Source of the DNA: Eledone cirrhosa
Lineage: Eukaryota
Assembly (NCBI GenBank): GCA_964016885.1
Contig: OZ024741.1
Location: 199,640,001 to 199,704,000 of the forward strand
Length of the DNA: 64,000 nucleotides
Reading direction: 5' to 3'
Shown: piece after piece, positions 1 through 64,000 of the stretch
How positions within the stretch are numbered: the stretch's first letter is position 1
Layout of the letters: every line of letters begins with the position of its first letter
The notes under the pieces: model-generated
Database searches by the model: none
The model's input: the letters and a program-made list of their open reading frames with translations, nothing else
Told to the model about the DNA's origin: nothing
Program-made: the position numbers and the translations under genes

Positions 1-580
1 GTGTGTCATCAAATGTTGTACACACAGATTTTTTTCAATTTCCAATTGAGTTCTTAGCACGTGGCGTGAATTCCTTTCAGAGTTTATTGTCACGCGCATG
101 TATTGTTTTTTGGCGGTAATTCACTTCCTCATTTTTGAATCAGTTCGAGCACTTCTTTCAGAACTGCTGGACTGGCAACCTGACAGATACCTCAGGCACA
201 GAAAGTGATTATCGCTAAATGCTGATGTTGGTTAGATTATCAATATTAGTATTATTGGGGCACCCACTGATGAATTATAGGAGCCCACTTGAATATATAT
301 TGATTGATGGTATACAAGCTCCTACATAAACTGGTATAATTTCACCCAAATTGTAGGAGTTCTATAATGAAACGAGACGTCCGTCTGGGAAGAGATATAT
401 TAGATATATCTCATTTGAAATAATACAGCCAACTTTCCACGCAATACTTTTAGTTAGCACCCCGAACACATGATTGAGAATATAATCACTTATTTCCTAA
501 TGTTCGTTGAGTGAGTTGGAATTTGGCCGGAGTATCGCTAAAAAGCTTTCTCCGATATTGTATTTATATATATATATATA

Positions 581-992
581 ATACAGAAGACCCGCCTTGC
601 CTAAGTACAAAGCGAAACCTACAGTCAGTAGGCACCTCTTAACCAAAATACACCCCCGTCCCACTACCCTACCCCCAACCCCATCTACACCACCCCTCTC
701 GATGTAAAGTTATGTTGGTACCACAACATCCAGTCCTAAATAAATGAGGTCGTGTAGGTGTCACGACAAAAAAACACACAGTCCAAGCTGTAATGTGGCC
801 GTGTAGGTAACACGGTAAAAATCTCCCAGTCCACACTGTAAACGTGGTTGGTGTTAGGAAGTGCATCCAGCCGTAGAAAACTTGCCAGACAGTCCTACTC
901 GAGCAAGACAACCAATCTTGCCTCAAGTGGGACAATTCCCGTCTAAACCCATGATAGCGTGGAAGATAGACGTTAAACGATGATGATGATGA

Positions 993-995
<3 letters not shown>
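581..995 (+). mobile_element. 3' UTR/tail fragment of RTE-clade LINE
   Basis: Closely matches the sequence that follows the RTE ORF end at 63025-63550 and 62232-62610; ends in a (GAT)n tail. Confidence 0.75.
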
Positions 996-1076
<81 letters not shown>

Positions 1077-1458
1077 GTTATCCCGGGTTCAATGGGGGTA
1101 GCCACAGTAAGTAAGGTACTCAATACAAAGCGGAGGATAAATGTTTAATATAGAAAAGCTTCTAGAACCGTTTCACTCGTGAGAAATCATCAAGAAGCTG
1201 ACTGTCCAAGTAAATATGGTGGTATGTATGTATGTATGTATGGTGGTATGTATATATGTATGTATATATATATATGTGTGTATATATATGTATATGTATA
1301 TGTGTATATGTGTGTTTGTATTATTTTTTTATTATTATTACTATTATTCATGTTGTATTATTTTGTCACATATCCTCTATATATATATCCGTATATGTAT
1401 GCATGAGTCCGTGTACGTGGGTGTGGGTGTATGTGTGTGTGTATATATATATATATGC

Positions 1459-1526
<68 letters not shown>

Positions 1527-1849
1527 GTGTATATATGTATAATAGGGGGCGATATATATATCATATTGTATATTATTTTACATTGTATATTTTTTTTATG
1601 TTACGATAATTTACCTTTTTTATTGCATAATGTATTTTTAACTGTTTACTTACAGGTGTGTTTATATAAGTATATGTGGTGGCACTTTTGTGTGTGTAGG
1701 CAGATGTGCATGCGTGCAGGTGTATACTTGTGGCAACATGTAGCGTATGCATGTGTAGATGTATGTATATCGGCCTGTGCGTGGGTATTTGTATGTATAT
1801 GTGTGGATGTGCGTATGCATGTTAAGTTGTGCCTTTTCTTCTGTGTGTA

Positions 1850-1926
<77 letters not shown>

Positions 1927-2025
1927 ATGTACGTGTGTAGGTAATGTTTATGTACGTATGTGTATTCGTATGTATGTGTGAGAATACATCTGTGTATATA
2001 TGTGTGTGTATGTATGTATGTGTGC

Positions 2026-2062
<37 letters not shown>

Positions 2063-2200
2063 CACACATGTGTGTGTATATATGTATGTATGTATGTGTA
2101 TTTATGTGTGTATGTATATATGTGTGTGTATGAGTGTGTATATATAGAGAGAGAGATTTGAGTGCATGTATGTATATATATATACATACTACTGTACGTC
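996..2200. repeat. Compound (TA)n/(GA)n/(TG)n/(TATG)n microsatellite field
   Basis: Directly visible; it generates the YIYI/VCVC ORFs in the track. Confidence 0.95.
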
Positions 2201-2413
2201 TGTATACATATTTGTATGTACGTAAACATACTTATATTTAAGTAACAGCCGTTCTAAGAGTGAGAAACGAAATTTCGTTTCATTTTTTCCGTTTATCGTT
2301 TTCGGTACCCCAGCCGATTAACTCACTCGATATGCAAATTAGGCTGCTCAGCCGTTAATATGCATAAGGAAAGTATATACTTTCAGACGTTCAATCATCT
2401 GGCAGGAAGGTAT

Positions 2414-2456
2414 ACGTTGCTGACGATAGCTAATAAGCTTGAAACTAGTACAGCGT
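2414..2456 (+). ncRNA. Minimal type I hammerhead ribozyme motif
   Basis: acgttg-CTGACGA-t-agct-aata-agct-t-GAAA-ctag-TA-cagcgt: 6-bp stem I, 4-bp stem II, palindromic stem III (ACTAGT), GUA cleavage triplet. Confidence 0.75.
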
Positions 2457-3370
2457 TCCTTTGTCAGTGTTGAACAAATGAGCAACGATGGTTGCTAGAC
2501 ACTTTACGGCTTAATTCGGGATGTTTGTTTACAAACACACCGAGCATTATAATAAATGTTCGGTGAATCCATACGTACATATATATATATGTGTGCATGT
2601 ATGTATATATATATACATACTACTGTACGTCTGTATACATATATGTATGTACGTATACATACTTAGATTTATATATATATTTAAATGTATAGAAGGTTGG
2701 GCGTATGTGTGTGTGCGCGCGTATGTATGTATGTATATATGTGTACGTTTGAATAGGATATGCTTATCCTAATTGATACAGAGCGCGAAGTAAACAACCG
2801 TATGAAGGCTTGTGGCGATATGTATCAACAAGTGGGTGTGACTGGGTCCGTGGAAGTGAGGGAAAGAGGGTGTGTGAGTATATATACTTATGTGGGGGGG
2901 GTCTGCGCATGTAGGCGTACGTGTGTGAATGCTTAGATAGGTATGTGTCTGAATGTGTGTGTTTTTATGTGTGCATTCTAGTATGTGTGGGTGCTTACTC
3001 TGAAGTGTGAGAAGACGTGTGAAGTACTGAACCCAGCATGACTCCATTGAAATGTGTCGGACGGAAAATGGTTGATGAACCGTGTGGCAGCAGATACTGA
3101 CCAGAACTTGTGATGACGTGGAGTAAAAACAGCTAATGGCATGACAAGAGTAGATAGAGGGTTTTTTGAGGGTGTTGTTTTGATGATAATACCCCAGTGA
3201 TAAAACTTGCTCCGGACATAACACCCGTGTCTGAAAGAACCCGCAGAAGTAGAATCAGCCAGATCCACACAAGGACTATGACTCGAGCTGCATGCCGGCG
3301 AAACATTTGTAACACGAAATAAACTAAATCCAGATGCATCACTGATTTTTCGTTTTCTTTATTATATATA

Positions 3371-3920
3371 TAGGGAAGCAGAAAATTGCTTATTGTGATC
3401 CAATTCGTGGTTAAGAAAGCCAGTTTCATGGACGGTTTCAACGTACGGTTAGGGGTAACTCCACAAGTTTGTAAGCATTCCGTTCAATCTTGGAGTATAA
3501 AGTATAAAAGAGAAAACACAGGTAAGCATTAAAAAAAGGATTTTATCCAGGTATTTACGACCGTTTCATTGGTAAGTGCAACCTTATATTGCTATACTGC
3601 AAATAGCAGCCACTCGATAATAATTGTTGTTCACGTCCAAATTTTCAAAATAGTGAGTAAGTTACTCTTTAAAAGTTCTTAATATATAGAAAAACATTTT
3701 TTGGAATTGTATTTACTAGTATAGAGAGTGAGGAAGAGGAATTAGAAAGTGGAGGGACAAACGGCATAGTATAGAGAGAGAGAGAAAGGGGGAGAAGAGT
3801 TTGGAAGTAGAGTGACAAACTGAGATGGAGGGAGGGGTAGAGGTGGAAGGATTCCTTGATCAGTTTTGATACGTAGACTTCATGTCGTCGATTTATAGTG
3901 TAGTGAGTTAAATAGGACAA
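3371..3920. repeat. Dispersed ~550-bp repeat (second copy 45168-45700), probably PLE terminal-repeat derived
   Basis: Two highly similar copies, each next to a (TA)n tract; this copy adjoins a GIY-YIG fragment. Confidence 0.7.
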
Positions 3921-3934
3921 ACTAAACTCACACT

Positions 3935-4151
3935 CAGAAACAGAATGACAGTTCATCGCCAACAATTACGAGATCCAACCACGAGACAGATACCACTAAG
4001 CGCACATCTAGACATATGCGCAAGTAATAAGACACCCACATTCCAAGTCTTCCCATTTTACCTTTGCGCTGACAATACAACAGAACAAATACGAATAAAT
4101 AAGGAAAATATGTTTATTCAAAAATATAGACCACCATTAAATATGGTTTAA
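3935..4151 (+). mobile_element. Penelope-like (Neptune-type) GIY-YIG endonuclease C-terminal fragment
   Basis: RMTVHRQQLRD...PLSAH...YRPPLN aligns with the 26118-26582 ORF (RMTVHRSQIK...PLSEH...YGPRLN). Confidence 0.75.
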
Positions 4152-4998
4152 TATACATTATGTCAACGCCATAACATGCTAACCATCCAAACAGACACAT
4201 ACACACACATAACACCTTCTACTTTAGAAAATAAAAACCCGAACTAAATAAACCTTAACATGCGTTTGCGCTGACAATACAACAGAACAAATACGAATAA
4301 ATAAGGAAAATATGTTCATTCAAAAATATTTCTACTAACGGAATCATTTTCCTACACACACACACACACAAAATATATATTCTCTTCATCTTAACATGCT
4401 AACCATACTCCCTCACACACATAACACCCATACACACACACATATACCCCCCCCCCACACACACACACACAGACACAACCACACAAATAAACATACATAT
4501 CTCTACTTTCTTTATTTCAATAGAAAGTCTGAATTCTGACAACCCAAGGAACCAGCCATATTCACTGAACAATTCTCCCAATCCCATTTCTCTTGACCAT
4601 TATCTTTTGTTTGTCATAAAATTCTCTAAAAGGCTACAAAATAAATTCCCGAATACGGGCGCGAAATTTAATGAACTTGTTCACGTAACAGTCATAATTT
4701 CATTTATAACCAATCACATTACATTTATTGAAAAAAAAGTCTTTTTTTTTAAGTAAAAAGAAATTCAAACAAACTGCGTGAATGCTGATGTGCTTATTAA
4801 CGTGACTGCATCAACCAACCAAACTTCACTCATATATGAAAAAACAACCTCCCCCCCCCTCTGTTTGAAGAACTTTGTAACGCGAACTGGCGCGAAATTT
4901 ATTATAATTATTGACCAACCAATCAAATTACTTCTCTAAAAACCTGGCGTTTTGAGCCACTTTTTGCCATATAAAACAAGTAACATTGAAAGACCAAC

Positions 4999-5478
4999 CA
5001 GATGTGAGAAAAACCACAGACCCTCCATCTCAATTCTACTTTTGAAAAGCAGAAGAACTGCGAAACGGGTAAAGGAACCAAATAAATATATATATATATT
5101 TTAAAATAAGACTCTAGTTGCATTTTCGATTTCATCTTTTTTTCTTTATATATATATATATATATTAGAAAGTGAGGTTTTTTTTACAAAATGAAATATA
5201 ACCGAGGTGTCCTACATGAGTGAAAGTATAAAGAAAAAGAGATGGAATCGAAAATGCAACTGGAGTCTTATTTTTTTTTAAAATATATATATTTATTTGG
5301 TTCCTTTACCGGTTTCGCAGTTCTTCTGCTTTCAGATGTGAGAAAAACCACAGACCCTCCATCTCAACTCACCTTTTGAAAAGCAGAAGAACTGCGAAAC
5401 CGGTAAAGGAACCAAATAAATATATATATTTTAAAAAAAAATAAGACTCCAGTTGCATTTTCGATTTCATCTCTTTTT

Positions 5479-5485
<7 letters not shown>
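4999..5485. repeat. Three copies of a ~150-bp PLE-like terminal unit (direct 4999-5148, inverted 5227-5332, direct 5333-5485)
   Basis: 106-bp inverted arms 5227-5332/5380-5485 with one visible mismatch; the unit contains a hammerhead-like motif and ends at (TA)n. Confidence 0.8.
5372..5409 (+). ncRNA. Minimal hammerhead motif, U3-A8 core variant
   Basis: cctt-TTGAAAA-gcag-aagaa-ctgc-GAAA-ccgg-TA-aagg; palindromic stem III ACCGGT. Confidence 0.6.
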
Positions 5486-5541
<56 letters not shown>

Positions 5542-5608
5542 CAAATAACGAAACGAAATTAAATTTCGTTTCGTTTGTAACTCACTTTTGTATGACTGAC
5601 GCTTAAAC

Positions 5609-5960
5609 AATTAAATTAAAAATGTACATCCACATATGTATACTGAAATACTAGTATGCATATGAATACACACACGTGTACATATGTAGATGTACCGAGT
5701 TTTTCACTGGACACTTTACTGTGAGTGTCCAGCTATTCTGTATGTAAACACACAGACAAACCGGTTTTTAGAGTCATACTGGTTTTCGAGGAAACACCTT
5801 TCCTCTATTCTCCAGTTTGTCTGTGTGTTTACATACAGAATAGCTGGACACTCACAGTAAAGTGTCCAGTGAAAAACTCGGTACATCTACATATGTACAC
5901 GTGTGTGTATTCATATGCATACTAGTATTTCAGTATACATATGTGGATGTACATTTTTAA

Positions 5961-5967
<7 letters not shown>
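5609..5967. repeat. Fold-back element with 153-bp inverted arms (5609-5761/5815-5967)
   Basis: Arms read as exact reverse complements; 53-nt spacer; followed by (TA)n. Confidence 0.9.
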
Positions 5968-6000
<33 letters not shown>

Positions 6001-6419
6001 TAGATAGATAGATATATATAGATATACAGGGGGAGAGAGAGAAAATAAAATAAGTTAGGTAAATTATCCTTGGAGATGGAAAAAGGTGGTGGACGGATTT
6101 GTTAAACTCTACAATCTTTGAAAATGTGGTAAAACAAATAAAAAAGTATTCATGTTACGACATTTGGTAATAAAACATACTTTCAAATATATGAATTTGT
6201 AAAATGAAATAATTTTTGAATTTTAAAAATGATAACTTCTTTATAAAATAATTTAGGTTGAATTTTGTTTATTTATATTTTCCATTTATGTATTCAATTT
6301 AATATCCACAACAAACTGAAGTTACAGTTGTTCACAAATGAATTGTAAATTATTGAACAGGTATCTTTTTCTTCACCCACTTATTCCTGGAGGGTCATGG
6401 AGGCAGAGTGTCTTGATTA

Positions 6420-6425
6420 TTTATT
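6420..6425 (-). terminator. Candidate polyadenylation signal AATAAA for the M4 gene
   Basis: AATAAA on the minus strand ~35 nt after the stop codon; a second one at 6268-6273. The region is AT-rich, so a chance match is possible. Confidence 0.35.
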
Positions 6426-6459
6426 ATTGAAAGCAGTTATTCAATTTCTGATTATAACT

Positions 6460-8445
6460 CTAATAATAATCATAATCAGCACCTTCACAAATATGACTAT
6501 ATGTTATATAATCATGAACTGAATCAAGTATAGAATCAATAGCACAGCTATAAGTTACAACTGTATCAACATGTTCTAAAGTTTCAGTAGATTCTGGAGA
6601 CAATTTGATGAAAATTTTATATCCATCAAGCTTTTCTAATTGCACTTCTGATGTGCCTTCAGCCAACAATGTAATTGGATTTGAACTATTTTTCCCCTCT
6701 GTTAACATATTACTCTTTGATACTTTAATATTAACTTTTCCACATATACTAGAAACATTAATTGTAATATTACTAGCCCAGCTTGGATAAATAAAATCAA
6801 AGACTGGATTCACACCAGGTGCCACTTTAATACCTGAAATTGTTCTGTTAACTGACAACCTTCGAACATATTTCTCTACATCGCATGGCTTAATCCCCAC
6901 AAGTTCAAAAGATTCAACAAAGGGGGTTAGATCTTTGCCAAGATCATAAGCAACTTTCAACATATCACAAGCACCAGATGTAAAATCTGTATTAGGATGC
7001 CAGTAAATTTGATTAGCAATGAGAAAAACTCTGTATGCTTCTTTGATGTCCATTTTTGCTTCATGCACAATGTAATAAAAAATATAATTATATATGCCAC
7101 TTCCAAAATGAGGATCTGTACCCTCTGTGAAATTATCAATATGACTTATAGATATATTGTCCAAGGTAGGGTCATCCATATATCTCATTGCCAGGCTATT
7201 TTTCATGATGTTATAACCAATTAACCAATCATTTCCATTTACATAAAATTCAGTTATTTCACCTGTTATATCAGAAAAGGCTTCATTAATAGATCCAGAT
7301 TGATTATAATAAATCAATCCAGAATGTTGTTCTGTGAAACCATGAGCAAGTTCATGTCCAACAATATCAGCATCAGTCAAAGGATAAAGCATTTCATCTC
7401 CATCACCAAATGTACAATATTTACCATCCCAAAATGCATTTCCAAAATTAAAACCAAAATGAACACGCATGATAGCTTGATCCTTTAGTATGGTATCATT
7501 AAACCATTCTTGAAACATCTGAGATACCAAACTACCAAAATAGAAAGCATCAAGTGCAGGAGAGCTGGCTGTGTTAACAGTATCATTAAAACCAATGTTA
7601 CATGGGTAATACAAAGGATCTGTCTTATTAAAGTATTCAGAATCAAATACAAAGTCGTTCTGCATGTCAATAACCTTTACATAATTATTTTCAAGAAAAC
7701 ACGTCTCACCGATTTGAGTTAGAAAAGCTTTATTCCTTTTCTCACTGAACTTGTATATTCCTGATTTTTCATTACCGCCAGAACCAGTCAGTTCTCTGAA
7801 AATAGTATCTAAATTGTTCCATTTCCTCAGTACTTCTCCAGTGTTGCCATCAATAATAAATGTAGGCCGCTTAATTTCCTTTTCGTTTTCTATTGTATAA
7901 CTCATATAGTATACTAATCGTGATTTTTCCTGATTATCCAGAAAAATTGTAATCTTGTACGTTGGATCTATATTTTCATTTGCATAAATCTCATCTTCTT
8001 CAGCTTTAAGTGCAATGTGTAAGACATCTAACTGTGAAAGTTTTGGTTTGACACTTGTGAGATCATTTTCAATCCCTTGAATAATTATTCCTGTTGCATC
8101 GCCAGTCAGATGTCCATCCCTATCCACTGTAACAGTCAAGGAAGCATCAAAAACAGGAACACCTAAGTATTTCTCATTTAAGCGAAAAACCTCCGAACCT
8201 TCAGCTGTTTCAATGCGCTTTGATACTTCCACTTCTTCATACTTGTTCAAACCAAGTAGATCTCGAATGGTTACTTTACTTTTATCTAAATGACGCCTCT
8301 GAAATGGAGATGAAGGATGATAAACCATCCTCTTTGCTCTTTCATGTGCATCAACACGATAAGCTGCATCAGATGTCTTTATCAGCAACAAACCTAAAAA
8401 TGAAGACATTATAATTACCAATAACAAGAACATAATAGCTTTCAT
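6460..8445 (-). CDS. Secreted M4-family (thermolysin/vibriolysin/pseudolysin-like) zinc metalloprotease preproenzyme, 661 aa, uninterrupted CDS
   Basis: Hydrophobic signal peptide; FTP-like (RLNEKYLGVPVFD) and PepSY-like (RPTFIIDGNTGEVLRKWNNL) propeptide; mature start GSGGNEKSG; NAFWDG, FGDG, HELAH (7342-7356), GLIY, NEAFSD and DPHFGSG catalytic motifs; ~110-aa C-terminal extension. Confidence 0.95.
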   Translation of the reverse strand: MKAIMFLLLVIIMSSFLGLLLIKTSDAAYRVDAHERAKRMVYHPSSPFQRRHLDKSKVTIRDLLGLNKYEEVEVSKRIETAEGSEVFRLNEKYLGVPVFDASLTVTVDRDGHLTGDATGIIIQGIENDLTSVKPKLSQLDVLHIALKAEEDEIYANENIDPTYKITIFLDNQEKSRLVYYMSYTIENEKEIKRPTFIIDGNTGEVLRKWNNLDTIFRELTGSGGNEKSGIYKFSEKRNKAFLTQIGETCFLENNYVKVIDMQNDFVFDSEYFNKTDPLYYPCNIGFNDTVNTASSPALDAFYFGSLVSQMFQEWFNDTILKDQAIMRVHFGFNFGNAFWDGKYCTFGDGDEMLYPLTDADIVGHELAHGFTEQHSGLIYYNQSGSINEAFSDITGEITEFYVNGNDWLIGYNIMKNSLAMRYMDDPTLDNISISHIDNFTEGTDPHFGSGIYNYIFYYIVHEAKMDIKEAYRVFLIANQIYWHPNTDFTSGACDMLKVAYDLGKDLTPFVESFELVGIKPCDVEKYVRRLSVNRTISGIKVAPGVNPVFDFIYPSWASNITINVSSICGKVNIKVSKSNMLTEGKNSSNPITLLAEGTSEVQLEKLDGYKIFIKLSPESTETLEHVDTVVTYSCAIDSILDSVHDYITYSHICEGADYDYY

Positions 8446-9011
8446 TTTTTTTTTCTTATTTAGTCTTTAAAGGCAATTTTCTGACAGTATGATAAATAAG
8501 CAATAAGGACAAGCATGTATTCATTTTAATAAGACTGGTTACAGTAGTGAAGTAAAAGAAATATAAGTTTACAAATAACTATCAACTCTGTTAGAGCAGA
8601 CAATGCAACTCAATCAGCCACCATGTTGTCAACAGCTGGTTGTATCTATAGCTACAAATTTATTGGGTAATGTAAATATAAGTCAAACTGTTACTATATA
8701 TATATATTCATCATCATCATCATCGTCATATATATATATACATATAATAAGAAGTGTAAATCAACAGGTTAAAATTAACTTCAATTATTCATAGTTGCTT
8801 TTATATATATTTCGATGATAAATATTATGCAACAGCTATGACCTCATCATACAGCTAGAATTTGAACAGAGAAACACTTCTTATTTATAAATATATTCCG
8901 GAGTAAATAAACCCACCTGCACACTTCGTCGAGTGCTCTACCCTGCATACAGAAGTGTCAATAATTAACCAACACAGACTCGAATTAATTATATATATAT
9001 ACACACATGTA

Positions 9012-9268
9012 TGAGTATTTTGTATATCTAGCGATATTGGTATGTTTATGAATAAACATTTTGAAATCTTTCAGCTATAAATTTTGGAAACTGTCTTGAT
9101 AATGACCAGAGTCAGAAACAATGTTCGTCATTGACAGTTTACCACCCTTACTTCTCCTGGAATCCGCTAGATGGTGCTGCATCATCAGTTTCTAAAATTC
9201 TGAACTGAAGCCTTTCAAAATGTTTATTCATAAACATACTGTATATCGCTAGATATACAAAATACTCA
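9012..9268. mobile_element. Fold-back element (arms 9012-9066/9213-9268) with a hammerhead-like motif at 9088-9140; partial second copy 60779-60935
   Basis: ~55-bp inverted arms; spacer aaactgtc-TTGATAA-tgac-caga-gtca-GAAA...TT-gacagttt; shared sequence with 60779-60935. Confidence 0.65.
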
Positions 9269-9344
9269 AACTTATATGCATACAGTTATGTTAGAATGAA
9301 CACCCTAATTCTATACATATATCTATCTGTCTATCTATCTATCT

Positions 9345-10045
9345 AGGACAGGTAAAATTCCCAAGGTCCGTGGACAAGTTCTCTCCAGCGGTCCCTGTCC
9401 TTCATCATTGCTGCTATGTCCCGCATCTCCCAGAGACCAGTGTCTGTCCTTAGGGCATCAACATATGTAATCCTATGTCTCCCTCTTCCTGTGTGTCCAT
9501 GTAGGGGCTCCCACAGGACCACTGAGTGCAATGTCAACTCTGAATGTCGGTGAGCATGCCCAACTAACCTATCTATTCTGTCTCACTTTAAAGCTGACTT
9601 TTGGGAGGCTCCTGTACAGCTCTGTTCTTCATCCTCGGTGTATACCGATTAATGTTCAGAGCCATCCACAGCATTCTTGTGAAGTACCCATCCACCATCT
9701 GAGAGTGTGTCTTGGTCAGTGTCCAAGTCTCAGATCCATAGAGCAGCACAGTCTCCACTGTAGCAATGAAGAGATGGATCTTCAAGTCTTTGAGGGTCTG
9801 ACTTCCACACCAACCTCAAACTATGACATGCCACCCAGGCTTTGCTCTTCCTCTCAACCACATCATCCTCTACATTCCCAATCTTTGCTCCCAGATACAG
9901 GAAGTCCTCAACCAGCTCTAGTGGCTTCTCGCCCACATTCATATTCTTCTCCGGCTCCTTGATGTTCTCTACCAGATACTTTGTATTACTCTCATTCATT
10001 CTCAGCCCCTTACATATCGACACAGTCTCCAGCACATGAAACACT
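9345..10045 (-). mobile_element. RTE-like LINE 3' fragment (RT C-terminus), frameshifted
   Basis: FLYLG, LLYGSETW and LWEP.HG..GRGR motifs; homologous to 41697-42315. Confidence 0.85.
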
Positions 10046-10599
10046 TGATGAAACGCATATATATACTAGCTGGCCCCGTGCCGTCAAAAATGACGGCTAA
10101 AGGGTAGATGTGTATTTGTATATACCTTTCAACTGTGGTCATTTTATATTCTTGATAATTCTAATTTATTTCGATATTGCTAGGGACTTGGCTCCTTGGA
10201 CAACACATACACAGATACACTCACACACATACACTTACCCACAAATACACTCACACACACATACACTCACACACGCATCCACTCACATACACATCCACTC
10301 CCAAAAGTGTAGCCAATCTAAGAATGCTGGTTAAAAATAATTATTACATACACACACACACATCATCACAAATATATACATAAACAGACTTAGAGAAAAT
10401 AATTATTACATGCACACACATATATGCGTGTGAATATGTGCTGTGTGAGTGTGTGTGTGCACGTGTGTATGTGTATATGTATCCATTTATCTTTTTGTGT
10501 AACTCAGGTGTAGCAAACACTGTTCCCTGTTTTCTATAGTTTGTCACAGCCCCCTTCCTTTCACACTCATCACATAGATGTGTGAGTATGTAATCATTA

Positions 10600-11259
10600 T
10601 CTAAACTATAATAAAGTAAGAAGCGCGGGACTGCGTACAGTTTATAATTGTTTATCCCATTAGTAAAATAAGTTGGATTACTTTGAATAAATAATGAATG
10701 AATATTACATAATTTATCTACTAAACTTCGTGGTTGTTCATTAAATATATTTTATTATTTATTTAAAGATTCACTTCTTTAAAATTTTCAAATTTCAACA
10801 CTTCCAGTGGCGATCGTTTAAATAAACATACTAATTTTCTGTCACTAATTTTCTCCTAATACAGTTTATATATAATTGTTTCTACGTTAGGCACAAGGCC
10901 AGCAATTAACCAGTGCATTACTGGTACTTTATTTTATCGACCCCGTAAGGATGAAAGGCAAAGTCGACCTCAGCGGGATTTGAAATCAGATCGTAAAGGG
11001 ACGTAACTATGCTGGAAAGCATGGCGTCCGACCCTCTACCGATACTGCCAATCCACCGCGTCTTTTTTAATGTATCGTGGATTACGTTACTGATTACATA
11101 AGACAGTGTAACGCAGTCTTCGTTCAATTTCTGTGTATATTGTCAATTACGATTTTATTTGACGAATCATATCTACATGTATATATATATGCATATAATA
11201 TCAATATACACACTACACATGCTAGCAGAAAACCACCCTTCGGGCTGTTTTTCTGCTAG
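10600..11259 (+). mobile_element. Second non-autonomous Helitron nested in the first, itself carrying a SINE
   Basis: Starts TCTAAACTATAATAAAG; ends with a ccc-ttc-ggg hairpin followed by CTAG; A|T target. Confidence 0.6.
10873..11058 (-). mobile_element. tRNA-derived SINE family B
   Basis: A box TGGCAGTATCGG, degenerate B box, conserved body GCCTTTCATCCTTACGGGGTCGATAAAATAAAGTACCAG. Other copies at 20945-21230 (+), 21722-21905, 30845-30937, 31751-31945, 39657-39768 and 56900-57060. Confidence 0.85.
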
Positions 11260-11371
11260 TTCTGTATAATGTATCTGTTTAAATATATATACTCATACAT
11301 ATCATATAGATGAGCTACTTCCCTTTGCGTGATGGACAAATACACAAGAGTTTTATATATTAGTAGATATT

Positions 11372-11427
<56 letters not shown>

Positions 11428-11519
11428 GGATTGTAACGTCAAGTTACTGTTGTTTCACCAAATTCAGCACTCAATGCATAATTTCTAGTATGTACTCTGG
11501 GGTTGTACTAAGCAGAGTG

Positions 11520-12030
11520 TAATAGTAATAATTATTTCTATTTTAGGCACAAGGCCAGCAATTACCCAGTACATTACTGGTACTTATTTTATCGACCCCG
11601 TAAGGATGAAAGGCAAAGTTAACCTCGCCGGTATTTAATAGTAATAATTGTTTCTACTTTAGGCACAAGGCCAGCAATTACCCAGTGCATTACTGGTACT
11701 TTATTTTATCGACCTCGTAAGGATGAAAGGCAAAGTCAACCTCGGCGGGATTTGAACTCAGATCGTATGGAAAGCATGGCGTCCGACCCTCTACTGATAC
11801 TGCCAATCCACCGCCCTATTTAATAGTAATAATTGTTTCTACTTTAGGCACAAGGCCAGCAATTAACCAGTGCATTACTGGTACTTTATTTTATCGACCT
11901 CGTAAGGATGAAAGGCAAAGTCAACCTCGGCGGGATTTGAACTCAGATCGTAAAGGGACGTAACTATGCTGGAAAGCATGGCGTCCGACCCTCTACCGAT
12001 ACTGCCAATCCACCGCCCTATTTAATAGTA
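11520..12030 (-). mobile_element. Tandem array of three SINE family B copies (one truncated, two near full length)
   Basis: Repeated units separated by tatttaatagtaataatt; B box GAGTTCAAATCC. Confidence 0.85.
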
Positions 12031-12519
12031 ATAATGAACATAGACAAGGTGTCAAATTATAATTAAGTTTATTCAGGCGTGATGCATGTTTCACAATTGA
12101 TTAACTCAAGGTTCAATCTCTATTGATTGGGCCCGACTCTGGAACCAAAAATTCAAACTTCTCTTTACTTAATGACTGAATGTTTTCGCATACAGCTTTA
12201 AAAAGATATATCTGTTCTCATTCATTTGGGGTAGTTAGTTGTTCTTTGTTTGATTGGTTGCTTTTGGGAAGAAATAATATGTGAAGAGGTGGGAGAGGGT
12301 AAGGGAATGTGTAGAAAGAAGAAAGGGACTCTGCCCCCTGACCTCTTAGGAATAAGTGAGCGAAGAAGTAGAAGAGTCAATGTGGAAGCAGATAGGTGAT
12401 ATCAGTGATCAGTGAGTGGGATCCATGGTATTAGAGTTCTTTCTTATGAAGGCAGATTTTCCCAGTTTTTTTAGAATGCATCTGAGGGTGTAGGGGCAGT
12501 GATTAAAGAAATCAGCCCT

Positions 12520-13030
12520 TGTGTTCAGATAGTTAATGAAGTTGTGTAGCTTTTTTAGAATGTTCCATCTTTCCACCATACACAGTCAGCACATCCTCAA
12601 TCCATTTGCATAGGGTTGGGATTTTTCAAGAATCTTCCATTTGATAGATAAATTAATTCCACTGTCTTTACGTGTCCATACACTGGCTTGCTAGTTTAGG
12701 GCCTGATCCTTTTCCAGATAACTGAAGGTTATCCCGTGGTTTAAAAACCATTTTTAATATCAGCCTTTGAACATTTCCATGTACGTTCTGACCTCCTGTT
12801 GCTGGTTTGGTTAGATTGACATGACCTCGGCTTCATATATCACAGCTTGGTCAAGGGGCATGTTTCTGATCGTCTACATAGGTAACCTGGTATGTAGGAG
12901 CTCATGGGCTTGTTGGTGATATAGGTTTTTACATTCATGGCACATGAATATCCAATATTAATATGTTTATTACAAATTTGTATTTGTGGTCTACAGGGAA
13001 ATGTTTATTCATAACAGCTAAAAATCTTAA
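12520..13030 (-). mobile_element. Degraded Naiad-like PLE GIY-YIG fragment
   Basis: Minus strand reads ...IKWKILEKSQPY... plus remnants that resemble the C-terminus of the 48135-50534 ORF. Confidence 0.5.
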
Positions 13031-14394
13031 TTTTATATTTATTAAAATTGTTTTCCAAATTCTAATTCTCTGATGTTCAAAACCTTAAATCCAAATACAA
13101 TTTTTCAAACAGAAAAGCATAATAAAAAAGTTTGTAGATTTTATTTTTTCCTCTCCCATGGTGATATGATCCCCCCCCCCCTACATCTATCAATGCCTTT
13201 CCACTGTTGATGCCACAATAAAAATGCACTCAGTCCACTCTGTAAAGTGGTAGTGCTGGTGCCATGATAAAAAAGTACCCAGTCTATACTGTATAGCAAT
13301 GAGGTTGATGCCACAACAAAAATGCAGCTAGTCCACTCCCTAAGGTGGTAGTGCTGGAGTTATGACAAAATGCACCCAGTATCTTACAGGATGTACTGGG
13401 TACATATCTTACTTATATATGTTCCTGTACTCTACAGTGGGTACGAAGTGTATTTAATTGTGACACCAGCACTAGGGATGTTGTTATGTCTTTGACAGCT
13501 GGAGCATCCTCTGGACCCTTTGTTTTCTATGGCTGGATGTCTTTCCTAACATTAACCACTTTACTGAGTGTACTGAGTGTGTTTCTCAGGTCACCAACAC
13601 TAGAAAGTTTGCCAGTTGTTAATCTAAAAGCCATATCGGGTGGGGAAGGATGAAAGGATGGTAAGAAGAAAGATAAATATGGTATCACGGGTGTATGGTG
13701 GGAAGAAGAGGTGAGAAAGTATGTCATGGGTGTATGCCAAGTGGTGGGATTTTACAAGTTGATGAGTGGGAGGGTAGGGTGTCATCTCTGATAGCATGGG
13801 AGGTACTATGATGATTAGAATAGCTACTGAGGACTTATGATTGGTATGTTTGAATTTAAGACAGGTAGGGTGGTTCTGGACAGAGTTGGGGATGAGAGTG
13901 TAGAGTGTAGCAATGGTTGATGTGGAAGTGGGCATGAATGGATCAAGCCATTTATCTTGAAAGGCAAGTTTTCTTTAGTATCGCACAGCCCATTTTTCAT
14001 GATCCTTTGTTATCTCTGTCACAAGGTTTAGTTTTCTAAGATCAGTTTTCACAACTACATCCCATGTCTTCCTATGTCTATTTCTTCCACAAATTCCATC
14101 CACTAAGATTTCTCTTAATTTATTTATACCCATTATATGTCTATATCCATCATAGCATCATATGTCCATACCAATACAATCTTCTTTCTTGCATACTACA
14201 TCCACTTCTTCTTATACCAAGTTTCTATCTCAGTTCGTTCCTTCCACCACATTCTTACCCTGGTTATCACACTTTCAGAGTATCATCCACAACTGTTAAT
14301 GAGGTCACCTAGGTAAGAAAAGTTATCAACAACTTCTGGAGAGCCTTCCTGGCAACTGTGGGAGTCTATTTCCCATGTGATCATAGTTCTTATT

Positions 14395-14710
14395 TCTCCT
14401 GTACATCTGCTGTATACAAAGTCTATAGGTTTTACTTGTGGCCACTGCACGGGGGCAGTAAGTAGCAAGAACCCTCAGAATACAATCACTTTCAAATGCT
14501 CAGAGGGCTCAGTTGAAGTGGTAGATACTTTCTGTTACCTGGGTGACCAAATCAATATTGTGGGAGGCTGTTCTGAAAGCACAGTAACCAAAATGAGATC
14601 GGCTGGAGAAAGTTCAGGGAGTTACTACAGTTATTAACTACAAAGGGTTTTTCCCTCAAAATGAAAGGCAGACTGTATGATGCATGTATACGAACAGCAA
14701 TGTTGCACAG
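14395..14710 (+). mobile_element. RTE LINE fragment joined directly to Gypsy pol
   Basis: FCYLGD...[16 protein letters not shown], matching the RTE ORF at 28923-29372. Confidence 0.7.
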
Positions 14711-17080
14711 CATGATTTCGCTTCTTCCCTTCTCGGATGTACCATTTTTTCGAAATTGGACTTGGTCAGGGCTTATCATCAAATTCCTGTGAATCCTACT
14801 GACATTCCGAAAACGGCTGTCACTACTCCTTTCAGCACATTCAAATTTTTAACAATGACTTTTGGATTACGCAATGCTGCCAGTACCTTCCAGCTTTTTA
14901 TTTACAAAGTCGTTCGTGATTTAGACTTCGTATACTGCTATATCGATGACATTCTGATTGCGAGTGCTTCACCGGAGGATCATATCACGCACCTCCGCCT
15001 ACTGTTTGAGCAATTTAGTCAGTACCAAGTTCACATTAACCCTGCGAAGTGTATTTTTGGTGCTGCTTCACTCGTCTTTTTGGGCCAATTTATCAACACA
15101 GAGGGAATATCACCACTTCCTGATAAAATGAAGGCTCTTCAAGAACTCCCTCTGCCTACTTCCTTGTGACAGCTGCAGCAGTTCCTTGGTCTCTTAAATT
15201 TCTACCGTCGATTTATTCTGCATTGTGCAGAACTCTTGTCTCCACTGTCCAATCTGTTATGCGACAGAAAAAAGAAGAATGAACCTATTTCCTTGGGTCC
15301 AATGCAACTTGAAGCATTCTCTAAAGTCAAACTTGAATTAGCTAACCTGTCTCTTCTTGCACACCCTGTGTCTGGTGCCCAGTTTTCGGTGGTTGTTGAT
15401 GTATCAAACATAGATGTAGGTGCAGTATTGCAACAGCATCACCAGCAACAGCTACATCTTGTTTTCTTTTCAAAACAGCTAAAGCTCGCCAAAACCTGCT
15501 ATAGCACTTTCGGCCACGGACTTTTAGCTATTTTCCTGACTGTCAAACATTTTTGACATTCACTGGAAGGCCGACATTTTACAATCTTTACTGACCATCA
15601 TCCGCTTACATTTGCACTTTGTTCCAAGCTGGACAAATGCTTGCCTCGGGAAACTGGTCATTTGGACTTCATTTCCCAGTTTACGAATGACATTTGTCAT
15701 ATCCCAGGTGACCAAAATACACCGGTGGATGCCTTAGCTCACCTGCACATCAATTCCTTGTCAGCACCCACGGATATTGACTTGCAACTCTTGGCTTCAG
15801 AACAGCCCATCCTAGAGTCGCTGGATCTCTCTTTGCCAGAATTAGCAACCTGCAAATTCAAATACCTGCCTGTATCCACTTCGGACTCTCAGATTCTATG
15901 TGATACTGCGACCGTTTCACCTCGCCCTCTGGTCCCAGAGGCTAATCATCGAATAGTTTTCAACTCTCTACACAGTCTGGCACACCCCGGAATTTCAACC
16001 ACAGTGAAACTCATTTCGGCTAGATTCTTCTGGCCGAATATGAGACGTGATATCACTGCTTGGTCACGTTCCTGTTTGTCTTGTCAGAAGTCGAAGGTGA
16101 TAAGCATATTCACGCACCCCTCAGCACATTTAGCACTCCAGATGCTCGTTTCAGCCATGTGCATATTGATCTTGTTGGACCTTGGCTAGTCAGTCAGGGA
16201 TTCACGTATCTCCTTACCTGTATCGACCGCTTCACACATTGGCCTAAAGCCATTCCTTTAAGTGACATTTCGGCAGAATCTGCAGCGTGAGCCCTGATAT
16301 CGGGTTGGATATCGCATTATGGTGTTCCTACCACTATCACCACCGACCGTGGTGAACAGTTCGAGTCTCATCTCTTCCTGGAGATTTTGAAGATTTTAGG
16401 AGTATAGCGCATTCGGACTACCAACTACCATCCAGCTTCCAACGGCATGGTAGAATACTTCCACCGCGAATTGAAGGCTGCCTTGCGTGCTTATCCTCAT
16501 CAGCAGCGTTGGAAAGAGTACCTACCCATTATCCTTCTTCGCTGTCGTTCAGCAGTCAAGGAGAATCTCGGATACTCCCCAGCCGAGTTAGTTTATGGAG
16601 TACTTTTATCTCTGTCGGGTCAGATGTTGGCCCCAATTGACTTATCTTTGTCAGATCCAACTGTGTACCTAAATAGACTTTGATCGTATTTTAACGATCT
16701 TCCGCCGATAAATCCTCGGCAACAAGCTATTAAATCTTTGGTTCCGAAGAACATTGCTTCATGGACCCTTGTGTTTCTTAGGAAGGACACCATAAGAAGT
16801 CCACTCAGGCTGCCCTACACACGACCTTATCGTGTTCTTTCACACACAAACAAACTTTTCACCATAGACATTTGTGGGAGAAAAGAAACTGTCTCCATTG
16901 ATAGGGTGAAATGGGCCTTTTCAGAAACTCTTACACCAGAGCCCCATACACCCCCACATACACTGTTCATCATCAAACACAGGCTACACCTTCACAATTG
17001 CACACATCTTTCCCACCTCCATCTACATATGTCACAACTACACAGAGTGGCCGCCATGTTTCCTACGAAGATGTACTGAA
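14711..17080 (+). mobile_element. Gypsy/Ty3 LTR retrotransposon pol remnant (RT-RNase H-integrase), disrupted
   Basis: [33 protein letters not shown]; RNase H FFSKQL...YSTF; HSLAHPG...CLSCQ zinc-binding motif; HIDLVGP; multiple stops and frameshifts. Confidence 0.92.
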
Positions 17081-17539
17081 TATTATCGACAAAGATGTGT
17101 TGATTATTTCCTATATTGTTCCAGGAAGTTCTTTCTAGTCCTTGCTAACTTATCAAATGAACGGTCAGTTAATGTACAGCATTTGCTTTTAATTTAATAT
17201 CTTAATGTGCGCTCATACATTTGGCCAACAGAACAATAAAATGTATATATAACGTTACTGAGTGTCGAAGGCATAATTATTTGTAGATTGGTATCAGAAG
17301 GCCGTTTGTTGCATGCATTAAGGAAGAATCATCATGACATTACGTTGTAACCTTTCCATGAGACAACAATTAGATACCACTGAAAATGTATGATAACTCC
17401 GGACAAAGGTATTTCCTCGAAGCCTTATTTTACAATGATTAAATTGTACTTTTTATATTACATATACGAGTACAATCTAATGTCTCAACTCTTCCAACTC
17501 ATTCAAAATAACTGAAAGTATAAATATGTATTCCTCACT

Positions 17540-18635
17540 CTTTCCGTTATAGGTACACCAGGTAATTGAGGTAATCAGAGTGAATGATAGAATAATTAAA
17601 CTTAGACTAGCCTTGGGCAATATTGCAGCCACTATATTATCTACATATGCCCCACAAGCTGGACTTGCATACAATCAAAAAGACCATTTCTCTGAGGCCC
17701 TCCTACAGACTACTACAATGTCAGATGACAGTGATCTTATGATCGCAGCTGGTGACTTCAACTGACATGTTGGGAAACAAGAGGATAGATTCTCTGGCAT
17801 ACATAGAGACTACAGATATGGCACAAGAAATGAGGAGGGAACTAGGCTTCTGGAGTTCCATGATGCTCTTGACTTAAGGATCTGTAACACAACCTTCAAG
17901 AAACCAGTCAACCACCTGATTACCTACAAATCAGGGGGGCATACAAGACAAATAGACTTCATTCTTGCCAGAAAATGAGACAAGCAAATAGTTGTAAATA
18001 CAAAGTCCTTCCCTGGGGAAGAATGTACTTCTCAACATAGATTAGTTGTCAGTGACTTTAGAATAAGGGATAGGAGGACCAAGAGACAAAAGTCAGTCTG
18101 GAGAAGGAAGACTTGGAACCTGTTAGAATCTTCTGTAGGTAACAAATTTAGAGAAATCTTTTTTGATGCCTATGACAGTAAGAAAAAGGAGCTAGGGACA
18201 TATGACATGGAGAAAAATTGGTAATTTCTACAGGACCACCTGCTGGAAGCAACAAGTCATGTCTGCGGCTGGAGCAAGGTCCCACCAAGATGGAGAGTGA
18301 TATGGTGGTGGAATGACAAGGTAGTAGAAAGAGCCATTAAAATAAAAAGACAAACTTGGAGAAAATGAAGAACTGGAGGAGACGGAAAGAAATACTAGAT
18401 AGCAAGAAGGGAGGCTAGATGCCAAGTTTATCTAATGAGGGGAGATGCATGAAGTGTTCAGGTTTGCGAGATAGTATGCTAGAGAAAATTGTGATGTGGT
18501 TGAAGGAAAGTGTGTCTGAAATGACAGTGGAGCACTTGCCCTGTCTGACATTGAAAATAAGGAGGCATGGAAGACATACTATGAGCGACTGCTGAACAAG
18601 GTAAATGAATGGGACCTCTATAAGTCCAACCCGCA
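17540..18635 (+). mobile_element. RTE LINE APE endonuclease region, degraded
   Basis: YAPQ, GDFN, IDFIL and QHRL motifs across broken frames. Confidence 0.8.
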
Positions 18636-19444
18636 TTTGAAAAGTTTGTCTATCACTGCAACTATTACTGTCAAATTTCCCTGTACATCTACTGCATACG
18701 TAGTTTTCCCTACCTGTTAGTTTGCCAGCATTGTGTATATTTTATAGAGTTTATGCCAGCTCCTTTTCTACATATCAAACATGGCCATATTTCTGACGGA
18801 ATCAGAGTTTTGTCCTCTTTTCTACTCAACACTTTTGTCTTAGCTAGGTTCACTCTCAGTCCTCTTGATTCCAACTGCTGTTTCCATAGCCAGAATTTAT
18901 TTTCTAGCTCTTCTACTGATTCTGATATAAGAACCAGATTGTCAGTATAGAGAAGTTCCCATGGGCAGCCAATCTTAATCTCCTCTGTTATGGCTTGAAG
19001 GACTATAATGAACAGGGACCACCAGATGACAGATCGGGGTACCCTATCAAAGGCCTTCTCTAGGTCAACAAAAGCTAAGTACAGTGGCTCTAAGAACCTC
19101 TCTTGTAATTGTCTCACCAAGAAGAGGGCATCTGTTGTACTCATCCCAGGCGCAAAAAAAACAAACTGCATCTCATCTAGTTTGAGCCTTTCTCTAATTA
19201 GTTGTGCTAATATCCTTTCTGCCACTTTCATAACCTGATCCATCAGCTTTATGCCTCTATAATTGCTCCTCTCCAGAGCATCCCCTTTACCTTTGTAGCA
19301 ATTTATGAGAATACTGCTGCACCAGTCTTTGGGTATGACACCACCATATATAGCCTGATTGATGATGCGTGCAACCAGTTTAGTACCTACTTCTCCTGAT
19401 GCCTTCACCATCTCAGCAACTATCCCCAACGGTAAGATTGTCAT
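18636..19444 (-). mobile_element. RTE LINE reverse transcriptase fragment
   Basis: KGKGD..ERSNYRGI, AFVDLEKAFDRV and ELLYTDNLVL; homologous to 63550-64000. Confidence 0.9.
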
Positions 19445-19859
19445 TGAAAGGTTTTTGGTATGAACAGTTTCTCTCTTAATATGATTAGTGTGGTGTAGTG
19501 TTAATTAATATAGCTAACATTTTAATTGAGGGAAGGATAGAATGGTTTTCTTTTATAACGGTATGTTTAATGTTAAAAAAATATGTTTTGTTGTAGAGGG
19601 TATAATATATTATCTGAATTAATTTTTTCTTAATTTTGTCTATGTTGTTTAGTTTGATATAATGTTAAAGGGTTAGTTTTAGATAATTAGATAAATGTGT
19701 TATTGTAGCTATGTAATCGCATTTTTGTGTGGTGGGTTTGTCTTTATGGAAACTAGATGGATAGAAGAACAGCTTGTGAGAACAGTGCAAGCCATGTTTT
19801 AGAGGACCTGTCAGAAAAGGGATATTAGGAAATGAGTTTAGTGAGGAATTCAAGATAAA

Positions 19860-20420
19860 TATAGAAGGCCATCAAGACTCAGTCCCCAGCCCAGTTCTGT
19901 TTATAGTCCACTAGGCCATAACAGAGGAGTTTATGACTGGCTGTCTATGGGAACTTCTGTATGCTGATGATCTGGTCCTCATAGCAGAATCTGTAGAAGA
20001 TCTAGAGAATGAATTCTGCCTATGGAGACATAACTTATAATCAAAAAGGCTGAAAGTGAACTTAACAAAAGAAGTGTTCATAAGTAGGAAGAAAGACAGG
20101 TGCCTGATTCCATCAGAGAAGTGAGTTGTTTAGTATGTAAAAAAAAAGAGTAGGCATAAACTCTATACGACGTACACAAATCTTTGGTACACAAGAGGTA
20201 TAAGCAGGATAACAGGTAGACTAACAGGAAAGGAAAACTTTGTATGCAATAGATATTCAGGGACAATTGATAGTAAGAATGTCAGGGATTTAAACCTTTT
20301 CTAGTCCCAGGAAGGATCCATAGATGTGGTTCAGAGCTTCTGCTGCCTAGGTGATCTAATTAGCAGCGACATAGATGATCTGAGAGCATAGTGGTTAGAA
20401 TAAAGACAGGATAGAAAAAG
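19860..20420 (+). mobile_element. Degraded RTE RT fragment
   Basis: LWELLYADDLVLIAES encoded near 19945-19995. Confidence 0.7.
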
Positions 20421-22060
20421 TTAGCCCTCAACTAGTTTCATAAAAATACTGGAAAACTAGGAGTAGAAATAGTAAAAGTGTTTTCGAAATTTATATATAT
20501 ATATAGTTTATATTAGATTTCATTTACTTAATATGTATGTGTGACCTTAGATTTTGAGATTTTGAGGTTCAGCTATGGAAAAACTGTTCTAGAAACTGGC
20601 CTCTCTCGTCAAGTGCAAGGGCAAATTTGCTCTTTTGTATTAGACTGAGCATTGTTTTATGTGTGTGTGCATACACACATACACATATATACATATATAT
20701 TTAATATATCAGGGAGCAGTGAAGGTAAATGCCCTAGGCCATCCCTCATCAAACAACTCCCCACTCTCTGAACAGGACCCCCACCAAATAGAGCTCCTGC
20801 TGCCTTTTATCAATGATGGTGCTTGTTGTGTATATATATTTATGTGTGTGTGTATGTGTGGTTATATGAGGGGTTCACCAAACCTGAACTACCCATTCCC
20901 ATCAAGGTCTAGATCTGGTCCTGGCCATAATCATGATAATGTTATCGGTAGAGGGTCAGACGCCATGCTTTGCAACATAGAGTCACGGACCTTTACGATC
21001 TGAGTTCAAATCCCGCTGAGATTAACTTTGCCTTTCATCCTTACGGGGTCGATAAAATAAAGTACCAGTAATGGACTGGGATAAAAAACATAACTAAAAA
21101 AAAACAATCAACCAAGAAACAAACAGAATGCTGTTGTTCACCCCATTATTTCTTCTACTCAAATAAAGTACCAGTAATGCACTGGGTAATTGCTGGCCTG
21201 GTGTATAAAGTAGAAACAATTATTTCTTCTACTCAAAAGTCTTAAAATTTACTTGTTATTATATTGTGTACGTTTGTGTGTGTGTATGTATGTGTACGTA
21301 TGTGTATCTATGTGTGTGTATATGTCTGTGTGCATGTGTGTGTGTGTGTATTTATACACTTCATTGAATTTTTTTTTCTGTGAATGAAATTTCATTATAA
21401 CAAATCTTAGTATTAAAGCAATTTCATTGACAAAGCGAAATAAAATATAATAAAATAATCCATTCTTATAGTTTGGGCCTACTCAGAGTTTCTCTTTCAT
21501 GCTTCTCTTTGTTGAGTACACAAGAGATGTAGTGGGATAGCAGGCAAACTAACAGGTAGAGAAAACTATATATGCTGTAGATGTACAGGGAAATTTGACA
21601 GTAGTAGTCGCAGTGATAGACACATTTTTCAAATGCGGGTAGGACCTACAGAGGTGGTTGATATCTTCTGAGGCCATAGTATCTAGAATAAGGATCTAGA
21701 ATATATATGTATAATATTAATAATAATTGTTTCTACTTTTGGCACAAGGCCAGCAATTACCCAGTACATTACTGGTACTTTATTTTATCGACCCCGTAAG
21801 GATGAAAGGCAAAGTTAACCTCGACGGGATTTGAACTCAGACCGAAAAGGGACGTAACTATGCTGGAAAGCATGGCATCCGACTCTCTACCGATACTGCC
21901 AATCCATATTAATAATAATAATGGTGTTGCTGTTATTGGGTACAAAATTTACCAGAAGGTTAAAGCTCGATGCAAAGCCTATTCCCGATGGTAAATAGTA
22001 TTTGGAAAGACCCATGGAAACATTGTTTCCTCGGCCCGATTTGACGAAAATCGATCTATT

Positions 22061-22111
<51 letters not shown>

Positions 22112-23189
22112 TATATGTATTATCATCATTTTACATCCACTTCTCCATTCTTTTTTGTGGATTCAAACATATTACCTCTCACATTTCCAATGTCAATCAA
22201 ATTCATTTAATTTATATACTGGAGTCAAAAATCCTTGCCATAAATAATGCAAGAAAATTAATGTAAGAAAATGTAGTTGTAAAACATGGGAATATAAATT
22301 ATTAAACATTTTTGTATACTTACTGCATATTAGATGCCCAAAACACAATAAAATCAATATGTGCCTCATACTTGCAGAATATTCAAAAATAATATGTTCT
22401 TTCCAAAATACCAACTCTATACTGAGACAAATCTTTTCTAATTCCTTTTTATAGTGTCATCAAAAATTTTGTCACCCACTCTTTCTGTACCCACCTTAAT
22501 TCAAAGTACTGATTATGAACAGTTAGCTAAAAAGTTGTATTTATGCATCACTTTCATTACATTTATATATATTATGATAATGTGTTATTTGAGTTGCCAT
22601 TATTTTTAAATGGTTACCTGACATTTAAGGTGAAATAGAGGGGCATTTGTAAATATATTTGTTCTTGCTCATTAACTCTATTGCTAAATATAGTAGAATA
22701 TATTTAATTAGAATTAGGAGCAATCTTAACAGCTTACATTCAGAGCAACTAAATAACAAAACAATCAGCATATACTAATATTAGTCATAATCTATTTCAT
22801 ATTATTTAGGTTTCTGAAATCATTTTTTACCCATTCTTTCCCCCTAAAATCCACCCAACCTTGTAGCAGTTCGAAATATATATACATATATATAGTAAAA
22901 TGTTACAGTATCGTAAAAGAGGATAGAAAGAGGAGGTATAAAGAGGCGCGATACAGAGTATTACATACCAAAAGTGGGTGCGTAAGTGCTCGATGCTTGG
23001 GTTATCATGGTTAAATATTAAAGAAAATTAATATTTAGTGTACAGGATTAAGCAGAGCGGTGATAGGTAAAATAATTAATGAAAGAGTTACAAGCCGTTA
23101 AATCATATCTTTATAAAGCTCTGACACATGTTTCGTCCAATGGGGCTCGTCTGAGGCAGATATTAAGGCAAAGATTTAATTATATACCC

Positions 23190-23680
23190 TATTAGAAGGG
23201 TTTCTCCCTGTGTACGAAAGGCCGGTTGTATGATGCCTGTGTGAGGAGCGCGATACTGCATGGTAGTGAGACATGGGCAGCAACTGCAGAGGATATGTGA
23301 CGGAAGCATGCTCCGTTGGATGTGCAGTGTAAATGTGCGTGAACGACCCAGCATGGATGTGTTGAGAGAAAAACTTTCTGAGAGGGATAGAATGTAGTGT
23401 ACGGGAGAGGAGACTGAGGTGGTATGGACATGTGATGTGCATGGAGGATGAACGATGGGTGAAGAAGTGCCAGGAAATGCCAGTTGAAGGAAGACGTGGT
23501 AGAGGTAGACCACAAAAAATATGGGCGGAGGTGGTGAGAACAGACCTCAGATCATTGAAGCTCACGGTGGAGATGACGAGGGACCGTGACGAGTGGAGAG
23601 ATGCTGTGCTGAATAAGACCCGTCCCACCCTTGCAAGCAGGGAAAAGCGGACGTAAAATGATGATGATGATGATGATGAT
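23190..23680 (+). mobile_element. RTE LINE 3' end with (GAT)n tail, inserted in a fold-back element (arms 23063-23139/23730-23807)
   Basis: LRWYGHV...GRRGRGRPQKIW; tail shared with SINE family A; inverted arms on both sides. Confidence 0.8.
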
Positions 23681-23864
23681 TAGGGTAAAATAATAATTTC
23701 ACATCATAGTGCATATTAAATATACGTGGTTGGGCAAAACATGTGTTATAGCTTTATAAAGATATAATTTAATGGCTTGTAACTCTTTCATTAATTATTT
23801 TGCCTATATATATATATATGTATATATAGTTAAAAGAATAGAGGTGTAACACACAAGTTATTAT

Positions 23865-24224
23865 ATATTGGTAAACGGAATAGAAAATGCTGACAAATTG
23901 TTCACAGTTGAAAAATGCTTTAATTAGGAATAAAAGAGTATTAGTGATTGTATGGGTTAGTATTCAGTTGTGGTTTTAAGTTTTTAAGTTTTTACCGGTT
24001 GCGCATTTCTAAATGCTTTTCAAAAGTAATTTTGAGATAGAGTGTCCGTGCTGTTTGCTCTGATCTGATTAGTTTTGGGAATTCTACCTGTTTTTATGTT
24101 AAAAAAGTGGCTCCAATTTGCAAAAATTCTTGTGGTCAAAACAATTTTGATTGGTCGGTAGAGGTCATGTGAATGTAAAAAATTGATTTTGCGCCAAGAT
24201 TGAGAAATGACTCTTTCACAACAA

Positions 24225-24268
<44 letters not shown>

Positions 24269-24337
24269 TAGTAGTAGTAAGGTGTTCAATGTTGTGATAA
24301 TGGTTAGCAGCGATGTGTGTCAAATGGCTATTAAGAT

Positions 24338-24391
<54 letters not shown>

Positions 24392-24498
24392 CAGAGTAAT
24401 TTGTGGTGGCAGGGATGGTCAGTAAGAATGTGTCTGAAAGCAATAGGGGGTATTTTAGCATGTCAAAAGATATTTTTCAGCTTTTGTCTTATACGGAG

Positions 24499-24535
<37 letters not shown>

Positions 24536-24746
24536 AGTCTCTTTGTATGTTGATGTACGCGTGTGTATGTGTGTGTGTATATATGTGTGTGTGTGGGGGG
24601 GGCCAGTATTTTTTTCCCCCTGGTAAAATGGTGTACATTATTCGATTTTTTCAGTAAAATCGGTTCTCTTAATAGAACATCAAAAATCTTAACAAAAAAA
24701 GGTGTGAAATGATATTCACTATATATATATATACACATACATATAT

Positions 24747-24842
<96 letters not shown>

Positions 24843-26722
24843 TATATGCACATATATTTTTTTGTGTTGCACCATAGAGCATGTGTGTTTACGTATGTCA
24901 TTGTGTTTATATGTGGGTAGAGATGTGTGCTGATGTAGGTATGTATGTTGACGTGTGTATGTTGTGGGTTCGTCTTAGGGAGAAGTGTTTAGACGGGGTC
25001 CGTATTTGTTAATGAAGTAAGATTCCTTGCTGATGCGCTGGGTGTGGGTGGCATTATCTTTAAATTTGTAGAGGGGAAAGATTCTGAAGTTGGGATGATT
25101 TTGAGCGGCACAGGTATCAATGTGTTCACTCAGTGGTATTTTCCTCTATTCCCGTATTTTGATTTGGGATCTATGGACAGTCATGCGTTGGCGGAGGCTG
25201 TTTTTGGTCTGGCCTATGTATTGTTCTCGACAACCTGAACAAGTTAATACATATATTAGATTTTCCGATGCACATGTGAAATTGTGTTTTACTATAAAAC
25301 GTTGTCCATCTTTGAAATAGAATTCCGAACCCTCTATTAGGTTGATGCAAATGCCACAGTTGGGTCTATCGCATTTTTTTACTGTGGGTTTCGTTGTTGG
25401 TTGGCAGTACTTTGGCATGTGTTAGGATGTTTTTCATTGACTTGGATTATCTTTTGCTCTTTATGATATCGTGTGTTCGTAGAATTTGGTTCATTCTATG
25501 GTCCTTTTTCAATACAGGGATGTTCTGGAGGATGGTGTCAAAGGCCTCATTGTTGAGGGGGTTGTGTGTGGAGATGTATGGAAGAGCTTTTAGTTTTGGT
25601 TGATTTACTTTAGGGTGTCTAAGGTCCTGGGTACTGAGTTTTAGGGCACGTTGGATTCCATTGTCAATTAGTGATGCAGGGTAGTCCCTGCCTCTGAGTG
25701 TGTCCTTTAGTTCTTGTAGCCGTAAGTAGCAGATGTTTTTATTGGAGACTATAGTACAGATTCTCTTGGCTAAGTTGTAGGGAATATTAATTTTAACGTG
25801 TCTAGGGTGGCAAGAGTTGAAGGGGAGATATTGCTTGGAGTCTGTGGGCTTGTAGTGTATGTCTGTTTCTATTTTTTTGTTATGGATCTTAATGAGGATG
25901 TCGAGGAAGGGGAGTTGTTGATGGCTGTATTCCATCGTGAAGTTAATATTTGTGTTGAGCCCATTTATAAGGGTGTGAAATTCTTAAAGTTTTTCGATGT
26001 TTTCGTGCCAAAGGATGAAGCAGTCATCTAGATATCGCTTCCAGTTCCTTTCAATGTGTAAGTGGAGGGTGTTTCCAAATTTGTTTAGGACTTTAGTGTA
26101 GAGGGTGATTTCCAGGTATGAAAAACATCTTAACACATGCCAAAGTACTGCCAACCACAACAACGAAACCCACAGTAAAAAAATGCGATAGACCCAACTG
26201 TGGCATTTGCATCAACCTAATAGAGGGTTCGGAATTCTATTTCAAAGCTGGACAACGTTTTATAGTAAAACACAATTTCACATGTGCATCGGAAAATCTA
26301 ATATATGTATTAACTTGTTCAGGTTGTCGAGAACAATACATAGGCCAGACCAAAAACAGCCTCCGCCAACGCATGACTGTCCATAGATCCCAAATCAAAA
26401 TACGGGAATACAGGAAAATACCACTGAGTGAACACATTGATACCTGTGCCGCCCCAAATCATCCCAACTTCAGAATCTTTCCCCTCTACAAATTTAAAGA
26501 TAATGCCACCCACACCCAGCGCATCAGCAAGGAATCTTACTTCATTAACAAATACGGACCCCGTCTAAACACTTCTCCCTAAGACGAACCCACAACATAC
26601 ACACGTCAACATACATACCTACATCAGCACACATCTCTACCCACATATAAACACAATGACATACGTAAACACACATGCTCTATGGTGCAACACAAAAAAA
26701 TATATGTGCATATATATATGTA

Positions 26723-26776
<54 letters not shown>

Positions 26777-26921
26777 ATATATGTATGTGTATATATATAT
26801 ATAGTGAATATCATTTCACACCTTTTTTTGTTAAGATTTTTGATGTTCTATTAAGAGAACCGATTTTACTGAAAAAATCGAATAATGTACACCATTTTAC
26901 CAGGGGGAAAAAAATACTGGT

Positions 26922-26964
<43 letters not shown>

Positions 26965-27114
26965 TATATACACACACACACATACACACGCGTACATCAA
27001 CATACAAAGAGACTTATATATACACACACACACACACACACACTTCTCCGTATAAGACAAAAGCTGAAAAATATCTTTTGACATGCTAAAATACCCCACC
27101 ACAAATTACTCTGC

Positions 27115-27199
<85 letters not shown>

Positions 27200-27292
27200 A
27201 CACACACACACTTATCTTAATAGCCATTTGACACACATCGCTGCTAACCATTATCACAACATCGAACACCTTACTACTACTACACACACACA

Positions 27293-27353
<61 letters not shown>

Positions 27354-27815
27354 TTGTTGTGAAAGAGTCATTTCTCAATCTTGGCGCAAAACCAATTTTT
27401 TATTCACATGACCTCTACCGACCAATCAAAATTGTTTTGACCACAAGAATTTTTGCTGGAGCCACTTTTTTAACATAAAAACAGTCTTGGCGCAAAATCA
27501 ATTTTTTACATTCACATGACCTCTACCGACCAATCAAAATTGTTTTGACCACAAGAATTTTTGCAAATTGGAGCCACTTTTTTAACATAAAAACAGGTAG
27601 AATTCCCAAAACTAATCAGATCAGAGCAAACAGCACGGACACTCTATCTCAAAATTATTTTTGAAAAGCATTTAGAAATGCGCAACCGGTAAAAACTTAA
27701 AAACTTAAAACCACAACTGAATACTAACCCATACAATCACTAATACTCTTTTATTCCTAATTAAACCATTTTTCAACTGTGAACAATTTGTCAGCATTTT
27801 CTATTCCGTTTACCA

Positions 27816-27819
<4 letters not shown>
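23865..27819. mobile_element. 5'-truncated Neptune-type Penelope-like element with ~1.6-kb inverted 3' duplication
   Basis: Minus-strand RT (KRYLDDC near 26030, LPFLD, YKPTD) and GIY-YIG; arms ~23865-25437 and ~26119-27819 are reverse complements; flanked by (TA)n. Confidence 0.9.
26118..26582 (+). CDS. PLE GIY-YIG endonuclease fragment (open copy in right arm)
   Basis: CDRPNCGIC knuckle; NLIYVLTCSGCREQYIGQT; the left-arm copy has a TAC>TAG stop at 25146. Confidence 0.75.
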   Translation: MKNILTHAKVLPTTTTKPTVKKCDRPNCGICINLIEGSEFYFKAGQRFIVKHNFTCASENLIYVLTCSGCREQYIGQTKNSLRQRMTVHRSQIKIREYRKIPLSEHIDTCAAPNHPNFRIFPLYKFKDNATHTQRISKESYFINKYGPRLNTSP

Positions 27820-27913
<94 letters not shown>

Positions 27914-28092
27914 CATCATCATCATCATCACCGTTTTACGTCCGTTCTTCTATGTATATATATATATTCGTATGCGATTGACAGCAGAGAAAAAAAGAGT
28001 TCTCAAGAACATACAGATATATATATATCTAGCTGTTGAAACGGCAGGAACTCAGCCATCAGGGTCCCGAATCCTTCATATATATATATATA

Positions 28093-28430
28093 TGGAGGCA
28101 CATGGCTTAGTGGTTAGAGCATTGGCCTTGCAATCGAAAGGTTGTGAGTTCAAATCTCAGACCGGGTGATGTGTTGTTTCTTTGAGCAAGATACTTTATT
28201 TCACATTGCTCCAGTTTACTCAGCTGTAGAAATGAGATGATAGGGACTGGGGTCCATTCATTCCACTGCAAAGTGGTCGTGGAGGTGCCACGGCAAAAAA
28301 ACACCCAGCACTCACTGTAAATGAGGTTGGTGTTAGGTAGGGCATCCAGCTGTAGAAATCAAGCCAGAATCAGTTCCCGTCCCACCCTTGCAAGCAGGGA
28401 AAAGTGAATGTAAAATGATGATGATGATGA
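28093..28430 (+). mobile_element. tRNA-derived SINE family A (CORE-like body, RTE-derived tail)
   Basis: A box TGGCTTAGTGG, B box GAGTTCAAATC, body TTGAGCAAGATACTT, (GAT)n tail. Copies at 29748-30087 (-), 31245-31516 (-), 37458-37796 (+) and 53580-53778 (+). Confidence 0.85.
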
Positions 28431-28608
28431 TATATATATATATAGTTGCTAAATATATAATAAGTTCACTAGACTTTCACAAATATGGGAGCGCTTGCCT
28501 GCAACATATTAACTCACTCACATAATTGTGTTGACATCTATGGATGATCATGCAGAAGGCCAGAGGCATGGCCCTTGAATCTACAGAGCAACACTTCAGT
28601 GGTGATAA

Positions 28609-28609
<1 letters not shown>

Positions 28610-28639
<30 letters not shown>

Positions 28640-29372
28640 CCGTTTTACGTCCGTTCTTCCACGCTAGCATGGGTTAGACAGGTTGTCCTGTTGTGGGCAG
28701 TGTCTGGTCGGCTGACTATGCCTTGCTCATACAGGAACTGATTTGGCTTGATTTCTACAGCTGGATGCCCTTCCTAACACCAACCTCATTTACAGTGAGT
28801 GCTGGGTGCTTTTTCGTGGCGCCTACACGTCCACTTTACAGTGTGGGCTGGGTGCTTTTTTGCCGTGGCACCTCCACGACCACCTTGCGGTTGGGGGTGT
28901 GGGGGCATATTGTCTATATGCTTCAGCTTGTACCCATGGGAGGTTGGGTACTCTGTATTACTGCGTGACGCCAGAAGTCACGGTCGTGTGTCATTGTCTT
29001 TGAGAGGTGTAATTGGGTAAGGTCGGCTTTTATCACCTCATCCCAGGTCATCTTGGGTCTCCCCACTCCGCGGTTTCCATCAACTTCTAGTGCTCTGCAC
29101 CTTTTTATGCAGCTGTCATCTTTCATACGCATCACATGTCCATACCAGCACAACCGCCTCTCCTGCACGCAGCATTTGATTCCTCTTATGCTCAGTCTCT
29201 CTCTCAATTCATTTATGCTTTGTCGTTCACATATATTACTGTTACACATCCACCGGAGCATGCAGGCTTCGTTTCTCTCTAATCTACGTAAGTCTTCCAC
29301 CTTCAGCGCCCAGGTCTCACTACCATGCAACATTGCTGTTCGGATACACGCATCATACAATCTGCCTTTCAT
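28610..29372 (-). mobile_element. RTE LINE 3' end with UTR and (GAT)n tail
   Basis: LHGSETW, RRLCWYGHVMRM and GRPKMTW; related copies at 42795-43698, 54978-55680, 56160-56863, 59767-60200 and 62626-63550. Confidence 0.9.
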
Positions 29373-32149
29373 TCAATTACATATATATATAAATATAGTG
29401 TAGCGTTATTTGGTAAAGGATATCTAAAGTTTTCTGAGCACTCATTCCATGGCTTGAACTGTTATATATATATATAGTTACTAGACCACCCATTACCTGT
29501 TAGGTCACGTTCTCTTAAAAATATTTTTTTTAAATCATGTTCACTTAAAAATAATGTTTAAATAATTAAAATATACACAGACATGTATATAATGTAAGAT
29601 GAAATTGGAAGGCCATATATATATATATATATATGTGTGTGTGTATGTGTGTGTGTATATATATGTATGTGGGTGTCTGTGACCTATATACACTGGTCAC
29701 AGACACACATACATACACACAGTTACACACAAACACACACATATATATCATCATCGTCGTCATTTACATCCGCTTTTTCCCTGCTTGCAAGGGTGGGACG
29801 GGAACTGATTCTGGCTTGATTTCTACAGCTGGATGCCCTTCCTAACACCAACCTCAGTTACAGTGAGTGCTGGGTGCTTTTTTTGCCGTGGCACCTCCAC
29901 GACTACTTTGCAGTGGAATGATAGGGATCCCAGTCCCTTTCATCTCATTTCTACAGCTGAGTAAACTGGAGCAATGTGAAATAAAGTGTCTTGTTCAAGG
30001 AAACAACACATCACCCGGTCTGAGAATTGAACTCACAACCTTTCGATTGCAAGGCCAATGCTCTAACCACTAAGCCATGTACCTCCATCCTGAAATATAT
30101 ACACAAACACACACACACACACACACTAAGAAACCGTTCCTATTTAGCAATATTCCGCTACACACATCCTGTTCTAGCCCAAGTTATATACACATAACTT
30201 AACATTCAGTCACCAAATTTTAGCTACATACAGTAATGCTGTATTCAATTCTTTGAGTTCTCTTTCTCTCTCTTTCTTCCATTTTCCTTCTCTGTCTCCT
30301 TCTCTCTCACTCTCTCTCGCTCTCTCTCTCTATGACTCCCTTTCAATCTACTCTCTCACAACCACTATCTCTTTCTTTCTCTCTTTCTCTCTCTCTACTT
30401 ATGAAGGTGTCTGGAAAAACCCCATATCTTGGGAACCCATGCTCCAATTTAGGCGAAACTTGTTTTATTCCATTTGTATTCCTGTTTCGAGGACAACTTC
30501 CTTTCAAAGTATTTTCCCATTATGTGCTGTTTTGGCTGTATTAAATTACAGACAAGCACACAATCACAGAGTTTTAGTAGTATATAGATAACACTAACTA
30601 TATTATCATTTTACGTATACATGTTTCATTGAGTGCCTCTTTCAGATATTTTTGAACTAGGCCCTAATTCATCACCGTTTATTGACAACATTTTATAGTA
30701 GTTGTGTTCTTTTCTTTTGAAGGTTATATGATATTAGTAGCCAATGAATGAGTTCTGCGGTATTGGTTGATTTTTCCAGTCCCTTAAGATGTACTTGGGG
30801 GCACAGGGGCAGCAGTTGAAAAAATTTTCCCTCATGCTTAGATATAATTGTTTCTACTTTAGGCACAAGGCCAGCAAATACCCAGTGCATTACTGGTACT
30901 TTATTTTATCGACCCCGTAAGGATGAAAGGCAAAGTCAAAATGACGGAGAGGTGGGAACAGAAAAAAGAAATGCCTAATATTCTTGTTCCATTATACTTC
31001 CTAAGAATTTAATGCCATTCCTTAAAATAACTAAATATATAAAAGAACATGCATTATGAAGATTCAAAAGAAAAAAAGATATCAAACAGACACAGACTTA
31101 GCTGAGTATCTGTGCTTAGGTTGTGTCTATTTAAACTATCTAACTTAGTAGCTTGACAAACAGACATTGATGAAATATGTTTCAGGCTGAAAATAGTAAT
31201 GGTATTGATATGATCAGCTATTGTAATTTCATTTCATTTTCATTTCATTTTACGTCCACTTTTCCATGCTAGCAAGGGTGGGACGGGAACTGATTCTGGC
31301 TTGATTTCTACAGCTGGATGCCCTTCCTAACACCAACCTCATTTACAGTGAGTGCTGGGTGCTTTTTTGCCGTGGCACCTGCACGACCACTTTGCAGTGG
31401 AATGATAGGGACCATAGTCTCTATCATCTCATTTCTACAGCTGAGTAAACTGGAGCAATGTGAAATAAAGTGTCTTGTTCAAGGAAACAACACATCACTC
31501 GGTCTGAGAATTGAACTGTTATGCAATTAATTAATTACATAAAAAGTGCTACATGTACTTTTGGAACACAATCTTAGTGGCCAAATTGCAGAGAAGATTA
31601 AATAATTACTCTGTGAAACAAATTATAAAATCTTTATTTCTCATACCATGGAATTATCAGGGTAATTAACAGCCTTTTTGTTATTATTGAAATATTGTCA
31701 GGAGTTATTTTAGTGGTTATAAATAATTATCAGTTTCTGTTAACATCTATAATAATTGTTTCTACTATTGGCACAGGGCGAGTAATTATCCCAGTGCATT
31801 ACTGGTACTTTATTTTATCAACCCCATAAGGATGAAAGGCAAAGTTAACCTTGGCGGGATTTGAACTCAGAATGACAAGGGCCGTAACTCTATGTGTCAA
31901 AGCATGGCGTCCGACCCTCTACCGATACTGCCAATTCACTGCCCTTAACATCTATAATAATGAATTCAAATTAACTTTATTAACTCTTGAAGGAATCAAA
32001 GGCAAGGTTATTTTTAGTGGAATTTGAACTCTGAATGTTGAAAATCAAAACTAAATTCAATAAGATAATTAATATGTTTTTGCTACTATTTCTGCCAGCT
32101 TTCTAGTCAACTCTGCTATATGAAATATATTTTCCATGATAGGCTACAC

Positions 32150-35100
32150 TGTAAAGTTAAACAAAAAATATATATATATTTAAATGAAACAACAACAAAA
32201 AAGGTAAGAGTAGGAAGAACAAGGAAAAAGAGAATGAAGCAATGAATGTGAGAGAGAGGGAGAGAGAGAGAGAGAGAGGCAGAGAGGAGAGCGTGGGGTA
32301 GACTCTACACCCCAGTCTGGGAGGTGAATCAGCTCTTCCTCGCAGACAGAAAGTGTGTTTTCTGCATGGTGTTCTGGCCCCACAAATGACACATATTAAA
32401 AACATATACATAATTTATATAAAAGAAAAGTGCCCCCTCCACACAGAAGTGGGAGAAGACCTGCACACATAATCCCAAGCCACTACAAAGGGGTTTGGGA
32501 GATTAGTATCGGTGTACATATAAAATTATTAGAAAAGACAATAAATGCCGGTCTGTGTTGTGATAATGTTTTTACTTCAAAGAAGTCAAAGGGATTAATA
32601 TAAATGAATCATTACCCGTGGATCACAACTCCAGGCTGAAGTGTGTGGAGAAGAACAGAGATCTTCTCTAGGAGGTGTTAACATCTTCTTAGGTTCTTAG
32701 GCTGCTGGTGGCATCCTTCTTGAGTGGCGAAGGAAAATGAGAGAGGAATCATCTCATGATAAGGTCGCAGGTGTTACCACTTTGGAATTCAGGAGGCGAG
32801 AGAGAGATATCGTGGTGACCTGTTCCTTTTATAGGGTCTGACCGGAAGTGACCAACAGGGAGTCTGTCAACCCCAAAGGGAAGCAACTCCAGCTACTTCC
32901 TGTCTAGAGAGCAGTGATGAGATTGTCATGACAAGGGAGGCAACTCTTGCTACATTATCCCCCGCCAGATTTTTAAAACATAAAAATCGAATGAAGCATG
33001 CATGGAGTAAGATGGCGAGCATGTAAGAGGCATGAAAATTATGATACAATGTAATAAAAGTAAGAGAAGAGGTCAAAGTTCAAAATACAGTTCACATGTG
33101 TGCAATCACATGACAGCAGGAAAGAATGTGTTCCAGAGAATGAATGCAGGTGGTTTCTGGTCTGTGGTATAACGTGAAATTTCAAACTTCCGAAGGGAAT
33201 TTCTCACAGGAAGAGTGCTGCAGAAATAAATTCTCTGGCTTGTTCTGCTGGTTTTGGTTGTTGATGTTGTGAATGCGTTGACCTGGAAGGGTCAAGAGGC
33301 CAGCGACCAGAGAAATAAGCATTCTGAATAAATGCGCAGTTTTCAACGGCAAATTTACGTGGTAAATTTTTAAACCGGCAAATAGAAGAATATAGCTTAA
33401 AATGTTCGTTGTAAAAGGAAACGAAAAACATATATATACATCCAGTGAAATGGTAATGAGAGGTACATAGTAATACAATAAATCAATAAATAACAAGAAC
33501 AGCAAAAATAAGGCTCCAATGGCCAGTTCACATAAAAATAGTTTGGCAGAACTTTTTGGGCCAGTGGACTCTCCGACCGGAACGGGTCGTAGTCTTGTAT
33601 GTAGGTGAAGGTGGGGCAGAAGGAGCAGGTGTATGCACAAGAGAGAAAGATTGGGGTATTTGTGGCTCGGGTGTATGAGCGTCATTGTGTGCCTTTTTCA
33701 GTCTATCCATCGAAATTGTCTCTCTGGACCCCTTAACGTCTACAGTGAAATGTTTGTCAGTACGTGCTAACACACGGTAGGGTCCAGAGTATGGTTGTGT
33801 GAGGGGTGGTCTCACAGCATCGTTCCTTACGAACACATGGGTCCACGAGGCAATATCCCTCGGGACCGCACGTTTTACAGTTTGTTTCCTCGTATCCATC
33901 GGCGGCAGGTCCTGAAAATAAGAATGCAGACGGGATACGTAGGAAAGCGGATCTTGGAAAGCAAGATCAACAGGGACAAGCATTTGCCCAGGCAACGCTA
34001 GAGGAGCACCGTAAAGTAATTCGGCCGGGGAGAACCCAAGGTCCTCCTTTATTGATGACCGAATTCCTAACAACACAATAGGAAGGTACTCGCTCCAACG
34101 TTGAGAGTCTGGATAGGCGCGAAGAGCGGCCTTTAATTGGCGGTGGAATCGTTCCACCATTCCATTTGAAGCAGGATGATAGGCTGTGGTCCGAATCCGT
34201 TGAGCTCCAATTATTTTTGTGAGCTCAGAGAAGAGATGGGACTCGAATTGTCTACCACGGTCTGTGGTGAGTGTAGTTGGTACCCCAAAGCGGGTAATCC
34301 ACCCTGATACCAGGGCACGTGCTACAGTCTCAGCAGTCATGTCTTGTAAAGGGATGACTTCAGGCCATCGCGAAAAACGATCGACACAGGTCAATATGTA
34401 TGAATATCCACTGCTGAATGGCCAAGGTCCAACGATGTCAATGTGGATGTGTTGAAACCTCGCATCTGGAGTACTGAAAGTACCAAGTGGAGTCCGGATG
34501 TATCTGGATTTTCGATTTCTGGCAAGCGATGCAGGAACGGTACCAGGCAGCAATGTCGCGCCTCATATTTGGCCAGAAGAATCTGGCTGTTATGAGCTTT
34601 ACTGTGGCAGCAGATCCTGGGTGAGAAATGTTGTGCAAAGCCAGGAACACAATTCGACGGTGAGTCTCAGGAACAAGTGGTCGTGGTGCATCCGTAGATA
34701 CATCACATAGAATCTGCCTGTCGGTGGTGGACAAGGGCAGATATTTGAAAATGCAAGTCGCAAATTCAGCAGAAAGAGTGACCAACGATTGGAGTGCAGG
34801 TTGGTCTGCAGCTAAACGACCTAAGTCGATCTCCTGGGATGACGAGATGGAGCTAATTGGCAAACGTGACAATGCGTCTGCAGCTATGTTGTGTGAGCCG
34901 GCAATGTGCTGGATATCGTTTGTAAATTGTGAAACCTAGTCCAGGTGCCTTGTCTCTCTGGGCGAATATCTGTCGGCTTTGGCCCTCATAGCGTAGGTCA
35001 ACGGTTTGTGGTCGGTAAAAACTGTAAGGCTGAAGTTTGTGGAGAAGAACAGAGATCTTCTCTAGGAGGTATTAACATCTTCTTAGGCTCTTACGCTGCC

Positions 35101-35347
35101 GGTTGCATTCTTCTTGGTGGCGAAGGATTATGAGAAAGGAATCATCTCATGCTAAGGTCGCAGGTGTTACCACTTTGGAATTCAGGAGGCGAGAGAGAGA
35201 TATCGTGGTGACCTGTTCCTTTTATAGGGTCTGACCGGAAGTGACCAACAGGGAGTCTGTCAACCCCAAAGAGAAGCAACTCCAGCTACTTCCTGTCTAG
35301 AGAGCGGTGATGAGATTGTCATGACAAGGGAGGCAACTCTTGCTACA
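32150..35347 (-). mobile_element. Internally deleted Gypsy LTR retrotransposon
   Basis: LTR copies 32635-32954 and 35028-35347 both start TGTAGC on the minus strand; PPT ggcgggggataa precedes the 3' LTR; TATAAAA in the LTR; RNase H TDHKPL. Left boundary uncertain, no TSD seen. Confidence 0.9.
33528..34553 (-). CDS. Gypsy integrase core (open frame)
   Basis: HIDIVGP (D), TTDRGRQF (D), NGMVERFH (E) and YSGPYRVL (GPY/F); separated by a frameshift from the upstream HHCC region. Confidence 0.85.
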
Positions 35348-35399
35348 GGGGTGCTGGAGTTTTGCTCTAATAATTTTTGAGGCAAGCCAATTCACTTGA

Positions 35400-36520
35400 A
35401 GCACTGCCAAGGGTGATAGCAAGGCTAAAACACTGGAATAACCAAGCACCTTTGCAGGCATAACCTGATATATAGCTTCCATAAACTTTGAGCACCATGC
35501 ACCTTTTTATGCCACTGTCATCCTCTACATGAATCACATACCCATACCACTGCAATCTCCTCTCCTGATACACTGCATCTGACCCCTCTTATCCCCAGTT
35601 TCTTTCTCAATTCATTTATACTTGGCCATTACACATCTATTTGAGCATGCAGGCTTCATTTCTTTCCAATCTTTGTAGCTCCTTTGCACACATAGCCCAG
35701 GTTTCATTACCATGCAACATTGCTGTTCATATACATGCATCATACAATCTGCTGTTCATATTGAGGGAGAAACCTTTTGTAACCAGTGGCAGTAATGATT
35801 TCCTCAACTTTCTCCATCCTGTTCTAACTCTACAGAACCCTCTAAAAATTTAACACAGCTTGTTTCTCGTGAGCTATTGCTGCTTACTGCTCCTGTGCAT
35901 CAACCACATGTAAAACCTGTATTCTTTATTAGTCTGCCTGAGATACTACTACATCTCTTGTGTACATATACTTTGCATTTGGGACAAGGGATGCAATTTC
36001 TACCCATCCCTTTCCTACACATTGAGCAGGGCCTTGTTTTGCTTTCTACTTACTAGAACTTTGGTCTTTGCCAAGTTGACTTTACGACCTTTTGATTCCA
36101 GGTTATGCTTCCAGGTCAGGACATTTTTTTCTAGTTCTGCCATAGATTCAACCATGAGAGTTTAATCAACAGCATACAAGAGTTCCCGGGGCTAATCTGG
36201 TTTAAACTCTTCTGTTATAGCCTAGAGGACAATAATGAACAGGCAAGGGCTGTGCATGGAGTCCTGATGAACCCCTACTTGCACACTAAACTCTTCATTG
36301 TAGTTATTATAAATTTTAACTTCACTGACTGCACTTATGTACATGGCATGCACTACCCTCACAAGCCACTGATCTATCTCCACTTTCCTAAGTACCTACT
36401 AGATTATGGAATGGGAGACTTTGTCAAATGCTTTCTCCAGGTCAACAAATGACAAATAGAGCAGCTTACCTTTATCTAGGTACTTCTGTAGTTGCCTCAC
36501 AAGGAAGAGTGTATCATTTT
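35400..36520 (-). mobile_element. Degraded RTE LINE fragment
   Basis: VDLEKAFD and LQWYGYVI remnants. Confidence 0.7.
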
Positions 36521-37059
36521 TGAAAAAACATGTTACACATTCAAATGAACATACTATAGTGTATTAGCATTCTGTAAGTACATTATACTTGTATTTGCAC
36601 ACATAAACAGTAATTAAAGTATGTGGACTTATATCCTCTACACACTATAATTCCTTATACTTCTTTGTTGCTTAAATCACATCACATAATGCTCTACACT
36701 GCTTTGCTTATGTATCTCTTACATCTTGTTTTAAAACTCTTTCATTTAATGTCTGCAATTTGCTTATTATCACATGCCTACTTGATAATTCGGACATTTG
36801 CTATTTTTCTTGATTTAATTAATTAATGTTCAAATTGTTATTGATATTTACAATTACATTTAAATAAATCAAAAACAGTTATAGAGATGAAAAAAGTGAT
36901 TTGAACTATAAAATTTAAGCTTAAGTATACACACATCATCATCATCATCATTTTACGTCCGCACATATATATATATAGTTGTAAAAGGTGGTAAAGTTCT
37001 ATACAAAACAAAGGTTATAGTTAAAAAGTGAAGGTGAAAATGCACAGAAGTATATTTAA

Positions 37060-37280
37060 CCCTTTAGCATTTACATTACTCTATATTTACTGCTGTATTT
37101 TAACAGTAAAGGCTTTACCTCACATAATTATCTCACATAATATTGAAGCTATGAGATTTTGATATTATTCATTTTGAGAACAATACCTTAACATAAGTAT
37201 GAGCAGCTGGTTATGGCCAGTTTGATCTGAAAGAGGCGAGAGAATTCTGACCGGATTCGGCTGGTTTAAATGCTAAACAG
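37060..37280. mobile_element. piggyBac-like MITE
   Basis: TTAA on both sides; TIR ccctttagcattta / taaatgctaaacag (12/14 match). Confidence 0.6.
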
Positions 37281-38929
37281 TTAAAGATTATTTTTCTTTA
37301 ATCCGACAGAATCAATAACCAGTTTCGATTGGTATAACAATCTTATCAAATATTAGATTTTAAATATTAAATATTTTTTTAAATGTTTTCGTGTATTCTG
37401 TGAGCAGTTTGAATAGATGTGTTTTCTGTAAAAATTTCTTCTTATATATATATTTAATGGAGGCACATGGCTTAGTAGTTAGAGCATTGGCCTTGCAATC
37501 GAAAGGTTGTGAGTTCAATTCTCAGACCAGGTGATGTGTTGTTTCCTTGAGCAAGATACTTTATTTCCCATTGCTCCAGTATACTCAGCTGTAGAAATGA
37601 GATGATAGGGACCCTATCATTCCACTGCAAAGTGGTCATGGAGGTGCCACGACAAAAAAGCACCCAGCACTCACTGTAAATGAGGTTGGTGTTAGGAAGG
37701 GCATCCAGCTGTAGAAATCAAGCCAGAATCAGTTCCTGTCCCACCCTTGCAAGCAGGGAAAAGCGGACGTAAAATGATGATGATGATGATGATGATATAT
37801 ATGTTCTTTATAAAGGTGTGGTGGTGAAGGTGGAGGTGAGGTTCAACAGCTCAAGAATTCAATTGAATTCACTTGGTTAATATAGAAAATGTTCTTACCA
37901 TTCATACAAATTGGCCAGATGGCATTTTTAATGTGTGTGAAGGTATTAAGGTGAGGTTCAGTTGTGTCTAAAGGTCAGTTTAGGTGTGGATATAGAATTA
38001 ATTTTTTGTGGTATGTGTGTGTTTACCCCTTGTATGTGGTACTTTTAGTTAAATCGTTGAAACCACAGATAGTCTAAAAGCTGAAAAGTGTATTTAAATG
38101 TTTGAAATCTCCTCTCGTCCATTTTTTTTCTTTTCTTCTTTCTTCCTATCATTTCTCCAAACCAATACAGTTCTAGCTGCTGATTTCTATCCTTTGAAGT
38201 GAATTTTACCTGACGCTGTCATTGATGGCATTTTGGTGTTTTAACAGCTTCCTTGCGCTGAGTGTTTCCATTATCCTACGAATTCTAATACACTTGCATG
38301 TCAAACTTGATGTTCGAGTTAACTTTATATATATATGTATGTATTTACAAACACACTCCTTTAATTAACTGTTTACTTACCAGCATGACATCTCTCTCCC
38401 CCCTTTCTCTCTCTTACTTGCTCTCTTCCCCTTTGTGATGAAAGTATATTTATATTTCGCCCCTTCCTGTCTTATCATTTGCACAAGTTGCCTGTTCTGT
38501 ATCTAGTCTTGTTTCCAGTCCTTACACTCAACAACGAGAACAAGAAAACAAGAAAACAAAACAATACAAAACAAAACGTAAAAGAAGCAACTCCAATAAG
38601 CTGGAATGCCACCCACACCACAACCACCTCCAGTACCAGCACTACCACTCTTACCACAGAAGCAGTTGAAAAGATTCTCTTACTACACCTTTTTACAACT
38701 GCAACCATAACAACAACACTACAATCAACAACAATATCACCTCAATCAACAATAGTAATGTCCACAACTATGCTGTCATTATAATGGTAATAATGATTTC
38801 ACTGCTAGCCAACCGGAGCTCTACCTAAAGAGCCAGGCAACATTCCATGGATTTCCAAATCTATGTGTAACACAAGCATGAATTACGGGAAATATAAAAA
38901 TTAAAACAGTACGCCAAATTGCTTGTCCT

Positions 38930-41075
38930 ATGATTAATCGGGAAGCGCGTCCCTCAGGAAGATGATAACCTGAGATCGAAAAGTCTTCCTCTGGCACAAA
39001 CTCTTCCCTGAATATGGCCCTGGATGGTCACTTGAACGGGGATTGTCCCAACTCGAGCTCCCCATATTCCCCATCCAAGCCACCTCAAAAATAAAAATGT
39101 AAAAGGATAAAATGGACCCAAGAAGAGTATAAAGAAGTAACATATGCATATTACTATACATTAGGTAAGCCATCACAAGACAGACACACTGCAAACTCTT
39201 ACAAAATATGGAAAACATGGAATCAAGCTAGCATAAGTTATTTGAATGAAAACAAGTTAGCAAATGTGAGGAGGGATATCTTCAGAAATAATAGACTCAC
39301 AGATACTGAAATAACTGTGATCAAGCATGCTGTGGAGAATGACATAAAGATAAGTCATGAATGAAGAATCTCCTGGAGGGAGTAACCAGTCACATGTCTT
39401 AATCGAAATGCTGCCATCTGACCAAATCTCAAATAGGTTTGTAGGAATAAGAAATTATAATGAACCTGATGAAAATAGCTAAGAAAGAGGCATAGAAACA
39501 GAATTTGAAGACCAAACCTTTGCTGAAGAACACAGAGAGTCTATGAAGGGATTGAAACAGAAAATACTGAATGAGCTTTCAGTTGTAAGACATACTAGTA
39601 TAAATGATAGAGAACAACTTCAAAAACTCCCAAATACAAACCAAAATAAAAAACAAATAATTGTTTCTACTTTAGGCACAAGGCCAGCAATTACCCAGTG
39701 CATTACTGGTACTTTATTTTATCGACTCCGTAAGGATGAAAGGCAAAGTCAACCTCGGCGGAATTTGAACAAATAAAAAACAAATAACTCTGTATCAAAA
39801 GAAATCATACAAGAATTAGAACCTGATCTTACTGAGTTAAATGAAATCATTTATGCATCTGCTAGAGTAATTGAAAGAAGTTTCACTCACTTTCACCCTC
39901 AATTTTTTACATAGCTTTAATACCCCTTACAACTGAATTTAATAAAACAGGTTATGGTTACAAAATTGACAACATGAAAATATACCAGCTATTTTATATG
40001 GATGATTTAAAGCTATTCAGAAAAGACAATGACAAGCCTGAAGGCCTTTTGCAGACAGTAAAAGCATTTAGTAATGACATCAGGATGGAGTTTGTACTTG
40101 ATAAGTGTGCCAAAGCCACTTTCAAGAAAGGGAAGCTTATCAACTCAAACTCAGTTGAATTAGATGTTGAAACAGTCATAAAGGAATTTGAGCAGGAACA
40201 AACCTATAAATACTTAGGGATTAATGAAGATTCTGGCATTCAGCATGCAAATATAAAAGAGAGGATAAGGAAGGAATGTTACAGGAGAGTATGCGCAATT
40301 CTGAGATCAGAACTAAATACTCATAACAAAGTGTTAGCCATTCCAGTTGGCAGTTCCAGTTGTCACTTATAGCTTCGGTGTGTTGAACTAGAATATAAGT
40401 GAAATTAAAAGAATCAACTCCAAAAGTCGCAAATTACTAACTTGTAATAAGATGCACTACTCCAGGCAGATATGGATCATCTTTACCTTCCTAGAACTCA
40501 AGGAGGCCATAGCCTGATCCAATTTGAACTTACCTACAAGACCACCACTATTGGACTGGCCAAATACCTTGAAACAACAAACAACTGGATGCTGAAACTC
40601 ATTGAAAAACATGAGAGAAGTAAAAAGCTTCATTCTATCTTGAAGGAGAGCAAAAGAATATGCTACCAATCTCATGCTTGATCCCCAAGTTGGACAGACT
40701 AAGGGAACTGCTGCAGCTGTTGCTGCTAAGCATATGAAATTAATAGCAAAAGAAAAAGGGCAGAAATAATTAGCATCAAAGTGGGAGCAGAAACCTCTGC
40801 ATGGCAAATATGTGGCCCATAGTAAACAAGATGATGTTGAAGCACACCTATCAGTGGCTAAGTAGGTCAGGGCTAAAAGCAGAGAGCAAAGGTTTCATCT
40901 TAGCTGCCCAAGCTTACCGACATGGAACTACCAAGCCAGTGTGATAGGAAAGGGAGTAAATCGAAAGTGTAGATTCTGCAATGATGAAGTTGAATCAGTG
41001 GAACACTTAGTGTCTGGATGTAAAGTTTTAGCACCAGTAGAATACAAATCTAGACATGACAGAGTTGGCTGTAAC
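38930..41075 (+). mobile_element. Dong/R4-like non-LTR retrotransposon remnant
   Basis: YMDDLKLF, LDKCAK, YKYLGI, LYLPR.QGG, and CRFC...EHLVSGC...SRHD (CCHC knuckle plus RHD preceding a restriction-like endonuclease); interrupted by a SINE. Confidence 0.8.
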
Positions 41076-41696
41076 TGAGGGAGAAAAAGTAACAATATAT
41101 GTGTATGTGTGTGTATGTGTGTGTATTTGTGTGTATGTGTATGTATGTGTGTATATATATATATATATATGTATGGATATGTGTATATATATGCGTGTGT
41201 GTATGTGTGTATATGAATGTATATGTGTATGTATGTATATGTATGTTTATGTATATGCATATATATATAAATATGTGTGGGTGTATATATATATATATAT
41301 GTAAAAGGTAAACAGAAATAACACAATCGGTACAGAATATGGAACGATCATCATCACTATTTTATGTCCATTCTTCCACGCTAGCATGAACTTGTCTTGC
41401 TCATATGGGAACTGATTCTGGCTTGATTTCTTCAGCTGGATGCCCTTCCTAACACCAACCTCATTTATAGTGAGTGCTGGGTGCTTTTTACCCGTGTCGC
41501 CTACACATCCACTTTATAGTGTGGGCTGGGTGCTTTTTTGCTGTGGCACCTCCACGACGACCTTGCAGTGGGAGGGGTGGGGGCATATTGTCTTTATGCT
41601 TCAGCTTCGGCTTATACCTGTGGGAAGTCGGGTCTTCTGTATTACTGCATGACGCCAGAGGTCATGGTCGTGTGTCATCGCCTTATATATATCTAT

Positions 41697-42722
41697 TCTA
41701 GGGCGGGTAAAATTCCCGAGATCCATGGATGAGTTCTCTCTAGCGGTCTCTATCCCTCATTATCGCTGCCATGTCCTGCATCTCCAAGAGACCAGTGTCT
41801 GTCCTTAGAGCATCAACATACGTCAAAACCTTGGTCTTCCTCTTCCAGTGTGTAGGGGCTCCCACAGGAGCACTGAGTGCAATGTCAACTCTGGATGTCG
41901 GTGAGCATGTCCAGCTAACCTCAGTCTCCTCTGTGTCACTTTGGAGCTGACTTTTGGGAGGCTCCCATACAGCTCTGAGTTCTTCATCCTCAGTGTATAC
42001 TGATTAATGTTCAGAGCCATCCTCAGCATTCTTGTGTAGCACCCATCCACCATCTGAGTGGATGGGTGCTACACAGCACAGACTCCACTACAGCAATGAA
42101 GAGGCGGATTTTCAGGTCTTTACGAAGGTCCGAATTCTACACCGATCTCAAGCTGTGGCACGCCACACAGGCTTTGCTCTTCCTCTCAACTACATCATCT
42201 TCCGTATTCCCAATCTTTGCTCCCAAATACAGGAAGTCCTCAACCAATTCTAGCGGCTTCCCGCCTACATTAGTGATCCCCTCTGGCTTCTCAACATTCT
42301 CTACCAGATATTTTGTTGAAGATCTTACAGGCTTATGGAATCCCCAAGAAGATAGTGGACCTGATATCACTGCTCTACACCAACACCAAAGCCCAAGTCA
42401 TTACACCTGATGGGATGACAGAGTTCTTTGAGACACTGGCTGGAGTGCTCCAGGGAGATACATTGGCTCCCTACCTTTTTATCATCGTAGTGGACTATTG
42501 TATGCGCCTTGCACTGGAGAAACACCAGGACTCTCGCTTTACTGTAGTGCCGGCTCAGAGCAGGAGAGTTAAGGCGAAAAGATATCAGATGCTGAGTTTG
42601 CCGACGGCTTAGTTTTGATGACAAATACAGTGAAGGAGGCAGAGGATCTGATGCAGGAGGTTGAGACTGTGTCGATGAGTGTGGGGCTGAGAATGAATGA
42701 GACTAAAACAAAATATCTGGTT
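41697..42722. mobile_element. RTE-like LINE with 5' inversion
   Basis: Minus-strand 3' part 41697-42315; plus-strand RT part 42313-42722 (GVLQGDTLAPYLF). Confidence 0.85.
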
Positions 42723-42739
42723 ATATATATATATGTATA

Positions 42740-42786
<47 letters not shown>

Positions 42787-44005
42787 CCAAACTCTGGGAA
42801 TGCTCTGTAGAAACAGTAGACAGCTTCAACTACCTAGGTGACTGAATTAGCAGCAGTGGTGGGTGTTCTGAAAGTACAGTAACCAGAGTAAGAAAGGGGT
42901 GGAAGAAGTTCAGGCAGCTACTACCACTGCTAGCTGCAAAAGGCTTTTTTCCCTCAAAATGAAAGGTAGACTCTATGAGGCATGCATACGAACAACAATG
43001 TGTGTAGAAGACTGAGCGCTGTGTGTAGCAGACTTGTGTAGATTAGAAAGAAACAAAGCTTGTATGTTCTGATGGATGTGTAATAGTAATCTATGCAGAT
43101 GGCAAAGCATAAACGAAATGAGAGAGGGACTGAGCATAAGAGGAATCAAATGCTGTGCGCAGGAGAGGAGGTTGCGTTGGTATGGACATGTGATGCATAT
43201 GAAGGATGACAGCTACATAAAAAGGTGCAGAGCACTAAAAGTTGATGGAAGCCTTGGAGTGGGAAGACCCAAGAAGACCTGGAATGAGGTGATAAAAGCT
43301 GACCTTGCACCTCTCAAAGGTGATGAGACAGGACTGTGACCTCTGGCATCACGCAGTAATATAGAAGACCCGACTTCAAGCTGAAGCTGAAGCATATAGA
43401 CAATATGCCCCACCACCTCCCACCTCAAAGTGGTCATGGAGGTGTCACGACAAAAAAGCATCCAGCCCACACTGCAAAGTGGCCTTGTAGGCGCCACAGT
43501 AAAAAAGCACCCAGCATTCACTGTAAATGAGGTTGATATTAGGAAGGGCATCCAGCTGTAGAAATCAAGCCAAAATCAGTTCCCGTATGAGCAAGACAAG
43601 GTCTCCCGACCTGGCATTGCCCACAACAGGAGAACCCGTCTAACCCATACTAGTGTGGTAGAATGGATGTAAAACGATGATGATGATGATGATGATGATA
43701 TACATACTATTAATGGTGACACAGCTAAGGTCAACACCAAGAGAGAAAGAAAGAAAACTACAGACAAAAATGTAAACTTTTCTCTATATATATGTATGCA
43801 AAAAACTTTTTTCCACACATTCTTATTGTTCTTATTAATATGCAAGTTAATTGCATTATACACTTCTGTCACCTGAAGAAGCCTACAAGCTGAAACCGGT
43901 GCAAAAAATATGGAAATTCCTATTTCGTAAATACATATTTAGCATTTTCTACTGTTTTTTTTTCTTTTTTACTATTATATATACCAACTCGTGTGTCACT
44001 TCTCT

Positions 44006-44070
<65 letters not shown>

Positions 44071-44076
<6 letters not shown>

Positions 44077-44318
44077 AACGTAAAATAAGAAAATTATAAA
44101 ATTAACTTACTTACTAAAATATCACTTCCAACTAATTAGTTTCTGGAATGGAGTAAATATATTTTCCGAAGAAGATATCGAAAAGCATTCCGTCGTCAGG
44201 GAAGTCTATTTTCATCCAAGTTACCAGGTAAAGCGAGGACTCTGGAAACTTATTAAAAAATAAGTGATATTTTAGTAAGTAAGTTAATTTTATAATTTTC
44301 TTATTTTACGTTTCTCAT
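44071..44318. mobile_element. Fold-back element (57-bp arms 44071-44127/44262-44318) containing a hammerhead
   Basis: Arms are reverse complements; adjoins (TA)n. Confidence 0.8.
44124..44205 (-). ncRNA. Type I hammerhead ribozyme motif
   Basis: acttcc-CTGACGA-c-ggaatg...cattcc-a-GAAA-ctaattag-TT-ggaagt: 6-bp stem I, 6-bp stem II, palindromic stem III, GUU triplet. Confidence 0.75.
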
Positions 44319-45065
44319 ATTATTGTTCTGCAACCCCATGCATTGAACCACAATGTTACTAAGACAAAACCTATATATCTGCTAGCATTGATATGCATCT
44401 GTATGTATATATATGTTACTAGATATAAATTCTTTATTATATATATATATATATATCCAGGGAGTGTAACTTGGAGTTACTGTAGGTTCACCCGGGTGAG
44501 CACTCAATGTTTAGGTTCACTTCAGTGTCGAGGTGTAGAGCTATACAGAGTGTATTATAGTTAAATAAAATAACAAGGACGATTGGTTACTCCTTCATTA
44601 CGTTTATTGGTTGGTGACGCACATTTCCCCACTGCCACTGACCAGCTCAAGGTTCGATCTGTATCGATCTGACCCGACTCTGTAATCCGTGGCTTGTCAG
44701 ACCCCTTGTAATGTTAATGGAAGAATGAATACATGCTGTATGATAAAGTCAGAAGTTCCAATGGTGGTCAGTAAAGTTCGTTATGATTGGCGGATTAGTT
44801 CATAGGGATGTTTTTGCCTGTAGTGTAGGTGGGGGTGGTGAAAAATTTGAGGTGTCGATCGCAGGTTGAAGTGGGCGGTGGTGTGGGGGTGCTGGCATGT
44901 AGATGTGGCTGATTTTTGTGTGTGGTGTGGGTGTGGTGTTGTTGTTTGTGATAAAGATGAAAGGTTACAGTATTTATGGAGGTGTGATGATTGTGTTTGT
45001 GGTTTCATTTCCTTAAGGAGATACATACAGACACACTAAGTCTGACAAATACGTAGTATAGATAC

Positions 45066-45171
<106 letters not shown>

Positions 45172-45761
45172 AGAAGCAAAAAATTGCTTATTGTGATCCA
45201 GCTTTTGGTTAAGAAAGCCAGTTTCATGGATGGTTTCAATGTACGGTTAGGGGTAACTCCACAAGTTTGTAAGAATTCCGTTCAATCTTGGAGTATAAAG
45301 TATAAAAGAGAAAACACAGGTAAGCATTAAGAGAAGGATTTTATCCAGGTATTTACGACCGTTTCATTGGTAAGTGCAACCTTATATTGCTATACTGCAA
45401 ATAGCAGCCACTCAATTATAATTGTTGTTCACAGTCCAAATTTTCAAAATAGTAAGTTACTCTTGAAATAATTCTTAATATATAGAGAAAAACATTTATT
45501 TGGAATTGTATTTACTAGTATAGTGAGAGAGGAATCAGGAGGTGAGGGGACAGACGGAATAGTATATAGAGAGAGAGGAAGGGGGAAGAGGTAGGAAGTA
45601 GAATGACAAACTGAGATGGCGGGAGGGGTAGAAGTGGAAGGATTCTTTGGTCAGTTTTGATAGCAGACTTCATGTCGTGGAGTGTAATGAGTTAAAGAGA
45701 ATTAAATTGATCATAGTGGGAGGGATGGATAGAGAGGGAGAGAGAGGGGGGATATAAAGAG

Positions 45762-45800
<39 letters not shown>

Positions 45801-45885
45801 AAAGATTTATTTAAAATTGTTGGGTTACAACGAGTAAATATTTTATAACTGATATAAAAGCACTCAACAGTTTTTGGAGTAGGTT

Positions 45886-47711
45886 TACGATATTAAACAA
45901 ATGGAAACTATATTTATAAAACCATATTTATTTCGTTATATATATTTCTGGGATATCATATTAAAAATATTAAAAATATGGTATGCCTTCCTCAGACAAA
46001 ATACAATATATAAGCTGTTTTATAAATAATTTTGACATACCTTAGAATAATGCAACTTCCAAAAAAAATCTTCAACATCACTATCAGGCTTACTCTGGCA
46101 ACTTAAACATGATAAAGTTGGATATTCGATGGTTTGGAATATAGTCTCAAAAGGCATTCCTTTTAATTCCTCTTCTGAGACATGTGACCTCTGCGCGGAG
46201 GAGATATTCTTTATACTAAAATCTAAAAATTCCCTTAATTTACGAACCAATTTATTCAGCTGCTGCAGACATAGATTGAACTCAACTTTTAAATATAAAT
46301 ATAAATTTAAAATGTAGTATAAAATGTAGCATATTTACTTAAGATATTTAACTATTTATGAAACTTGGCGATTAATCTTTCGATTCCTTCAATTCCTTTA
46401 AAACCTTTCTGCATGAATATATAATTAATGAGATTAATTAAACTACCCTAAAATTGGCGATGTTCCCAATCTTTTGAATAAATTTTTAAGCTAGATAAAC
46501 TTCTATAATAAATATAAGAGCATTTGTAGAATAAGTTTTGAATGATTTCTGCTAAATAAGGTTTGTTGAACAATTTTGGTTTTTGTTTGCTTTTGATTCT
46601 GATTGCTTCTAATGAACTTGACAACATATTGTCAAATAAATTGGAAGGGTGGTTTTATGTGACTGATATGCGTGGCATACTATGTTCTCTTACGTCCCTA
46701 AATACTCTGTGGAGTGACGAAGATGTTCTTGGCGTTTTTAATTTTTAATATTGATATCTGTTGTCTAATTTTTAATATTGATATCTGTTGTCTATTCTTT
46801 GCTTGATCGATAATCTTGTAAGTGAGGGCAGGAATATTACTATAAATGTTAATGTATATTTTATGTCTATATATATATATATGTATGTACATATATGTAT
46901 GGTGGAATCTTTTGTAACGCAATGAAGATTTTCATGCAAAATAAGAATCTGCGGAGCATATCACGTAAGTTCACACATGTGTGTCTATAATTATCAACTT
47001 GAATTTGAGATAACCTTCTCTTTTCTCTTTTTTCTTTTTTCATGAGAATGCATATATACTTATGTTTGAAGTTTTGTCTCAGATTTTGCTTATAGACCTA
47101 AGAATTTTTAAACTAAGCATGGGGTCATTTTTTTCACACATTATGGATATGTGTCTCATTCATGAATATTGATATTTACATTATAATACCTAATTCATAA
47201 AAATTGATAATTCAAATGGATGAGACATAATATATATTTTAAATATATCATCTTTCTTTCTTTTTCTCCTCTGCACTGGACGTGATTTATCTGTCGGCTA
47301 TTTTAACTATATCCCTCCCTCCTTAACCTCTCACTTGTACGAGGATCATCTGTCCCAAAGCTGCCTACTATATTTTTTCACTTCCTCAATATATTTCTCT
47401 CTCCCATATCTCCTTCTCTCTCTATCTCGCTCTGTTGTTTTTCTTTACATACATCTCTTCATCTTCTTCTTTTTATCTTCGTTTTTCTTCGTCTTTCTTT
47501 CTCTATAACTGTCCTCAACAGTTTCACTACCAAATCAACTTTTTAAATGGAAGTTGCATTATTCTAAGGTATGTCAAAATTATTTATAAAACAGCTTATA
47601 TATTGTATTTTGTCTGAGGAAGGCATACCATATTTTTAATATGATATCCCAGAAATATATATAACGAAATAAATATGGTTTTATAAATATAGTTTCCATT
47701 TGTTTAATATC

Positions 47712-47714
<3 letters not shown>
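45886..47714. mobile_element. Truncated Naiad-like PLE with inverted terminal arms (45886-46061/47548-47714)
   Basis: Spacer encodes CDLCAEE...LN.R...CCRH (46129-46317); both arms carry a hammerhead. Confidence 0.75.
47606..47671 (+). ncRNA. Type I hammerhead motif (inverted copy 45929-46003)
   Basis: tattttgt-CTGAGGA-[imperfect stem II]-GAAA-tatata-TA-acgaaata: 8-bp stem I with one G-U pair, palindromic stem III, AUA triplet. Confidence 0.65.
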
Positions 47715-47780
<66 letters not shown>

Positions 47781-48005
47781 GATAAAGATAATAATGACAA
47801 AAATAAAAGCACAGAAGGGGGTGAGAAAGAAGAAAAGAAAAGATAGCCAAGAAGGGGAGGGAAGGAAGGAAGAAAACGAAGAAATAGAAGAGGAATGAGC
47901 GAGAAGAGGGGGATATATGTATTGGTTTTGTGGGTAATTAAAGGGTTTAGATACAAGAGGGTATAAAGTCTAAGTATATGCAGTTTGTCAGTTGGTAGTA
48001 AGAGG

Positions 48006-50372
48006 TTAAGGGTTCGATTTGTAGTGCGAAAACTTCTCTTTGAGGCTATGGTTACAATAAATTGATCTCTCGATTTTATTGTTGAGTAACCTATTCTTCG
48101 AACTTAAGATGTGGAACAGCTCAAGGTTGCATAATCAACAGCTTCTCATACCACTCCGATATGGGGGTGCGTTCGATAATTTTTTCCACTTCAGGGTGTA
48201 TTGATGGTTACTTTCCCTCAGTTGCCAGGTCTTGTTTGCAAGGGTAGTTACATAACGGTGCTGGGAATGTTTCATTGTGTAACAGTGTGTATACCAACGG
48301 GCTTTAAATGTATTCCCAGTCGTTCCGATGTAATACCATTTCTGGTTCTCTGATTCCACTGTGCATTGGTAAACCAGGTTAGACTGCATACATTCATTTT
48401 GTAATGGACAGGTTTCAGGTAGGTGGCAGTTACAGTTCTTGTCATGGGCAACTTTAGCATTATTTGTGGGCTGCGATGCCTGAACAAGTGTGTTACGTTT
48501 TGTTTGCCTATTAGCGGGTGGTTGTGTATTAGATATTCTGTTGTGTTCGGTGGTAATTGTATTGTTATTGTTGTAAATTTGTGTTTTGGTGTTGTTATGT
48601 ATCTTTTTAGCGTTAAGCATCTTAATGTGTGCCTCTATATTTGGTGCCGTGGAGTAAGATAGTCTAATAGATTTAGTGTTAAGGATTTTGCTGTATCTAT
48701 GTGAATCTGGAAAGTGCTTATTTATTATTCTAAAGAAAGTAGAGGGTAGGTTAGTACTAATAGAGGTGTTAAATATGGGGTTATACCAAATATATTTTCT
48801 ACTGCGTGACTTGTTTGATTTCGATGTTGTATTTCTATTTGCCGTATACTTTGCAGTTCTATGCGTAAATGTGTGTATGCGTGTGTTTCTGGAGTTTGTG
48901 TTATGCGTGTTCGTGTGCGCTTCACGGAGGCTTTCATCTATATATTCTACTCTATCTAAGTGGCCTGCCTTGTCTAATGCGGTATTGTAGTATTCTGCAT
49001 GTTCTTCGAAGATTTGTCGGTTAGACGAGAGGCGGGAGATCCTAAGGGATATGCTGCATGGAATGGATTTAATTATTGATAGTGGGTGGTTTGAGTTACA
49101 GTTGATGTATGCTAAGTTTTCATTAATCTTGTGAAAAGGTCTTATAAGTCCCGTATTTAGGTTAAGCTTCACATCTAGAAAGTTAACTGTTTTAGTGCTA
49201 TACTCATACGTTATGCTAAGGTCTAGTTTTCCGAGAGTCTTTCTAATATTCTTATGGAGTCTTTCTATGCTCTGGTTATTTAGGTTCTTAACTAGGAGAA
49301 GGGCGTCATCTCTGTAGATTCCACCGTGAAGGTCGCTAAACTCACTTTGTAAACTATGGCCTATGTAAATACCTACTAAGTCTGTGACTTGAGCCGAGTC
49401 GTTAGCCCCCATCGTGATGTCAAAGTTATTTAATCTATCCTTAAGTTCCCAATAGGCGTTTTCAAATTTAATTATTGTTTTTCTAGCAGCTAATATGATT
49501 TTTATCTCGTCGACTGTTATGTCAGAATTGGCTTTGGCGAATGCTAAGGCTTTATCCAATGTGTTGGGGGATATAGATGAGTAATAATCGTTAATGTCAA
49601 ATTGTATAAATTTAGATACTTCTTTGTTAGCTATATTGTTAAACCACTTAATTGTTTCGGTAGCGTTACCCCATAGTTTAATCACTAGTTTATTCTTCAT
49701 TTGTGCTATCACTCTGTCTAATATATGTTTACTAATTTTCCCGATGTCCGATTTGGATGGGCATATAAGTCTAATTGTGGGGTTATAATCAAAATTTACC
49801 TTGTGGTCTTTGAGGTTAAATGTGGGGGTACATGGCTTAAGTGGCTCCGTTCTGTCATCTATTCCTAGGTGTTTGACTATATTGTGTGCCTCGTTGTTGA
49901 TGTTTATCAGTGCCGCCTCATTTGTTTTTTTGTATTTCCTATGTAATTCCTTCCGTATGAAGCTATTGTATGTATTAACATCCATCGTATACACATTTGA
50001 TGTTTTGTCCGCTTTGACAATAATTCCATTGGTGGTTCGCAGCTTTTTTAGGAATGTATTTATGTCATTCTGGAGTTTATTATTCCGCCACTTTTTTAAT
50101 TTGATATTCATAATCATCTTCAGTAAGACCTGTTCAAAGGCATCCAGTTGAGGGTTGGTAGGTGGGTTCTTACACGATTTGAAGCCGTATGTTTCCTTGT
50201 TATATTCCACGGTGCGACCATTATGTCCTTTGTCGAAATGGAAAGTTTTCCATCTAACTCTGCATATAAAGTCGCTTGTTCGCTGTATCATCCCGAGAGT
50301 ATAATCCCTTCTCTGAGGTATAGGAATGTTCCTTAGGGACATACCTATGTAATGCTTTTCCATAGTAGTACG
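48006..50372 (-). mobile_element. Near full-length Penelope-like element ORF (RT + GIY-YIG), Naiad-like, with one in-frame TGA
   Basis: SLRNIPIP, KADKT, FDINDYY, MGANDS, YRDD, FLDV, CNC...CPL..C and LVY...YYIG; the frame continues 42 codons past the TGA at 48135 (LCNLE...LLN...CNH). Confidence 0.9.
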
Positions 50373-51439
50373 TAATGGTTGCACCGTGGAATAAAACAAG
50401 GAAACATACGGCTTCAGAGAAGACACATAGAACACAATAGTATTAAGATGAGGGATGTATGGCGATGTGTTTGTTGGTGGTGTTGGTGGGGGTGAATGGT
50501 GCGACATGATATTTACACGATCTGATCTTACCATGGGTTACATGTTATAGAAGACAAATGTATTGAGATGAGGGACGGTGTGGAAAAGCAAATTTGGTTA
50601 TCCCTATATTGGATCAGGGTTAGTGTTTGGATATATATATATATATATATATGTATGTACATAGTTTAGAAATGTAAAGGAAACACAAACATAAAACAAT
50701 TCCCCTCTTCAGTTGTCTGCTATGTGTCGCTGATATTTCAACTCATTAAAGACAATATAGCTATCCACAGTGCGTTAATAACTTCAAGTAGTTATTAGGG
50801 AAGGAAAAGACAAAAAAAAAGAGACAATAGCAGAGAGAAAGAAAATAAACAGAAGAAAAAAAGAAAACATACCAATAGAGAGGAGGAAACACGAGACAGT
50901 AGTACATGTATGTAGCAGTAAGCAAGGGGAGAGAGGAAGAAGTTAAAAAGGTGACCTGGTGTAAACCCTGAGATGTTATTAACAGCATGAGAGAGAGCGA
51001 AGAGAAACATGTCTGATCTTAGTGAGAACAGGCGTAAAGAGGGAGAGATGAAAGAAAATTGAAGTAGTAAGGGAGCTGAGAGAGAGGGGATAGATGGTGG
51101 GAGAGAAAGAGGATAAGTGAGTGGGAGAGAAAGAGAGAAAAGGAGAGAAAGAAAGAGGGAGAAATGAAGGAAAAGAGTTAATCCAAATTGTAGGACTTAG
51201 TCCAAGACAGGGATAACAACAACAAGAGAGATGGAGAGAATAGAATGAAGGTCACAGCAATAAATTAATAAGAATTAAAAGGGACAAGGTGTTGTGTGGA
51301 TACTAATAAAGATTGTTTAGAAATGTAAGGGAAACAAACATAAGACAATATTAATTTATTGCTGTGACCTTCGTTCTATTCTGTCTATCTCGCTTGTTGT
51401 TGTTGTCCCAGTCTTGGGCAGTTTTTGTTTAAAGGCTTC

Positions 51440-52320
51440 TCTTCTAAGTGTACAGAGTGACTAATAGGAATTGCACCTAACAAGTTTTTATTATGGAGTA
51501 ATACATGTTTTAGACTCTTCTTTGGACTATCTATAAAGAGTCTCCATTAATGAGAATCATACTGTGGAGCAACATCACTTTTAACAGTCCCGTCACGTCA
51601 CATCAGTAAACAAAATCTTTTACAGTTTTAAAGAATGCCAAGAGATCTTTTTCCCTGTTTTGATAAAAGTTACATTTGTTTCTTTCTGCAGCATATTCTT
51701 CTCTTTAAGTCTAGAAGGTAACAATTCTGATAACTCTTTTGACAGGCCTAAGTTTCTAACTAAATCATTTAGTTCTGCCAGAATGAAGTGTTTACATACC
51801 TTGGTTGCTGTATCTACAAAGTCTGTATCACTGTTATGTTCATGATATTCATCTGATATACATATATCACTACCATCTTCCAGTGAAGGTAATTCTGTGT
51901 AAACGGGTACTGGTACTTCATATGAGTGAAGCACAGGACAAATTGCAGAATCCAGATATGGGTAACTTATTTTCTGTTGAATTTTCTTGCTATAACCAGA
52001 AGTCTTTGTAAGACAAAAGTAGCAATCTTCTGCATGGTTCTTTGGCTCCCACCATACCTTAAGAATGCCAAATGCTAGTTGTTTCCATTGGCATAGATTT
52101 TCGACACATGGTTTACATACATTGTGCAGGACCCACAATTTATCCTGATCACCAAGCTTAAGCTTAAAGTAAGCCAAGTAAGCTCTTTCCACAAATTCAC
52201 TAATGTCCATTCTTTGACGTGGTACTGTAAAACTACTGCATATGTAGCAAAAAAGTTAGGGGAATGCAAGCATTTACTTTGTAATGAAGCCATGCTACTG
52301 AACACCTGTCTTATTTCTTA
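51440..52320 (-). mobile_element. DNA transposase relic, probably CMC/Chapaev3-like
   Basis: GDQDKLW..H.VCKPC, WEPKNH..DCYFC, ELNDLVRNLGLSKE and WRLFIDS.K.SLK.VLLH; family assignment from memory, not from a search. Confidence 0.55.
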
Positions 52321-52799
52321 AAATCAATATAAAAAGAGGGAAAATAATTATTAGATATAATATATTTATATATCTAAGTGTATCTAGATAGATAAAGGGA
52401 TGTCTAAATACATAGATGAAATAAAATATCAACATAAATTATCATCTAACCCATGCCAGCGTGCAAAAATGGATGTTAAATGGTGATGATGATGATGATG
52501 ATGATGATCTCTTGTAGCTATGATAAAATACTTGACATGATAGAAAAAAGTATTGTCATTTTTAAACTCAGCATTCCCAAATTACTCCATGCTACCTGGA
52601 ACTATTTAGATAATTCATATAAAGATTAAAGCTGCAGTTTATCTCGCGAGAAGGGATATATATATATATAGATATATATAGTCAGCCGACCAGACACTGC
52701 CCACAACAGGACAACCCGTCTAACCCATGCTAGCGTGGAAGAACGGACGTAAAACGGTGATGATGATGATGATGAGTGCTAGCATGGTTAATTCTTATC

Positions 52800-54740
52800 C
52801 ATAACTGTAAATTGATTAAAGGCCAAGATTGATAAACTGATTGAGGAGAATGTGATTATGAAACTTGAGCTAATGGGATTAAAAGAAAGCGCTCAGTTTC
52901 ATAATAAAACAACAAGACTAAACATAGGAAGACTGTGAGAAAAAGGAAATAGACCTTTCAAAGCTGAGGGATAATTTGGTATGAAATAACTTTTGTTTCA
53001 ACGGCTTCGAAGAAAGTAAGGCCGAATAAACTTGAGCGGAGTCCAAAAACAAGCTACAGGCATTCTTCAAAGAGACTTTGGGGTTACAAAAAGAAATAAA
53101 AATTGAGCGGGGTCACTGCATGGGGAAGAAAGAGGCTGGCAAAAAGCAAATGATCATAGCTAAGTTCCTAGATTTTGAGGATCTTGAACATGTCTTGGAA
53201 ACATTCAGAGAACTGAAACAAAAAGCACCCAGTTCACACTGTAAGGTGGTCGTGTAGAAGACATGGTAAAAAGGCTCCTAGTCCACACTGTAAATGGGGT
53301 TGGTGTTAGGAAGGGCATCCAGCCATAAAAAACCTGCCAGAGACACTTCCATATGAGTGAGACACGGTCTCCCGATCAATCCTGCATCAAAACTGTCTAA
53401 CCCATGCTAGAGTGGAAGATGGACGTTAAACAATGATGATGGGGAGGAAGGGGAGGGATTCTCAAAAAAGACCTTGATTAAAGAACCAAAGAGTAAAGAA
53501 AATGCTGAATGAGAAGCAGAAATCGGACTAAACAAATATGTGAGTTTTTACCTTTTTATTGGACTCAAAAAAACGAGAAATGAGATGATAGGGACTGGGG
53601 TCTCTATCATCTCATTGAAAAGTGGTCGTGTAGGTAGCACCAACACTCACTGAAAATGAGGTTGGTGTTAGGAAGGGCATCCAGCTGTAGAAATCAAGCC
53701 AGAATCAGTTCCCGTCCCACCCTTGCAAGCAGGGAAAAGCGGACGTAAAATGAAATGATGATGATGATGATGATGATGCATGATGAAATAGATCCTGATG
53801 ATTTCGCAAATTCGTAACTTTCAGAATGTGTCATTGACACTCCTTTTAATGCGGAGATCTCATGTTCATTTAAATTCGAAAATTCACTGTCAATTTATTA
53901 TAAGTTTTAACATAAGATCTTTGTCAGAAAAGTTTGATGAATTGAAAATAGTTATCGGCTTTCCTTTTTAAATTTTCTGTTATTTGCCTTCAAGAAACTT
54001 GGGCAAAAGATGAAAAAGAGAGGATTTAGATCCAAAATATGAATTACCTGGCTATAAAGTTTTCATGTACCTCAATAATACAATATGAGAAGTGAGGGCC
54101 TCTGTAGGTATTTAATGAAAGATTTGGACAGCTATGAAACGGAAGAACTAAAATTAGTAATGAAGACATTGAAGCTCAATTTATTGAAGTAAAAAGAAAA
54201 AAATATATTTTACTTCAAAACATATATCAACCACCAAAAGGGAAAATGAAAGCTTTTAACCAAAATATATTTCCCACTGCTATTAGGCAGAAGCCAATAT
54301 TTATTTCTGGTGACATTAATCTCAACTTATTTGCATATGAAACATATCCAAAGGCTAGAAACTTTTTCCATAAAATGCATCAAAGTTAGCTTATGCCTTC
54401 CATCACTAATGTCACCCATGTAACAATCAAAAAAGTACTTACATTGACAACATAATCTTTAACTTAAGATGTTAGATTTGGCATTGAAAGTGCAAAAATC
54501 AGTGATCAATATCTAATCTTAGTAATAAAGGATATTCAGTGCAGCCCTAAAAATCCACCAAAGAAAGTAGTTAAAAAGAGGATATTCACACAAGAAAATT
54601 TAAATATTTTCAACAATGAGCTCAAAAATGTAATTGGATATCTGTTATCAACACATGTGACTCAAATAGATCTTATGAAAACTTTTTAGCTAATTTTGAA
54701 AGTCTTTGTAGTGAATATTTTTCTATAAAAGAAAGATTAA
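52800..54740 (+). mobile_element. Highly degraded CR1/L2-like LINE (ORF1 and APE remnants) with RTE/SINE insertions
   Basis: IERGH..G...IIAKF; NIRSL, QETW, YQPP, GDINLN and IDNI remnants. Confidence 0.55.
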
Positions 54741-57700
54741 GTGTTCCTTTTATATGAAAAGGATGATAGTTTTTTTTTTAACCATAATCCTTCTCAATGG
54801 CCTCACTTGCCTGATTAGCGCATTCTCAATAATAAACTACTTCATTCCATTCCTAAGAACTTTTTATTCTCTTCTTTGTAAATAGTGTATCATACTTTTT
54901 TCTTTTAAGCACCTTTTTTATATTCTAAATTTATACACAGCTTTTGAAATAAATGATCAGAAAAATAAATAAAATGGAGTGTATGATGCATGTATATGAA
55001 CAGCAAAGTTGCATGGCAGTGACACCTGGGCACTGTATGCAGAGGAACTACAAAGATTGGAAAGAAATGAAGTTTCCAAGCTTTTATGGATGTGTAATGG
55101 TAATATGTATGAACAGCAAAGCATAAATGAACTGAGAGAGAAACTGGGCATAAGAGGGATCAGATGCTGTGTGCAAGAGAGGGGAATGTGTTGTTATAGA
55201 CATGTGATGCATATGAAGGATGACAGCTGTATAAAAAGGAGCAGGGGGGCTTAAAGTCGATGGAAGCTATGAAGTAGGAAGACTTAGGATGAGGTGATAA
55301 AAGCTGACCTTGCACAATTGCAACTCTCAAAGGCGATGACACAGGACCGAGATCTCTGGTGTTATGCAGTAATACAGAAGACCCACCTTCTAATGTGCAT
55401 GGGTTGAAGCATACACCTTGTATGCCCTGCCTCCCTCTTCCCTCTTCCATACACCTCTACTTCCTAACACCTCTACCTTCATCCATGTCCCTCCCCTCTT
55501 GCACCTCGCACGTCCTAACACTCCACCCATGTCCAAACACTCTGCCCCCTTATATGACCATAGATTTACCTCCACCACCAAGTCCCCAGCCCACACTGTA
55601 AAGTAGTCGTGATGGTGACACAAGAAAAAGCACCCAGCCCACACTGTAAAGTGGTCGTGTAGGTATCACGACCAAAAGCACCCTAAAACCTGGGAAGTTT
55701 TGGAGTGAAGTATATCAAGAGCTTGCGACTGTGTCATAATAACTTTGACATTTCCTCACACCAATGCTCAAGTTGAAAGTCTATTCAGTAAAATGAACAA
55801 TATAAAATCAAAACTATTATATATAAAATGTCAATGAAGCTTTTGCATGCAATTATGTGCATAAATTTCAGTTTAATGTGTCATAACAAATATTGATGCA
55901 ACTATAAACTTCCATATAAAGTATGAGAGTCTTATCAACATATAGTAAAGGTACTACCTCAATGGACACAAAAATAAAGTCTGAACCATCTACAAGCTTG
56001 TGACATTGTTAACATTAATATAGTTGTAGTATGGATCATTCTTTCTTCAAGTGCTCTTTATTTTAACTTGATAAGTATTTGTGTATTGTGTATACATTTA
56101 TATTCTAGTTAAAATAATATGAAATCTAGCTAATTCTGGCTATAAATCATGCCATACATCATCATCATCATCATCATCATTGTTTAATGTCTATCTTCCA
56201 CGCTAGCATGGGTTTAGATGGGAATAGTCCCACTTGAGGCAAGATTGGCCGGGAGACCATGTCTCGCTCGTATAGGACTGTCTGGCAGGTTTTCTACGGC
56301 TGGATGCCCTTCCTAACACCAACCACGTTTACAGTGTGGACTGGGAGGTTTTTACCGTATTACCTACACGGCTACATTCAGCGTGGACTGTGTGTTTTTT
56401 TGTCATGACACCTGCACGACCTCATTTATTTTGGACTGGATGTTGAGGTACCAACATAACTTTACAGAGAGAGGGTGGTGTTGGTGGGGGTGGGGGTGGA
56501 GTAGCGGTAGTGGGATGGGGTGTGTATATTTGGTTAAGAGGTGCCTACTGACTGTAGGTTTTGCTTTGTACTTAGGCAAGGCGGGTCTTCTGTATTACGT
56601 AGCGCCAAAGATCTCGGTCAAGTGACATTGTCTTAGAGAGGTGTAAGTGTGTAAGGTCGGAATTTATCAAGTCGTCCCAGTTTTTTCTGGGGCTACCTAC
56701 TCCGTAACTTCCATCAATTTTGATCGCCCTGCACTTTTTTATACAGCTGTCGTCTTTCATGCGCATCACGTGACCATACCAACGTAATCTTCTCTCGAGT
56801 AAACAACATCTGTTCCTCTTATTCCTAATTTCTCAATTAGTTCATTTATTCTTTGCCGTTCGCGCTAGCTATAAAATGTTATTTGAGGTTGGCAACCCTA
56901 ATAATGGTTTCTACTTTTGGCACAAGGTCAGCAATTATCCCAGTAAATTACCGATGCTTTATTTTATCGACCCCGGGATTTGAACTCCGACCGTAAAGGA
57001 CCATAACTCTATGCTGCAAAGCATGGCGTCCGACCCTTTACCGATACTGCCAATTCACTAGGTTCGTTTCATTACGTGTCAGTCAAACAATTCATAATAA
57101 ATCATGCTGAGTTACATACCCTGAATAGACGGTTATCTTCCCTGTAAATAAACCTATCGTCTCTGCGAAACCGCTTATGGAATAATTTCAAGAGATATTC
57201 CTTTCACATTTCATCGTAGACTTTTTAAGCCATGGACAACACCCAGGTTAGTTTTTATGTTCTTTTATTTCTTTCATTGGATAATTAAATTATGATCACT
57301 GCGTGGGAAAGTAATTTTAGCAATATAAAAAACTGTTTTTTTACATTTAAATAAACGATAAATATATCTAAATATTTAATTAAGTTAACTGTCTTATTTG
57401 TTGTTTCTGTTTGGCTAAAATGACTCTTCCGCCGTTAAATTGCTTTGGCGTTAACAACGGTCAGAAAAGTACAACTCCGAAACAAAATAAGATGCTTTGT
57501 ATTACACGGTAAACTCGTGGACAAGCTGATCGCTTAGCCACGTAGTCAAAAGTATTTCCTATGAAGAACAGATAGTGTGTATGAAAACATTGATTAGTGA
57601 TCTCACCTTACAAAAGAAAGTACTCAATAGTTTGAGACAGCGGGGAATATATATATATATGTGTGTATATATATATATTGGGACTTGCCAGTTTAGACAA

Positions 57701-58299
57701 GTAAGACCATGTTCAGCTAAGTACTCGATACTGGAGAAAGTAGAGTGTATGTATTGTAAATTGTTAACGCCCGACAGCTGAGCTCGCGCTGTTCCGACCA
57801 GCGCTAATTATTTACAGCATCTATACACACACACACGCAAAACATCATACTCTATTGACTGGTATTACTCGCTGGAATCCATATCTTCACCACAAAAGAC
57901 TATTAACATTTCTATGAAAATCTCTTTATTTCCACTATTTCACAATAACACAAGATAAACTCACCAAGGATACATCAAATAGTCCTTAACACATGCCTTC
58001 AGTTGTAAAGGACTATTTGACGTATTCTTGAAGTTATAGGACTATCTGGCAGGTTTGCTACGGCTGGATGCCCTTCCTAACACTAGCCACGTTTACAGTG
58101 TGGACTGGGAGGTTTTTACCGTGTTACCTACACGGCCACATTACAGCGTGGGCTGTGTTTTTTGTCAGGACACCTACACGACTCACCAGCTATTAACTCA
58201 ATAAATTACAGATATTTAATTTTTCTGTATATTAAATATCTGTTTATTAATATAGGGAATTTGTTTCGCGAACGGTGGTGTCCCAATACACACGGATAT

Positions 58300-58860
58300 A
58301 TATCTTCCTTGCCCACTTATTCCTGGGAGGTTCGTCGGGCGAAGAGTCTTTAAACACTCCTTCCAGTGGGTCCTATCAGAAGCAACCGTTTCCAACTGAT
58401 CCGGCTGGATCCCCAAGGGAGACCAGCCAAGCTCGTGGATGTTATACAACCATCTCGCTTGGGATCTACCTCTGGATCTCCTGCCAATTGGTTTTGCCTG
58501 TAAAATCTGTCCAGCGATTCTTTCCTGAGACATTCTAACCACATGCCCATAGTATTGGAGCTGTGATCTCTCAATTCAGAGAAGTAGAGGCTCTACATAG
58601 ATCACACTATATCAAGTAACATTACTGCAAAGACCCTTCTGAGAAACCTAATTTCAGCCGCTTGTATCCGCAATTGTATTATTTCAGTCATTACCCAAGA
58701 TTCATGATAATAGGTAAGGTTGGCATGAATATTCAATTGAAGATAGCGAGTTTAGCTTTTATATCAGAAGAATTACTGCACCAGCTCCTGCAATTCTTGC
58801 ACTTAATTCAGCCACCACTTGTGAACATTGCCCTGAGATACTTGAACTTCTCAGTAGAAC
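58300..58860 (-). mobile_element. RTE-like LINE 3' fragment (third family)
   Basis: QYYGHVVRM...GRRSRGRSQARW. Confidence 0.7.
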
Positions 58861-60212
58861 TCCATAGGATCCATATATATAATATAATATATATATAATA
58901 ATTATTTGATCTCAAAAGCCAACTGCTTGCTAAATGGCAATATTCAACCAATTCAATTGATTTTCAACCACCTTAATTTGGTTTATATACTTTCTTTTTC
59001 CACACTTACATAATACAGTAGACTTATACTACTCTACACCATACCTTAATAGATATTACCATCTCAATATTACATAACCATACATCTGCTATAGCATACA
59101 AATACTAACATGTGTATGACTTGGCTATTTCAAATTTACATCTTGAAGTTATTTACCTTTGTTAAAACACGTTTTTCGTAAACTAGCGTTTCAGCACACC
59201 TTACTTTTAACTATCTTATAAATTCATATAAGCACCTGGAGATTAGGTCTCAATTTTGATCCGTCTTACATTCTGGAAATATGGTCAATATTGGGCCTTT
59301 AAACCTTAGGTGGTGCTTTTATTCCGTGTATGAGTATAAATAAATAATATAATATGATGATATTGTCTCGCTTTGAATCTTGTTAAAGCACATCTGAAAA
59401 AAACTTGTAGGGAAGCATATAGTTCTTCCAGTGAGGTAAACCTATATTAGTCGAGTATTTCCCATGATTTTGCATCCTATTTGAAATTCTTACTGTCTAT
59501 AATTGTTGATGTTGTCCTCATTGTAACTGATATATATATATATATCAGTTAATAATATGTGAAAATAAACTCAGATGATGCTGATCTTGAACCAATTCCC
59601 GATGGTCTCAGTATAAAACCATAAGTAAATTTTTGAAAAAATTCTTGAAAGAATTTTTAGATTTTTAAATATGTAACTATACGACCTTGAGATGAAGTTC
59701 TACCGGCTGAAACATGTTAATTTAAAAACGTATTTTTTCTTTGGTGCTTTTTATAAATATTATATAGAAGACCTGGGATGAGGTGATAAAAGCCAATTTT
59801 GCCCAATTGACCTCTCAAAGGCAATGACACAGGATCGAGACCTCTGGCGTTACAGAGTAATACAGAAGACCCAACTTCCCATGAGTACAAGCCGAAGCTG
59901 AAGTATATAGACAGTATGCGTCCACCCCCTCCCACAGTTAAGTGATCGTGTAGGTGTCACAACAAAAAGCACCCAGTCCACACTGTAAAGTGGTCATGTA
60001 GGCATCATGACAAAAAAGCACCCAGTACTCACTATAATTGAAGTTGGTGTTAGGAAAGGCATCCAGCTGTAGAAATCAAGCCAAAATCAATACTGTATGA
60101 GCAAGACATAGTCACCTGCCCTTTCATTGCCCACAACAGGACAACACATCTCACCCATGCTACTGTGGAAGAATGGACATAAAACAATGATGGTGATGAT
60201 TATATATATATA

Positions 60213-60588
60213 CAGTGTACCCCAGCATTTGTGGCCCTGGTTATTCACAGAATTTTCATTAGAACCTAACTAATAATTGTTTGTGGAAACTACCGTATAT
60301 TCGCGGAATCATAAATATCGTCTGTGATTATGATTATGGCTTTTTTCATGGCAATATATATACTTTTTAATGCTAAATTATTAATAGCAATATACCATAT
60401 TTGCTGGCCTATTGGATGCCCCTTCACATAAGACACTCCCTCTTTTTTTATTATATTTTACATTATATTTTGACTTGTATAGGCACTTGTATAGGTATTT
60501 TTATGGACCACATCTAATATTCGTGGTTTTACACTTATCGCTGATGCTCTAGGAACGTAAACCCCCGCGAATTCCAGGGGACAACTAT
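60213..60588. mobile_element. Possible Tc1/mariner (Tigger-like) MITE
   Basis: Imperfect TIRs cagtgtacccc.../...ggggacaacta, flanked by TA. Confidence 0.4.
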
Positions 60589-61688
60589 ATATATATAAGG
60601 GCATTAACTCTAACAAGGCTATATTAGAGTTAATACCCTTATTTTATCTTCCAGCTGAGCCAGTCGACACTCTATATGCAAATGTAGCTGATCAGCCCAT
60701 GTACATAGGCTTCTAAACTATATGTATTAGCTTATGTTAAGTTCCAGCAGTAAGCTGTTCGGGAGCGCTAGCTATATAATGACAAGAGTCAGGAATGATG
60801 ACATCATCATTGCTAACTGCCCTGTTGGAACACACTAGATGGCGTTGCGCCATCAGTTTTCAATTTCATTGCTGAAGGATTTCAAAATGTTTATTTATAA
60901 GCATACCATATATCACCAGATATACAAATTCATGTATTTATATATATAGCAAGATATTACTTAGGGATGTTGCGAGAGAGGATTTGATGATGTTGGTGTT
61001 GTGAATTGGTATTTGTCTGCTGTTTAGTGGTTTACGTTCATTGTGGTGTGGCAGTGTGTTTGTGGTAGTAAACTTTTGGCTTGATGGGTGTGATGCATGA
61101 GGCTGGTCTGTCCCATAGGAAACACTGTTTGATGTACCACATTGAATGAACAATAAACCATGACCACTACTTAAATAAATTTTATTAATGAATAACCTGC
61201 TAGGAGATTATTGATAATAACAGGAAAACAAGGCTGTGTTGTTGGTTGTGTATGAATGTGTGCAGAGAGTTTGAAAGGATGATATTCACAGTTGTGTATG
61301 GACTAACCATTGTTGAGGTGCTAGTGGGAGTAATGTTGCTTCGGCCCACTGACCAAAGCAAAAATTTATTGACTACATCGCTCTGCTTGCTAGAACAAAC
61401 TGCTTGTGTAGTGTCTCCTGTGAGAGATTAGAGCAGAATAAGATGATGAAACTAGTTATCTCAGATGAACCCCAGTTGAACATTTTCTCCAGATAAGCTG
61501 GCAATACAAATCCTGAAACAAAGGAAAAATGAACAGCTATGTGCTATAAAGTCAGCATATGTGGTCACTCTGCACTACTCAGCTAATATCAGAACAAGAG
61601 TTGAAATTGCTGCTACATATATATATATATAATATATATATATATACAAAATGTTAAAACAATCAAATTTTAGTTTAGAACATTTATT

Positions 61689-61735
61689 TGCTGACAATTG
61701 TTTCTTCCAGAGGGAAGTCTGGAATCATCGGAGCA
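61689..61735 (-). ncRNA. Minimal hammerhead motif, U4C variant
   Basis: tgct-CCGATGA-ttccaga-cttccc-tctggaa-GAAA-caattg-TC-agca: 7-bp stem II, palindromic stem III, GUC triplet. Confidence 0.6.
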
Positions 61736-62625
61736 TAGGGAATGTCGAAACATATAACTAAAATCCTAGTCATTTAAAACATTTAGGGTACATAATTGTT
61801 TTTAGTGTCAAAGGCAACATGTGGAGAGTCAGGAGTTAAAAAGATGTTCTGCTTGAAAGAACACAATTACAGGCAGCACTGGTTGAAAGTGTAAGATGTA
61901 TAAGCGAAAAGCACAAGCCAAAAAATACAGGCAAAAAAGTTACAAGCAAGGAAAATTGGTGTACAATGCAGGAGTCAATACAGTCAATAATGCATGTATG
62001 AGGAAAGAGTTATAATGCAGTTGAAATAAACATATTTTGTGTGGGGTATTAAATCATGTTATAATTGTTATAAATGTTTAAGATAGTGTGCAATTTGTTA
62101 GAGAGGCATGTGGTGATAATGCAGGTATTTGTTATGTAAGGTGTAATGCGATAGAGTTGTGATAAACACTTGAATGAAAATCACATATCCAACTCTATCA
62201 CATACTTTGCATGACACCTTACATAACAAATACCTGCCTACAGTCAGTAGGCACCTCTTAATCAAATATACACCCCCATCCCACTACCCTAACTCCCCCA
62301 CCCCCATCAACACCACCCCTTTCAATGTAAAGTTATGTTGGTACCACAACATCCAGTCCTAAATAAATGAGGTCATGTAGGTGTCACGACAAAAAAACAC
62401 AGTTCACGCTGTAATTTGGCTGTGTAGGTAATACGGTAAAAACCTCCCAGTCCACACTGTAAACGTGGTTGGTGTTAGGAAGGGCATCCAGCCGTAGAAA
62501 ATCTGCCAGACAGTCCTATACGACCGAGATGACCAATCTTGCCTCAAGTGGGACAATTCCCGTCTAAACCCATGCTAGCGTGGAAGATAGACATTAAACG
62601 ATGATGATGATATATATATATATAT

Positions 62626-63550
62626 ACGATGCCTGCATACGAACAGCAATGCTGCATGGCAGTGAGACCTGGGCATTGTGTGCAGAGGATATACGCAAAC
62701 TAGAGAGGAACGAAGCTTGCATCCTCCGCTGGATGTGCAATAGTAATATACGTGAACGGCTAAGCATAAACGAACTAAGGAAAAAATTAGAAATAAGAGG
62801 GATCAGATGTTGTTTACTCGAGAGAAGGCTACGTTGGTATGGTCATGTGATGCGCATGAAAGACGACAGCTGTATAACAAAGTGCAGGGCAATAAAGATA
62901 GACGGTAGCCACGGAGTAGGCAGACCCAGAAAAACCTGGGACGAGCTGATAAATTCCGACCTCACACGCTTACACCTCTCCAAGACAATGTCACTGGACC
63001 GAGACCTTTGGCGGTACTCAGTAATAGAGAAGACCCGCCTTACCTAAATACATAGTAAAACCTACTACAGTCAGTAGGCATCTCTAACAAAATACTCCCC
63101 GTCCCACCACCCCCACCCCATCCACACCGCCCCTTTCAATGTAAAGTTATGTTGGTGCCACAACATCCAAGCCGAAACAAATGAGATCGTGTAGGTGTCA
63201 CGACAAAAAAACACACAGTCCACGCTGTAATGTGGCCGTGTAGGCAACACGGTAAAAACCTCCCAGTCCCACACTGTAAATGTGGTTGGTGTTAGGAAGG
63301 GCATCCAGCCGTAGAAAACCCGCCAGACAGTCCACGCTGTAATGTGGCCGTGTAGGCAACACAGTAAAAACCTCCCAGCCCCACACTGTAAATGTGGTTG
63401 GTGTTAGGAAGGGCATCCAGCCGTAGAAAACCCGCCAGACAGTCCTATGCGAGCAAGACAACCACTCTTGCCTCAAGTGGGAAACCCCCGTCCAAACCCA
63501 TGCAAGCGTGGAACACGGACGTTAAACGTTGATGATGATGATGATGATGA
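62626..63550 (+). mobile_element. RTE LINE 3' end, open frame, with an internal ~100-bp UTR duplication
   Basis: LHGSETW...RRLRWYGHVMRM...GRPRKTW; (GAT)n tail. Confidence 0.9.
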
Positions 63551-64000
63551 CAAGTCAGCAGCAACGTAGTAAGTAAGGCAATCAAAGATATGAAGATGAG
63601 GAAGGCAACCGGTCCATCGGGTATAGCTGCCGAGATGCTGAAGGCATCTGGGTCTGTAGGTCACACTATAACCACACGTATTGTTAACAGGTAATACTAG
63701 AAGGTGTCATACCAAAAGATTGGTGCAGTAGCATCATTGTCAACTGCTACAAAGGTAAAGGCGATGCACTAGATAGAGGAAACTATAGAGGTATAAAGTT
63801 GATGGACCAGGTCATGAAAGTAACAGAAAGAGTTATAGCACAGTTGATTAGGGACCGGGTGAAAATAGACGAGATGCAATTTGGGTTTGTACCAGGAAGA
63901 GGCACCACTGATGCCCTCTTCCTTGTGAGGCAGTTACAGGAAAAGTACCTAGCTAAAAGTAAGCCACTCTACTTGGCATTTGTCGACCTTGAGAAAGCCT
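63551..64000 (+). mobile_element. RTE RT fragment running off the window end
   Basis: YKGKGDALDRGNYRGIKL...FVDLEKA. Confidence 0.85.

Follow-up and report, generated by a model that had tools for sequence, protein, structure and literature searches.

The window analysed here, a 64,000-nucleotide stretch of the Eledone cirrhosa genome, carries an uninterrupted ORF of 661 codons at positions 6460–8445 of the minus strand, the strand of every part of the gene described below; the plus strand in this region is full of stops. A first-pass annotation had described this ORF as an intact bacterial-type M4 metalloprotease gene that starts with its own signal peptide and sits among animal repeats. The open frame and the repeat-rich flanks, composed of microsatellites and retroelement remains, were both confirmed. 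The picture of a lone, intronless, bacterial-style insert was not, as the gene has two exons and spans about 16 kb of transposon field. Similarity to orthologs begins only at codon 18 of the ORF, an AG splice acceptor is located at 8395–8394, and the true first exon is found 13.9 kb farther upstream, at 22369–22324. What looked like a signal peptide at the beginning of the ORF is therefore, for the most part, the polypyrimidine tract that ends an intron. The first 17 codons plus one base (8394–8445) are open and hydrophobic by chance and have no match to ortholog N-termini.

The coding part of exon 1 (22324–22369) comprises the ATG and 15 codons in all (MRHILILLCFGHLIC) plus one base, and is followed by a GTAAGT donor at 22323. 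Among 1732 GT[AG] donors scored against ortholog N-termini this one ranked best (33; next 23), and its frame joins open to that of exon 2. Judging from the sequence and the orthologs, exon 1 would encode the first half of the signal peptide. Intron 1 (8394–22323; 13,930 bases, phase 1, GT...AG) is filled with microsatellites and retroelement remains, among them reverse transcriptase (RT) fragments at 14684–15169 and 18710–19444. Exon 2 (6252–8393) contains the end of the signal peptide, the propeptide, the catalytic domain, the tail, the stop codon (6462–6460) and the 3′ UTR with an AATAAA poly(A) signal at 6268–6273. The predicted spliced protein would be 659 aa long. A candidate core promoter (22421–22453), consisting of TATAAAA at 22453–22447 and an initiator-like TCAGT at 22425–22421, 30 bases apart, may serve the gene. 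A second TCAGT motif is present at 22512–22508. Base composition is host-like (core GC 0.33, GC3 0.23).

The window contains 10 ATG-initiated ORFs of at least 150 aa, and the M4 ORF is the only one assignable to a non-transposon gene. Four others match RT, integrase or GIY-YIG families in Pfam and three have no Pfam match, the Pfam scan having covered eight of the ten. An ORF scan of this kind is blind to other multi-exon genes.

Splicing and expression are suggested by a transcript-like contig of 2311 letters from run X4, which is placed on 6252–8393 with a single mismatch. It ends exactly at the splice acceptor and, on the other side, 16 bases past the poly(A) signal, as fits splicing and polyadenylation. 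The X4 depth in bin 8176–8509 is 29.1, and a 44.5-deep contig ending at 8393 by itself accounts for 29.0. DNA-like runs continue through the acceptor, whereas the transcript-like run halts there. The exon joint itself is a prediction. The 169 letters of the X4 contig beyond its exon 2 match would, if colinear, reach 22492, which fits a transcription start upstream of the TATA box. A search of sequencing runs for the gene returned no RNA run among the holders listed. DNA contigs extend from the flank across the exon and on into the intron, with a depth typical of single-copy sequence (4.7–7.3; a unique intron contig has 3.8–9.4), and the coding region shows allele-like differences. The intron, these flank-crossing contigs and the orthologs described below establish that the M4 gene is physically part of the host genome.

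The encoded protein is a predicted M4 (thermolysin-family) zinc protease in which none of the catalytic residues has been lost. Both Pfam profiles of the family score well above their cut-offs (Peptidase_M4, 88.8 versus 22.4 bits, E 6e-25; Peptidase_M4_C, 96.5 versus 24.4 bits, E 2e-27). The catalytic domain (residues 218–521; 6883–7794) contains zinc ligands H364, H368 and E388 and the catalytic E365, as well as Y379, D392, R421 and H446. The Tyr, His and Arg of M4 enzymes are transition-state and substrate residues. The third zinc ligand is a Glu 20 residues past the second His (NExxSD), as in M4 enzymes. Ten residues (H364, E365, H368, E388, D392, R421, H446, C249, C282 and C521) are identical in all 68 aligned rows, and Y379 is conserved in 66. 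Cysteine pairs 249/282 and 493/521, whose bonding is predicted from the alignment, coincide with cysteines of Pseudomonas aeruginosa LasB and are kept in position in 67–68 of the 68 rows. The motifs HELAH, NEAFSD, DPHFGSG and GSGGNEKSG, as well as the pseudolysin-like cysteines, are all present as first reported. The predicted model (mean pLDDT 89.5) has the thermolysin-like two-lobed fold with an rmsd of 1.5 to vibriolysin 3nqx.

The propeptide (7819–8235) had been described as FTP plus PepSY. FTP (residues 71–114) is detected by Pfam at 24.2 bits, with a cut-off of 21. The PepSY-like part (residues 135–209) reaches 19.5 bits, under the cut-off of 24, but the propeptide model resembles that of vibriolysin MCP-02 (3nqz_A; Foldseek E 1.8e-13), and the ortholog P0008 scores 26.6. 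A furin-type site, RAKR, near the propeptide start (ORF residues 36–39; 8329–8340) may be cleaved; RxK/RR occurs within residues 16–75 in 7 of 18 animal proteins and in 0 of 19 bacterial ones. N-glycosylation was considered as an animal adaptation and rejected, the sequon density per 100 aa being 1.01 in the 18 animal and 1.07 in the 19 bacterial proteins.

The first-pass annotation overlooked a C-terminal domain. Residues ~526–634 (6544–6870), followed by a short helix, form a diverged PPC (bacterial pre-peptidase C-terminal) domain. It was recognized by profile comparison, in which PPC tails of bacterial proteins matched with a probability of 94.9 and E 4e-8, and by a Foldseek match to 5sv5 (E 2.8e-4), with a further lead in the Atlas. 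Pfam PPC has no match on this protein and is below cut-off in paralogs L004 and L007. C634 and C653 may pair. Two other metalloprotease families do not fit. The motif of animal metzincins is HExxHxxGxxH, and here its Gly position is occupied by Thr371; nor does the protein have an astacin, ADAM or MMP match in Pfam. For fungalysins (M36), there is no Peptidase_M36 match at E 1, just distant fold matches at 11–14% identity.

The gene is one of eight M4 loci in this genome, all without stops and over the Pfam cut-off, distributed over four chromosome-size contigs (C2, C4, C25 and C27). All eight have the phase-1 acceptor and an intron-free catalytic core. Five of seven upstream stretches scanned contain a first exon followed by a GTGAGT donor; for paralogs L006 and L002 none was found within 10 kb. 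Paralog pairs have dN/dS of 0.11–0.26 with dS saturated. Four young copies on contig C27 differ at 46 of 301 sites in the catalytic domain versus 4 of 304 elsewhere. M4 copies have expanded in octopods; the subclade of the gene studied here has one copy in this genome, and O. sinensis and O. bimaculoides list at least three.

Orthologs with 67–73% identity and a matching first-exon peptide are present in three Octopus species and Argonauta. More distant named relatives come from Sepia, Pomacea, Haliotis, Littorina, Pinctada, Argopecten, Mizuhopecten, Ostrea, the chiton Liolophura and the brachiopod Lingula, the only named non-mollusc animal. The family thus extends over octopuses, Argonauta, cuttlefish, snails, bivalves and a chiton, four mollusc classes in total, plus a brachiopod. 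One further member was obtained from a transcriptome of Siedleckia, a gregarine that parasitizes the gut of polychaetes. The 360 matches listed, most of which carry no taxon name, include none assigned by name to a deuterostome, ecdysozoan, cnidarian, sponge, fungus or plant; each listing comprises the best 120–150 matches. The animal enzymes are 33–39% identical to one proteobacterial subgroup and ~25% to thermolysins. Searching prokaryote genomes with the protein sequence yielded one distant locus among 137 candidates, and a metagenome scan aimed at the contig of P0133 gave 14 loci out of 105 candidates, that contig not being among them. Tails vary among animal members (PPC, lectin, extended), the Lingula copy having a C-type lectin. 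Many animal members have an "A-R-R-V-D"-like extension after the signal peptide, which is absent in Lingula and in the five bacterial proteins shown.

In phylogenetic trees, the animal members come together on a single branch, which joins the pseudolysin/vibriolysin proteases of proteobacteria. The split between animals and bacteria received SH-aLRT values of 98, 99.8, 99 and 99.6 across trees, the last with a bootstrap of 94; support for the mollusc clade was 97–99 (bootstrap 99), and that for the branch separating the animal plus proteobacterial enzymes from the thermolysin-type outgroups was 100. The bootstrap values are from a 42-row subset without outgroup. Nine metagenomic loci added to the tree fall among bacteria. 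Constraining all 34 ingroup bacteria to group together improved lnL by 25.9 over the first unconstrained tree (p-AU 0.77). When 17 outgroup attachment points were compared under LG+G4 and C20, attachment between animals and bacteria was indistinguishable from attachment inside bacteria, and some roots within animals were not rejected. The animal branch is nested in the proteobacterial group in some trees, and a sister position is equally likely. An early tree with one long outgroup was rooted inside animals, a result discounted as an effect of long-branch attraction. In a 383-row FastTree, molluscs form one clade (98), the wider animal group has no support, and four animal-like proteins group with bacteria. 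If the deepest rows (P0133, P0137, P0140 and P0027) are taken as bacterial, support for the remaining split drops to SH-aLRT 60–98 and bootstrap 83.

These data are best read as one ancient transfer from bacteria to lophotrochozoans. An ancient bacterial origin appears highly probable, and a single origin for molluscs and the brachiopod probable. The tree in itself is no proof of horizontal transfer, since nested and sister roots are indistinguishable. The original suggestion of horizontal transfer is therefore upheld as likely, one animal branch being attached to proteobacterial enzymes, though not as demonstrated. That the transfer could be ancient agrees with the relatives across molluscs and Lingula, and the gammaproteobacterial pseudolysin/vibriolysin type of the enzyme, in a conserved and integrated animal gene, agrees with domains, orthologs and intron. 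Overall, we favor, with reasonable confidence, the view that this is a two-exon octopod member of a mollusc and brachiopod family, probably acquired once from a proteobacterium, whose product is probably secreted and would break down food or mucus proteins. The acquisition would predate the split of molluscs and the brachiopod. Domestication probably included the gain of a phase-1 intron within the signal-peptide coding sequence, at a time before an old duplication gave rise to clade A, which includes this gene, and clade B.

The working steps of the enzyme can be proposed mostly from general knowledge of pseudolysin and vibriolysin biology. The signal peptide would come from exon 1 together with the opening codons of exon 2. 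The FTP/PepSY propeptide would fold and inhibit the enzyme and then be removed near residues 211–217, a single low-confidence linker in the model. With zinc bound by H364, H368 and E388 and E365 as general base, the enzyme would presumably cleave peptide bonds ahead of hydrophobic residues. PPC domains bind protein substrates (PMC3327674), and the tail may do likewise.

A mainly digestive role is favored, though its chances appear slightly short of even. In a study on O. vulgaris paralarvae, "Vibrio vibriolysin"-labeled transcripts are upregulated in wild animals alongside a chymotrypsinogen, an astacin and alkaline phosphatase, and Vibrio housekeeping genes are absent from its supplementary tables (PMC6635378). 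The labeled transcripts could represent other paralogs or real Vibrio; they and the Siedleckia member are weak leads to a digestive role. With the same gene and origin, a role in matrix remodeling, hatching, mucus turnover or surface defense is a serious, if tentative, possibility. The paralarval list also includes the matrix proteins matrilin (matrilin-3) and papilin and an inter-alpha-inhibitor chain, rising together with the vibriolysin-labeled transcripts (PMC6635378). Moreover, the Lingula copy bears a lectin tail, and the concentration of differences in the catalytic domain of the C27 copies is expected for conflict with inhibitors or microbes. Against such roles, digestive enzymes appear in the same list, and bacterial relatives are nutrient-acquisition proteases (PMC3831164).

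We next consider origins other than a single acquisition. Several independent transfers from related marine proteobacteria, with one into molluscs and further ones into brachiopods and annelids, might have been joined by long branches. This is unlikely: the long animal branches, the unsupported wider group in FastTree, the weaker union of Lingula with molluscs without the four basal rows and the differing tails are all compatible with it, but the C20 mixture leaves the animal split at 98, inclusion of the nine metagenomic bacterial neighbors leaves it at 99, and many members, though not Lingula, share the extension after the signal peptide. Vertical descent of an old eukaryotic or early-animal gene, lost in most lineages and with a much older bacterial likeness, is improbable. 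It draws on the root between animals and bacteria being as good as the nested one and on the potential presence of other animal phyla beyond the best matches listed. However, the taxa named among these matches, the closer identity to one proteobacterial subgroup, the cysteines and PPC tail common to that subgroup, and the intron-free core at all eight loci speak against it.

A toxin component of cephalopod venom or saliva is quite improbable. A secreted tissue-degrading protease in a predator and the octopod copy expansion would suit such a role, but the family is kept in non-venomous filter feeders and grazers, and its name is absent from two cephalopod venom papers, a gland transcriptome paper and an O. 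vulgaris posterior salivary gland supplement, as judged by a keyword search that mislabeled entries would escape. Since the family persists in bivalves that filter-feed, in abalone that graze, in a chiton and in a brachiopod, it is unlikely to have started out in venom, and neither venom nor symbiont control, both raised at first pass, is supported as its founding role. Finally, bacterial contamination, misassembly or recent transfer into this octopus lineage can be dismissed: although LasB, ProA and vibriolysin are the best structurally known relatives, the catalytic core lacks introns, none of the contigs listed covers the entire locus, and runs X1–X3 may be the same sample as the assembly, these explanations are overruled by the spliceosomal intron common to orthologs, the 67–73% identity to other octopods versus at most 39% to named bacteria, the paralogs on four large contigs, host-like composition, allele-like differences and single-copy flank-crossing contigs, and a lineage-specific transfer also by the four mollusc classes and brachiopod, the closest relatives being animal.

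The single-acquisition reading can be tentatively extended. A Vibrio-type virulence protease may have entered the mollusc/brachiopod/annelid stem once and founded an undescribed family of secreted gut proteases, which gained a signal-peptide exon and duplicated before the mollusc radiation, with the octopod active-site cleft still diversifying. Such a family would have been overlooked because its transcripts are labeled as Vibrio proteins. A literature search found no paper on this family, its function or its origin. Vibriolysins have attracted study for their part in the virulence of bacteria toward bivalves. One paper describes M4 proteases as almost entirely confined, so far as known, to bacteria (PMC7851659). 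If molluscs have kept their own M4 throughout the history of the phylum, few genes taken up from bacteria in this region of the animal tree would be older. Octopus and shellfish culture would also have a further class of enzyme to take into account, one that is likely digestive, and the question would arise of how the host distinguishes its own enzyme from that of a pathogen. As a caution, entries named "Vibrio vibriolysin" in mollusc transcriptomes may belong to the host. Taken by itself, the locus is an ordinary family member, with orthologs already in RefSeq.

RefSeq proteins of the family, from Octopus, Haliotis, Pomacea, Ostrea, Mizuhopecten and Liolophura, bear out the expectation that M4-like genes may be annotated in other invertebrates; their names are automatic only ("neutral protease", "elastase(-like)", "virulence metalloprotease", "hemagglutinin/proteinase-like", "pseudolysin"). 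Among characterized enzymes, P. aeruginosa pseudolysin and the vibriolysins (Pseudoalteromonas MCP-02, Vibrio HA/protease) share the predicted pre-pro architecture, HExxH with the downstream Glu, the Tyr/His/Arg helpers, two cysteine pairs and the GGN mature start, with TM of 0.93–0.95 to the mature enzymes at 37–39% identity; vibriolysins also have the PPC tail. In contrast to theirs, the octopus gene is nuclear, is interrupted by a spliceosomal intron and has an exon-encoded signal peptide, and the protein has a longer propeptide start with a furin-type site and a strongly diverged PPC capped by an extra helix and cysteines. Legionella ProA is the top Foldseek match (E 1e-31, 38%), but against its equivalog NF045902 the octopus protein scores 318.7 bits with a cut-off of 900, and Legionella M4 is sister of the animal branch in none of the trees. 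Thermolysin, bacillolysin, aureolysin and protealysin, which serve as the outgroup, share family motifs and fold at 21–27% identity and TM of 0.66–0.81. As for transferred genes, centipede venom families reportedly include bacterial genes acquired by an animal. Bacterial genes have also been fixed in the genome of the clam Archivesica, as described in a 2020 paper which states that no horizontal transfer had been reported in Mollusca earlier and whose main text contains no M4 term (PMC7826175). Compared with the centipede and Archivesica transfers, the mollusc M4 acquisition would be far older and phylum-wide.

The 661-codon ORF described by the first-pass annotation is open throughout at 6460–8445 on the minus strand, and all the motifs and cysteines named there were found in its protein. 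Peptidase_M4, Peptidase_M4_C and FTP were matched above the Pfam cut-off; PepSY scored 19.5 bits against a cut-off of 24. The best solved relatives by sequence were LasB pro-elastase (E = 2e-84), ProA and vibriolysin MCP-02, in agreement with the likeness to the LasB/vibriolysin group noted earlier, with thermolysin far behind (E = 3e-30). The N-terminus had to be revised: Octopus orthologues align with the window protein from codon 18 onward only, and the signal peptide previously read at the ORF start is intron sequence.

Four sequencing runs from one study cover the locus, X1–X3 with about 1.4 billion letters each and X4 with 88 million letters from a different sample. X4 yielded a single 2311-letter contig (depth 44.5), of which letters 170–2311 were placed on 6252–8393; its depth was zero in two upstream bins. 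A T-rich stretch with a terminal AG immediately precedes position 8393, and position 6252 lies 16 bases past AATAAA. From the ends of this contig, with letters 170–2311 only, we infer that X4 is an RNA library and the contig a spliced mRNA. We then scored all 1732 upstream GT[AG] donors against orthologue N-termini, and one stood out clearly (score 33, next 23). It places the coding part of exon 1 on the minus strand, with the ATG at 22369, 15 codons and a GTAAGT donor at 22323; intron 1, also on the minus strand, spans 13,930 bases in phase 1, from this donor to the AG acceptor before 8393. The joined frame is open and encodes 659 aa. Upstream of exon 1, the minus strand carries TATAAAA at 22453 and TCAGT at 22425 and 22512.

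Intron 1 contains two RT fragments (Pfam). Head-to-tail SINE-like copies occupy 10880–12030 within it, where each of the four runs reaches a very high read depth, and another SINE-like copy lies near exon 1 (~21730–21900). Downstream of the gene are inverted repeats (5030–5130 versus 5280–5480) and a near-perfect hairpin-like element (5640–5970, centred near 5800), all probably MITEs. Farther away, an uninterrupted 799-aa ORF, longer than the M4 ORF (48135–50534, minus strand), had no Pfam match at E 0.001; judged by eye, we take it to resemble a Penelope-type retroelement protein. A 196-aa ORF with Cys/His clusters (51620–52210, minus strand), likewise without a Pfam match, is probably a DNA transposon remnant, although this is a guess.

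The first-pass annotation had proposed checking that the gene is linked to its flanks at normal coverage. This proved to be the case: X1–X3 contigs run from 6067 or 6369 to 8723–8724, reaching past the coding region on both sides; their depth is 4.7–7.3, compared with 3.8–9.4 for a unique contig at 12115–13237. The window gene is a real, domesticated M4 protease gene. Run contigs differ at two coding positions, 6507 (residue 647, Ile/Val) and 7389 (residue 353, Leu/Phe), as would be expected of alleles.

Among the protein matches listed, the closest came from Octopus bimaculoides, O. sinensis, O. vulgaris and Argonauta (67–73% identity), followed by proteins without a taxon name at 52–54% and by snails and bivalves at 34–40%; named bacteria reached at most 39%. 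This ranking points to an octopod host. A further search, of representative proteins, gave 670 with E-values of at most 1e-30, of which the best 150 were listed. Named mollusc members include Pomacea, Haliotis, Littorina, Pinctada, Argopecten, Mizuhopecten, Ostrea, Sepia pharaonis and the chiton Liolophura. The brachiopod Lingula also has a member, and one record comes from the transcriptome of the gregarine Siedleckia, presumably derived from its polychaete host. Many further members bear no taxon name and often lie several to one large contig. No named animal outside Lophotrochozoa appeared among the 360 matches listed, most of which lack a taxon name. The window gene is an ordinary member of a mollusc-wide family, which is probably also lophotrochozoan in extent.

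A FastTree of 383 rows placed every one of the 31 named mollusc and own-genome rows in a single 65-row clade (support 98) that contained no named bacteria; a wider animal-like group was without support. A 77-row tree (468 columns) comprised 37 animal or animal-like rows, 34 ingroup bacterial or bacteria-like rows and six outgroup rows. The 37 rows formed one branch with SH-aLRT 98 under both LG+G4 and LG+C20, 99.8 without the outgroup, 99 on 88 rows, and 99.6 (bootstrap 94) in a 42-row set; support was 60–98 when the deepest animal-like rows, which have no taxon name, were left out. The mollusc clade (support 97–99, bootstrap 99) splits into clade A, with the window gene, chiton, snails and bivalves, and clade B, with cephalopods and bivalves.

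Where this branch attaches was assessed with 17 roots. Animal-internal roots were unrejected in five of seven cases under LG+G4 and four of seven under C20. Roots placing animals as sister to the bacteria or nested within them were tied (p-AU 0.77 versus 0.64 under LG+G4, 0.58 versus 0.69 under C20), and a tree with bacteria constrained together scored above the first free tree. Nesting inside proteobacteria is not established, and the donor can be named no more closely than the proteobacterial pseudolysin/vibriolysin group. The earlier caveat that the transfer could be ancient fits a mollusc-wide family; an origin from bacteria is likely, and it would be ancient.

The 3.0 Gb genome has eight loci above the M4_C cut-off, all without stops: the window gene on contig C2, one each on C4 and C25, and five on C27. 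Each holds propeptide, catalytic domain and tail within one open frame, and in all eight a phase-1 acceptor lies 8–11 codons ahead of the point where the propeptide begins. Scans of seven upstream stretches ranked a matching first exon with a GTGAGT donor highest in five and found none for L006 and L002. The shared acceptor and matching first exons indicate that the signal-peptide intron is older than the clade A/clade B split.

Four young clade B copies, L003–L006 (G000:C27:5223328–5280246), alternate in orientation. They differ at 46 of 301 catalytic residues, compared with 3/191 in the propeptide and 1/113 in the tail (Fisher p 4e-11), with catalytic dN/dS of 0.7–1.55 across six pairs and changes concentrated at the NAFY strand, the residues preceding HExxH and the VHxS loop. 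This pattern fits specificity diversification or gene conversion of the flanking parts. Another clade B paralogue, L008/L009 (G000:C27:8973981–8976935), carries ~320 residues of in-frame tandem repeats in the propeptide–catalytic linker, where relatives P0335, P0254 and P0376 have Thr-rich inserts.

The one weak stretch in the predicted model (68-row alignment, mean pLDDT 89.5) is a linker at residues 211–214, immediately ahead of the point where the mature enzyme should begin. Structural matches to the model were vibriolysin MCP-02 (rmsd 1.5), ProA and LasB; in separate matches, it resembled the MCP-02 propeptide and the PPC domain of a collagenase. None of the 68 rows departs from the zinc ligands, the catalytic Glu, D392, R421, H446 or three of the cysteines. 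The enzyme is probably active. PPC was the top Atlas lead for the tail, whose profile matched bacterial PPC tails with probability 94.9 (99.0 for clade B tails). For a related enzyme, PMC3327674 describes binding of protein substrates by the PPC domains. In Lingula anatina (P0339), a C-type lectin domain replaces the PPC tail, an animal domain fused to a bacterial-type protease.

Extracellular digestion might be the role, a tentative assignment somewhat short of an even chance. In the accessible supplement of PMC6635378, wild O. vulgaris paralarvae show higher levels of three rows that are 'Vibrio vibriolysin' by label rather than by sequence; the same list has a chymotrypsinogen, an astacin, alkaline phosphatase, matrilin and papilin. 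Vibrio is not mentioned in the main text, and the only other Vibrio-labelled row found in the accessible tables is a hexosaminidase. This octopus transcript, labelled Vibrio vulnificus beta-hexosaminidase on sheet 4, responds to diet or temperature and may be a further bacterial-type gene of the host with an old origin. Keyword checks did not find M4 genes in the accessible parts of the cephalopod gland and venom papers PMC12607849 and PMC7656900, in the supplement of PMC7693380, or, by keyword counts, in the accessible main text of bioRxiv 10.64898/2026.04.09.716377; further supplements of this kind could hold them under other labels.

The accessible portions of PMC8476170 and PMC6006793 do not mention M4 enzymes. 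In a search of the open literature, with subscription journals outside its scope, no account of an animal M4 family came up; entries for these proteins may already exist in peptidase databases. PMC7826175 has a table of 173 HGT candidates and describes HGT as previously unreported in Mollusca. M4 enzymes are known as almost exclusively bacterial (PMC7851659), and the likely bacterial origin of this M4 family, which would be ancient, is apparently undescribed within the open literature searched.
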